Source: a virus (lineage: Duplodnaviria; Heunggongvirae; Uroviricota; Caudoviricetes). From it: 64,000 bases of DNA. The stretch is from the IMG/VR virus record IMGVR_UViG_2698536687_000001; one strand, written 5' to 3'. Under the pieces are notes generated by a model. The model ran no database searches and had not been told where the DNA came from. It saw only the letters and a list, made by a program, of their open reading frames with translations. Of the stretch, positions 1-64,000 are shown piece after piece. Every line of letters starts with the position of its first letter. Positions within the stretch are counted from its first letter, which is position 1. The position numbers were made by a program, and so were the translations under genes.

Positions 1-115
1 TCGCGGTGTCGGCGTTCCCCGCCAGCGCCCCGGTGATCCCACCATTGAAAGTCTGGCGTGCACTCCATGTGTTAGCCGTGCTCAACAGGGGGATCTTTTC
101 ACCGCTTGTGCCAAG

Positions 116-141
116 TTCTCTTAAACCAAGGTTTAGGATTG
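116..141. other. cix: cix-like crossover site for the Cin invertase (TTCTCTTAAACC-AA-GGTTTAGGATTG); bases 1-115 are the edge of an invertible tail-fibre C segment
   Basis: 12-2-12 dyad-symmetric site with TAAACC half-site ends, resembling hix/gix/cix sites; overlaps the cin stop codon at 133-135. Confidence 0.6.
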
Positions 142-693
142 AAATGATGACGCAGGAAACTTTTTATAAAGCGTGGAAACAGCAACATCATAGATGATTG
201 CAACCTGCTTACGGGGGATGCCATTCTCCAGCAATCGACGCATTTGCTGCCATGTTTCTTCTTGGTATTTAGGCCGACGGCCTCCTATTCGACCTTCTGC
301 GCGAGCTGCATCAAGTCCAGCGCGTGTACGTTCAACGATAAGCTCACGTTCCATTTCTGCCAGCGCCCCCATTACGTGAAAGAAAAAGCGCCCCATTGGT
401 GTACTGGTGTCGATGGAGTCAGTGAGACTCCGGAAGTTAATGCCTCTGTCACGCAGCTCTTCCACCAGCACAACTAAGTGACGCATGCTGCGCCCAAGAC
501 GATCTAACTTCCATACGACTAGGGTGTCACCTCTGGAAAGCATACGGAGAACCTTTTTTAACCCAGGGCGTTCAGCCTTTTTGCCGCTCGCCTTGTCCTC
601 AAAAATTAGCTCACATCCTGCGCTTTCAAGAGCGTTTCGTTGTAAAGCAGTGTTTTGTTCATTTGTTGATACGCGTACATAGCCTATTAGCAT
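133..693 (-). CDS. cin: Serine recombinase, Cin/Gin/Hin/Pin-family DNA invertase
   Basis: 186 aa; N-terminus MLIGYVRVSTNEQN with catalytic Ser, GDTLVVWKLDRLGRS and C-terminal HTH (IYDVAVSTLYKK), near-identical in pattern to P1 Cin as recalled. Confidence 0.9.
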   Translation of the reverse strand: MLIGYVRVSTNEQNTALQRNALESAGCELIFEDKASGKKAERPGLKKVLRMLSRGDTLVVWKLDRLGRSMRHLVVLVEELRDRGINFRSLTDSIDTSTPMGRFFFHVMGALAEMERELIVERTRAGLDAARAEGRIGGRRPKYQEETWQQMRRLLENGIPRKQVAIIYDVAVSTLYKKFPASSFQS

Positions 694-820
694 ATTTTCT
701 GCTCACTATCGTTATTTATAGCAAGCTGCGGATTTTAATTAACAAAAACCAGTATGTGTGGAAATCACAAAGTACATACCGTTTCCCAATGATATTTAAT
801 TCACTATTAAGGAAATAGTT

Positions 821-1102
821 ATGTGTGATTTCACAATAATGCTCCTCTCCATCCTTGGCGGGGTGCATTCGTTTCTGAATGGGGTTCGTGAAAAACGTTA
901 CGAAGCGTCATGCAGGCAATTGATGGCCGAGTGTATTGCTGCCGTACTTGCAGGCTTTATAGGCATGTATTTCGCGGAATATAAGGGTATGGATGAAAGT
1001 CTTCAGAATTGCGTGACTATTATTTGCAGCATCAATAACAGGCTCATTCTTGAAAAGTTACAAAGGATTATCGATTCGTACCTCAATAGAAATGCCTCTT
1101 AA
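821..1102 (+). CDS. Hypothetical small protein with hydrophobic segments, between cin and the lysis/dar operon
   Basis: 93-aa ORF with ATG preceded by AGGAAATAG; no recognisable motif. Confidence 0.3.
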   Translation: MCDFTIMLLSILGGVHSFLNGVREKRYEASCRQLMAECIAAVLAGFIGMYFAEYKGMDESLQNCVTIICSINNRLILEKLQRIIDSYLNRNAS

Positions 1103-1169
1103 GCAACAAATGACCGGTTGAGAAGTTACTTTGCATACCATTACCTCCTGACAACGTAGGAGGGAACTT

Positions 1170-1499
1170 GTGCTTGACACACAGGAATTAGCTCCAGTTG
1201 CTATTGCGCTCCTGCTTTCAGTAATTGGTGGGATAGGCACGTTCCTGATGGATGTCCGAGACGGTCGCCAGTCTGGCAATTTGTTGGGATTGGTTACGGA
1301 GATCTTTGTTGCAGTGACAGCTGGCGCGGTGGCGTACCTATTGGGGCAACACGAGGGCTGGGAGTTATCAATTACGTACTTAATGGTAACGATAGCCAGC
1401 AATAACGGTCATGAGGTGATTTCAGGGATGAAACGAGTGAATATCGATAGCATTCTGAATGTTCTTACAAGTTTGGTGAAAAAGGGAGGCGGGAAATGA
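1170..1499 (+). CDS. lydA: Holin (P1 LydA-like)
   Basis: 109 aa, hydrophobic helices (VAIALLLSVIGGIGTFL, IFVAVTAGAVAYLL), charged C-terminus; first gene of the dar operon as in P1. Confidence 0.7.
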   Translation: MLDTQELAPVAIALLLSVIGGIGTFLMDVRDGRQSGNLLGLVTEIFVAVTAGAVAYLLGQHEGWELSITYLMVTIASNNGHEVISGMKRVNIDSILNVLTSLVKKGGGK

Positions 1500-1939
1500 T
1501 TGGCTGGGGTGTATGCGTTCTTGCGTTAGCCTTAGCCGATCGCTATTTGCTAAAACGCAAGGACATCACGCATTTAGAACTTGGTGATGTGGAAATTAAA
1601 CCGGGTTTCATCCGGGTGCCGTTCAAGTACCGGTCTAAATTCCCGTTTTTGCGCGGCGCAACGGTCAGATATTGGATCCGCGATGTTCAGAAGCCGACGA
1701 CAGTGATTGAAGGTGAACAACGTTGTCTGACGTCGGCTGAACAGGGCGAAAACAGTGAATGGTTGTACATACCCACTGAATATATGGGTAAAGGAGAGCG
1801 ACTGTGGCATTTCAACGTCATGGTTACGCATGGCGACTCGTTCATTAACCCGTTGTATCGGATTTTCCCTGTTACTCAGCAAATCCGCAGAAGTTACGTA
1901 ATAAATCTCGCACAGGATGTGTCAGATGACGAAAAATAA
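1496..1939 (+). CDS. lydB: Antiholin-like protein (P1 LydB-like)
   Basis: 147 aa, start overlaps lydA stop (ATGA coupling), N-terminal hydrophobic segment; position matches P1 lydB. Confidence 0.55.
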   Translation: MIGWGVCVLALALADRYLLKRKDITHLELGDVEIKPGFIRVPFKYRSKFPFLRGATVRYWIRDVQKPTTVIEGEQRCLTSAEQGENSEWLYIPTEYMGKGERLWHFNVMVTHGDSFINPLYRIFPVTQQIRRSYVINLAQDVSDDEK

Positions 1940-2528
1940 GTATGCAACGGTCGATTTTGACCAGGTTAATGAAAAGGGGCTGAAATCCCTTATCGCGGCG
2001 ATCAATAAAACCGGTGTTACGGTAATTGAGGTTGACTCCAGCAACCGCGCAACAACGAAAGATGGCGTTAAAGTTAAAACCGCAAAGCTGGTTCTTAACG
2101 ACGGACAAATTCTTGCCATACAGGTAAACGATACTGGCGATATATCGTCTGTGAAACTGAATGGAAAAGCTATTCCTAACGCTCAGTCGCCGGATATCAA
2201 GACGCTTGGTACCGTCATGGGACAGGCGGCCCGCAAAAACTCCGCAAAATTCCAGAAATCACTGATCGCCAAAGCGAAGCGTGTTGCCAATCCGGTAGAC
2301 AAGAAACCGGCAGTTAAATCCAACTTTCAGCGCCTGCAAGAAGCAAAACAGCGGAATGCTCAGGTGGTTGCCGCTTATAAATCAGCGCAGAACTCGGTGT
2401 CTTTCAATCAACAGCAGATCACTGATTTGCGGGCGAAGCTGGATAAGGTGACAGGCCGACTCAATAACGAAAAGGCCCGAAATGGCGAACTCAAACGCCG
2501 TCTTAAGCAACTGAAAGCAGGAAATTAA
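1926..2528 (+). CDS. hdf: Hdf (homolog of DarA fragment), head-associated antirestriction component
   Basis: Shares the NSAKFQ-containing lysine-rich segment with the downstream DarA ORF; start taken at ATG 1926 (AGGA 9 nt upstream), alternative ATG at 1917. Confidence 0.6.
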   Translation: MTKNKYATVDFDQVNEKGLKSLIAAINKTGVTVIEVDSSNRATTKDGVKVKTAKLVLNDGQILAIQVNDTGDISSVKLNGKAIPNAQSPDIKTLGTVMGQAARKNSAKFQKSLIAKAKRVANPVDKKPAVKSNFQRLQEAKQRNAQVVAAYKSAQNSVSFNQQQITDLRAKLDKVTGRLNNEKARNGELKRRLKQLKAGN

Positions 2529-2529
2529 C

Positions 2530-4449
2530 ATGGAACAGTTCAATATCAATAAAGGGGTGACGATCAAGCCTGGGCTTGACGTGCTTCCCCCGCCAGTGAC
2601 TGATGATGAATATCGCGCATTAATGGCCGGTGAGGACCGCTATCTGATGACGGAATCCAACACCCTGGAGGAAATCGAGGCTACGTTCTTCTATGACACG
2701 CCGATCCACTGGTGTGCTACGGATTTACTGGAGGCGATTAGTTCTACTCGTTTGCAGTTACACCGGACCATGCAGGCATTTGTCCGGGCATTGAACCAGA
2801 AGCTGAATGGTACCGGAATCTCTGCGGGGAGTGATAAAACGGGGGATGTGGCCCAGAGCGGCGCGCGCGCGATCGGCGGCGCTGAAATTGGCCGGGCACG
2901 TAACGTTAACGGGCTGCCGGTCTTGCCAGCCATTATTCCGCTCAGTGATGGTCAGACTATCAGCATTCTGTTTCATAGCCCGACAGCGGAAAACCGGATC
3001 ACCAATAGCGATACGCTGGTTGCTTTCCAGTTCTTACTGAATAAAAAAGACGTTACTCACACAGTTGCTCCGATGAGTGGACGTGATATGACGCTGGCGC
3101 AGGTCACCATGAAACTTGCCAACCTTGCAGAGAAAAACTCGGCAAAATTCCAGCGTGCGCAGAAGAAGAAAAAAGCCCTTGTTGATGAAATAACCCAACT
3201 ACAGGCTGACAGTGACCAGAAAGAGGATGCCATGAGCGACCTCGCGGATCAGGTGGCAGCGGTAGAAGGGCAGAAGGCAGATCTGGAGCAGAAAATTAAC
3301 GCTGTTGCATCGGAAGCGGATTCTCTTTATGAAGAGAATGAGCGTTTGCAGACGGAGATTGATCAGCTCAATCGCACTGGTGGGCGCAATACCATTGCTC
3401 CAGCGGGGATGACTGGTGGGCACTCTCACGCGCTGACGGATCGCCTTGCCAGTATCAAAAATCGTATGCATATGGACGGGGAAGTGACGCTCAGTAATGG
3501 TGCATCAATGAAGCAATTCATTGGGGGCAGCGAAGGGTATATCCAGTTAACCGATCCGGATGGCAGCGTATACATGATCAAGGCTAAATCCATACAGGGT
3601 GTGGACATGGCAGATGCGATCGGCAAGCTGTTTAAAGCCTATAAAGCGGGTAATGTATCGGAATACCTGGTCCAACCAGAAGAACATAAACCGGAAAACG
3701 TCGAACCTGAACCAGCGGAGGATACCGGTAGCTCTTCGCCTGAACCAGAAGTCTCTGTAGGTGCATATCGATATGCCCTGCAAATGCGTCCGGCGGCCCC
3801 TGGCGCAATACCTGAAGGTAACAAAGCAATTCTGCCGCGCCCTGATGAAGGTGACCCGTATTATGAATATGCACGCTACGGCATTGCTACTTACGATACC
3901 CCGCTTTCTGATCAGCAAATGAGTGAGTACGACCTGAAGTTATTGCCTCGCGAGGATTCTTTCGACTTCCTGGCGAAGACACTTACTAATGGTCCGTTTG
4001 GCAAATATGCACAAAAAGCTCTGGAGCTGGCCACCAGCTCACCAGACGAGTTCCGCGTAATGCTGAAAACTCAGTTTCAAAAAACTTTCCCCAATATTGC
4101 GTTTCCGGGTGGCGCTGGCACCGAGAAAATGGTGCAGAGCATGATCAATGCATTGCAGGCCGAAGTCGGTGAGATTACTCAGCCAGAACCGGCCCCGGCA
4201 CAGCCTGATGAAACGGTTAGCGAAGCAGATGCAGAGGCTAATAAAGCCATTGAATATCTCAATAACGTGATGGATATGCAAAGCACTGACATGGCGGAGA
4301 TCCGTAACGCCCGGGGCAATGTCCGGGAAGCGATTGCAGCCCTTCAGGCTGCCGGACGTTTTGAGGAAAACGAAGAGCTGGTTAATGGCGCTGCTCGCCA
4401 CCTGGCTGATCTGCTGGTAGCAATCCAGAAAGCGGGGGTAGCGGCATGA
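2530..4449 (+). CDS. darA: DarA, defence-against-restriction internal head protein
   Basis: 639 aa, matching P1 DarA size as recalled; coiled-coil centre; sits between hdf and ddrA. Confidence 0.7.
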   Translation: MEQFNINKGVTIKPGLDVLPPPVTDDEYRALMAGEDRYLMTESNTLEEIEATFFYDTPIHWCATDLLEAISSTRLQLHRTMQAFVRALNQKLNGTGISAGSDKTGDVAQSGARAIGGAEIGRARNVNGLPVLPAIIPLSDGQTISILFHSPTAENRITNSDTLVAFQFLLNKKDVTHTVAPMSGRDMTLAQVTMKLANLAEKNSAKFQRAQKKKKALVDEITQLQADSDQKEDAMSDLADQVAAVEGQKADLEQKINAVASEADSLYEENERLQTEIDQLNRTGGRNTIAPAGMTGGHSHALTDRLASIKNRMHMDGEVTLSNGASMKQFIGGSEGYIQLTDPDGSVYMIKAKSIQGVDMADAIGKLFKAYKAGNVSEYLVQPEEHKPENVEPEPAEDTGSSSPEPEVSVGAYRYALQMRPAAPGAIPEGNKAILPRPDEGDPYYEYARYGIATYDTPLSDQQMSEYDLKLLPREDSFDFLAKTLTNGPFGKYAQKALELATSSPDEFRVMLKTQFQKTFPNIAFPGGAGTEKMVQSMINALQAEVGEITQPEPAPAQPDETVSEADAEANKAIEYLNNVMDMQSTDMAEIRNARGNVREAIAALQAAGRFEENEELVNGAARHLADLLVAIQKAGVAA

Positions 4450-4811
4450 CACTATCAGCTATTGAGTTAATGGATCTCAGCGATAAGTTGGATGCTCTGA
4501 TGTCCAAAGCGGCGACCGCGAGTGGCATGGAGTTGCTGGATATCAGCGATGAAATTGACCAGATCATGCAACAGATGGGGTACGGCGCGTCCGGCGGTGG
4601 TAGTGGCGAGGAAAAACAACCTTCGGAACATGATGGTGTGCCAAAACTGGTTGCTGATTTCCTGGCTGATAAATTCGTCGATCAGAGCACCGATGCATTT
4701 ATCGGTACCTTGCAGGATTTGAGTCAATATGTTGGCACATACATCGACCTGGACCAGGTTAAACAGCACACGGCGGCATGGATAGCCGCCAACATTAAAG
4801 AGGCAGCATAA
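4446..4811 (+). CDS. ddrA: DdrA-like protein of the dar operon
   Basis: 121 aa, overlaps darA stop; position as in P1. Confidence 0.55.
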   Translation: MTLSAIELMDLSDKLDALMSKAATASGMELLDISDEIDQIMQQMGYGASGGGSGEEKQPSEHDGVPKLVADFLADKFVDQSTDAFIGTLQDLSQYVGTYIDLDQVKQHTAAWIAANIKEAA

Positions 4812-4823
4812 GGCGTAACAGGG

Positions 4824-7811
4824 ATGAGCTTAAGCGATCAGGTGGTAATGGCCACCAGCATAGAAACGCTGATCGAGCTGCTAAAGAACCTGCCCGATTA
4901 TGGGCGGGTTTCGTATGTGGTGACAGCGAAGGGAGACGAGGTAAAAACAGCGTTTGATATCGTCGATGCCTCAGTTCTTTTGGTATCCAATACTCTGGAT
5001 GGGAAAATTAATCCTGACTATCCCCAGGAACTTCAACCGCGCGACCGGACCCGCGCATCCAGCCTTCTTCAGGTTAACCAGATATCCAAAGATTTGCGGC
5101 CTGCTCAGCTTACTGATTCCGGTTTATCCAGCCATGGCGCGCCGATAATTGGTGAGGACAATGCCGTTGAGTCAGGTAATGGACGGACCATGGGGATCAT
5201 CAAAGCCTATCAGGACGGCAATGCGGATCGGTATCGTGAGTACCTGATTGATCATGCGACCGAATTCGGCATACGACCTGAAAAGGTTGAATCAATGACG
5301 GCTCCGGTACTGGTGCGCCGCCGGTTAACTAAGGTTGACCGCGTTCAGTTTGCCAAGGACTCAAATATTTCTGATCTTCAGGAAATGGCAGCCAGTGAAA
5401 AGGCTTTTGTTGATGCCGACAGCATAACACCGGCGATGATGGCGCTTTTTAACCCGTCAGAAAGCGGAGATCTGCTTAGCCGCAGTAATGACGCGTTTAT
5501 TCGCGGATTTATGACGCAAGTTGGTGCCACACAGGCGGCTGGCCTTGTAACGGAAGATGGGCGACCAACGCGGCAACTTGTTGACCGTATACAAAACGCG
5601 ATCTTTGCCAAGGCATATAAGGATGCGCGCCTGGTAAGGATGGTTGCAGAAGAACCTGATCCGGATATGCGTAATGTTCTGACGGCGCTTAATGCGGCAG
5701 CCAATGATTTTGTCCAGATGCAGGCTTTATCAGGAGAAGCGCACAAGCAGGCTGTGACAACTATTGTTGATGGCATTGAGACAGCGGATAGCCTCGATAA
5801 AAAGGCGCTGGCGGCATTGAAAGATGCGGTAGACCTGGTAAGGCAATCGAAGGAGTCAGGCCAACATATTACCGATGTTATTGCTCAGGGGGATATGTTC
5901 AGCGAAACAGCCCCGGAAGTGAAAGCTCTCGCGTTGTTCATCGTCGCGAATAACCGTAGCGCGAAGCGTATGGCCACCGCCTTTAAATTGATGGCTCAAC
6001 GTATCAATGATGAGTTACAGCACCAGTGCCAGGCGCTGGGGGATATGTTTGGCGGTGGTGATGTGTCGTTACAGGATATCCTTCGCCAGGTGTCTCAGGA
6101 ACTGGAAAACGAAGGCATGCAAGGGATATCCGGCGGTCTTTTCGAGTCCGTTTCCGGCGGTAGTTACAACGGTGTTGCTCCATATACCAGTTTGCTATTA
6201 CATCGGGCATCCGGCATCAAAGACATTATTCATCTGATCAGGCTGCTTTCCCGTACAGATCCCCAGGATGAACAGCTTGTACAAGTGCTTGCGCATTTTG
6301 TTCGAATGCCTGTTGCCGACGTGAAAAAATGGTGCCGATTATTCGGTATCAGCAATTCGTTACTTCGCGGCTTGTTAAATCACGCATCCTCCCTTGGGCG
6401 CGATGGCTTTGACGAGATAGCGCAGGCGATAAAAAACGGAGATATGCCACCAGCTATTGACTGGTTTTCCATTCGCCCAACCAGGGTGAAAGCATTCCTT
6501 AGCGCGGCGCATTCGGCATCACCATTGGCAGAAATGGTTCAGAGATTGTCGCTCATATTCACAGACCATACCGCGTTGGGTGATCTGACTCTGGACGAGA
6601 TGAAAGAAGCCTCCATTCAGTGGGCCGATCAACAAAATGAGGTTAACTCAGACTTCTTGCCAGCATTCAGGAAGGCCGTTAGTAAAGCGGATGATGCCCG
6701 TGGAATTCTGAAGGCATTTAAGGCATTGCAAAGTCGTGTTAATAAACATGTCGGTGATATCGATGGGGTAACGGCGGAAGGCCGGGATATTCTTAAAGAG
6801 CACGGCATAACACCAGAGTTTATTGATGAGATCAGGACGGATATGCAGCGTGAGGTCGTATCGTCCCTGCAAATTGTAGCCAGAGCGTTGGCGGATGCTA
6901 ATCCGAAGAGTGCGGCCATTGTTAACCGGGTTATTGGTGATATTGAAGCATCGGAGGGCATGGGGGCGCTGAAACTCTTCCTTTCGCGAGCGTTTAATCC
7001 TAACGGCAATATTCTCCCTGGCATTATTGGTGAGGCTAAAAAGTATGTCAGTGAAGAAGAACTTGAGCAGCTTGACCAACTACTTAAGCGATTCTCATAT
7101 AACCCGCAGACACGCTGGCAAATGAATCAGCGAAGTATGGGTTCGGTCCACGAGAAAGTGTTATCTGCCATGAACAGTGCGATCGCAAACTCATCCGTAT
7201 CTGAAGAAAAAGCTCTTGAGTGGGCCGACTCTTTTATCACGGAAGAAGTGGAAGAAGCTCGCGCTGGACAGAATGGTGGGATAGACCTGCGCAAGGAACT
7301 TGCTGATATTTATCGCCTGACCGGCGGGAAAATATCGACCTTATCAAAGGTAGTTCACCACCAGGGAAGGGCATATGCAAATCTAAATGGTGTTGTTGCT
7401 GTCAATTTGAACGATGAAAATGCAAGTGCACTGTGGCACGAGCTGGGTCATCATCTTGAGTACAGTAACCCTGGTTTGTTAGAGAAAGCCCGATCATTCC
7501 TGAAGGCCAATGTTGAAGGGGATAAGCCATCTTTCGTCAATATCGGTGGGCGTGGCAAGCCTGAATGGTGCTTCAGATCTCGATTGAGTAATATTTATAT
7601 GGCGAAGGTATACCCGCCAGTCTCAGTGAGTAACTCAGGGAAAATTCGGCAGAAATCACCGACTATTTCCAAAACGTCAGCAACGGAAGTATTCTCTATG
7701 GCTCTTCAGTTGTATCATGACAAAGAGGCCGCTGCCGCATCACTGATGAATGGTGACGGATTGCTGGAACTGTTATTAGGTGTGGCAAAGGAGCTAAATA
7801 ATGCAGATTAA
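4824..7811 (+). CDS. ddrB: DdrB-like large protein of the dar operon
   Basis: 995 aa ORF directly after ddrA; position and size as in P1. Confidence 0.6.
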   Translation: MSLSDQVVMATSIETLIELLKNLPDYGRVSYVVTAKGDEVKTAFDIVDASVLLVSNTLDGKINPDYPQELQPRDRTRASSLLQVNQISKDLRPAQLTDSGLSSHGAPIIGEDNAVESGNGRTMGIIKAYQDGNADRYREYLIDHATEFGIRPEKVESMTAPVLVRRRLTKVDRVQFAKDSNISDLQEMAASEKAFVDADSITPAMMALFNPSESGDLLSRSNDAFIRGFMTQVGATQAAGLVTEDGRPTRQLVDRIQNAIFAKAYKDARLVRMVAEEPDPDMRNVLTALNAAANDFVQMQALSGEAHKQAVTTIVDGIETADSLDKKALAALKDAVDLVRQSKESGQHITDVIAQGDMFSETAPEVKALALFIVANNRSAKRMATAFKLMAQRINDELQHQCQALGDMFGGGDVSLQDILRQVSQELENEGMQGISGGLFESVSGGSYNGVAPYTSLLLHRASGIKDIIHLIRLLSRTDPQDEQLVQVLAHFVRMPVADVKKWCRLFGISNSLLRGLLNHASSLGRDGFDEIAQAIKNGDMPPAIDWFSIRPTRVKAFLSAAHSASPLAEMVQRLSLIFTDHTALGDLTLDEMKEASIQWADQQNEVNSDFLPAFRKAVSKADDARGILKAFKALQSRVNKHVGDIDGVTAEGRDILKEHGITPEFIDEIRTDMQREVVSSLQIVARALADANPKSAAIVNRVIGDIEASEGMGALKLFLSRAFNPNGNILPGIIGEAKKYVSEEELEQLDQLLKRFSYNPQTRWQMNQRSMGSVHEKVLSAMNSAIANSSVSEEKALEWADSFITEEVEEARAGQNGGIDLRKELADIYRLTGGKISTLSKVVHHQGRAYANLNGVVAVNLNDENASALWHELGHHLEYSNPGLLEKARSFLKANVEGDKPSFVNIGGRGKPEWCFRSRLSNIYMAKVYPPVSVSNSGKIRQKSPTISKTSATEVFSMALQLYHDKEAAAASLMNGDGLLELLLGVAKELNNAD

Positions 7812-8109
7812 AATCGCAGCGCCATTAGGCGGAGATGCCATTATCGAATTTGATGATAATGAAGAAGTTTCCGGGCGTTTAAGCATTATCTCCGGTGACA
7901 TTACCGAGGACATGATCGCTGAAGCCATAGCTGGAGCAAATCCCAATAGCTATATGGGATTCGTTAACACCCTTGATGCTCCCGCAAGTGATGTTCTCCG
8001 AACGCTGCATCTTTACGCTGGCTGGTTTGTTGATTGGCCTGTTGTAGATGGTGGCGATGAGGACGACGACGATGATTTTGGTGATCATGTAGGTCAGAAT
8101 GTTTATTAA
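7801..8109 (+). CDS. Small acidic protein with poly-Asp tail, translationally coupled to ddrB
   Basis: 102 aa, start overlaps ddrB stop; C-terminal GGDEDDDDDFGDH. Confidence 0.4.
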   Translation: MQIKIAAPLGGDAIIEFDDNEEVSGRLSIISGDITEDMIAEAIAGANPNSYMGFVNTLDAPASDVLRTLHLYAGWFVDWPVVDGGDEDDDDDFGDHVGQNVY

Positions 8110-8279
8110 ATAGTATTAGTGTAAGCTTAATTAGCTATTTTTAAGGCACAAAATTTGTTTATTCTATAGACGGAGTTGTGCCTGATTTTATAATTAAATA
8201 TTTCTCGCGTGCTGTAATAAGTGAGAGTGTTAAATGGTAATACTGGTTGTCTTTAGCAAAAGCTTAAAAGGAAATATAA

Positions 8280-8714
8280 ATGAACTCTTCGTCAAAACAG
8301 GCGATCATAATTCATGATGTATTATGCCATTATTGTAAAACTCACTATGATAGTGATGTCATGGTATTAACTATTGAACAGGATGTTAATTCTGGGTGGA
8401 ATCTTCGTGGTAAAGGAGAAATCCATACTAAATGTTCATGTCCTGTCTGCGGAATGATGTATACTGCTGTAAAGAGAATGATACCTATTGAGTGTGATAG
8501 CTATTTATGTCCAACGTGTAATGAATCATCAAACCTTGAATATAATGTATACAAGATCGAACGAGTTCAAGATAGTAATGATTTTACATTTAAAGCTAAT
8601 ATAATATGTAAGAAATGTCACAATAAAAAAACATTGACTAAAGTCATCAAAAAAATCCTAAATATAAAGAGAATTGAAGTTAAACTTACAGGGATTACTA
8701 TTGAGAGATATTAG
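8280..8714 (+). CDS. Cysteine-rich putative double zinc-ribbon protein in an AT-rich islet
   Basis: 144 aa with CxxC/CxCxxC/CxxC/CxxC spacing; AAGGAAATATAAATG RBS; visibly lower GC than flanks. Confidence 0.5.
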   Translation: MNSSSKQAIIIHDVLCHYCKTHYDSDVMVLTIEQDVNSGWNLRGKGEIHTKCSCPVCGMMYTAVKRMIPIECDSYLCPTCNESSNLEYNVYKIERVQDSNDFTFKANIICKKCHNKKTLTKVIKKILNIKRIEVKLTGITIERY

Positions 8715-8819
8715 TGAATAATTTTGATAGGTATTTTATAGCTGGATTGTAATTTATAGCTGAATGTGATGAACATCGAATACAAGCAGGTAATAATCCC
8801 GCCAATCGGCGGGATTTTT

Positions 8820-9614
8820 TTAATCGCTTTCCACTTCTTCCGTGGTGTTTTCTTGCAGTTCTGTTAATGCAGCACGGCACAGGTTACGGGCATTGGCTAT
8901 AGCCACACTTTTTACCTCATCCGTCATTGTGCAGGTAATGTACTGATCGAGTTCTTCAGCTCGGATGATGCTTTTCCCAATCATAAACTCTATTTGCCAG
9001 AGCAGATCGGCATCCATCGTCAGTATTTCAGCCGGGCCTTCTGGGCCTGCGGGGAAGCAAACATAAGACTGTTTGCCCAGGCCGATAACTCGACAACTTG
9101 CTTCAAGAATTGCGCGCTTGAGGTCTGACTTTGTAACGGAAACAGGTTGATTTTCACCAGTGATTACGCCGTTGACATGGAAGTGGAAGGGCATGTAGCT
9201 TGAAATTCGCTCTACTTTCCATACGCCAGCAAGCGATCCTTCATGCAGCACAATGGGGGTAACCGCGAGTTTCATCTCACCATATAACTGCTGGCAGATA
9301 GCTGGATTGCTGAATACATCCAAAGGTTCACACTCAAACAGCGGCGCAATCTGCATGAGGTCCATCATGGTCATACCAGGGGTACGAGCAGTAATGAATC
9401 TGCGCATTCCAGTATCCATTGTGCGCCAGATAGCTACACCATGCTTTTTGCTCACTTCTTCAGTAAAGCCAAGGTGGCACATGATGGTTGTTTCGATAGC
9501 CAGATCGGAGATAGAAACCTTTTCGCCTGGCACTCCATCATTATTGATGGTCACTTCGACACTCTGGCCATTACGTAGGCGGTATTGAATGGTTTTAGTA
9601 TTTTGTGCTGTCAT
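8820..9614 (-). CDS. Hypothetical protein
   Basis: 264 aa from ATG at 9614 (MTAQNTK); the 304-aa six-frame ORF extends upstream of the likely start. Confidence 0.45.
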   Translation of the reverse strand: MTAQNTKTIQYRLRNGQSVEVTINNDGVPGEKVSISDLAIETTIMCHLGFTEEVSKKHGVAIWRTMDTGMRRFITARTPGMTMMDLMQIAPLFECEPLDVFSNPAICQQLYGEMKLAVTPIVLHEGSLAGVWKVERISSYMPFHFHVNGVITGENQPVSVTKSDLKRAILEASCRVIGLGKQSYVCFPAGPEGPAEILTMDADLLWQIEFMIGKSIIRAEELDQYITCTMTDEVKSVAIANARNLCRAALTELQENTTEEVESD

Positions 9615-9811
9615 AGTCTTTTCTCTGCTTAAAAACTGATGTATTGCGCCTTCAGGTGGGTCAGGAATGTTTTCCCACCAGCGAAAGCAATATCTCGGGG
9701 TGTTCTTTTCGTGAAAAGCGCGTGCCATTGCCAACTTTGGCGTTTTTTAGCGAGTTCGTGCTTTTGTCGGCGTCTGGACCACCGCTTTTCTTTCAGTCGT
9801 TTTTTACACAT

Positions 9812-10300
9812 TCAAAACGGAATATCGTCGTCAAAGTCCATTGGAGGTTCGTTATTGGCGTTGCTCTGAGGTTTACCGCCACCACTGTATTGCTGGTGGT
9901 TTTGAGGTTGGTTTGATTGCCCCCAGCCATTTGAGGACTGTGAATCGTCACGGCGAGCGCCGATCATTTGCATGGTGCCGCCCTGGCTGACGATAATTTC
10001 CGTCGTGTAACGTTCTACACCGGCGTCATCTGTCCACTTACGGGTTTTAAGTTTCCCTTCGATGTAGACCTGAGAGCCTTTTCGTAAATACTCACTCGCA
10101 ATTTCAGCAAGTTTTCCGAACAAAACTACTTTATGCCATTCTGTTTGCTCTTTCTGTTGGCCCGTTTGCTTGTCGCGCCATGATTCATTCGTTGCGATGC
10201 TGAGTTTTCCGACCGCGCCGCCATTTGGTATATACCTGATCTCCGGGTCTTGCCCCAGGGTACCAATCAGGATGACTTTGTTTACACCGCGTTGTGTCAC
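9812..10300 (-). CDS. ssb: Single-stranded DNA-binding protein
   Basis: 162 aa; OB-fold N-terminus ([18 protein letters not shown]), Gly/Gln-rich linker, acidic tail DFDDDIPF. Confidence 0.92.
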
Positions 10301-10319
10301 TTATCTTACCTAATAAAAT

Positions 10320-10336
10320 AAATTAATTAGAGCAAT
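10320..10336 (-). promoter_or_regulatory. C1-operator-like site upstream of ssb
   Basis: AAATTAATTAGAGCAAT, 16/17 to reverse complement of ATTGCTCTAATAAATTT. Confidence 0.55.
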
Positions 10337-10469
10337 AATGTATATCTTTGAAACGTAGCTAACAAGTGATTTGCATTATCCTGTGCCTTCTAAAGGGATC
10401 GAGTCAGTCGGTATTGGCTGTGAATGGGTGTTTGTCCTGGAGCGTAAAAAATTCGCTTATGAGGTCTTT

Positions 10470-11027
10470 ATGAAGGGAAAAACAGCCGCAGGAGGCGGTG
10501 CAATTTGCGCTATCGCGGTGATGATTACCATCGTGATGGGTAATGGCAATGTGCGAACCAACCTGGCGGGGCTTGAGCTGATTGGTAACGCTGAAGGTTG
10601 CCGACGTGATCCATACATGTGCCCGGCGGGGGTATGGACTGACGGGATCGGTAATACACACGGGGTAACGCCGGGTGTGCGAAAAACCGACCAGCAAATC
10701 GCCGCTGATTGGGAAAAGAATATCCTGATCGCTGAACGCTGTATTAATCAGCACTTCCGGGGCAAAGACATGCCCGATAATGCCTTCAGTGCAATGACAA
10801 GCGCGGCATTCAATATGGGATGCAATAGCTTACGGACCTACTACAGCAAAGCGCGAGGCATGCGAGTCGAAACGTCCATCCACAAGTGGGCGCAGAAAGG
10901 GGAATGGGTGAATATGTGTAACCATCTCCCTGATTTTGTGAACAGTAACGGCGTGCCCCTGCGAGGTTTAAAGATTCGCCGTGAAAAAGAACGCCAGCTT
11001 TGCCTGACGGGACTGGTCAATGAATAA
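10470..11027 (+). CDS. lyz: SAR endolysin (T4-lysozyme-like, P1 Lyz)
   Basis: 185 aa from MKGKTAAGGGAICAIAVMITIVMG (signal-anchor-release segment); lysozyme core; GAGG RBS at 10461. Confidence 0.9.
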   Translation: MKGKTAAGGGAICAIAVMITIVMGNGNVRTNLAGLELIGNAEGCRRDPYMCPAGVWTDGIGNTHGVTPGVRKTDQQIAADWEKNILIAERCINQHFRGKDMPDNAFSAMTSAAFNMGCNSLRTYYSKARGMRVETSIHKWAQKGEWVNMCNHLPDFVNSNGVPLRGLKIRREKERQLCLTGLVNE

Positions 11028-11271
11028 ACTCCGGCAGCTCCGCAGACTTTCGACAATGAAGTTATCGCTGGCAGCGATAGTTTTCGACTCGATTTTCATG
11101 GCGGTATATGTGCTTAATGAAACGTGGCCACTGGAACCGCTATTGTATGCTGGGCTTCGGCTGTGCCTGACATTTTTGAGCATGGCCGCGAGATTGATGC
11201 AGCAGAAAGAAACCGCTTCAGATTGTCCACGCCGCGCGGTGCGCAAATATATGGCACGCAGACGAAGGTGA
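11020..11271 (+). CDS. Small membrane protein overlapping lyz end, possible lysis accessory protein
   Basis: 83 aa with two hydrophobic segments and basic C-terminus; overlaps lyz stop. Confidence 0.35.
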   Translation: MNKLRQLRRLSTMKLSLAAIVFDSIFMAVYVLNETWPLEPLLYAGLRLCLTFLSMAARLMQQKETASDCPRRAVRKYMARRRR

Positions 11272-11318
11272 TAATAGTTAACGAGAACCCCGGCAGCCGC
11301 CGGGGTTATTTTTGGTGG

Positions 11319-14049
<2,731 letters not shown>

Positions 14050-14115
14050 TTAATTAGAATAATTCGCATCGTGTTTGAACGGAATTTAACACTAGTCACT
14101 TGTTAAGGATTACCA

Positions 14116-17100
14116 ATGAAAAAGCTATCTATGGGGGTGTTTCGCTGTTCAAGTGTCAGCGAAATATTGAAATACATTAGGGCAATAACATCTCACCGAG
14201 CGCCGATTAGATACGGCGTGGAAAAGGTGGAAGGCAAAAGCTATGACCGGCTGCGCCGGGAGGCGAATCAGAAGGCGATAGATTTGCTTAATTCGCTGGT
14301 GGACGGCGCGACACTGACAGATGAACAGCGCCAGATTCTGGCCGGGTACACCGGTGAAGGCGGCATTGGCGGGTCCGTCTCCGAATATTACACACCAAAG
14401 CCGATCGCTGAAGGTGTCTGGGAGATCATGAAGCTCTATGGCGCGGACGTAGGTAACACTCTGGAACCATCGGCGGGCACCGGCGTTTTTAATGAGACAA
14501 AACCGGTTGGTACGGTGATGACCGCGACTGAGATCAGCAGTGTTTCCGGTCGTATAAACCAGCTGTTACATCCGGAAGACAGCGTACAGATTTCCCCGTT
14601 CGAACAACTGGCTGTAAGCACGCCTAACGATTCATTCGACCATGTTGTGGGTAACGTTCCGTTCGGCGGTCGTGATAACACACGCAACATCGATAAGCCT
14701 TACGCAGAAGAAACGGATATGGGGTCTTACTTCATGCTCCGCATGCTGGACAAGATAAAGCCAGGCGGATTCATGTGTGTGATTGTGCCGCCGTCCATTG
14801 TTTCAGGTTCAAACATGAAGCGGTTACGCCTGCGCCTATCACGGAAAGCTGAATTTCTTGGTGCCCACCGCCTGCCTACCGGTACTTTTGACGCAAACGG
14901 GACCAGTACAGTTGTTGATGTGGTGCTGATGCGCAAACATCCGGCAGAGATGGCTGAGAAAATCCCCCTGGTGGATGAAAGCACTCTCGAATCGGCAAAT
15001 GTGCTTTGGCCAACGTTTATTTCTGGCAAGTGGTTTGAAAAGGACGGCCGCCGGTTTGTTCATGGCACCCAGGAAAAGGGCTTCCAGGGGCGTATTGAGG
15101 TTCGTGCCGACGGTCAGATTGATAACCAGGCTCTTAAAGCGAAGCTGATTCATCGTTTCGAAAGCCGTATCGACTGGTCTTTGCTCGATATGGCTGAACC
15201 GTCACCGACCGCAGACGTTGTTGGTGAAGGGGAAATGCGCCTGATTAATGGCGTATGGCAAAAATATGCTGGTGGTCGCTGGATTGAAGCTGATGCCGGG
15301 AAGGAACTTAAGATCGATGCTGCCAGTTATGGCGCGGATAGCTGGGAGGCTCTTCAGCGTAACCTGACTACAACAGAAGGCCGTCTCGGCATGACATTTA
15401 CCCAGATGGCAAATGTCCGCGATAAGTACACCACATCAATCAGCGACGATATGGTGCAGCTGGTGGACTGGATTAACAGCCAGCCTGAAAAATACCGTGA
15501 ACGCTTGTATCGCGGGGCGATGATTGGCCGGATGTTAATTGAATATCAGGACATGAAGGCCGCCGGGCATAGTGCTGAACAAATCGAACAGCAGCGCCTT
15601 TCTCTGGTATCCCGTTTGCAGGCAGAGATTGACCGTTTTGGTAACCCCGGTCGCGGTCCGATAGCGAAATTATCGGGGAGCGGTGCGCGCGCCTGGTTTG
15701 CTTTCCGTGGTGCAATTAAGCTGGATGGCACTATTTCTGACGAGCTGACAGGAAAACTGGTTACGCATGATTCCAGCGCCAGTTATGACTCCACCAGCTA
15801 TCAGGACACCCTGCGTTATCTCTACAGTGATCTCACTCGCGATCCAATCCAGCTCGATGATTTCCGCCTTGCGTTTACCGGCGAACTGCCAGCCAGTGAT
15901 GACGAGTTGCTTAATTTATTGGCCAGCACCCCTGGCATTGCGGTTTCACCGTATGGCGGGATTGTTCCGTTCGCCCGCGCCACCAGCGGCGACATTAACG
16001 AGATAGTGGCACCAAAACAGGAATTCCTTGCCACGCTCCCCGACGGTCCAGTAAAGAACAACGTCCTTAATCAGCTGGCAGCGATCGAAGAGAAGCGCAT
16101 CAAGACGCCAGCAGAGAATATCCGCTTTAAGCTCAATAGCCGTTGGTTCGACCGTTCCGTCATTCTGGAATTTTTGCAGGAAAACGGCTATCCGGATCTG
16201 CGCTATGTGCAGTCAGTGCAGCTGGAAGGCGACGAAATGGTTTCTGACACCTATCACGGTGGTGATGGTCTGTTCGTCGGGCACCGATACGGTGTCGTCC
16301 AGCGCAAGGATAAAGAAACAGGCGAGATCCGCTATGAGTGGGACCGTAAATCAGGTGAAAACGCGACCGGGTTCCCGGCACAGCTGGAAAAGTATCTCAA
16401 TGGTGCGCGTATCGGTGGCAAAGATAGCGCGACGGCGAACGGCTACCGCGAGCAGATGGCACTGCTTGAGGACCAGTTCAATAAGTGGATCAAGACGCAC
16501 GATCGCTACGATGAGTTGGTTGCCAAATACAACGATGTGTTCAATAGCAATATCCCGTATGAACACTCTGGCGATCCGCTTGGGTTGAAGGGATTAAGCG
16601 GTAAGCGCCAGCCATTTGATTACCAGAATAGCGAGGTGCGCCGACTGTCCGAAGATGGGCGCGGCATCCTGGGCTTCGGCACCGGGCTGGGTAAAACGAC
16701 GACCGCGCTGGCGCTTGAGGCGTTCAACTATGAGAACGGTCGCTCCACCCGTACTGCTTATGTAGTGCCTAAAGCAGTGCTGGAAAACTGGTATTACGAA
16801 GCAAAAGAGTTCCTGAGTGAAGAGGCATTCAGTAACTACCTGTTCGTCGGTCTTGATGTGCTGATGGATGGCGATCAGATTCGCCAGGTGCCGGTGCTCG
16901 ATGAGAACGGTAAACCTGTTCTTGGTACTGATGGCACTCCAGTTATGCGCGATGCTCTTAAGCTGGCAGATGAAGCCACTATCACGGCGCGGATGAACGC
17001 GATCCCGCACTCAAATTACCGTGCAGTCGTGTTTACCAAAGAACAATACGCCCGCATTCCGCTACGTGATGACACCGTAGATGAGCATGCACAGGATATG

Positions 17101-20100
17101 CTTTATGACTTCGTTGCCGCCGGGCGCGTAGCCAGCGCAATGGACTCCGACTCCCACCGCAAAGAGGCGGCGCGTCGCCGGGTATTGTCGGAGTATTCAG
17201 ATACCGGTACCGAAAAAGCAGAGAAGTATCCGTACTTTGAGGATATGGGCTTCGACAGCGTGATTGCTGACGAAGGCCACAACTACCGCAATAGCTATAA
17301 AAATGGTCGCGAAGCGTCACAGCTGGCCTATCTGCCCACCAGCGCGGTGGCGCAATCGGCGCGAGATATGGCAATCAAAAACGCGTACTTGATGAAAAAG
17401 AATGGCGGGCGCGGACCGGTTCTCCTGACTGCAACACCAGTCGTTAACACCCCGATCGATGCATACAACATGCTTTCTCATGTTCTGCCGAAGGAATACT
17501 GGCAGAAGATGGGGATCTACAGTCCTGATGACTTCGTTAAATTCTTCGGCAAGACCAGGCTGGAAACGGTACAGAAAATCAGCGGTGAAGTTGAAGAAAA
17601 AATGGCGCTGGTGGGCTTTGAAAACCTTGATGCGCTGCGCGGTATATTCCATCGCTGGGTAACGCTTAAAACGGCGGAAGACGTTAAGGATACCGTGGAG
17701 ATCCCGGAGCTGGACGAACACCAGCAGGATGCACCACTTACTGAAGAACAACTGGCGGCGTATGAAGAATTGCGTCAGCAGGCGGAAGCGGCGGCCAAAG
17801 CCAACAATGGCGTAACGACCTCGGTCAATGAAGACGGCGTGATTGAGCACGAGAAAGCCCGTCCGATCTTCTCAATAATCAGGGATATGGACCGCGTATG
17901 TACTGACATGGACCTGTACTATCGTCGGATCACCTATCGTTTCCTGCCGGAGTACGCCGATGCGGTGCAGCAGCTGGCGGACAGTTTGCCTAAACAAGCC
18001 ACCAGCGAAGACGACGACAGTGATGATTCAATCACGCAGCAATCGCAATACTCCCTGATAGATAAGGGCGAGTTTATTCAGTTGCAGGTTCCGGAAGCGT
18101 TCGAGCAGGAAGTGAATAAGCGCCTGGCCAGGTTTGGCATTGACGAACAGACCGTAACTCACCCCGTTACGCCCAAATACGCGAAGCTGATTGCCACGCT
18201 GAAGGAGTTTTTCCCGGAAGGTAAGCAAATCATCTTCACCGATGAAAAAACGCAGCACCAGAAGCTCAAGCGCATTATCTGCAATGCTCTTAACCTTGAA
18301 CCTTCAAAGGTGGGGATCCTGAATGCTCAGACGGTTGCCGAGGCAGGTAAAACCGGTAAGAAACTGAAAGCGGTTAAACCGCCGAAAGAGTTACCGGATG
18401 AACCAACAGATGCACAGATAGCGAAATACAACGAGCAAATGGCTCTGTATGACGCCTATATCGCGCAGCAAAATGAAATGTCGTTGGGCGGTCTGGAAAA
18501 GATTGCAGCCGACTTCCAGGAGGGCCGGACTCCGATCATCATCTGCAACAAAAAGGCAGAGGTGGGTATCAACCTGCATCGAGGAACGACTGACATCCAT
18601 CATCTGACGTTGCCATGGACTCCAGCCAGTATTGCGCAACGAAACGGTCGCGGTGCCCGAGTTGGCTCCAACCGTGCAAGCGTTCGCGTTCACTACTACT
18701 GCGGCAAGGGTTCTTTCGATGAATACCGACTGAAGACGCTGAAGCGTAAAGCAGGCTGGATCTCCGATATCCTCCGTTCAGATAAGTCAGAAATGGAGAA
18801 CGCCGACGCCAACGATATGATCGAAATGCAGATGTATACCGCTAAGGATGATGGCGAACGTCTGGCAATGATGCAGGTTCAAATGGATAAGGCGAAAGCC
18901 GCGCAACGCGCTCGCCAGAAAGAACAGGCTACTATCGACCTTCAGAACTACATCAAGGCGCAGCACGCAGCTGGTGAGGATGTGGAGGTGCTTACCGCTG
19001 AATTAGAGCGAAGCAAAGCGGAACTTGAAAAGACCACCGCCGAGGTAGCTAAATTCAAACAGGCGGCAATGGCCAAGGCAGCGGATAACGCAGACTGGAA
19101 GGCACGCTGGGGGAGTGTCCATCACACAGACCGTATGTTGTTAGCACAGTATCGCGCGTCGTTGAAAAGCGCCATTCAGCGCAAGGCTAATATCTCTCAG
19201 GCCATCTCCCGCTATGAGAAATTATTGAACCGTACTCAGAAGGCCGCGACGGATATCAAACGCCTGCGCCCGCTGGTGGAGGATGCATTAAATAAAGGCA
19301 TTCTGGATGTTGATCCTGACCTGGTTAACCATGCGAGTGAGTTCCTTGTTATCGGCGATCGCTCATGGCGTGTAGGCCAATACTACGATTGTGCCGGTGA
19401 TATCGTTCGCATTAAGTCGCTGGACTTCGACAGCCAGCGCGCAGACATGGAGATCATCTTCACCTTCAAAGGCACCAAATCTGGTAACTGGGATGTGAAG
19501 ACGCTGGATAAACAGGTTGATGTAACTCCCGATGAAGATGCTGTTATGCAGAAAATCAGTGGTGGCGTCTCCATCGCCGGGATTAACGACATCGTTTCCT
19601 GTGACGATTTCTACCGTTTCCAGCAGCGCGGCATGATCAAAATCACTGACTCATACGGCGTTCAGACTACAGAGTCAGGCTATAGCATTGATTTTGTTGG
19701 TACCTATACGGACCCACTGAAGCATGCGGTTTACCCGGATCGCCGTGACGGCGCGCTGAAGTCGTCAATTGCAAAATGGGTGCTTGGTATGATGTCGGAA
19801 GGGAATAACCGCCAGATCCGTTCGGCAGAAGCATTCCTGGTTGAACTGTTTGGCTCCAATTATGGCGATGTAATCGCGTCATACGGAGATACGCTATCCC
19901 CTGAAGCAATTCAGGAGAAAATAGCGGATGCGATCGCCAGAATGCCGGAGAAAACAAGCCAGGGGGCTACTCGTAACGGGGATTCTGAACTTGAAGTCAC
20001 CAATGCCATTTTCGGTACCAATGAGTTCCGGGCGTCAGATTATGAGATCACCACAGCACAGTTTGGCACCATTGGCATTTACAGCAATAAAGACGAGATC

Positions 20101-20883
20101 AAGCAGGCAATGGACGCAGCAAGCGCGCGCATTGCAGCAGAACGGAAAGTCAATCTGAATCATGCAGTCGCCGCGCTGACTCAATCGTGGGTAACAGCAA
20201 TCAGGGAGGCCGCCACCACAGGAAAAATCACACCGGCAATTGCGGATGTCGTAAACGACGGCTCTAAATTTATGGATGCCTATAAAATGGATGCGGTGCA
20301 GTTGCCATCAGCCTATGGGCAACTCAGCTATCGCATGACCTACAACCTGGTATCAATGTTTACCGACCTTGCCATCCTTGGGCTGGTGGACCTTAACGAG
20401 GTTACGCCGGAATTGCTCAGCATGCGCAAGAATCATGTGGAGATATTGCACAGAATTAACACGGTACTTGCCGGGCGCACCGATGAAGAGAAACAGGCAG
20501 ACGCTGATCGGATAAACCTGGCCCTTGGCAACATCACGGAGGAAGAAATTGCTGCCAGAAACGAGAAACAAGAAGAGTTATCATCAATACAGGGTGATGC
20601 CACCAGCATAGCTCAGTCTCTTGGTCTGAATTATCGCGTATCCACCGCCGACCTGAAGATGATGTACGCACCAAAATTCGCCGCTGGCGAGGTATTTGGG
20701 CTTCAGGAAGCCTCCGGCATGAAAGGGGTTCTTTTCCGTGCGAAAGACGCAATCAAGGCGAAATTCGGCGCTCGCTGGTTGCCAGCGAAGGCGAAGAACA
20801 GCGACTTCCCAGGTAACTGGTGGATTATCGAGACAAAACACAACGTGGCGGACGTTCTGGCCGTCATCCAACAATACGCATAA
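14116..20883 (+). CDS. darB: DarB, giant antirestriction protein with N-terminal methyltransferase-like and helicase-like domains
   Basis: 2255 aa, the size recalled for P1 DarB; N-terminal MTase-like region (VGNVPFGGRD) and helicase-like motifs (GFGTGLGKTTTA, VIADEGHNYRN). Confidence 0.85.
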   Translation: MKKLSMGVFRCSSVSEILKYIRAITSHRAPIRYGVEKVEGKSYDRLRREANQKAIDLLNSLVDGATLTDEQRQILAGYTGEGGIGGSVSEYYTPKPIAEGVWEIMKLYGADVGNTLEPSAGTGVFNETKPVGTVMTATEISSVSGRINQLLHPEDSVQISPFEQLAVSTPNDSFDHVVGNVPFGGRDNTRNIDKPYAEETDMGSYFMLRMLDKIKPGGFMCVIVPPSIVSGSNMKRLRLRLSRKAEFLGAHRLPTGTFDANGTSTVVDVVLMRKHPAEMAEKIPLVDESTLESANVLWPTFISGKWFEKDGRRFVHGTQEKGFQGRIEVRADGQIDNQALKAKLIHRFESRIDWSLLDMAEPSPTADVVGEGEMRLINGVWQKYAGGRWIEADAGKELKIDAASYGADSWEALQRNLTTTEGRLGMTFTQMANVRDKYTTSISDDMVQLVDWINSQPEKYRERLYRGAMIGRMLIEYQDMKAAGHSAEQIEQQRLSLVSRLQAEIDRFGNPGRGPIAKLSGSGARAWFAFRGAIKLDGTISDELTGKLVTHDSSASYDSTSYQDTLRYLYSDLTRDPIQLDDFRLAFTGELPASDDELLNLLASTPGIAVSPYGGIVPFARATSGDINEIVAPKQEFLATLPDGPVKNNVLNQLAAIEEKRIKTPAENIRFKLNSRWFDRSVILEFLQENGYPDLRYVQSVQLEGDEMVSDTYHGGDGLFVGHRYGVVQRKDKETGEIRYEWDRKSGENATGFPAQLEKYLNGARIGGKDSATANGYREQMALLEDQFNKWIKTHDRYDELVAKYNDVFNSNIPYEHSGDPLGLKGLSGKRQPFDYQNSEVRRLSEDGRGILGFGTGLGKTTTALALEAFNYENGRSTRTAYVVPKAVLENWYYEAKEFLSEEAFSNYLFVGLDVLMDGDQIRQVPVLDENGKPVLGTDGTPVMRDALKLADEATITARMNAIPHSNYRAVVFTKEQYARIPLRDDTVDEHAQDMLYDFVAAGRVASAMDSDSHRKEAARRRVLSEYSDTGTEKAEKYPYFEDMGFDSVIADEGHNYRNSYKNGREASQLAYLPTSAVAQSARDMAIKNAYLMKKNGGRGPVLLTATPVVNTPIDAYNMLSHVLPKEYWQKMGIYSPDDFVKFFGKTRLETVQKISGEVEEKMALVGFENLDALRGIFHRWVTLKTAEDVKDTVEIPELDEHQQDAPLTEEQLAAYEELRQQAEAAAKANNGVTTSVNEDGVIEHEKARPIFSIIRDMDRVCTDMDLYYRRITYRFLPEYADAVQQLADSLPKQATSEDDDSDDSITQQSQYSLIDKGEFIQLQVPEAFEQEVNKRLARFGIDEQTVTHPVTPKYAKLIATLKEFFPEGKQIIFTDEKTQHQKLKRIICNALNLEPSKVGILNAQTVAEAGKTGKKLKAVKPPKELPDEPTDAQIAKYNEQMALYDAYIAQQNEMSLGGLEKIAADFQEGRTPIIICNKKAEVGINLHRGTTDIHHLTLPWTPASIAQRNGRGARVGSNRASVRVHYYCGKGSFDEYRLKTLKRKAGWISDILRSDKSEMENADANDMIEMQMYTAKDDGERLAMMQVQMDKAKAAQRARQKEQATIDLQNYIKAQHAAGEDVEVLTAELERSKAELEKTTAEVAKFKQAAMAKAADNADWKARWGSVHHTDRMLLAQYRASLKSAIQRKANISQAISRYEKLLNRTQKAATDIKRLRPLVEDALNKGILDVDPDLVNHASEFLVIGDRSWRVGQYYDCAGDIVRIKSLDFDSQRADMEIIFTFKGTKSGNWDVKTLDKQVDVTPDEDAVMQKISGGVSIAGINDIVSCDDFYRFQQRGMIKITDSYGVQTTESGYSIDFVGTYTDPLKHAVYPDRRDGALKSSIAKWVLGMMSEGNNRQIRSAEAFLVELFGSNYGDVIASYGDTLSPEAIQEKIADAIARMPEKTSQGATRNGDSELEVTNAIFGTNEFRASDYEITTAQFGTIGIYSNKDEIKQAMDAASARIAAERKVNLNHAVAALTQSWVTAIREAATTGKITPAIADVVNDGSKFMDAYKMDAVQLPSAYGQLSYRMTYNLVSMFTDLAILGLVDLNEVTPELLSMRKNHVEILHRINTVLAGRTDEEKQADADRINLALGNITEEEIAARNEKQEELSSIQGDATSIAQSLGLNYRVSTADLKMMYAPKFAAGEVFGLQEASGMKGVLFRAKDAIKAKFGARWLPAKAKNSDFPGNWWIIETKHNVADVLAVIQQYA

Positions 20884-20916
20884 CAGGAGCGCCCGGTTCG
20901 CCGGGCGTCGCATAAT

Positions 20917-21357
20917 ATGGCCACACTATCTGATACAATAAAACCGAATAAAACATATCTTGAGGCGGTACTCCGTACAGCGTTGTTAGGAAAGACAGAA
21001 GACGAATACGTTGATTTCTTCCTGTCAGGGCTACGCGGGCGATTACTGAAAAATCCCCGCCTGTACCGCAGCTATGGTCCATACTGGCCGGAAATTAAAA
21101 AATTATTACTGGAGCGCGGTTATGGTAATTTCGGTCGTCTCGTTGACCGTGACGTTCGCAAAATTTACCGTTATGACCGCCCGGCGCTAACACTCATAGC
21201 CGCGACGCTCTACAGCCAGGAGCGTTTTGATAATGGTCAGATATACTCAGCCTGGCATTTACTGCCAGTGCCTGAAGAAGTTGACGACCAGGACTATGAG
21301 TTTGAGTCTTACGATTTGGAAGTTGAAGCCTTGGCACAGGCTGGAGAGAAAACTTGA
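20917..21357 (+). CDS. ulx: Hypothetical protein downstream of darB (P1 Ulx position)
   Basis: 146-aa ORF directly after darB; named by position only. Confidence 0.4.
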   Translation: MATLSDTIKPNKTYLEAVLRTALLGKTEDEYVDFFLSGLRGRLLKNPRLYRSYGPYWPEIKKLLLERGYGNFGRLVDRDVRKIYRYDRPALTLIAATLYSQERFDNGQIYSAWHLLPVPEEVDDQDYEFESYDLEVEALAQAGEKT

Positions 21358-21602
21358 AAAAGCGATACTACACAGTAAAGCATGGGACGCTACGAGCATT
21401 ACAAGAGTTTGCTGATAAGCATAACGTTGAGGTGCGCAGGGAAGGGGGAAGTAAAGCTCTGCGCATGTACCGTCCGGACGGGAAATGGCGGACGGTCGTC
21501 GATTTCAAAACAAACAGTGTTCCCCAGGGCGTCCGTGACCGGGCATTCGAGGAATGGGAGCAGATCATCATAGATAACGCATTGCTCCTGAATGCTGATT
21601 GA
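21354..21602 (+). CDS. lxc: Lxc/Bof-like C1 corepressor
   Basis: 82 aa, the size recalled for P1 Bof/Lxc; overlaps preceding ORF stop. Confidence 0.5.
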   Translation: MKKRYYTVKHGTLRALQEFADKHNVEVRREGGSKALRMYRPDGKWRTVVDFKTNSVPQGVRDRAFEEWEQIIIDNALLLNAD

Positions 21603-21746
21603 TATATCTGAGTATATCGAATAATCTCGGCTACTGTTCCATCCGATACCAATGCTCCATAAGGGTAAATTTATGAAGATCCATATCTTCAACCGTTTCC
21701 TGGTCATGGAGCATTGATAGTTTTATCATGGAAAAGAATGAAGTTA

Positions 21747-22160
21747 TCACTTCATCAAAATGTAATTATGGCACGGCAATATACAATCCTTATGGATTTT
21801 ATCTTTGTAGGAATATTTTATCTTTACGTAAGGAGATAATGACAAATCTATCCAGAATGTGAAGTCGTTACGAATCTCCAGTTTGTTGTATATCTGATGC
21901 TTCTGAACTGAAATGGTCTTAATACTGCGAAATCTACACTTCGATATCTGAGTGATGTTATATCCTTTTATCAATAATTCAAGGACTTTGCATTCAACAT
22001 CTGTCAGCGGTGTTGATATCCATACATGTGCAGTAATATCGTATCTATCTATATCAGCTTTTATGTAACGAATTATTTTATTATTCATTTTTATTACGGT
22101 ATGTATTGTAAAACAGGAAATAATAAAGTGGCTTATCATGATAAAGAGCAGTCCATCCAT
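21747..22160 (-). CDS. Small LuxR/FixJ-family HTH transcriptional regulator
   Basis: LTDVECKVLELLIKGYNITQISKCRFRSIKTISVQKHQIYNKL matches the LuxR-type HTH signature; AT-rich gene. Confidence 0.6.
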   Translation of the reverse strand: MDGLLFIMISHFIISCFTIHTVIKMNNKIIRYIKADIDRYDITAHVWISTPLTDVECKVLELLIKGYNITQISKCRFRSIKTISVQKHQIYNKLEIRNDFTFWIDLSLSPYVKIKYSYKDKIHKDCILPCHNYILMK

Positions 22161-22193
22161 GGTTCTGCTCTTTATTTTTAGATGCTATTTAGT

Positions 22194-25100
22194 TCAGAAG
22201 GTATACTTCACGCCCAACATTGCAGATGTGTCGTTATACCCTTTGTCACCGACTTGAACACCTACATTCCCCCACAGGTTCAGTCTGGAATTTATCTGCC
22301 CATCAACACCGGCTTTTATTTCTCCGATATTACGAGCACCGTCCTGATGTACCGTCACGCCATTCATTCGAGTACCAAAATCACGGGTGTTATGCAGCCA
22401 GTTCACTTCCACAAATGGGCTGAATTCCTGGGATTTGCCTTCATCTATACGACTGTGGCTTTTAATCCATGTTTTCACGCCCAGACGGGTACGGACATTA
22501 CCGTCTCCGGTGCTTTCAACACGGGTACCGTTGCTTTCGCGGTGTTCGTCCGCTTTAACACCCATCCAGATGACCTGAGCCTGAGGCTGGACATACCACT
22601 CATTCAAACCACCTTGGTTGCCCGTAAACTCTCCCGCCTTCCAGGTATAACCAGTTTCCAGTGATGCAGTAAGTCCTTTTGATTTCCAGGATTCACTCTG
22701 CAATCCATCACCTTTAACATAGTTATCAAACCAGCTGTACTGTGCCCAAGAGTCCAGGTAAGCTCCGTTATGTGTTTCATCATTGGCATACCAGGTAGCG
22801 TACAGCCCAGTGCTGTAACCATTCACACTACCTTTTGAACGATATCCTGTGCGCACAGATTCTGTATTGTTGTGGTCATTACCGTATCCGGCCATTAAGC
22901 CAAGATGCCAGCGATCCGTCTTATTCCAACCCCACTGTGCTATATCGCCGCCCAGTTGCATAACATAACGGTTGCTTTGTGTTTTTAGCTGGTTGCTTCC
23001 GTCGCGCCAGCGATTGTGTCCACCCTCATGACGCATCCACATGCTTGTAGTTTTCAACTCACCGGTAATCACATCGGTATACTGCATTTGCCCCTGACGT
23101 TCGTGTAGGCGAGTCACGAACATTGTATTTGCAGCAGCAATGTTTGCCGTATAGCTACCAGCTTCTGGGCGAAGATCATTGTCACCTGGTGTTGGGGTCG
23201 GATTTGGCACCGGGTCCGGGTTCGGAGTNNNNNNNNNNNNNNNNNNNNNNNNNNNNNNNNNNNNNNNNNNNNNNNNNNNNNNNNNNNNNGGTCCGGGTTC
23301 GGAGTTGGATTTTCAGGTTGTTTGCCACTAGTTAGGTACCAGTTGCCATTTTTATCACCTTGTCCCCGCCCAAGAGTGTAATCATAAGCACCAGCCGCAA
23401 TTCGCCCAACTTGTACAAAGTCACCGTTAGATTGACCATCAACCTGGATAATGTTGATGCCATTGAGTGTTTGTGCCCCAATACCACCAACATTGTTTAC
23501 GGAAACAAAGGTTTTACCCTCTGTATTTCCTTTTACAACCAACTTATCGATTGGAGAGGTGTCGTCACCAAGAACACCTGAAAAGTAGATATAGCCATTT
23601 TCGCCAGTATAATCACCATTAATTGTTAAAGTGTTTTTTGCATCGCTGCCCAAGTATATAGAGCCATTATTATTAAGATGAGCAACATCCGAATCGCTAA
23701 CCATATTCCAGATGCTGTTTTTAGCTAAATTAACAATGCCACCGTTATACGCGGTTCCAGTCCAGTTGGAATTTTCTAATGCCAGATTGGCAATGCTGTT
23801 ACTATCAGCGCGAATATCGCCATTAAAGGAAGTATTCTTGACTGTAACATCAACCTTCCCTCCCACACCAGCATCATTCCTGAATGAGGAAATAAATGTG
23901 CCGTTATTCTTAATCTGGCTGCTATCTAGCGTGGCGGAAATGACTCCACCCTTGGCATTGAAATTATACCCTTTTTCACTAATCATCACCCCATTCTCTT
24001 GGGTGAGCTCAATTTTGGCATTTTGGGCAACAAATACAGAATCAGCATTATTTCCTGATACGTGAATGGATGTATTATTACCACTAATAACGGTATAATC
24101 ATCACTGCCCCATATTCCATGAGCGTAATCTCCGCTTGTTGTAAGCGATGAAGCAGAACCAAGTGTAACTTTCGCACCTGTATTTGCTGTTACACCATAC
24201 GATTTCTGCCCTTTGGTTATTATTCGGGCTGTGCCGGTATTAACAGTCGCGTCATTTTGTGCGTTTATACCGTGTGAGCCAATACCGTCTGTATTAATAA
24301 CTATTTCTTCGACGCTAATATCAGTTTTTTTACCATGCCCCCACACACCTATCGACTGCTCACCAGATGTGGATATTGTGGATGTACCCGTCAGCTCCAC
24401 GCTTGAATCAGGTGCTGAGTCTGTAGCGGATGAGGCCGTAACATATATACCTTCGGCTGATGTACCGGTAGTTTTTATTGATACACTATCTCCAGTTATT
24501 AAACCACCATTACCACCTACAATCTGTATGGCTTTAGCCTGCTCTCCTGATGTTTCAAGAGATGCATTTACCCCTAGATTTATATTCCCATTATTAGAGA
24601 TAGTTACCGCATGAGCTTGTGTGCCAGAAGTCGTTGCCTGGAGTCCTTTAGATACAGAGATACTAGCGTTATTGCCATCTGCACGTAAACCATAGCCATT
24701 TTGGCCTGAAGTAGAAATATTGACATCAGTTAATTCAGCTAAGCCACCTGACGATGCAAATACTCCCCATGCTCCTGTTCCATCAGTTTTAATCTGCGTA
24801 TTTGTTAGTGAGACATAACCGTTATTTTCGGCAGATACGCCACGAGCTCCCCATGCTTGTGATGGTTTTTTATCCCCCAGAGTGGTAATAGTAGAGTCGC
24901 TAATCACTATGTTGCTATTTTTACCAGAGCTAACAATACCTCTGGCATTATATCCAGATGTAGTAACATTAACTTTGCTTAAGGTAGCCTGGCCTCCATT
25001 TAAAATAGAAACACCACTAGCGTTTACACCAGATGTGTTAATGTCGCCTTGTTCAACAGTTAGTGTTGATTTGTCAACATTAATTCCAGTTGCATTCATC

Positions 25101-25513
25101 CCACTTGTTGTAACTGACATACCATTAGCGATAGTCATTGAAGAATTATTGTCAAGTGAAATACCTGATGCGTTTTTTCCTTTTGTTGTTATTGCAATCC
25201 CACCTTGAGAGTTAAGCGCGGAATTGCTGGAGATATTAACTCCGTTTGCCTTATCACCTTCTGTAGATAAGGTAACTGTACCTTCGGTAGTTAGCTTCCC
25301 TGAATTTGTGATAGAAATTGCATACCCATCACTTCCTGTATTACTTCCTGTATCAATATCGATCTGTTCTTTTTTAACTTGAACAGTATTATCAATATCA
25401 ATAGGAGCAGTTGATGCGTAAGCGTTTGAAAATAATGCGCCGATTATTGCTGCCAGCATGGACAAACGAGGAGCCCCCTCTCTTGAAGAGCTATTATAAG
25501 CAGAAAGTGACAT
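22194..25513 (-). CDS. AIDA-I-type autotransporter adhesin (type Va), interrupted by an assembly gap in its PNPTP linker
   Basis: Signal peptide from MSLS (GAGG RBS), passenger with degenerate NxSG/TxSG repeats, C-terminal beta-barrel ending GVKYTF; the two six-frame ORFs are one gene split by the N-run. Confidence 0.8.
23229..23289. other. Assembly gap (61 N) within the proline-rich linker repeat of the autotransporter
   Basis: Run of N flanked by near-identical GGTCCGGGTTCGGAGT repeats. Confidence 0.99.
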
Positions 25514-26005
25514 AGGTAACCTCAAGATTATACATTATCGAACCAGTATTTTAGTTTGCTGGGTAATTATATTTTCGGAAACATTCATGCATTTTGCTGC
25601 ACAAATCTGAAAGATGATAAATAAGGAAGTTAAATAAATCAATTATTCGTTTTAAATAAATTTCAAACAAAAAAATTACCAAGCAAATATATGCAGGCAG
25701 CATGCGTTTTTACACAAAAAAAAACGCGAGGCATTGAATTTGTATTCAATATTGGCTATGAAAACAACATGGTGGTTTGATGGCTATTAATTTCTTTATT
25801 TATCACTTTTATGTTTATTATATATCTATTAAGAAGGTTAGTAATGAATAATTATATAAAGCTAGCAGCCTCCATTTGTAATTGGTTTTTATCGGTTGTT
25901 TTGGTTTGGTTTATTATGTGTTTAAAAAATGTGTTTGCTTTGTATGCAAGAATGTTTGATAGCCGCTTAAGTGGTAATTTTGGCTTTGGGATAATTAAAT
26001 ATAAG

Positions 26006-26647
26006 TTATAGGTGACCATATTTACCTGTGAGTATACCTTGCGGCACACGAGTTTCTCCCATTCGTTGAGTAGCATTAATAATATTGATGAATGATTCTA
26101 TCAGCGAGGGTTCACGTTGCGTATTACTCCTGCCAACCATTGCCTGAATATAGTTCGCACTCACTACGTTGTTGTATTCAGTTGCAAAGCAACATAGTAA
26201 CGTCAGAACGTGCTCTGTCGTTATTTCGCTCCAGTTGATGTTGAAAAATTCATCGCCTTTTTTGTCATGTTCGGAATCGAAGATGCTTTGGTGGAGGATG
26301 TATTTGCCGGATTCCTTGCGCGGTAACTTAATCGCTTTCTGGCGTTCCAGCTCTTTGTAAATCTGCATTGCCTCAATTAGTACCGGCCTGCCGTTCATGA
26401 AGGGATCGCGCAACCTTACACGCTGGCCAACTCGACCAGTAATAAAGCTGTTTTCCTCTTCCACCAGCACGATAAAACCCTTTTCCTCTTTTTCTCGCAA
26501 TTCGCGCAGCAGCTGGAGTTCCATATCGCGGCGGCGTTCAGGGTAGCTGGTCCGCTCAGCCATTATCAGCTCGTTATTGATCCATGCAGCAGTCATTGAC
26601 GCCGGTTTGCCGACGCTCATCGAAACAACGCATATTTTCTTATCCAT
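26006..26647 (-). CDS. mat: Hypothetical protein at the P1 Mat position
   Basis: 213 aa from ATG 26647 (MDKKICVV); sits between the cargo island and ref as mat does in P1. Confidence 0.45.
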   Translation of the reverse strand: MDKKICVVSMSVGKPASMTAAWINNELIMAERTSYPERRRDMELQLLRELREKEEKGFIVLVEEENSFITGRVGQRVRLRDPFMNGRPVLIEAMQIYKELERQKAIKLPRKESGKYILHQSIFDSEHDKKGDEFFNINWSEITTEHVLTLLCCFATEYNNVVSANYIQAMVGRSNTQREPSLIESFINIINATQRMGETRVPQGILTGKYGHL

Positions 26648-26836
26648 AGCGCCCCCTACAAAAAAGAAAAGCCACCAGCGGCGGCTTAGCAATACAACTG
26701 AAGGTAGCGCCCGGTACTCAGACTGTGCCGTCCATGGAATATTTGAAAAGGGATCCATCCGTACCGGGCGTGTGATGATTCTGACTGAAGTCACTTGTCA
26801 GTTGTCAATCATTTATCATTAAAAATAATATATTTA

Positions 26837-27397
26837 TTAGTGCATGATGTTTGCCATCTCATAGGCGTCAGCCAGTAACTCCATCTCTGACTTGTTCAGC
26901 AGGGTGAATTCTTTCTTGCCTCCAACCACACCATCGGCATGAACAGGGACCAGCCAGGGGTATTTTGCTCTTACTTCAGCCGGTGCTGCATGCTGGTGGT
27001 GCCATCTACAAAGGGGCAATTGCTTATTGTGACAACCAGGCGCGGTACGACCGGAGATATGGTGCAGAGACACCTCTTCAGATATTACTCCATGCATATA
27101 GCAGGCAATGCAGGGGAGAGCGCCAAGAGCATTGGCTATGCGCCGTTCCTCTGCCGTCGGTGTTCGTCCCTTCAAGCCACGAGATTTTATTTTTACCGCG
27201 ATTTTCCGCGTTTTGCTGGTTAGTGGGCGTTCTTTCTGTTTAGCGATACGGCGGTCGATAGTATCCCGCATTTTCTGATATTGAGATTCTCGCCAGACCG
27301 GATCAGCCAACTTCTCCCGTTGCCGAGCGATCGCTCGTTCTCTGGCTGCCTTCTGCCACTTGCGGCACTGTTCAATTTTTTGTTCGATTGTTTTCAT
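26837..27397 (-). CDS. ref: Ref, HNH-motif recombination enhancement endonuclease
   Basis: 186 aa, basic N-terminus, C-terminal CxxC...HH...CRWHH HNH-like motif; downstream of cre as in P1. Confidence 0.75.
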   Translation of the reverse strand: MKTIEQKIEQCRKWQKAARERAIARQREKLADPVWRESQYQKMRDTIDRRIAKQKERPLTSKTRKIAVKIKSRGLKGRTPTAEERRIANALGALPCIACYMHGVISEEVSLHHISGRTAPGCHNKQLPLCRWHHQHAAPAEVRAKYPWLVPVHADGVVGGKKEFTLLNKSEMELLADAYEMANIMH

Positions 27398-27486
27398 ATG
27401 GTCAAAAAAAAGGCGGCCTAATGGCCGCCTATGATGTCAAGGAGTGAAGTAATGGCAACGTCTTCGTAGTTGACAAAAACTACGAC

Positions 27487-27503
27487 TCAATTATAGCAAC
27501 CAA
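27487..27503 (-). promoter_or_regulatory. C1-operator-like site upstream of ref
   Basis: CAACCAATTAGAGCAAT, core ATTAGAGCAAT conserved. Confidence 0.45.
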
Positions 27504-27644
27504 TTAGAGCAATTAAAGTTGTTTATTTATCGCGAATCACATTTTTTCACTTCAGTACCTGTGTGCTATACTCCTTCTTGATTGATTGGATGCGGAATAC
27601 AAACCCGCTCTTTTGTGCAGCCTGGCTCCTTGCCAGGCTTTTTT

Positions 27645-27956
27645 TTATTTCATCATGGAAGCTGTTAACGCTTTGGACCTTGCTGAACTGATTGAGAGGG
27701 CTTTGTCAACGTGCCCCAAAAATTCGCCAAACTCAGACATCACTTTAGCAAAACCGCGCCGTGCTTCTTCCTCGGTGGCATTCATCACGAAATGTTCAGC
27801 ACCACGCATACTTTTGACAGGGAACGCAACGGATATTGAATCAATATCAGGCATTCTATCGCTCAGCTTTACAGTGACAATGACGGCTGGCGACTGAATA
27901 TTAGTGCTTACAGACAGCACTACATATTTTCCGTCGATTTTGAAATCCTTTCTCAT
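27645..27956 (-). CDS. cra: Small protein between cre and ref (P1 Cra position)
   Basis: 103-aa ORF with GGTGA RBS; named by position only. Confidence 0.35.
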   Translation of the reverse strand: MRKDFKIDGKYVVLSVSTNIQSPAVIVTVKLSDRMPDIDSISVAFPVKSMRGAEHFVMNATEEEARRGFAKVMSEFGEFLGHVDKALSISSARSKALTASMMK

Positions 27957-27972
27957 ATGTCACCATAAATAT

Positions 27973-27989
27973 CAAAGAATTAGAGCAAT
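27973..27989 (-). promoter_or_regulatory. C1-operator-like site between cre and cra
   Basis: CAAAGAATTAGAGCAAT, core conserved. Confidence 0.45.
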
Positions 27990-28006
27990 CATTTACGCGT
28001 TAATGG

Positions 28007-29038
28007 CTAATCGCCATCTTCCAGCAGGCGCACCATTGCCCCTGTTTCACTATCCAGGTTACGGATATAGTTCATGACAATATTTACGTTGGTCCAGCCA
28101 CCAGCTTGCATGATCTCCGGTATTGAAACTCCGGCACGGGCCATATCTCGCGCGGCTCCGACACGGGCACTGTGTCCAGACCAGGCCAGGTACCTCTGGC
28201 CAGAGTCATCCTTAGCCCCGTAAATCAATCGGTGAGTTGCTTCAAAAATCCCTTCCAGGGCGCGAGTTGATAGCTGGCTGGTGGGTGATGGCGAGGCAAC
28301 ACCATTTTTTCTGACCCGGCAAAACAAGTAGTTATTCGGATCATCAGCCACACCAGAGACAGAAATCCATCGCTCGACCAGTTTAGTTACCCCCAGGCTA
28401 AGTGCCTTCTCTACACCTGCGGTGCTAACCAGCGTTTTCGTTCTGCCAATATGGATTAACATTCTCCCACCGTCAGTACGTGAGATATCTTTAACCCTGA
28501 TCCTAGAAATTTCGGCTATACGTAACAGGGTGTTATAAGCAATCCCCAGAAATGCCAGATTACGTATATCCTGACAGCGATCGCTATTTTCCATGAGTGA
28601 ACGAACCTGGTCGAAATCAGTGCGTTCGAACGCCAGTGCCTGTTTTGCACGTTCACCGGCATCAACGTTTTCTTTTCGGATCCGTCGCATGACCAGTGAA
28701 ACAGCATTACTGTCACTTGGTCGTGGCAGCCCGGACCGACGATGAAGCATGTTTAGTTGGCCCAAATGTTGCTGGATAGTTTTTACTGCCAGACCGCGCG
28801 CCTGAAGATATAGAAGATAATCGCGAACATCTTCAGGTTCTGCGGGAAACCATTTCCGGTTATTCAACTTGCACCATGCCGCCCACGACCGGCAAACGGA
28901 CAGAAGCATTTTCCAGGTATGCTCAGAAAACGCCTGGCGATCCCTGAACATGTCCATCAGGTTCTTGCGAACCTCATCACTCGTTGCATCGACCGGTAAT
29001 GCAGGCAAATTTTGGTGTACGGTCAGTAAATTGGACAT
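28007..29038 (-). CDS. cre: Cre tyrosine recombinase
   Basis: 343 aa beginning MSNLLTVHQNLPALPVDATSDEVRKNLMDMFRDRQAFSEHTWKMLLSVCRSWAAWCKL, the well-known Cre sequence, with catalytic RHRY residues in the C-terminal domain. Confidence 0.98.
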   Translation of the reverse strand: MSNLLTVHQNLPALPVDATSDEVRKNLMDMFRDRQAFSEHTWKMLLSVCRSWAAWCKLNNRKWFPAEPEDVRDYLLYLQARGLAVKTIQQHLGQLNMLHRRSGLPRPSDSNAVSLVMRRIRKENVDAGERAKQALAFERTDFDQVRSLMENSDRCQDIRNLAFLGIAYNTLLRIAEISRIRVKDISRTDGGRMLIHIGRTKTLVSTAGVEKALSLGVTKLVERWISVSGVADDPNNYLFCRVRKNGVASPSPTSQLSTRALEGIFEATHRLIYGAKDDSGQRYLAWSGHSARVGAARDMARAGVSIPEIMQAGGWTNVNIVMNYIRNLDSETGAMVRLLEDGD

Positions 29039-29045
29039 TTAACAC

Positions 29046-29267
29046 TCAGATAATGGTTTTAAGTAAAGTGTACAGGATCGGCTCTGCCTTTACCTGTTTA
29101 TGGTTCTCGTCATAGAAACGCCAGCGACCGCGCGTGCGTTCTATTTTCTCTTCACCGCGCGATAATGACAGTTGACAACTATCACGATCAAACCCTTTTG
29201 CCCGCCAGTAACCACGGTTTTTCTCAAGCTCAATATGAGTGGACACTTTAGCAGCTGAATATCCCAT
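29046..29267 (-). CDS. Unverified small ORF between loxP and cre
   Basis: 73-aa ORF with AGGTG 5 nt upstream of ATG; lies in the cre promoter region. Confidence 0.25.
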   Translation of the reverse strand: MGYSAAKVSTHIELEKNRGYWRAKGFDRDSCQLSLSRGEEKIERTRGRWRFYDENHKQVKAEPILYTLLKTII

Positions 29268-29455
29268 TTTTCACCTCTGATTGATTGGTGGTGCTAAGTG
29301 CGCTACGCAAAATCTGGAGCACTAACACTGCCAACATTTCGCAGATTTTACGTAGCGCAACCTTGATCAAATGATCAAGTGATCACTATTTGACCTGATA
29401 AGGTATTGAACTGTATGGATTTACAGGTAAATTGATCATATTCAATAACCCTTAA

Positions 29456-29489
29456 GATAACTTCGTATAATGTATGCTATACGAAGTTA
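29456..29489. other. loxP: loxP recombination site
   Basis: Exact ATAACTTCGTATA-ATGTATGC-TATACGAAGTTAT. Confidence 0.98.
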
Positions 29490-29533
29490 TCAGGTCCGAA
29501 GAGGAGTTTACGTCCAGCTGCGCACAAAAATCA

Positions 29534-29640
29534 ATAATTATTAGAGCAATAAATTTTGAGAGAAAAATCCCACTCCACCAGCTAAAAACTGGATTGTTTT
29601 TCATAGTTGTTTGACAATTGCTCTAATAAATTATAGTTTT
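29534..29640 (+). promoter_or_regulatory. C1-controlled promoter/operator region (Op99-like) for coi-c1
   Basis: Operator-like 17-mers at 29534-29550 (reverse) and 29617-29633 (ATTGCTCTAATAAATTA), the latter directly after a TTGACA -35 hexamer (29611-29616) and overlapping a TATAGT -10. Confidence 0.6.
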
Positions 29641-29871
29641 GCCGCCGTTACGTAATACGACTTTGGATTCACTATTTAATGTGTCTTCAGCGTTGTAGAG
29701 CGGCTCAGAAGGAAATGAGCAAACAGGGAAACCTTATACAACGGCATTACAGCTATGCATTGCTCATCTTACACACAGCGCAATGTTGTTAGATTACCCC
29801 AGCATGGATCATGGGTGAAACAGTAGGTCAGAGCTTCAGGCTCTGTGTTGTCAATACAGTGAGGCATAATT

Positions 29872-30081
29872 ATGGCTTTCATTCAACCAACCATCGACGA
29901 CGTTAGACATTGCTCTAACGCTTTATCTGTAGACCCTGCCGAAACCGACGCTGCCCGCGCCATTGCTGAACACTACTCAAAGATATCCAATCAGGAGTAC
30001 CGCATCACCCAAGACGACCTGGATGACCTCACTGACACAATCGAATATCTCATGGCAACTAACCAGTTAGACTCACAATAA
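29872..30081 (+). CDS. coi: Coi, C1 inactivator
   Basis: 69 aa, immediately upstream of c1 in the same orientation. Confidence 0.85.
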   Translation: MAFIQPTIDDVRHCSNALSVDPAETDAARAIAEHYSKISNQEYRITQDDLDDLTDTIEYLMATNQLDSQ

Positions 30082-30191
30082 ATGCACTAATAAATCTATT
30101 ATTTTTGTTTGATCCCTCTATAATATAGGTCAGTAATGACCGGTTTTCTCAGCCGGGCGTTATTGACCATGTCAATTCTGGAGGAGGATCA

Positions 30192-31043
30192 ATGATAAAT
30201 TATGTCTACGGCGAACAACTGTACCAGGAGTTCGTCAGCTTCAGGGATCTCTTTCTAAAAAAAGCTGTTGCACGCGCCCAACACGTTGATACAGCCAGCG
30301 ACGGTCGTCCTGTACGCCCGGTTGTCGTTCTACCGTTCAAAGAAACTGACAGCATTCAGGCTGAAATTGATAAATGGACTTTAATGGCGCGGGAACTGGA
30401 ACAGTACCCAGACCTCAATATCCCAAAGACTATTTTATATCCAGTGCCTAACATCCTTCGCGGTGTGCGCAAGGTTACAACTTATCAGACAGAAGCTGTG
30501 AACAGCGTCAACATGACCGCTGGCCGCATTATTCATCTGATTGATAAGGACATTCGCATCCAAAAAAGCGCGGGGATCAATGAGCACAGTGCGAAATACA
30601 TAGAGAACCTGGAAGCAACAAAAGAGCTAATGAGGCAGTACCCGGAGGATGAAAAATTCCGTATGCGCGTACACGGCTTTAGCGAAACAATGCTGCGCGT
30701 CCACTACATTTCCAGTAGCCCTAACTACAATGATGGTAAATCAGTTAGTTACCATGTGCCACTGTGTGGCGTGTTTATCTGCGATGAAACTCTCCGTGAT
30801 GGAATTATCATCAACGGTGAATTCGAAAAAGCAAAATTTAGCCTTTATGACTCCATAGAACCGATCATCTGCGACCGCTGGCCGCAAGCAAAAATATATC
30901 GCCTGGCAGATATTGAAAATGTAAAAAAACAAATTGCCATCACTCGCGAAGAGAAAAAGGTTAAGTCAGCCGCATCAGTTACGCGCAGCCGTAAAACCAA
31001 GAAGGGGCAGCCAGTAAACGACAACCCCGAAAGCGCGCAATAA
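30192..31043 (+). CDS. c1: C1 immunity repressor
   Basis: 283 aa beginning MINYVYGEQLYQEFVSFRDLFLKKAVARAQHVD, matching P1 C1 as recalled. Confidence 0.95.
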   Translation: MINYVYGEQLYQEFVSFRDLFLKKAVARAQHVDTASDGRPVRPVVVLPFKETDSIQAEIDKWTLMARELEQYPDLNIPKTILYPVPNILRGVRKVTTYQTEAVNSVNMTAGRIIHLIDKDIRIQKSAGINEHSAKYIENLEATKELMRQYPEDEKFRMRVHGFSETMLRVHYISSSPNYNDGKSVSYHVPLCGVFICDETLRDGIIINGEFEKAKFSLYDSIEPIICDRWPQAKIYRLADIENVKKQIAITREEKKVKSAASVTRSRKTKKGQPVNDNPESAQ

Positions 31044-31052
31044 ATTATGCCC

Positions 31053-31318
31053 NNNNNNNNNNNNNNNNNNNNNNNNNNNNNNNNNNNNNNNNNNNNNNNN
31101 NNNNNNNNNNNNNNNNNNNNNNNNNNNNNNNNNNNNNNNNNNNNNNNNNNNNNNNNNNNNNNNNNNNNNNNNNNNNNNNNNNNNNNNNNNNNNNNNNNNN
31201 NNNNNNNNNNNNNNNNNNNNNNNNNNNNNNNNNNNNNNNNNNNNNNNNNNNNNNNNNNNNNNNNNNNNNNNNNNNNNNNNNNNNNNNNNNNNNNNNNNNN
31301 NNNNNNNNNNNNNNNNNN
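31053..31318. other. Assembly gap (266 N)
   Basis: Run of N starting 9 nt after the c1 stop. Confidence 0.99.
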
Positions 31319-31997
31319 CCGGTTGCTGTTCTTTTTGTCGGAAGTAGCTGTCTTCCAGTTTTTCAAAGAATGCCCATGCCTGATCGGTTTCGAGCATTTT
31401 AGCGTGACGGGCAGCTCCTCGTTCTGTCCAGAGGATGAGAGAGCGCGCTTTGGGGGAGACTGGATTTTGTGAGTAGTTTAAAGCTACCCGCAAATTTTTC
31501 AGCTCATCGCCAATAACCTTGAAAAAGTGCTTCGCTTCAACAAAGCGTACTTTGTTCTCATGATGATTCTGGCGAATGCGAATCGCTTCTGTACCATACC
31601 CCTTAGCAAGAGTTTCGGTTGTTACGACACGCACTCCCTGCCACTCCAGAACGGGAATTTCATCCGGCTGATTCTGAACAACCACCAGTTCCGATTCCTG
31701 AACTGAAGGTGCATAAATTTTTTCTGATTTAACGTTAGTTGCTTTCATTCTGTGTGCCTCCTTGCGTGCTTCGGCTGCGACGGTTGCGTAATTCAGATGA
31801 CCCTGTTCGAGCAGGTATTCACGGATATCGGTTAGCAGAATGCGGTGAACCGCGTTTTTGTCCTTTCTCCGGTAAAGTTGTTTGGTGATCATGAAGTAGT
31901 TGGCAATAACGCCAGGTATATCCCTGGTACTGATACAGGCAGTGTGCTGTTCAATTGCCTCGATCATCTCTTCACGGGTAACTAACGATGTTCTCAT
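31319..31997 (-). CDS. ant: Antirepressor-like protein, copy 1 (variant allele, 3' part lost in the gap)
   Basis: First 132 aa identical to copy 2, then a diverged central segment; the six-frame ORF 30975-31997 reads through N-derived X residues. Confidence 0.6.
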
Positions 31998-32215
31998 AGT
32001 CCCTCCTGAGCAGAAGCGTTAACAGGGAGGCACCAGTAACTGAGAGAATTGCGTGAATCAGTGGAAAAACGGGCAGAGAAAATACATGGGGCGTCAGGAA
32101 GCTGAGAACGGGCCTCATCTTCTGTCGGTGCAATAACGAAATGATAGTGACGTTTTTGGCAGGAGTAAAAGCGCCAGATAAATTCAGGATGAATTGGGGT
32201 AGGGACAGTAGCCAT
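31994..32215 (-). CDS. icd: Icd-like 73-aa ORF, copy 1, coupled to ant
   Basis: 73 aa, stop overlaps ant start; 2 aa different from copy 2. Confidence 0.5.
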   Translation of the reverse strand: MATVPTPIHPEFIWRFYSCQKRHYHFVIAPTEDEARSQLPDAPCIFSARFSTDSRNSLSYWCLPVNASAQEGL

Positions 32216-32554
32216 AATGGCAGCCTCCTTTGACTAAGTTAAGGAGCTACCGCGTGAGGTCTCAATCTCAATGGCGGTAGCACTGACTGGGTTGAGACTA
32301 CCGGCGTCAAAGGGAACCGGCCTGCCTTTCGGCAGCCCAGCCAGCACTACCATTGATTTCGGAGCTAAACGCTACGTATGGCTGTGCGATGGCATGACAC
32401 AAAAAAAGACGCTTTCGGCGTCTGTGTCGCCTTTGACATTATCCGGGGTCTCAATCCCGGCACCCGTTTTAATGAGGTGCCTGATAAGCATAAACCGAAA
32501 ATGCCTCAAGGCGCAAGAGGTCAGGTTCAATGTAGCATCGGTAGTTAAAAAACA

Positions 32555-32571
32555 CAATTTATTAGAGCAAG
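32555..32571 (-). promoter_or_regulatory. C1-operator-like site (Op51-like) upstream of immI-like copy 1
   Basis: CAATTTATTAGAGCAAG. Confidence 0.45.
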
Positions 32572-32576
32572 TTTTT

Positions 32577-32673
32577 ACTCATTAAGCCATGCCAGAGCTT
32601 CATCAACCTGCGCTTCGTCTTCGGCGCTAAGCACTTCATCCTGGGGAACATAATCCGCCAGCATAGCGAAACC
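32577..32673 (-). pseudogene. Duplicated 3' fragment of pacB at the tandem-duplication junction
   Basis: Near-identical to pacB 3' end (34407-34503), then switches at 32673/32674 to a copy of the c1 3' end. Confidence 0.55.
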
Positions 32674-32714
32674 GCGCAATAAATTATGCCCGGCATCAAC
32701 CGGGCATTCTTCCA

Positions 32715-33827
32715 TTATTCAGCCGCCACCGGTTTTAACAAGCCAGCATCGAGCAGTTTACGCGTCAACCACTGCTGGCCTTTACCCGTTAATTGAGGCG
32801 TCAACCGTATCTGGTAGCCATCTTCATCATCCAGCACCACTTCTTTCACCGTGAAATACCCCGCGTTGATGTACTGCTGGAACGGCACATTTTTACGTCC
32901 ACCGGACGCTATCAGGATGCCGTTCTCCCGTAACCAGGCAAACAGCGCGTTTTGCTTAAGTCCAACAACCTTTGCAAAATTCCCAATCAGGATCCCTTTA
33001 GCTACTGATACCCGGTCGGCAAAATCGACTTTAGGAGCGGCGGCCACCAGCTGCTGATTTAGCTGGTGGGCTTTCTGTTCCAGAAGCTGCTTTTGTTCAG
33101 CCAGTTCGGCAGCCAGGCGCAGAGCTTCTGGAAGCGTCTGGGGGATTGCAACCGGTTGCTGTTCTTTTTGCCGGAAGTAGCTGTCTTCCAGTTTTTCAAA
33201 GAATGCCCATGCTTCATTTGTGTCCACGATCTTAGACATGCGTGCAGCGCCGCGCTCTGTCCAGAGTGTAAGGCTTCTGGCGTTCTTACCAACAGAGTAA
33301 CTTCCGGTTACTCTGTTCTTAAATTCTCTTAATTTTAAACCAGTTAGAAGAAAGTAATGCTTACCTTCTTCAAAGCGGTCAAGGTTGCGAGACAAATTGT
33401 TGCGAATATTGGCTTCATCGACCCCATACCCTCTAGCAAGAGTTTCGGTTGTCACGACACGTACTCCCTGCCATTCCAGAACGGGAATTTCATCCGGCTG
33501 ATTCTGAACAACCACCAGTTCCGATTCCTGAACTGAAGGTGCATAAATTTTTTCTGATTTAACGTTAGTTGCTTTCATTCTGTGTGCCTCCTTGCGTGCT
33601 TCGGCTGCGACGGTTGCGTAATTCAGATGACCCTGTTCGAGCAGGTATTCACGGATATCGGTTAGCAGAATGCGGTGAACCGCGTTTTTGTCCTTTCTCC
33701 GGTAAAGTTGTTTGGTGATCATGAAGTAGTTGGCAATAACGCCCGGTATATCCCTGGTACTGATACAGGCAGTGTGCTGTTCAATTGCCTCGATCATCTC
33801 TTCACGGGTGACTAATGACGTTCTCAT
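32715..33827 (-). CDS. ant: Antirepressor-like protein, copy 2 (full length)
   Basis: 370 aa; C-terminal region ([17 protein letters not shown]) resembles the KilA-C antirepressor domain; convergent with c1 across a GCCCGG...CCGGGC hairpin. Confidence 0.7.
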
Positions 33828-34045
33828 AGTCCCTCCTGAGCAGAAGCGTTAACAGGGAGGCACCAGTAACTGAGAGAATTGCGCGAATCGGTAGAAAAGC
33901 GGGCAGAGAAAATACAGGGAGCATCCGGAAGCTGAGAACGTGCCTCATCTTCTGTCGGTGCAATAACGAAGTGATAGTGACGTTTTTGGCAGGAGTAAAA
34001 GCGCCAGATAAATTCAGGATGAGCAGGGGTAGGGATAGTAGCCAC
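33824..34045 (-). CDS. icd: Icd-like 73-aa ORF, copy 2
   Basis: 73 aa, stop overlaps ant start; arrangement as P1 icd-ant. Confidence 0.5.
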   Translation of the reverse strand: MATIPTPAHPEFIWRFYSCQKRHYHFVIAPTEDEARSQLPDAPCIFSARFSTDSRNSLSYWCLPVNASAQEGL

Positions 34046-34384
34046 AATGGCAGCCTCCTTTTGCTAATTTAAGGAGCTACCGCGTGAGGTCTCAATCTCA
34101 ATGGCGGTAGCACTGACTGGGTTGAGACTACCGGCGCAAAAGGGAACCGGCCTGCCTTTCGGCAGCCCAGCCAGCACTACCATTGATCTCTGAGCTAAAC
34201 GCTACGTATGGCTGTGCGATGGCATGACACAAAAAAAGACGCTTTTGGCGTCTGTGTCGCCTTTTGCATTATCCGGGGTCTCAATCCCGGCACCCGTTTT
34301 ACTGAGGTGCCTGATAAGCATAAACCGAAAATGCCTCAAGGCGCAAGAGGTCAGGTTCAATGTAACATCGGTAGTTAAAAAACA

Positions 34385-34401
34385 CAATTTATTAGAGCAA
34401 A
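34385..34401 (-). promoter_or_regulatory. C1-operator-like site (Op51-like) upstream of immI-like copy 2
   Basis: CAATTTATTAGAGCAAA, next to pacB stop. Confidence 0.5.
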
Positions 34402-34404
34402 TAT

Positions 34405-35889
34405 TCATTCATTAAGCCATGCCAGAGCTTCATCAACCTGCGCTTCGTCTTCGACGCTAAGCACTTCGTCCTGGGGAACATAATCCGCCAGCATAGCGAA
34501 ACAATATGTATCCCAATGGTCTGGTGAGTGCAGGTTGAGTTTTTTCTTCATATCCTCCTTACTCATCACCTTCCATTGACCTGCGGAGTTAATCCCTACA
34601 GGGATTTTCGACGCTTCCTCAATAGTTTCATTACCCTTATCCAGTCTCATACGACCAGATTTTACGGCCTCTGCGGCTTGAACGTTGGCATAAGCACGTT
34701 TATCAAAGTACAGGCTCTTATCTTCACGGCTATGCATCTTTTTACCCCAGCGTATACGCTGTACGGTAATACCATAATACTCGTACATCAGATCCGCCGT
34801 TGCTTTACCCAGGCCATCGCCGTCTATCGCTATGGTGATATTGGGGAATCGCTCAGGATTACATTCTGCGAAAATTTTGGCGGCAAGCTGCGTTTCTGTA
34901 ACGTCTGTGTATTCCAGCATTCGATAGTTGATTACACGGCGTTTATTTCGCTGGCCGGACACCATCATGATATTGATAACGGACTTATCCCGTCCCGTAC
35001 CACCAGCAACGTCCACACATGCAAGCCAGCCCCATCCTTTTGCAATCTTGACTTTCCGCCGCGTTGCACGTTCAACCTCATCACGTCCAAGAAGGAAGCC
35101 ATCCTGTGATTTAGGGAATAGGCCGCGTACCTTAATCATGTACATAGGGTTATCACGCCCGCCGTACTCCGCCAGCTTCATTTTGATAAATGCTGGCGTT
35201 ACCAACGGTGATTCCTCACTGTTAAGCGTGATCGCCGTATAAACGCCATCAGGGTTACCAGGACGCTTGGCCAGTTTATGGTGTGTATCGTAGAAATAGC
35301 CGCTTGGGCGTGTAGGCTGTGACAGCAATAAGATGCGGTTATCCTGTCCGGTAAGAGCACCGGTGATGATACCGAAAGCTCTATCACTGACACCGGAGGC
35401 TTCATCGATAATATACAGAAGATGATCTGCGTGTTCACCGGCGAGAGCTTCTTCACTTCCCAGACGAAAGCCCTTCGGTACTACAGTCCATACACCTTTA
35501 CCAGTAACCTCATAGAAAGCGGTTTCTGTCAGAACAAAATAATCAGCAAGCCATGGAAAACGGCTGGTGGCAGTAGCCCAGTTTATCTTGATGTACTTGA
35601 ATATACCGGTCATTACCTGCTGAATTTTGTTCGCAACGATAATGGCTCGGGCACCGGGATACATGATTATGAACAACATGATCATGATAGAAGTCATGTC
35701 TGATTTCCCGGTACCGTGACCAGACGAAACAGATGTCTTGCTACCCTGTTCCTGCACAGACTCAATAATCAGATCCTGCTGCCAGGTAGGTGTTTTGCCG
35801 AACAAAACATCAGCGGCCGCAATCCAGTCATAACGATATAGCGCCACCAGCTCGCGCCAACGTGGATCCGTTACGCAACTTCTGGCCAT
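34405..35889 (-). CDS. pacB: PacB, terminase large subunit
   Basis: 494 aa, terminase ATPase region; directly downstream of pacA. Confidence 0.85.
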
Positions 35890-37082
35890 TAATCATCATC
35901 CCCGTATAGCTTGCGGGTAACTTCTTCGTCTTCCTCCTCGTCTTCGTCCAGGTCTTGTTCCAGCCATGGGTCGTTTGATACACCTTCAGTATCAACATCT
36001 CCATAACCGCCTGTATCAACGATATCGGCGATTTCTTCCCTACGCTGCTCAATCCACAATGCGGCATCGGCGCGGCGGTTGGCGGCCCGTTCTCGCGCAA
36101 CTTTGTCCAGATCTTCAAGAGAAGGGCCACCAACGGCTGTTTGCCTTTCCTCATCATCGGTATTGGTCTTAGGAGCACGCAGATCGGCTTTGATTTGCTC
36201 CAGCATCAGGGGCGGCACTTTCCCGCCATGCGCCTCGATGAATTCAGCTGCTTCCAGCACTGACCAGTTATTTTCACGCTTTCGTTCGTATGCCAGCTTA
36301 ACAATGCCAGCTTGCCCCATAGATAAAGCGTGCTTTTCCGCCTCCCGGCTTTCTTTTCGATAGTTATTCCGGATGCTGTAAATGGTGTTGATCAGGCTGC
36401 TTATCTGCGCGGAACAGCTGTTTAGCATGCTCGCGATACGGTATTCAGGCGGAGTACCTTCATCATCGTCTTTTTGCTGATCGCGCATTTCCTGCACCAG
36501 GCGAATACACGTATCCCTGGCGTTCTCCAGCATAAGGAGATGAGAAAGAGACTTTTCCAGAAGAGTGGTTTCCAGAACATCGGCCCCGGACCGACGCAAC
36601 ATAGCGCGCGCGGCCTTCCGCGCTTCAACGTTATCTATCAGGTAATCGCCAGCTTCGAATTCAAAGCGTTCACCATCATCATCCAGGGTGTCGCGTTCCA
36701 GGCGATCACGTAAGGTCCGGTGGGCGCGGGTGATCACGTCATGATCATCAGAACGATCATTTATGCGCTTATTTTGGCGCTTCGCATTCTCGACTGCGGC
36801 ACTGACAACGGCATTAACCCTTTGTTTTTCCGCTATTTCAGCCGCAATGTGATCACCTGCATGTTGATCATTAGAGTGATCAATGATCATGCTTTTTAGT
36901 GGCTTCCTGACTGGCTTATTTGGCTTGCGGCTGTCCGCTGTCCTGGTGTCTTCTTTGAAGGCACGGAGATAACGACGTGCAGTATTAGGGTTAAGATTAA
37001 ACTCGGCGGCATACTGTGCGATGGTGTAACCACCATCTCGCGCCAGGCGAGCAAAATTCTTCTTGTGATCGTCCCAGGTCAC
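35889..37082 (-). CDS. pacA: PacA, terminase small subunit containing the pac site
   Basis: 397 aa, acidic C-terminus; the pac hexamer clusters lie inside the coding sequence. Confidence 0.85.
36731..36890. other. pac: pac packaging site
   Basis: Three hexamers (TGATCA at 36731 and 36742, CGATCA at 36754) and four TGATCA (36850, 36865, 36878, 36885) about 90 bp apart, each with a GATC Dam site; matches the known P1 pac architecture. Confidence 0.7.
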
Positions 37083-37167
37083 TTATGCTTCCTTTCGTAA
37101 AAACTCTTTTTGACGCGAGGGTAACGAAAGTCACATGTCAAAAGGCCCGGAACGGGCAAGCAATCAA

Positions 37168-37590
37168 TCAGATACGTACGGATGTGGCATTACCGTAATG
37201 ACGGTGCTGACGGGCTACCTTATTGAAAAGTTGACGCGCCATTACCCAAGGCTGGTGTTCCCGGCGTTCCTTTTCGTCCTGCGTCATATAGAGTTCGTTC
37301 TGGAGTTTTTCATCAAACCGGCGCGGCGCGCGGCTGCGGCGAAAGAATTCAGGATTCAGAGAGTGGATCTGAAATCTACGTGGGCGTGTACTGTCATCAA
37401 TCAAAACAGACGAATACTTAGACACAGCGATAGCCTTTAAGCGCAGATAAACGTCGCGCTTATCGACATCCAGATGCGGGTATTCCTTTTCAAGGATTGC
37501 TGCGAGTTCTTTCGCTGATAGAAGAGATTTGGTGCGGATCATGTAATCCGCAATCTCATACGATGTTATTCGTAAGTGATTTATTTCCAT
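37168..37590 (-). CDS. lpa: Lpa, late promoter activator
   Basis: About 140 aa from MEINHLRITSYEIADYM (AGGGA RBS); the six-frame ORF begins 10 codons earlier at 37620. Confidence 0.7.
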   Translation of the reverse strand: MEINHLRITSYEIADYMIRTKSLLSAKELAAILEKEYPHLDVDKRDVYLRLKAIAVSKYSSVLIDDSTRPRRFQIHSLNPEFFRRSRAPRRFDEKLQNELYMTQDEKERREHQPWVMARQLFNKVARQHRHYGNATSVRI

Positions 37591-37690
37591 GAAGTGGCGT
37601 CCCTGCCAGTTAAGTAACATCCTGTCACCTACTGATTAGCCCATGTCAACTAATCAACGTGGAATATAATACCCTAGATTAAATAAATAG

Positions 37691-37707
37691 CAATACATTA
37701 GAGCAAT
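37691..37707 (-). promoter_or_regulatory. C1-operator-like site upstream of lpa
   Basis: CAATACATTAGAGCAAT, core conserved. Confidence 0.45.
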
Positions 37708-37708
37708 T

Positions 37709-38752
37709 TTATCTAACGTTCGACGAGTGACTTGTGATAGCGCCGACTCCAAGCGCGTAATCAAAGAACAATCGTTGATGCATCGCCAGCCTACCGTGCG
37801 TCTTCTCCCAATTATCGCGGTCACGCTCAATATCACGTTGGCATGACTGGCACAGAGGAATTGCGTAAATGTCATGCGCGCATAATCGACTATGACGAAC
37901 GATATAAGGCGTAATGTGAGCGCCAGCTCCCGCCGCTCCACACCCACAGCATGGACGGGAAGCAACAAAGTCCATGTACTCAGGTAATTTTAGCGATTGC
38001 AGTTTTGGGATTTTGAAATGCGCCATGCCAGGGTCGGAGTCAACATCCACAGGGCATACTTTTGCACGCATCGGCGCGGCGCGTTCTTCCATCATCTGAA
38101 CATATGCTGTAGCGCGATCGTCATACGGGCGAATATCCGCCTCTTTCAGAGGTCCGCTATCCTGCGTTGCGGCTTTCATCTTATTTATTGATATACGGCA
38201 AACTTCTTCCGGCATCAGGTGCATCATGTTGCGCATGAAAGCCCACCAGCACAGTTCCTGAATACTTAAATCATGGCCATCTGAAAGCCCCATTTCCTGA
38301 CGGGCGACATCCAGTATCCAGTTAACGCGATTATTATGCAGCGTTTCTTTCAGCTCATTAAAACCACGCATCCGGTAATGGTTATCGTGATGCCAGCACA
38401 ACAACACCGCGCTATTATCTCGTTCAGCGTGGACAATATGGTTGTCACACCAGCTACGATCTGCGGCCTGGCATCGCCCCTCTTTCCTGCGCAACCACGC
38501 CACCAGCGCGTCAATTCCACCAATACGACGAAACAGCTCATCGCTGTTAAAAAACGGCTGCAACGCCTCATTTGTTGCCATGGTTTGCTCGGAAACAACG
38601 AGGCCGTCGTCCATGTGCTCGATTAACTCACGCGGCACCGGCTCCATAATAAATTTACGGCCAGCCTCCACCAGCTTTCTGACTTCCTGATCCACTTTGA
38701 ATGTGGCGACGCCAAGCTCTTTTTGTACAAAGGGAGTAATAATGGCTTTCAC
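37709..38752 (-). CDS. pdcB: PdcB-like cysteine-rich protein
   Basis: 347 aa with C-terminal CCGCG...CQSCQ cluster; position as P1 pdcB. Confidence 0.5.
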
Positions 38753-38779
38753 ATCACACCTTTCATCACTGATTGGGCT

Positions 38780-38959
38780 TTATCTGCTGCCCGGCATTCT
38801 CTGTTTAAGCACAACCATTTCCTGACGGCATAACACAGCAATAGCGGTCCTGGCACCAATTTGCTTACCAACCAGGTATTGCTTTACCTCGCGGCGACTC
38901 ACGCCATCAAGAAGCATCTTTAACGCTTCACGGGACAACTTGTTGTATTTACGTGCCAT
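38780..38959 (-). CDS. pdcA: PdcA-like small protein
   Basis: 59 aa from ATG 38959 (GGAG RBS, 4 nt after doc stop). Confidence 0.4.
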   Translation of the reverse strand: MARKYNKLSREALKMLLDGVSRREVKQYLVGKQIGARTAIAVLCRQEMVVLKQRMPGSR

Positions 38960-38963
38960 TAAT

Positions 38964-39344
38964 CTACTCCGCAGAACCATACAATCTACGTAACGTGTCG
39001 GCGACAGAAGATACAGATATCTCGCCAGTCGCAGCGCCTACAGTAAGGTCTGCCAGTTCAGGTGAATCAAATACCTGCACCCCGTTACGGCGTAGAAATA
39101 ACAGCGCACTGTTTAGCGCGGTACGCTTATTGGCATCATTGAATATATGCCCTCTCGCTGTAGCCACCAGGTAGGTGGCGGAGACTTCGAAAAGGTCGGT
39201 GATCTCTTCGTAGGCAACTCTGGCCTGAACTCTCCCGATAATGGCCTCTGCCCTACCCGGATCTGACATTCCCGGCAGGCCGCCGTAGCGGTTTATATTC
39301 GCATCATGAAGCGCAATAAGTTCTTCCGGTGATATATGCCTCAT
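38964..39344 (-). CDS. doc: Doc toxin (Fic-fold kinase)
   Basis: 126 aa [25 protein letters not shown]...[13 protein letters not shown], matching P1 Doc. Confidence 0.95.
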
Positions 39345-39565
39345 TATCGGTTAACCAGTTCCTTGTTGGTGGAGTCCAGGGTGTCAAACAGGGATGCAAA
39401 TTCAGCATCCAGCGCCGCTTTTTTGTAGGCTTCGAAAGTAGCCTTGCTGACAATTACTGCTGGCTCACGGCCTCTGCGGGTGATTTCAACCTCTTCCCCG
39501 GCCTCAACATTGTTGAGCACTTCAGAAAGGTTGCCGCGCGCGGTACGGAAGTTAATGGATTGCAT
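39344..39565 (-). CDS. phd: Phd antitoxin
   Basis: 73 aa [39 protein letters not shown], overlaps doc start. Confidence 0.9.
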
Positions 39566-39569
39566 AAAT

Positions 39570-39600
39570 ACCTCGTGTACTCGTTATGTGTACACAATTA
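39570..39600 (-). promoter_or_regulatory. phd-doc promoter/operator palindromes
   Basis: GTGTAC (39575) and TGTGTACACA (39587) directly upstream of phd. Confidence 0.5.
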
Positions 39601-39741
39601 TAAACTTCACAGGCATAAAGCACCAGCACTTTGCGGCTTAACAAACCTCTAGGCAGGTCATTCGTAGCCTAATGTCCGAACTGCTAAAGCATCCAAGTTG
39701 CTGTAGAATCACCGCCAATTACATAAGCCTGAAATAAGTGG

Positions 39742-41304
39742 ATGAAAATGACAAGTATTCAACAACGTGCAGAGCTTCATCGTCAAATCTGGCAAATTGC
39801 TAACGATGTCAGGGGTTCGGTCGATGGATGGGATTTTAAGCAATACGTTCTGGGCGCACTTTTCTACCGTTTTATCAGCGAAAATTTTTCCAGTTATATT
39901 GAAGCCGGTGATGACAGTATCTGTTATGCGAAACTGGATGACAGCGTAATTACTGATGACATTAAAGACGATGCCATCAAAACTAAAGGCTACTTCATCT
40001 ACCCCAGTCAGCTTTTCTGCAACGTAGCTGCGAAAGCAAATACTAATGACAGACTGAATGCAGATTTAAACAGCATCTTCGTTGCTATCGAAAGTTCTGC
40101 TTACGGTTATCCTTCAGAAGCTGACATCAAAGGTTTGTTTGCTGATTTCGATACCACCAGTAACCGCCTGGGTAACACCGTTAAAGATAAAAATGCCCGC
40201 CTAGCTGCGGTTCTGAAAGGGGTTGAAGGGTTAAAACTTGGTGACTTCAACGAACATCAGATTGACCTGTTCGGTGATGCCTATGAGTTCCTGATCTCTA
40301 ACTATGCGGCAAATGCCGGTAAGTCAGGCGGCGAGTTCTTTACACCGCAGCACGTCTCTAAGCTGATTGCACAACTGGCTATGCACGGGCAGACCCACGT
40401 TAACAAAATCTACGACCCGGCAGCAGGCTCCGGTTCGCTGTTGTTGCAGGCTAAAAAACAGTTTGATGACCATATCATCGAAGAAGGTTTTTTTGGTCAG
40501 GAAATCAACCATACGACCTATAACCTGGCGCGTATGAACATGTTTTTGCACAACATCAACTACGACAAGTTTGATATCAAGCTGGGCAATACGCTGACTG
40601 AACCGCACTTCAGAGATGAAAAACCGTTTGATGCCATCGTTTCTAACCCGCCGTATTCGGTGAAATGGATTGGCAGCGATGACCCGACGCTGATTAACGA
40701 TGAACGTTTTGCCCCAGCTGGCGTTCTGGCCCCCAAATCCAAAGCTGACTTTGCGTTTGTATTACATGCGCTGAACTATCTTTCTGCCAAAGGTCGTGCT
40801 GCGATTGTTTGCTTCCCGGGTATTTTTTACCGTGGCGGTGCGGAGCAGAAAATCCGTCAGTATCTGGTCGACAATAACTATGTCGAAACCGTGATTTCAC
40901 TGGCACCGAATCTGTTCTTTGGCACCACCATTGCCGTCAATATTCTGGTGTTGTCTAAACATAAAACCGATACCAACGTTCAGTTTATTGACGCCAGCGA
41001 GCTATTCAAAAAAGAGACTAATAACAACATCCTGACTGATGCCCATATCGAACAGATTATGCAGGTATTTTCCAGCAAGGAAGATGTTGCTCATCTGGCA
41101 AAATCTGTCACGTTTGAGGCCGTTGTCGCTAATGACTATAACCTGTCGGTAAGCAGCTATGTGGAAGCGAAAGATAACCGCGAAATTATCGATATCGGTG
41201 AGCTGAATGCTGAGCTGAAAACCACGGTCAGCAAAATCGACCAGTTGCGTAAAGATATTGATGCGATTGTGGCTGAAATTGAAGGCTGCGAGGTGCAGAA
41301 ATGA
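39742..41304 (+). CDS. hsdM: Type I restriction-modification methyltransferase subunit (type IC, EcoR124-like)
   Basis: 520 aa, AdoMet motif [10 protein letters not shown] and NPPY catalytic motif. Confidence 0.95.
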
Positions 41305-42551
41305 GCGAGATGAGTTATCTGGAAAAATTGCTGGATGGGGTTGAGGTTGAATGGAAAGCAGTGGGCGATATCGCCGGGTATTCAACAACCAAAGTTGATG
41401 CTGATAAACTTGATGCCACTTCATTCGTTGGCGTTGATAATCTCCTTGCTGATAAAGGCGGTCGCATTGATGCCACCTATCAGCCTAATACGGCACGTTT
41501 AACTGCCTATGAGCCAGGTGATATTCTTTTAGGTAATATTCGCCCATATTTAAAGAAAGTTTGGATGGCGGAGAATAATGGCGGGTGCAGTGGTGATGTC
41601 CTTGCTATACGCATTTTAGCAGACTGTAAAAAAATTATTAGTCCAGAATATCTCTACTATGCATTATCGTCGGATTCATTTTTTTCTTACAGTATGCAGC
41701 ACGCTAAAGGGGCAAAGATGCCTCGAGGCAGTAAAGATGCAATTTTAAACTATCAAATACCCATCCCTTGTCCCAGCGCCCCGGGAAAATCCCTTGCCAT
41801 CCAGTCTGAAATCGTTCGGATTCTGGATAAATTTACTGCACTTACCGCTGAACTTACCGCTGAGCTTACCGCTGAGCTTAACATGCGTAAAAAACAGTAC
41901 AACTACTATCGCGACCAGTTGTTTAGTTTTAAAGAGAGTGAGGTTGAGTGGAAGACCTTAGGGGAAATTGGCCATTTTACCCGAGGTAAACGTTTTGTTA
42001 AAACAGATATGCTTTCTGAAGGTTATCCATGTATTCATTATGGAGAAATGTATACTTATTACAACGTATGGACAAATAAAACAAAGTCATTTGTTAGCCA
42101 TGAACTGGCAAGTAAATTAAGAGTTTCAGAGTATGGTGATGTGATAATTGTTGCTGCCGGGGAAACAATTGAAGATATAGGAAAAGGAACAGCTTGGTTG
42201 GGTAAATCAAATGTTGTTTTTCATGATGCTTGCTTTTCATACAGATGCTTACTAAACCCTAAATATATTGCATACTTTACTCGAACAAAAATATTCCATG
42301 ATCAAATAAAAAAACACATATCTTCAGGAAAGATATCAGCAATTAACGCAAATGGGTTATCCAAGGTAAAAATACCTATGCTTTCAGCGAAGGAACAAGC
42401 TCGCATTGTCGACATACTCGATAAATTCGACACCCTGACTAACTCTATCACTGAAGGTCTTCCGCGTGAAATCGAGTTGCGCCAGAAACAATACGAGTAC
42501 TATCGTGATTTACTGTTCAGTTTCCCAAAACCTGAAACTGTCAGTAATTAA
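41301..42551 (+). CDS. hsdS: Type I restriction-modification specificity subunit with central TAEL repeats
   Basis: 416 aa; two target-recognition domains around [46 protein letters not shown]; second domain visibly AT-rich; overlaps hsdM stop. Confidence 0.9.
41841..41876 (+). repeat. Three tandem 12-bp repeats (CTTACCGCTGAR) encoding LTAE x3 in the hsdS spacer
   Basis: CTTACCGCTGAA CTTACCGCTGAG CTTACCGCTGAG. Confidence 0.95.
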
Positions 42552-42672
42552 TTGACCATTGCTACCGACCGGGCCACCTTAACACCCGGTCAGTATATAG
42601 ACTATTTTTTACACGCTGGAAGTCACAATTACCGCCCTTCCGGCCCTTGCCAGACGGCACAAAGGATGCGCT

Positions 42673-45600
42673 ATGACTCATCAAACACACACCATTGCTG
42701 AATCTAATAACTTTATCGTTCTTGATAAGTACATCAAAGCTGAGCAAACAAGCGACAGCTACCAGAGCGAATCGGACCTGGAACGTGAACTGATTCAGGA
42801 CCTGCGAAATCAGGGCTATGAATTTATATCCGTAAAATCACAGTCGGCAATGCTGGCCAATGTTCGGGAACAGCTTCAGAACCTCAATGGTGTGGTGTTT
42901 AATGACAGCGAATGGAGGCGTTTCACGGAGCAGTATCTGGACAACCCGAGCGATGGCATTCTGGATAAGACCCGTAAAATCCATATCGACTATATTTGCG
43001 ACTTTATTTTTGATGACGAGCGTCTTGAGAATATCTATCTGATAGATAAAAAGAATCTCATGCGTAATAAGGTGCAGATTATCCAGCAGTTTGAACAGGC
43101 GGGTTCTCATGCTAACCGTTATGACGTCACGATCCTGGTTAATGGCTTACCACTGGTACAAATCGAACTGAAAAAGCGTGGTGTAGCGATTCGTGAGGCT
43201 TTCAACCAGATACATCGTTACAGTAAAGAGAGTTTTAACAGCGAAAATTCCCTGTTTAAGTATCTGCAGCTGTTCGTCATTTCCAACGGCACTGATACCC
43301 GTTATTTTGCCAACACCACAAAGCGCGATAAAAACAGTTTTGACTTCACCATGAACTGGGCTAAATCAGACAATACACTGATTAAAGACCTCAAAGACTT
43401 TACCGCTACCTTTTTCCAGAAACATACTCTGCTTAATGTTCTGGTGAACTACAGCGTTTTTGACAGCAGTCAGACACTACTGGTAATGCGACCGTACCAG
43501 ATTGCCGCCACCGAGCGCATTCTGTGGAAAATTAAGAGTTCCTTTACAGCGAAGAACTGGTCAAAACCGGAAAGCGGTGGGTATATCTGGCACACTACCG
43601 GTTCTGGTAAAACCCTCACCAGCTTTAAAGCCGCGCGTCTGGCAACAGAGCTGGACTTTATTGATAAAGTCTTCTTTGTGGTCGACAGGAAAGACCTCGA
43701 TTACCAGACCATGAAGGAATATCAGCGTTTTTCGCCAGACAGCGTCAACGGCTCGGAAAATACCGCAGGCCTTAAACGAAATCTGGATAAGGACGATAAC
43801 AAAATTATCGTCACTACTATTCAGAAACTTAATAACCTGATGAAAGCAGAAAGCGACCTGCCTGTATATAATCAGCAAGTGGTGTTTATATTTGATGAAT
43901 GCCACCGCAGCCAGTTTGGAGAAGCGCAGAAAAACCTGAAGAAGAAATTCAAACGCTATTATCAGTTTGGTTTTACCGGCACACCTATTTTCCCGGAAAA
44001 CGCCTTAGGCTCAGAAACGACCGCCAGCGTATTTGGTCGTGAATTGCATTCGTATGTAATTACCGATGCGATTCGTGATGAAAAAGTGCTCAAATTCAAG
44101 GTGGACTACAACGATGTGCGGCCACAGTTTAAGTCTTTAGAGACAGAAACTGACGAGAAAAAACTAAGTGCGGCTGAAAATCAGCAGGCGTTTCTTCATC
44201 CCATGCGTATTCAGGAAATCACGCAATATATCCTGAACAACTTCCGCCAGAAAACCCACCGTACCTTCCCAGGCTCCAAAGGCTTTAATGCCATGCTGGC
44301 AGTGAGCAGCGTGGATGCCGCGAAAGCCTATTACGCGACGTTTAAACGGTTACAAGAAGAAGCCGCTAATAAATCGGCTACCTATAAACCGCTGCGTATT
44401 GCGACAATCTTCTCCTTTGCCGCCAATGAAGAACAAAATGCCATTGGTGAAATTTCCGATGAAACTTTTGATACCAGCGCAATGGACAGCAGTGCTAAAG
44501 AGTTTCTGGACGCTGCAATTCGTGAATATAACAGCCATTTTAAAACTAACTTTAGCACCGACAGTAACGGTTTTCAGAACTACTATCGTGATTTAGCCCA
44601 GCGGGTTAAAAATCAGGATATCGATCTGCTAATTGTCGTGGGGATGTTTTTAACCGGCTTCGATGCTCCAACATTGAACACGCTATTCGTCGATAAAAAC
44701 TTGCGTTTTCACGGCCTGATGCAGGCATTTTCCCGCACCAACCGTATTTATGATGCAACTAAAACCTTCGGTAATATCGTCACTTTCCGGGATCTGGAAC
44801 GCTCAACTATTGATGCCATAACGCTGTTTGGTGACAAAAACACCAAAAATGTGGTGTTAGAAAAGAGTTATACAGAGTATATGGAAGGCTTTACTGATGC
44901 TGCTACAGGTGAAGCTAAACGCGGCTTCATGACAGTAGTTTCAGAACTGGAACAACGGTTCCCTGACCCTGCCAGTATTGAAAGTGAAAAAGAGAAGAAA
45001 GACTTCGTTAAACTGTTTGGCGAATACCTGCGTGCCGAGAACATCCTGCAAAACTATGATGAATTTGCCACGCTAAAAGCCCTGCAACAAATCGATCTTA
45101 GCGATCCTGTTGCGGTAGAAAAATTCAAAGCAGAACATTATGTGGATGATGAAAAGTTCGCTGAATTGCAAACAATTCGTCTCCCTGCTGATCGCAAGAT
45201 TCAGGATTATCGTTCTGCCTATAACGATATTCGCGACTGGCAGCGCCGTGAGAAAGAAGCTGAGAAAAAAGAGAAATCAACCACTGACTGGGATGACGTA
45301 GTTTTTGAGGTCGATTTGCTGAAGTCTCAGGAAATAAACCTGGATTATATCCTTGGACTGATTTTCGAACACAACAGACAAAATAAAGGCAAGGGCGAAA
45401 TGATCGAAGAGGTCAAACGCTTAATTCGTTCAAGCCTGGGGAACCGAGCGAAAGAGGGCCTGGTGGTCGATTTTATTCAGCAAACGAACCTGGATGATTT
45501 ACCAGATAAAGCCAGTATCATTGAGGCATTCTTTACGTTTGCTCAACGCGAACAGCAACGTGAAGCAGAAGCATTGATAAAAGAAGAAAATCTCAATGAA

Positions 45601-45789
45601 GAAGCAGCAAAACGCTATATTCGCACGTCTTTAAAACGCGAATACGCCACCGAAAATGGCACAGAATTAAACGAAACATTACCAAAACTTAGTCCATTGA
45701 ATCCGCAATATAAAACGAAAAAACAGGCAGTTTTCCAGAAAATCGTCTCGTTTATTGAGAAGTTTAAAGGCGTAGGCGGAAAAATATAG
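42673..45789 (+). CDS. hsdR: Type I restriction endonuclease subunit
   Basis: 1038 aa; helicase motif I (TGSGKT) and DEAH-type motif II (FDECH). Confidence 0.95.
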
Positions 45790-45868
45790 CCCAATTCGTG
45801 TTTTTCTTGCGGGTTCTTAATTAAACCCGCAAGAGACCGTGGGGTTCCAAATGGCTAATATACTCCCC

Positions 45869-45955
45869 TTACCCATGCGCGACGATGCCGCCAAAAGTGA
45901 TAGAGAACAGCCAGAAATAGATCGCGGTCATAATGATTTTGAATACCGTGTTCAT
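45869..45955 (-). CDS. Small hydrophobic peptide (28 aa)
   Basis: MNTVFKIIMTAIYFWLFSITFGGIVAHG; AGGAG 8 nt upstream of ATG; below the six-frame length cut-off. Confidence 0.35.
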   Translation of the reverse strand: MNTVFKIIMTAIYFWLFSITFGGIVAHG

Positions 45956-45984
45956 ATCTTCAGCTCCTGTGATTGATTGGATAT

Positions 45985-46016
45985 ATGCCGCGCCCCTTGC
46001 GGCATGTTTTTATTTT
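45985..46016 (+). terminator. Rho-independent terminator downstream of hsdR
   Basis: ATGCCGC-GCCCCTT-GCGGCAT hairpin followed by GTTTTTATTTT. Confidence 0.6.
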
Positions 46017-46039
46017 CACTTTCTCTGTTTTAAAAAACA

Positions 46040-46056
46040 AGATTTATTAGAGCAGC
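46040..46056 (-). promoter_or_regulatory. C1-operator-like site
   Basis: AGATTTATTAGAGCAGC, 14/17. Confidence 0.4.
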
Positions 46057-46562
46057 TATTGTTGATGGAGAAGCACGTTTTCATACTCCCTGACCATTAA
46101 CGTAAGTACGCCGTGACTCCTGAAAACACGCGCTACTTCAATCTTATCTTCCAGCGCGAACGCAATTTTACTTAGACCAATTTTCTTAAGGAGATTAATC
46201 TTTGCTGGACCATCATTTCTGTCATCGGTGGCAGGACGCATAGATAGCAAAGGCTCAGCCCCGTTTGTTACGTGCTTACGCAACCAGGCTCGTGTTTTAT
46301 CCCTGGCTATCTCACAGCGCCCGGTTACAAACCAGAGCGTGTAAATGCAGGACAACTGGCGCACCATATCAATAACTGGAGTTATGGGTGTATCGGTGTC
46401 ACAGGCGAGATTAAACTCGTTCCAGTCCTTTGTTAATGCACCTTTGCCTGGTGGCGGAAGCAAATGCAGCCTGTCTTCAGTTGCTTCTGATATTGTTCCA
46501 TCAATATCGACTACGACGATGTACGGACGTTCCAGGTGTGCCTGTTTGTTGAAAATACTCAA
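46056..46562 (-). CDS. pap: HAD-superfamily phosphatase (P1 Pap-like)
   Basis: 168 aa with VVDIDGT motif. Confidence 0.6.
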   Translation of the reverse strand: MSIFNKQAHLERPYIVVVDIDGTISEATEDRLHLLPPPGKGALTKDWNEFNLACDTDTPITPVIDMVRQLSCIYTLWFVTGRCEIARDKTRAWLRKHVTNGAEPLLSMRPATDDRNDGPAKINLLKKIGLSKIAFALEDKIEVARVFRSHGVLTLMVREYENVLLHQQ

Positions 46563-46634
46563 ATGCCCTCCTCATTGGACGAAAAAAATGCTGGTGGGCG
46601 CACTCCACCAGCATTAAAAGTGACACTGTAACTA

Positions 46635-59504: not shown

Positions 59505-59541
59505 AGCTAAATCGCTCTATAAATCACGATTCATTGAGGCG
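59505..59541 (-). promoter_or_regulatory. C1 operator (perfect 17-mer) overlapping a minus-strand promoter-like sequence
   Basis: AAATTTATTAGAGCAAT at 59525-59541; on the minus strand TTGCTC-N17-TAATAT. Confidence 0.5.
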
Positions 59542-59561
59542 ATATTACACTAATAAATTTA

Positions 59562-62500
59562 TTAGAGCAATATGCCTAAAACGTCATGAGCAACACCTCG
59601 AGTGTCCCCCTTACAAGACACAGAACGTCTGGCAAAAAGAGGTTCCACTCTGAAGCCATTGTCATGATAAAGCTCTCTGATGTTTGGCGCGCCACTGTTA
59701 GTAATGAGAACCTTTGCACCTCGGCGATGAGCATCCGTCAACAGAGACACCAGGCGTTTTTGCTCTTCAAACTTAAAGTCATGACCGGAATAGTTCGTGA
59801 ATCCCTCTGTATTTGGAAGCGGTTCATATGGCGGATCGCAAAAAATGACATCTCCTTCTCCGGCAGCTTCAATCACCGCAGCAAAATCACCACATACAAA
59901 CTCAGAACGACCTTCCGCACCGAGGAAGGCTTCCATCTCCTGTAATGGGAAATACGGAGTTTTATACTTCCCATAACCGACATTGAACTCACCGGCCTGG
60001 TTGTAACGCGTCAATCCGTTAAAACAATGTCGGTTCAGGAACAAAAACGCCGCTGCGCGATGTAAATCATCATAGACTTGTTTGTTAAACGCATTCCGTA
60101 CTGCCAAGTATCCTTCCTGTGTCTTGTAGTCCTGGAAAAACTGATGCGCCAGTGTGATAAGTGAATGCGCCTCGCGTTGCAGAGTCTTGTAAAAGTTAAT
60201 CAGGTCAGCATTCACATCATTTAGCAGATTTTCCTGGTATCCGGCATTCATGAAGACAGCTCCGCCACCGACGAAAGGTTCAATCAGGCGCTTCCCTTCT
60301 GGCAAATAGCGAAAGATTTGTTCCAGAACACCAAATTTTCCACCAGCCCATTTGAATATGGACCGTTCGAATTCTGCCGCTGGTTTAACTTTTCGCTCTT
60401 TTGTTTCACGCCCTTCATTCTGCCGACATGCAGCCTTGGTTATCCGCTCGCCAATCCAGCGCATTACTGGTATCGCCATACTATTGCCGATCGCTTTGTA
60501 ACGCGGTCCGTCAGCTGCAAGCATCGCGGCCTCTTCTTCGCTTAAATCTGGATAGTGATTGTGCAGATATACCAGTTCATCTGAATTAACTTTTTTACGC
60601 TTTTCCGTAGGGATCAACGTATGCCCATCAGGAAAACCTTGAAGTCTCTCACATTCGACAGGGGTAAGACGGCGGACAGCTACTTCTTCGTTTCTTACTT
60701 CATAGCAAACAGCAGTTGGATTTTGAGCCATTAGAGATGGTGAAGTATTCTTAGTTGCTGCATGTTGTGTACCACTCATACGCTCAGGAAAAGCCAATGT
60801 AACAAGATGCTCATGGCTTTCTTGCTCACGCGCCCGCAATGTACCATGCCCTTCTGACCAAAAACCTGCTCCAGTGCTGCTAAAAACGGCAAGGTCAGTG
60901 GCATCTTTAAAGTCTCTTGCCTTTACTGTCGATGCGGTTTCATCGTCAATATATTCCCCAAATGCCGCCATCCTGAAACCGTTTACGGCTTTCGTCGATT
61001 TCATACCGGGGGACATGCCAGCGTGTAGGCATGGATTTAGGCTTTCGCCACTGATTGCAGCGCCATTTGCAGTAATGGCGGAAGCGATTTCCTTCTTTTT
61101 TCGGCTCGGCGCAATATTCCGGCGCACGCCTTCGAACTCAAAAAGTACCGTTGCGGGATCGAGGTCTGTTCGAGCACTTGCGACAACAAACACGCGTCGG
61201 CGTCGTTGTGCCACTCCGAAGTATTGGGCATCAAGGATTCTCCAGGCCACCTTTCGCTGCGGTCCATAAATACAACCACACTGTGGCCACTTTGGAGCAT
61301 GGCAACCGGTTTTGCCATCCCACCGCCAGAACGCGTTACTTTTTCCTGATTCAGGTCGATCACCTGGTTCAAATGGCGCATCTTCTCCAGCCAATCCGGC
61401 AAGGAAACATCCGAAGGCGTTATCTGCCGATGACAAGACTCCTGGGACATTTTCCCAGACGATAACGGCTGGTTTGAGAAATGACTCAGCCCGTTTGTCG
61501 TCAATTGCATTTGCAAGCTCCACATACTTTAAAGTTAGCGCGCCACGCTCATCATCAAGCCCACCACGTAATCCAGCGATACTGAATGCCTGACAGTTAT
61601 GGACCACCGCACCATTGAGGATATAGGAATGATCACCTTCGACTTCTATGTTGTATACAGTATCTAGGCCTACCGATTTAAACTCTTTGACTGTTCGTAA
61701 AAGCATTCCATGAGCCAATCTTGATTTACGTGACAATTTCTGCGGGCAGATTGTTACCTGATAATAATTCCGTTGATTTACCACGCGATCCTCAATCACT
61801 TTTTTGGGCTTAACTTCAATAAAGCTGACCGAAGAAACGTAACCACAAGTCTGTGACAACTCCGCAACGCCCCAAGCAAGCGCAGGACTAACACTATTAA
61901 TTCTAAATCCCGCTTTACCACTTGGTGTCCCATCAGTATCAAGATAGCCTTGTAAAAACACATGACGCAATGGATGCGACATAACCCATGCAGGGATACG
62001 CTTAGCATGGCTTAACTCGCCAAAATGTTCATTAAGCCAATTGGCATAACACGTATCATTCAAGGTTACTTTGATGCTCCCTCGGATTTCGCTTGCCACG
62101 GAAAATATGTTTTCTGGTATGCGGCAATGAAACTTTCTCAATTTCTGGCAATTTATGCCAAAAACAACCGCCTTCTTAGATTTACCTCTCCATCTCCTAA
62201 TATATCCATCGCCAACATAAGCGCCCGCAAGATACATAGCCTGTTCTTCAGACAAGAACCGAGAACAAATATCTGGAGATGCAATATTGAAATTAGTTAG
62301 AGCACACCATTGATATCCCGGCATATCACATGCTGCTCGCCATTCCGGTTCAGACAACAACTCTCTCTTAAAATATGTGCCATTTTTCCGGGTGTTTTGG
62401 GCTTTCCACCGAACCGCCAGGAAGGGATGGTCATTGGTTGTTCTTATACCTAAAGGCTGCCCAACGGCATTAAGTAACCCCGTATTAGCTATTTTTGAAC

Positions 62501-62849
62501 CAACTCTTTTTACTTGTTGTAACCGCCCGAGATGACTGACTACGTAATCGCCAGGGCAAACATCTTCTATTGGTTTATAACCATTTTTACAAAGAACCAT
62601 ATGCCCCGCGGTAAAACATGGTGTCCCTCCCACCAGCACATCAGGGGCTTCAATTTCTCCAGCCTGGACTTTTTGGGCGAGTTTTGTCATGTCGCCAAGG
62701 TTGGCGACATGGGGCCAGTGGTACGCAAGAACGGCAGATGGAAAAGGCTCGATTTCAGCAAACCACGCCGGACGCATACCCAACGGTTCCCAGGCAATAC
62801 TCGCGGCTTCAATTCCACTGCAAACAGATCCATAGCACAGCTCTTTCAC
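59562..62849 (-). CDS. dmt: Dmt bifunctional DNA methyltransferase (N-terminal C5-cytosine domain, C-terminal Dam-like N6-adenine domain) containing an intein
   Basis: 1095 aa; C5 motif [14 protein letters not shown] split by a 341-aa insert; C-terminal Dam-like region (WAGGKFGVL...[10 protein letters not shown]...DPPY); extein total 754 aa. Confidence 0.9.
61596..62618 (-). mobile_element. Intein with LAGLIDADG homing endonuclease inserted at the catalytic Cys of the Dmt C5-MTase PCQ motif
   Basis: Begins CFTAGHMV (block A), TNDH (block B), [11 protein letters not shown] and [11 protein letters not shown] (LAGLIDADG motifs), [21 protein letters not shown] followed by +1 Cys; in frame, 341 aa. 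Confidence 0.85.
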
Positions 62850-63751
62850 TGCTTAGCCTCTCCACCAAGGGCATTTACCAGAGCATCAACCAGGCACGAA
62901 ATTTCACTGGTCAACAGGAAGAAATCTGCGTCCAGTCGCTGCGCTACATCTTCACTATCAATATCAGAGTTCTGATCAAGCAATTCATCCGCAAATTTGA
63001 CGCTGGTAAGGCTGAAGTTATGGTCCAGTGTAAATTTAATGCGGTTCTGCCAGTCGAGTGCCAACTTAGTGACGAGCTTGCCAGCTTCCAGGTGTGTGGA
63101 AATTTCATCGCTTCCCAAATCCTGCTTTTTCACTCGGGCAATACCGCCATCCTCAAGCACTGCCTTAAGTTCTGCCGCATCCCCCATTTGAAATCCCTGT
63201 GGAGCACTACCATCACGTACCCAGTCGGTCAGCGTTAATTCAATGGGATTTTCAACACCCAGGGGAACAACAGGAAGAGAACCCAGAGACTTACGCATAA
63301 GCGCGAGCATATCCTCTGCCTGCCGCGCGCTGGCATTGATATAGATACGTTTAGTTGAACCGTCGTAGATCGCCTGGATAACAGAAAACTTTGAAAAAGC
63401 CCGTGGCAGAAGAGAATGCAGAACTTCGTCTTTCAGGGAGTCCTTCTCTGTTTTCTTCAGTTTACGCGCTTGTTCTTGCTCAAGTTTTTCAATTTTTTCT
63501 TGAATAGCTCGCTGGATAACCGGCGGGGGAAGAATTTTTGTTTCGCGCTTTGCTTCAACAAGGATAAAACCATTTCCATGCATAGCGATAACTTCGGAAT
63601 TATCACCAAATGGAGATACAAAACCGAACTTGGCCATATCCTGACTACCGCATGGCGTGAAAAGGATCATTTTCTTTTTATCTTCTAAGTCGGTCAGATC
63701 CGCCTCACGAGAAAGTTTATAAATAGTAATGTTTTTCCAGTGCTTAAACAT
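62846..63751 (-). CDS. hrdC: HrdC, RdgC-family recombination-associated protein
   Basis: About 301 aa from [16 protein letters not shown] (AAGGG RBS), collinear with E. coli RdgC motifs ([40 protein letters not shown]); stop overlaps dmt start. Confidence 0.9.
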
Positions 63752-63962
63752 GTTGTAACCCTTGAATATCAACCACAGAAAGCTCGTCTTTGTAGAAAAA
63801 GGCCAGGTTGTGGCACCCCCTCGTTTGAGCGTATGAGCTGGGACCAATTTCGTTCTTCCAGACAAATGGCTTCAAATCCGTACGGCGAAGCATAAAAACG
63901 CGATTTGTTCCGCTCTGATTCCCAATGAGGCAAAAGCCTTCTTTCACCTTGATAGCCTGCAA
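63744..63962 (-). CDS. Unverified small ORF upstream of hrdC (P1 uhr position); may be part of a gene running off the window
   Basis: 72-aa six-frame ORF only. Confidence 0.2.
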
Positions 63963-64000
63963 GTTGTCGAGTTCACCGCTGGTTACACGGCTATCGAACT

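Follow-up and report, generated by a model that had tools for sequence, protein, structure and literature searches.

A candidate 28-codon gene of the P1 backbone behind the C1 operator Op88 and its copy beside a type IC hsd cassette

The closest described counterpart of the locus analysed here is the Op88/OpmgT-pmgT operon of P1 (Lobocka et al. 2004, GenBank AF234172). The P1 genes are ordered as pmgS, pap, the C1 operator OpmgT (formerly Op88) lying over two predicted promoters, a 150-nt leader, pmgT, pmgU and pmgV, and record AF234172 annotates no gene in the leader. Plaque formation does not require pmgT, pmgU or pmgV (PMC10695390), and any role of this module would therefore be accessory. 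A second related group comprises the type IC hsd loci flanked by P1 DNA (EcoR124, EcoDXXI and EcoprrI). Tyndall et al. 1997 (Mol Microbiol 23:729; reference 364 in PMC12707154) refer in their title to the P1 homology flanking such loci, and the P1 GenBank record flags it by misc_features. The small single-pass membrane proteins of at most 50 aa described in enterobacteria and phages (PMC11323111) share with the reading frame reported here the size, a hydrophobic helix, a strong Shine-Dalgarno sequence, missing annotation and lineage restriction. The type I toxins Hok, Ldr, TisB, Ibs and ShoB share with it a short hydrophobic peptide, location on a mobile element and a nearby terminator on the opposite strand.

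The window, that is, the whole stretch of 64,000 nucleotides that was analysed, comes from a P1-like phage-plasmid, and in the region studied its sequence identity with P1, P7, SJ46 and hundreds of P1-like phage-plasmids amounts to 93-97%. The alignment with P1 84229-84482 gave 94% identity (256 nt aligned). The window and the P1 operon are the same DNA with respect to pap, Op88, the predicted promoters, the leader hairpin and a 28-codon frame; the window differs in that pmgT-humD is replaced by hsdMSR and the body of the operon is gone. In P1, the small ORF (MNTAFKIIMAAIYFWLFSITFGGIVAHG) occupies coordinates 2664-2750 of locus L001, between pap/Op88 and pmgT, and it was found at the same place in P7. 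The window's copy sits at the orthologous position, the pap / pmgT interval of P1, with pmgT itself absent. The P1 backbone gene upstream of the small ORF is pap, which encodes a polynucleotide-kinase-type phosphatase and was placed at 46056..46562 (-) by the P1 annotation and Pfam. The pmgS-pap intergenic terminator hairpin at 46587-46615 (-), AATGCTGGTGG...CCACCAGCATT, contains the Chi octamer GCTGGTGG in both orientations. Elsewhere, the window includes two masked or unresolved runs of N (23229-23289, 61 bases; 31053-31318, 266 bases). The Cin invertase gene was located at 133-693 (-); no inverted repeats were found beside cin in positions 1-9000, so the invertible C segment is absent from this side of the gene and presumably falls beyond the window.

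The earlier note on this DNA had proposed a 28-aa hydrophobic peptide preceded by AGGAG-N8-ATG on the minus strand, and our translation of the frame at 45869..45955 (-), MNTVFKIIMTAIYFWLFSITFGGIVAHG, agreed with it exactly. The start region reads acAGGAGctgaagatATG on the minus strand, and the span including the whole ORF reads acAGGAGctgaagatATGAACACG...CATGGGTAA. The Shine-Dalgarno AGGAG (45968-45964) is followed by an 8-nt spacer (45963-45956), the ATG (45955-45953) and, after 28 codons, the TAA stop (45871-45869). The peptide has a single lysine (K6) near its N-terminus, followed by approximately 21 hydrophobic residues. The highest 19-residue Kyte-Doolittle mean was 1.97, which fits one membrane helix; the hydrophobic stretch is predicted to be long enough to span the membrane, as had been suggested, and the product is likely a single-pass membrane peptide. 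A membrane-modulator role is possible. Sites of the form AGGAG-N5-10-ATG occur 15 times on the two strands of the 64-kb window, and ORFs of at least 50 aa start at 11 of them. According to shuffled sequences, the expected number of such sites combined with an ORF of at least 25 aa and a comparably hydrophobic 19-mer was 0.05 per window. The AGGAG and ATG were invariant in all 59 distinct sequences of an alignment that had been gathered via Pap and thus involved no selection on the AGGAG-ATG motif itself. All indels in this alignment lay outside the small ORF, either in the leader, where they measured 2 nt and 4 nt, or past the stop.

Copies of the small ORF were found in 873 plasmids and 19 phages. 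Among 5426 complete E. coli genomes, 890 carry the sequence, which is almost always plasmid-borne. The earlier note had stated beforehand that a lack of conservation in related elements would count against the peptide; it was conserved in them. A word-indexed search of 5.8 billion clusters and a HMMER scan of 1.84 billion representatives gave no homologue beyond P1-like elements; all relatives recovered by both searches were at least 92% identical and came from such elements. Distant P1-like elements were sought via Pap and PmgT, and those obtained, phage D6 and a Leclercia plasmid, had another gene order and no equivalent ORF. Neither the 28-aa peptide nor a 44-aa version of it matched Pfam, NCBIfam, PHROGs or PADLOC, and the Rfam matches (GcvB, rli43) were at chance level, with E values of at least 0.09 and scores far under the gathering scores. 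The statement that the ORF is unannotated was accurate for the P1 reference records and inaccurate for SJ46 and some PGAP records, where the 44-aa version is labelled "membrane protein" or "hypothetical protein". The ATG of this longer version sits inside the leader hairpin, and a 2-nt insertion in the hairpin loop, common to the window's lineage and a few related lineages, shifts it out of frame in the window's lineage; the 28-codon start led by the Shine-Dalgarno sequence is therefore the conserved one. The literature search found the 28-aa peptide sequence in none of the papers searched and found no P1 ribosome-profiling data, and the P1 CRISPRi and knockout studies were limited to annotated genes. 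Compared with the described small membrane proteins, the 28-aa peptide has no sequence similarity to any and is known here from sequence alone.

The leader upstream of the small ORF carries the expected elements of a C1-controlled unit. The operator GCTGCTCTAATAAATCT was identified at 46040..46056 (-) from the P1 annotation and a consensus scan; it differs from the consensus ATTGCTCTAATAAATTT by three mismatches, and the window contained 14 C1-operator matches against 0.31 expected by chance. The C1-operator-like site reported earlier at this position was borne out, as it is the positional homologue of the annotated Op88/OpmgT of P1 and has the same orientation as the ORF. It is a 17-bp asymmetric site that lies upstream of the frame and overlaps the promoter. 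The equivalent of the predicted sigma-70 promoter P1pmgT, TTGTTT-N17-GAAAAT, was placed at 46012..46040 (-) by the P1 annotation and our own scan, and it is a weak match to the consensus in the window (7/12). In the window's lineage alone, operator positions 1-2 changed from AT to GC, which also turned the pap stop from TAA to TAG (46040-46058), and the -35 box of the predicted promoter acquired an A to T change. These changes are consistent with a decay of C1-controlled expression in that lineage. The predicted folds of the window's leader were dominated by two hairpins. On the plus strand, a GC-rich hairpin (45983-46007) followed by TTTTATTTTC was reported by the terminator scan as a canonical intrinsic terminator (45983..46017, +). 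It lies just upstream of the small ORF, antisense to its 5' leader, and the same hairpin on the minus strand forms the predicted 5' end of the small-ORF mRNA. At the other end of the frame, the TAA of the P1 copy overlaps the pmgT ribosome-binding site, 9 nt before the pmgT ATG (GGGTAAGGGGGATGCATG). This arrangement, typical of translational coupling, was found in P1; in the window, by contrast, the ORF is followed by the end of the convergent hsdR.

Since there was no homologue outside the P1 clade and the distant elements had another gene order, polymorphism within the clade was the available test of selection on the frame. The first pass comprised 82 loci and gave a pN/pS of 0.35, with a similar value of 0.42 for frame 2; the first, second and third codon positions had 4, 6 and 7 variable sites, without a third-position excess. 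The set was enlarged to 145 related loci, none of which had an internal stop in the small ORF, and it was split by downstream context and analysed as pairwise diversity, pap serving as the control gene; the signal of selection emerged only with this split and this measure. The 94 loci with pmgT downstream had a piN of 0.0010 and a piS of 0.0376, which corresponded to a piN/piS of 0.03 for the small ORF and 0.10 for pap. These loci encode 33 distinct Pap proteins, yet 91 of the 94 small peptides were identical. In the 44 loci where hsdR follows, piN was 0.0240 and piS was 0.0590; the ratio was 0.41 for the small ORF and 0.13 for pap, and 25 of the 44 peptides were altered, which fits the loss of a functional context. 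The other two frames had piN/piS values of 12.9 and 1.18 in the pmgT-type loci and approximately 1.2 in the hsd-type loci. Purifying selection was thus specific to the frame, the frames other than its own giving at least 1.17, on the basis of few mutational events. When the pmgT-type loci were collapsed to 57 distinct haplotypes, the piN/piS was 0.05. The changes in these loci amounted to three singleton replacements and four synonymous changes, and A26 (GCG/GCA) supplied most of the piS. A simple count test gave p = 0.045 for loci that are phylogenetically related and not independent. Some lineages tolerated damage to the ORF, i.e., C-terminal extensions after stop loss, an insertion at codons 19-20, frameshifts and truncation by IS1. 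Even so, the substitution pattern is what a translated gene under constraint in P1-type elements and under relaxation in hsd-type elements would be expected to show.

The reading that we favour, with a probability of roughly 0.6, is that the small ORF is a genuine, uncharacterised gene of the P1 backbone. It would be the short leading cistron of an early transcription unit that C1 represses at Op88/OpmgT; in P1, this unit extends through pmgT-pmgU-pmgV. The main alternative holds that the sequence is the untranslated leader of the pmgT operon, containing a fortuitous frame and constrained at the DNA or RNA level. It would suit an ORF that is short, lineage-restricted and free of family matches, the overall lack of a third-position excess in the simple variable-site counts, and the disrupted or extended versions present in several lineages. 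It also draws on the complementarity seen in P1, where the first dozen pmgT codons can pair with the 5' arm of the leader hairpin (2610-2622 versus 2782-2794 in L001) and with parts of the small ORF (2676-2724 versus 2770-2797), so that the 3' half of the ORF and the first pmgT codons form a predicted helix. However, this helix was no more stable than that of shuffled sequences (z = -0.5 to -1.9). Furthermore, constraint on DNA or RNA would not spare the third positions of one frame (0.03 versus 12.9 and 1.18), and an invariant consensus Shine-Dalgarno sequence at the ideal spacing from the ATG is hard to account for. We give the untranslated leader a real, minority chance of being the correct explanation.

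The terminator opposite the leader bears on the proposal of the earlier note that the peptide may be a small toxin and that an antisense RNA should be sought on the other strand. In a type I toxin-antitoxin system, a membrane toxin would be silenced by antisense RNA, either a dedicated transcript ending at 45983-46017 (+) or the 3' end of the hsdR transcript. A small single-helix peptide on a plasmid prophage would suit such a system, as would the canonical opposite-strand terminator directly upstream of the ORF. The terminator is also present in P1, where it is opposed to the direction of pap and pmgT and has no nearby gene on its strand. A plausible read-through across the ORF from hsdR, which lacks a T-tract terminator of its own, could provide the antisense transcript. 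However, the promoter scan of 45500-46500 returned no promoter-like site by the criteria of the tool, and our own scan found no antisense promoter of at least 8/12 in or beyond the ORF, the best candidates reaching 7/12. The plus-strand terminator thus has no cognate promoter in the conserved part, and nothing is annotated on the opposite strand of P1 within 2 kb. The peptide matched no type I toxin family in Pfam and the locus no antitoxin family in Rfam; PADLOC, NCBIfam and PHROGs also gave no toxin match. A charged tail, frequent in toxins of this type, is missing from the peptide, and IS1-truncated and extended versions of the ORF persist with no matching change in a partner. In contrast to the type I toxins, which are controlled by RNA, the small ORF lies under a repressor, the ordinary C1 control of other P1 lytic genes, and P1 already has phd-doc for addiction. 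We therefore consider the toxin-antitoxin explanation improbable.

The gene cassette downstream of the candidate backbone gene consists of hsdM (39742-41304, Pfam N6_Mtase), hsdS (41301-42551, Pfam Methylase_S) and hsdR (42673..45789, +; Pfam EcoR124_C and HSDR_N), the last belonging to the EcoR124 family (type IC) and convergent with the small ORF. The P1 homology ends with TAAGGGG (45865..45871, -), 4 nt past the stop of the small ORF, and the hsd-cassette DNA begins at 45864 (junction TAAGGGG|AGTATATT). In P1, the same junction sequence runs on as the ribosome-binding site of pmgT, TAAGGGGGATGCATG. Past the other end of the cassette, P1 homology starts again at the site of the humD stop codon and continues into phd and doc (38964..39565, -; doc at 38964-39344). 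The breaks on either side indicate that the hsdMSR cassette replaced the stretch from pmgT through humD. The work of Tyndall and colleagues reportedly places phd-doc on the hsdM side and has P1 DNA begin at one fixed point after hsdR. The replaced stretch corresponds to "variable region 8" of P1-like phage-plasmids (PMC9603915). The type IC hsd loci flanked by P1 DNA have the same architecture, the IncF version having lost most of the P1 DNA after hsdR to IS1, and to their description our analysis adds the joint 4 nt past the stop of the small ORF and the relaxation of the ORF there. The literature searched gave no sign that the ORF at this joint had been taken for a gene before.

Directly after the hsdR stop, the cassette includes an 11-bp perfect inverted repeat (45805..45834; TCTTGCGGGTT / AACCCGCAAGA), which had been taken for the hsdR terminator. 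This interpretation did not hold, as neither strand has a T-run after the hairpin (on the hsdR strand, TTTTT stands before it) and the terminator scan passed over it. The repeat was nearly invariant across the hsd-type loci and exhibited no covariation in them. The sole canonical terminator nearby is that at 45983-46017, the first proper one after hsdR in hsd-type elements. Read-through from hsdR across the small ORF is therefore probable.

The position of the ORF next to hsdR allows it to be viewed as an accessory of the type IC restriction system, for instance a regulator or inhibitor acting like the T4 Stp peptide on EcoprrI. All type IC hsd loci that we examined carry the sequence beside hsdR, including those on IncF plasmids and chromosomes, in agreement with the flanking P1 homology to which Tyndall et al. 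(1997; cited in PMC12707154) refer in their title. However, P1-type elements, which have no hsd, possess the ORF in its best-conserved form, and it is relaxed in the hsd-type ones. In several hundred IncF plasmids (e.g., pAMA1167-NDM-5), the EcoR124-family hsd cassette keeps codons 4-28 of the small ORF, and IS1 cuts it at approximately codon 3 (L003/L004, 3950-4085). Moreover, the peptide is hydrophobic, unlike Stp. A role as a component of the type IC hsd system is contradicted by this distribution, in which the presence of the ORF does not depend on hsd, and we regard an accessory of this kind as highly improbable. The earlier description of the ORF as "downstream of hsdR", in so far as it implied a link to restriction, was misleading, since the frame belongs to the P1 backbone and is present in P1, which has no hsd. 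Judging from its distribution and junctions, the small ORF is a piece of the P1 backbone left at a recombination joint and not a component of the restriction system. By the same comparison, the IS1-truncated ORF of the IncF plasmids is a molecular fossil, and their hsd cassette came from a P1-like element.

The TA|A step within the stop codon of the small ORF (45870/45869; stop at 45869-45871) was the left endpoint common to several independent deletions. Beyond those with pmgT or hsd downstream, at least six further junction sequences are joined to ...CATGGGTA (loci L069, L090-L092 and L094-L096). The parental sequence was found for five of the six and showed deletions that reach between 0.4 and more than 3 kb into the variable region downstream; four of these five also have TA before the right endpoint. 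The deletions destroy the TAA and lengthen the peptide by 9-37 residues, with one variant ending at an immediate TAG. Such variants are rare, accounting for 1 in approximately 100 IMG/VR contigs, and no terminal inverted repeat marking a transposon-like unit was found at the site. The site is not known to resemble the sites of the P1 recombinases Cin (cix) or Cre (lox). Random illegitimate recombination would not be expected to leave the left end constant while its TA partners vary. A more speculative and rather doubtful proposal is that the peptide is the functional partner of a product of the pmgT-humD module, and that the TA step is a specific recombination or breakage site at the left edge of the cargo-exchange region of P1. 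In this proposal, the fixed end found in at least five independent deletions resembles the work of a site-specific enzyme. If true, the partnership would explain a peptide that is frozen beside the module and drifts once hsd replaces it.

For the first cistron of an Op88/OpmgT unit, the P1 annotation suggests the following course of expression. C1 would keep the unit silent in the lysogen, and induction or infection would lift the repression and lead to early expression. Transcription of the leader would start at approximately 46005, and the AGGAG-N8-ATG would recruit ribosomes for synthesis of the 28-residue peptide, which may insert into the membrane as one helix with K6 on its N-terminal side. 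In P1, ribosomes ending at the TAA within the pmgT Shine-Dalgarno sequence probably aid initiation at pmgT. Coupling to pmgT alone would not explain the conservation of the amino acids, and the relaxation upon loss of pmgT-humD suggests that the peptide works together with a product of that stretch; its function, if any, we infer from this pattern. In the window, the small ORF would be the only cistron remaining, head-on to hsdR, and the hsdR transcript probably runs antisense over the whole ORF up to the terminator at 45983-46017, which would add to silencing. The A4V and A10T replacements relative to the P1 consensus peptide, together with the operator and -35 changes, fit relaxation of this copy, which is probably an orphaned, drifting and silenced remnant beside the hsd cassette.

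For this window, the finding is modest, as its copy, at a recombination joint that was already known, is probably silenced and drifting. P1-like phage-plasmids are present in roughly one sixth of complete E. coli genomes, and few phages have been used as much or annotated as closely as P1. The list of its genes would grow by an early, C1-controlled member that had been missed, and the pmgT-pmgU-pmgV module would become easier to approach. The constraint of the frame beside pmgT and its relaxation beside hsdR constitute a natural experiment, and this experiment points to where the partner of the peptide should be sought.

What the first reader, a model, noticed from the sequence alone, without database searches (positions are those of the whole stretch)
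61596..62618. Intein with LAGLIDADG homing endonuclease splitting the catalytic PCQ motif of the Dmt cytosine methyltransferase
The dmt ORF is 1095 aa. Its C5-MTase motif IV reads VGGTP, then a 341-aa insert, then [12 protein letters not shown]. The insert starts with Cys, has a TNDH block B, two LAGLIDADG motifs ([22 protein letters not shown]) and ends VVHN before a +1 Cys, which is the catalytic nucleophile of the methyltransferase. Removing it gives 754 aa and restores [12 protein letters not shown]. The methyltransferase should therefore be inactive until protein splicing occurs. I do not recall an intein being described at this position in a phage methyltransferase.
Basis: partly seen in the sequence, partly recalled or inferred. 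Interest (0 to 1): 0.85.

Follow-up and report, generated by a model that had tools for sequence, protein, structure and literature searches.

The report
Intein inside P1-like phage Dmt methyltransferase
The DNA methyltransferase gene of this P1-like phage-plasmid is interrupted, exactly at the enzyme's catalytic cysteine, by a self-splicing protein element (an intein) that carries its own DNA-cutting enzyme. It is a real and well-preserved member of a known kind of selfish element, common in E. coli plasmids but never labelled as such.

Summary
ORF 59562-62849 (-) encodes a 1095-aa P1-type Dmt, with a C5-cytosine MTase domain fused to a Dam domain. Residues 78-418 (window 61596-62618) are a 341-aa in-frame insert between Pro77 and the PCQ cysteine. 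Reference P1 Dmt (754 aa) lacks exactly this segment.

The insert has every sequence hallmark of a class-1 intein: Cys1, TNDH, two LAGLIDADG motifs with their acidic residues, block F, a terminal HN and a +1 Cys. It passes the Pfam LAGLIDADG_3 and Hint_2 cut-offs and the NCBIfam intein_Cterm cut-off. Its AlphaFold model (pLDDT 91.8) matches PI-SceI, TliVMA and PI-PfuI.

- **Frequency:** about 133 of about 498 P1-like plasmids in PLSDB carry it, as do 152 of 5426 complete E. coli genomes. All copies in those genomes are full length.
- **Lab strain:** one P1 lab isolate (OP279344) also carries it.
- **Evolution:** it is less diverged than its N-extein, has lower GC, and shows rough dN/dS of about 0.24.
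- **Wider family:** related inteins sit at the same P|CQ site in C5 MTases of many other phages and bacteria.

No paper found describes it, and annotation never names it. Splicing and homing are inferred, not shown.

Verdict: real, a new member of a known kind, of moderate interest.

The parts
59562..62849 (-). dmt precursor ORF, 1095 aa plus stop (predicted 121.7 kDa). It has an N-terminal C5-cytosine MTase domain split by the intein and a C-terminal Dam (D12 class N6-adenine) MTase domain.
   Evidence: ORF. Pfam PF00145 and PF02086. NCBIfam dam TIGR00571 at 249.6 bits. 97% identity to dmt of phage RCS47 and P1. Mass.
62619..62849 (-). N-extein, residues 1-77. It carries MTase motif I (GSVCSGIEA) and the first half of motif IV (GGTP).
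61596..62618 (-). Intein, 341 aa (predicted 38.3 kDa): a class-1 HINT splicing domain with an inserted LAGLIDADG homing endonuclease domain.
   Evidence: GC is 42.7% against 49.1% for the exteins.
62616..62618 (-). Intein Cys1 codon (block A nucleophile).
   Evidence: Invariant in the alignment of 11 homologues.
62427..62438 (-). Block B, TNDH (TxxH).
   Evidence: T61 and H64 are invariant.
62205..62231 (-). First LAGLIDADG motif, LAGAYVGDG, with the acidic residue D137.
   Evidence: G132, D137 and G138 are invariant.
61929..61955 (-). Second LAGLIDADG motif, LQGYLDTDG, with the acidic residue D229.
   Evidence: G224 and G230 are invariant and D229 is at least 90% conserved. Pfam LAGLIDADG_3 matches residues 221-285.
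61623..61658 (-). Block [13 protein letters not shown].
   Evidence: This stretch aligns to the Spl DnaX mini-intein C-terminus.
61596..61607 (-). Block G, VVHN, ending in the terminal Asn341.
   Evidence: N341 is invariant. TIGR01443 match.
61593..61595 (-). +1 Cys. It is the C-extein nucleophile for splicing and also the catalytic Cys of MTase motif IV (PCQ).
   Evidence: Alignment to M.HaeIII and M.HhaI motif IV.
59565..61595 (-). C-extein, 677 aa. It holds the rest of the C5-MTase domain (motifs IV-X including the variable target-recognition region) followed by the Dam domain.
60696..61100 (-). Variable target-recognition region of the C5-MTase domain, long variant. A shorter, unrelated variant occurs in other dmt alleles, both with and without the intein.
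   Evidence: Alignment. Gene lengths of 3288, 3042, 2265 and 2019 bp.
59652..60350 (-). Dam (D12 class) adenine MTase domain, precursor residues 834-1066, including DPPY.
   Evidence: Pfam PF02086 at E 3.6e-56. Motif positions.
62846..63751 (-). Upstream gene rdgC/hrdC. Its stop overlaps the dmt start, as in the P1 operon uhr-hrdC-dmt.
   Evidence: Pfam RdgC at E 2.6e-97. P1 and RCS47 annotation.

Best explanation
The 341-aa segment is a genuine, intact class-1 intein with a LAGLIDADG homing endonuclease. It is inserted between Pro77 and the catalytic Cys of motif IV (PCQ) in the C5-cytosine methyltransferase domain of a P1-type Dmt.

**Likely working (inferred).**
1. dmt is translated as a 121.7-kDa precursor in which the C5 active-site loop is split.
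2. Cys1 makes the N-S acyl shift, helped by block B Thr61 and His64.
3. The +1 Cys, which is the future MTase nucleophile, attacks the thioester.
4. Asn341 cyclises, helped by His340.
5. An S-N shift joins the exteins. The products are an 83.4-kDa Dmt with GGTPCQAFS restored and a free 38.3-kDa intein.

The Dam domain lies downstream and probably does not need splicing.

The freed intein is expected to cut intein-less dmt alleles at or near ...GGAACACCT|TGTCAGGCATTC.... Repair from the intein-bearing copy would then copy it in (homing). This could happen when two P1-like genomes meet in one cell, and dmt is expressed from a C1-repressed operon after induction or infection.

**Shown here:** the anatomy, the fold, the presence/absence polymorphism, the conservation, and the population pattern.

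**Inferred:** splicing, endonuclease activity, and homing.
For: - **Exact in-frame insertion absent from reference P1 Dmt**. 362 PLSDB plasmids have an uninterrupted junction, against 133 that hold the intein DNA.
- **All canonical residues present**. They are invariant or nearly so across homologues of 28-53% identity: C1, T61, H64, D137, D229, N341.
- **Family models:** LAGLIDADG_3 and Hint_2 reach their Pfam cut-offs, and TIGR01443 passes its own.
- **Fold:** the AF2 model has pLDDT 91.8. Top PDB matches are PI-SceI, TliVMA, PhoVMA and PI-PfuI inteins, followed by I-DmoI and I-SceI for the nuclease core.
- **No decay:** all 153 copies in 152 complete E. coli genomes cover at least 80% of the intein. 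Among 8 alleles there are 13 synonymous and 11 nonsynonymous variable codons, none in blocks A, B, C, E, F or G. Rough dN/dS is about 0.24.
- **Signs of horizontal spread:**
  - Intein identity between alleles is 98.6-100%, while their N-exteins differ by up to 8%.
  - Intein GC is 42.7% against 49.1% for the exteins.
  - The intein occurs with both target-recognition variants, and both variants also occur without it.
- **Same-site relatives in unrelated C5 MTases:** Mannheimia phage 587AP2 GGTP|CQ (48% identity), Propionibacterium phage B22 GGSP|CQ, Lactobacillus phage Nyseid GFP|CQ, E. coli jumbo phage A4 GGFP|CQ. At least 93 of the best 147 cluster representatives in a 1.84-billion-protein library also have this junction.
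- **Spliced product:** it aligns to M.HaeIII and M.HhaI across motif IV.
Against: - No experiment shows splicing or cleavage.
- Pfam Intein_splicing scores below its cut-off (22.1 against 35.8 bits), and Hint_2 passes by only 0.1 bit.
- Block F has Asn where many class-1 inteins have Asp (VYNI rather than VYDL).
- In PLSDB every intein-less junction tested has Pro77 = CCT (158 records), and none has the CCA found next to the intein (0 records for two haplotypes). The remaining empty sites may therefore be refractory and homing may have stalled. Simple linkage of the adjacent base explains the pattern equally well.
- The assortment with target-recognition variants could come from ordinary recombination rather than homing.
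- 9 of the 11 nonsynonymous variable codons lie in the endonuclease part. This is compatible with somewhat relaxed constraint there.
Confidence: 0.85

Rival explanations
1. The intein still splices but its homing endonuclease is inactive, or has no cleavable targets left. The element would then persist by vertical descent of P1-like plasmids and by ordinary homologous recombination. This is the late phase of the homing cycle.
For: - The base next to the insertion point is perfectly partitioned. All intein-less junctions tested are CCT and all occupied ones CCA. That is the pattern expected if only resistant empty sites remain.
- Most nonsynonymous polymorphism lies in the endonuclease region.
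- One distant homologue (P0009) has lost the second acidic residue (DTNG) and the penultimate His (VVNN). So members of this family do decay.
Against: - Both LAGLIDADG acidic residues and the surrounding glycines are intact here and conserved.
- No truncated mini-intein copies appear among 153 E. coli copies.
- Rough dN/dS of about 0.24 over the whole element.
- The intein is far less diverged than the N-exteins it sits in. This argues for recent transfer between alleles.
Confidence: 0.25
2. The insert is a non-splicing, domesticated HINT/LAGLIDADG domain. The 1095-aa protein would work as it is: the C5 domain is dead or repurposed, and the Dam domain does the essential job.
For: - P1 needs only GATC methylation from Dmt or host Dam, according to the review text quoted. 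Loss of C5 activity might therefore be tolerated.
- The Dam domain is intact and separate.
- Splicing has not been shown.
Against: - All residues needed only for splicing (Cys1, TxxH, HN, +1 Cys) are kept across homologues of about 30% identity in unrelated MTases.
- The exteins keep all C5-MTase motifs: I, IV, VI, VIII and X.
- The insert is a strict presence/absence polymorphism at one peptide bond.
- It recurs at the same bond in at least 93 distinct protein clusters. That is typical of homing elements, not of domain fusions.
Confidence: 0.05
3. The insert is an RNA-level element (a group I or II intron with an in-frame ORF), or an assembly or annotation artefact.
For: None found. This was considered only because phage genes often carry endonuclease-encoding introns.
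Against: - The reading frame is continuous with no stop through 1095 codons.
- The same 1023-bp segment is present in 133 plasmid records and 152 complete genomes from independent projects.
- The exact protein is seen on 101 contigs.
- No Rfam family reaches its gathering score in dmt.
- The boundaries are intein boundaries (Cys ... His-Asn | Cys).
Confidence: 0.01

Closest known systems
PI-SceI (S. cerevisiae VMA1 intein) and the archaeal VMA and PI-PfuI inteins
   Same: - Class-1 intein with Cys1, a terminal His-Asn and a +1 Cys.
- A two-motif LAGLIDADG endonuclease inserted in the HINT domain.
- These are the best structural matches (E 3.5e-17 to 2.3e-10).
   Different: - Only 11-16% sequence identity.
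- The host protein is a DNA methyltransferase of a temperate phage-plasmid rather than an ATPase or ribonucleotide reductase.
- At 341 aa it is shorter than PI-SceI, and TM-scores of 0.52-0.63 show domain-level rather than full superposition.
Same-site inteins in C5-cytosine MTases of other phages and bacteria: Mannheimia phage vB_MhS_587AP2, Propionibacterium phage B22 gp50, Lactobacillus phage Nyseid, Escherichia jumbo phage A4, and many metagenomic proteins
   Same: - Identical insertion point, before the catalytic Cys of motif IV (xP|CQxxS).
- The same block pattern: CF.AG..., T..H, two LAGLIDADG motifs, VVHN.
- 28-53% identity to the window intein.
   Different: - The exteins are single-domain or otherwise different MTases, not the Dmt C5+Dam fusion.
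- None is annotated as an intein in the records seen.
- The Mannheimia copy is followed by a disrupted C-extein.
Actinobacteriophage DNA methylase inteins (Kelley et al. 2016, PMC5050341; Gosselin et al. 2023, PMC9957025; bioRxiv 10.1101/2025.01.02.630785)
   Same: - LAGLIDADG inteins in orphan phage DNA methyltransferases, with patchy distribution and evidence of transfer between divergent methylases.
- The 2025 survey lists C-5 methylase (IPR001525) among the hosts.
   Different: - The methylases described in detail are N6/N4 type (PF01555).
- The copy examined here (Pacc40 gp60) sits at another motif (MHV|CPLQFD) and is only 26.6% identical.
- None of these papers mentions P1, Dmt or enterobacteria in the passages retrieved.
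Spl DnaX mini-intein (PDB 7cfv)
   Same: It is the only solved chain found by sequence alone. Blocks F and G align (VY.IEVE..H.F..NG..VHN) at E 0.0015.
   Different: It is a mini-intein without an endonuclease, its host is the DnaX clamp-loader subunit, and the match covers only the last 41 residues.

Membership tests
Intein (class 1, HINT superfamily) | In-frame insertion in a conserved motif of a host protein, absent from close orthologues. | tested here: met
   A 341-column gap against P1 Dmt inside GGTP|CQAF. 362 uninterrupted PLSDB alleles.
Intein (class 1, HINT superfamily) | N-terminal nucleophile Cys or Ser (block A), and block B TxxH. | tested here: met
   Cys1 and T61-N-D-H64. Invariant.
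Intein (class 1, HINT superfamily) | C-terminal His-Asn (block G), followed by Cys, Ser or Thr at +1. | tested here: met
   VVHN|C. TIGR01443 at 28.9 bits against a cut-off of 15.6.
Intein (class 1, HINT superfamily) | HINT fold. | tested here: met
   AF2 model pLDDT 91.8. Foldseek matches to PI-SceI, TliVMA and PI-PfuI, and to the Prp8 and GyrA inteins. Pfam Hint_2 at 28.5 against 28.4. Pfam Intein_splicing falls below its cut-off (22.1 against 35.8).
Intein (class 1, HINT superfamily) | Autocatalytic protein splicing that ligates the exteins. | not testable with these tools
   This needs expression, then a western blot or mass spectrometry for the junction peptide [27 protein letters not shown].
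LAGLIDADG (DOD) homing endonuclease, two-motif monomeric type | Two LAGLIDADG motifs, each ending in a catalytic Asp or Glu. | tested here: met
   LAGAYVGD137G and LQGYLDTD229G. Conservation. Pfam LAGLIDADG_3 at 36.9 bits against 22.5.
LAGLIDADG (DOD) homing endonuclease, two-motif monomeric type | Pseudo-dimeric alpha-beta-beta-alpha-beta-beta-alpha fold. | tested here: met
   Foldseek matches to I-DmoI, I-SceI and I-OnuI-type enzymes over about 180-240 columns. Secondary structure is given.
LAGLIDADG (DOD) homing endonuclease, two-motif monomeric type | Site-specific cleavage of the intein-less allele, followed by homing. | not testable with these tools
   Only indirect evidence: the intein is less diverged than the N-extein, it assorts with both target-recognition variants, and it has a foreign GC content.
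C5-cytosine DNA methyltransferase (PF00145), host protein | Motifs I, IV (PCQ), VI (ENV), VIII (QxRxR) and X (GNS) in order, once the insert is removed. | tested here: met
   Motif positions in the spliced sequence. Alignment to M.HaeIII and M.HhaI. PF00145 at E 7.9e-30. NCBIfam dcm TIGR00675 scores 97.7, just under its 100.65 cut-off, on the unspliced protein.
C5-cytosine DNA methyltransferase (PF00145), host protein | Demonstrated m5C methylation activity. | not tested
   The P1 GenBank note says only 'perhaps at C5 cytosine'. No paper on this activity was found.
P1-type Dmt (bifunctional C5 + Dam methyltransferase of Punavirus) | Orthology and synteny: uhr-hrdC(rdgC)-dmt, followed by the tRNA region. 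| tested here: met
   96.8-97.6% nucleotide identity to dmt of RCS47 and P1. rdgC lies upstream. The downstream 699 nt are shared with P1.

The most novel reading that the evidence does not exclude
The intein endonuclease may be more than a passive parasite. It could act as a weapon between competing P1-like phage-plasmids, cutting the dmt gene of an intein-less rival during superinfection or induction. On this reading the population shows the outcome: every uninvaded allele in PLSDB carries a single silent change (Pro77 CCT rather than CCA) at the base next to the cut-and-insertion point, which could be an immunity mutation.

A second non-excluded reading is that splicing at the catalytic Cys works as a conditional switch, for example redox-sensitive given the Cys1/+1 Cys pair and 11 Cys in the intein. 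Such a switch would delay C5 methylation relative to Dam methylation.
Probability: 0.12. Interest if true: 0.65.

Novelty: new member of a known kind. Interest (0 to 1): 0.45.

Why it matters
**Natural intein in E. coli.** P1 is one of the most used phages in E. coli genetics, and P1-like phage-plasmids are frequent carriers of resistance genes. About a quarter of them carry a well-preserved intein with a homing endonuclease, as do roughly 3% of complete E. coli genomes and at least one laboratory P1 isolate. E. coli therefore does host a natural intein, in a genetically tractable phage. Splicing, homing, co-conversion and target-site immunity could be measured directly with marked P1 derivatives.

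**Annotation and specificity.** All records seen call the 1095-aa protein simply a 'Dam family' methyltransferase. Any attempt to predict or express the C5 specificity of Dmt has to take the intein into account.

**The wider family.** Related inteins occupy the catalytic-Cys site of C5 methyltransferases in at least 93 distinct protein clusters, yet I found almost nothing about this family in the literature searched.

**Limits.** Nothing here changes what inteins are understood to be.

Tried and rejected
**Rejected readings**
- **Chance resemblance.** Rejected on the family-model scores, the confident fold model and the exact gap against P1.
- **Intron or artefact.** Rejected because the frame is continuous, there is no Rfam hit, and hundreds of independent records hold the segment.
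- **Domesticated non-splicing domain.** Judged unlikely because splicing-only residues are conserved across distant same-site homologues.

**Literature**
- Eight full-text searches combined intein with Dmt/P1, P1-like, phage-plasmid, cytosine methyltransferase and mycobacteriophage DNA methylase. None gave a paper describing this intein.
- Apparent hits were reference-list or unrelated mentions.
- Two searches failed because a term was shorter than 3 characters.

**Leads that gave little**
- **Mycobacteriophage hits.** I checked whether the tblastn hits in Mycobacterium phages were the same element. Pacc40 gp60 is an N4/N6 methylase with the intein at another motif, so it is not.
- **Empty sites with CCA.** I looked for intein-less alleles with the CCA codon, which would be candidates for susceptible or precisely excised sites. 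None was found for the two upstream haplotypes tested.
- **PDB by sequence.** The search gave only a 41-residue match. The fold search was needed.
- **Co-conversion tracts.** The comparison of 14 alleles is suggestive. Intein-bearing alleles share a downstream haplotype over about 120 nt, but so do 2 of the 5 empty alleles. The sample is too small to be conclusive.
Full report
**1. The observation**

The window carries a 1095-aa ORF at 59562-62849 on the minus strand. Its product reads ...[10 protein letters not shown], then CFTAGHMV...ILNGAVVHN, then [12 protein letters not shown].... The middle segment is residues 78-418, 341 aa, which is window 61596-62618. The following Cys codon is 61593-61595.

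- TNDH at intein residues 61-64
- [11 protein letters not shown] from residue 130
- [11 protein letters not shown] from residue 221
- VVHN at residues 338-341

Removing the segment gives 754 aa with [12 protein letters not shown]. The coordinates and description are exact.

**2. What the host gene is**

- **Domains.** Pfam finds a C5-cytosine methylase domain (PF00145, E 7.9e-30) and a C-terminal D12-class adenine methylase domain (PF02086, E 3.6e-56). NCBIfam finds dam TIGR00571 at 249.6 bits.
- **Orthology.** The gene is 96.8-97.6% identical in DNA to dmt of phages RCS47, vB_EcoM-Ro157c2YLVW and P1. It sits after rdgC/hrdC, as it does in P1.
- **Source of the window.** The window is therefore part of a P1-like phage-plasmid. 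Over the stretch I compared (dmt plus the 966 nt downstream of it), the window is identical to E. coli plasmid pZBEC21_01, NZ_CP143628.1.
- **Motifs after removal.** With the insert removed, the protein has motifs I, IV (GGTPCQAFS), VI (WENV), VIII (QRRRR) and X (GNS) in order.
- **The +1 Cys.** The spliced sequence aligns with M.HaeIII (GGPPCQSWS) and M.HhaI across motif IV. From established knowledge of C5 methyltransferases, that Cys is the catalytic nucleophile. The +1 Cys of the insert is therefore the enzyme's active-site Cys.

**3. The insert is an intein**

- **Presence/absence.** In a five-way alignment, reference P1 Dmt (AF234172, 754 aa) has one clean 341-column gap. RCS47, Ro157c2YLVW and P1 isolate OP279344 carry the segment.
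- **Family models.** LAGLIDADG_3 scores 36.9 bits (cut-off 22.5), Hint_2 28.5 (cut-off 28.4), and Intein_splicing 22.1 (below its 35.8 cut-off). NCBIfam intein_Cterm TIGR01443 scores 28.9 (cut-off 15.6).
- **Conservation.** Eleven homologues of 28-53% identity keep these residues invariant or nearly so: C1, T61, H64, G132, D137, G138, G224, D229, G230, V321, N323, D329 and N341. These cover splicing blocks A, B, F and G and both endonuclease motifs.
- **Fold.** An AlphaFold2 model built on that alignment has mean pLDDT 91.8 and pTM 0.89. Its best PDB matches are PI-SceI (E 3.5e-17), the TliVMA and PhoVMA inteins, PI-PfuI and intein homing endonuclease II. I-DmoI and I-SceI follow for the nuclease core.
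- **Sequence search of the PDB.** By sequence alone, only the last 41 residues match a solved chain, the Spl DnaX mini-intein.

**4. How common it is, and its state of preservation**

- **Plasmids.** The 1023-bp intein DNA is found in 133 PLSDB plasmid records: 118 Escherichia, 14 Salmonella and 1 Shigella. All are at least 95% identical.
- **Occupancy.** A spliced-junction query finds dmt in 498 plasmid records, and 362 of these are uninterrupted. About a quarter of P1-like plasmids are therefore occupied.
- **Complete genomes.** Among 5426 complete E. coli genomes, 152 carry the intein, always at full length. There are 148 copies on plasmids and 5 on chromosomes.
- **Naming.** The exact window protein is on 101 contigs and is always named 'Dam family site-specific DNA-(adenine-N6)-methyltransferase'. 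No record seen calls it an intein. Only fragments are called 'Hint domain-containing protein'.
- **Selection.** Among eight intein-bearing alleles there are 13 synonymous and 11 nonsynonymous variable codons, none in the conserved blocks. Rough dN/dS is about 0.24.
- **One damaged copy.** NZ_CP027223.1 has a 1-nt deletion and is split by the annotation pipeline.

**5. Signs of mobility**

- **Divergence.** Pairs of intein-bearing alleles are 98.6-100% identical in the intein but only 92-100% identical in the 231-nt N-extein.
- **Base composition.** Intein GC is 42.7%, against 49.1% for the exteins.
- **Assortment with the target-recognition region.** dmt comes with two unrelated target-recognition variants. 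All four combinations with the intein exist, giving genes of 3288, 3042, 2265 and 2019 bp.
- **The base next to the insertion point.** In all nine occupied alleles examined, Pro77 is CCA. In all five empty alleles it is CCT. PLSDB-wide counts for the common upstream haplotype:

| Junction tested | Pro77 codon | PLSDB records |
|---|---|---|
| Empty junction | CCT | 158 |
| Empty junction | CCA | 0 |
| Empty junction, window-type upstream haplotype | CCA | 0 |
| N-extein/intein junction | CCA | 91 |
| N-extein/intein junction | CCT | 0 |

This pattern fits co-conversion or linkage of the adjacent base. It fits equally well a silent immunity change in the remaining empty sites. The data here cannot separate the two.

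**6. A wider family at the same site**

- **In phages.** A tblastn search of the intein against phage genomes finds 26-48% identical inteins. Translating their flanks shows the same insertion point in four C5 methylases: Mannheimia phage 587AP2 (GGTP|CQ), Propionibacterium phage B22 (GGSP|CQDLS), Lactobacillus phage Nyseid (GFP|CQDIS) and E. coli jumbo phage A4 (GGFP|CQAWS).
- **A variant motif.** Pseudomonas phage Lana has the intein at SPD|CTHFS.
- **A different site.** The Mycobacterium phage hits (for example Pacc40 gp60) are in an N4/N6 methylase at another site.
- **Protein database search.** A 5.8-billion-protein search gave 24 homologues, and 20 of them carry PF00145 among their precomputed Pfam domains.
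- **Profile search.** A profile search of 1.84 billion cluster representatives gave 3138 hits at E<=1e-30. Of the best 147, at least 93 have an xP|C...HN|CQxxS-type junction, and 89 of those have ENV within 90 residues downstream.
- **Conclusion.** The catalytic-Cys site of C5 methyltransferases is a widely used intein home.

**7. How it most likely works**

*Shown:* the anatomy, the fold, the polymorphism and the conservation.

*Inferred from the established class-1 mechanism:*
1. The 121.7-kDa precursor undergoes an N-S acyl shift at Cys1.
2. The +1 Cys carries out the transesterification.
3. Asn341 cyclises.
4. An S-N shift follows. The products are an 83.4-kDa Dmt and a 38.3-kDa intein (masses).

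The C5 active-site loop is split until then, so C5 methylation should need splicing. The Dam domain is entirely in the C-extein and probably does not need it.

In P1, dmt belongs to a C1-repressed operon (annotation). The endonuclease would therefore appear after infection or induction, when a second P1-like genome may be in the cell. Cleavage of an empty site and repair from the occupied copy would then spread the intein.

**8. Comparison with what is known**

- **Inteins in phage DNA methylases.** These are described for actinophages, but in N6/N4 enzymes (PMC5050341; PMC9957025).
- **C-5 methylases.** A 2025 preprint lists C-5 methylase (IPR001525) among intein hosts, without detail in the passages retrieved.
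- **P1 and enterobacteria.** I found no paper that mentions an intein in P1 Dmt, in P1-like plasmids or in enterobacterial C5 methylases. The library holds only open-access papers, so a description elsewhere cannot be excluded.
- **From my own memory, not tested here.** The InBase registry listed no C5-methyltransferase intein.
- **Classification.** This is a new, undescribed member of a known kind, and part of a large family that is in the databases but little documented.

**9. Verdict**

1. Only the C5 half should depend on splicing.
2. The insertion site is shared with many other phage and bacterial methylases.
3. A laboratory P1 isolate already carries the intein.

Interest is moderate. 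It offers a convenient natural E. coli and P1 system for studying splicing and homing, and it corrects the annotation. It does not reveal a new mechanism.

Noticed in passing
window 58388-58888 (-), with the ORF at 58417-58836 (-): About 670 nt downstream of dmt, P1 and RCS47 have tRNA-Asn and tRNA-Thr. The window instead has one tRNA-Thr(UGU)-like gene, split by an insertion of about 410-430 nt that is almost entirely a 139-aa HNH endonuclease ORF (PHROG phrog_2255, E 5.8e-39).
- Plain ARAGORN finds no tRNA. With introns allowed it calls tRNA-Thr(tgt) with a 407-nt intron.
- Removing the insertion in silico gives a tRNA call, nearly always tRNA-Thr(tgt), in 171 of 238 boundary combinations.
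- No group I intron or other Rfam family matches, and the tRNA model scores only 26.7 bits on the 5' half.
- Seven PLSDB plasmids share the arrangement.

The insertion is too short for a ribozyme plus an ORF. I cannot tell whether the tRNA is dead or processed in some way.
   Followed up: partly
window 32270-32480 (-) and 34100-34310 (-): There are two copies of the C4 antisense RNA (RF01695, 75 bits each), each with an adjacent isrK match (RF01394), 1830 nt apart. Direct repeats of 300 nt (98% identity) and 115 nt (83% identity) have the same spacing. This looks like a tandem duplication of the P1 immI control region.
   Followed up: no
L003 (AF234172, reference P1) dmt codon 74; equivalent window position about 62628-62630: Reference P1 Dmt reads VWGTPCQ (TGG). 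All 13 other alleles compared read VGGTPCQ. This is a Gly-to-Trp change in the conserved motif IV of the C5 domain. It may be why C5 activity of P1 Dmt is annotated only as 'perhaps'.
   Followed up: no
window 60696-61100 (-); L002, L016 and L017 for the other variant: The target-recognition region of the Dmt C5 domain exists in two unrelated variants, differing by 82 aa in length. They presumably give different cytosine-methylation specificities. Both variants occur with and without the intein.
   Followed up: partly
L002 (OP279344.1, 'Escherichia phage P1 isolate del res del mod'): A laboratory P1 derivative carries the intein together with the short target-recognition variant. Over the N-extein, the intein and 480 nt of C-extein it is identical to Salmonella plasmid NZ_CP149138.1. 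Stocks labelled 'P1' therefore differ at dmt from the Lobocka reference sequence.
   Followed up: partly
L005 (Mannheimia phage vB_MhS_587AP2) 1264-3584: The closest phage relative of the intein (48% identity) is followed by a broken C-extein (CQSDKGG...stop). The rest of the methylase lies in another frame, and an HNH homing endonuclease gene sits immediately downstream. The same truncated protein (P0011) is on 578 contigs of Mannheimia haemolytica.
   Followed up: no
L019 (NZ_CP027223.1) about 3015: A 1-nt deletion about 15 nt into the intein frameshifts dmt, and PGAP splits the gene into a pseudogene plus a shortened CDS. It is either a real decay event or a sequencing error.
   Followed up: no
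proteins P0062 and P0115: Two strong profile hits carry a related intein at a different junction...WENV|CF...VVHN|CGAFS.... This is right after an ENV motif rather than at PCQ, and may be a second intein site in methyltransferase-like proteins.
   Followed up: no
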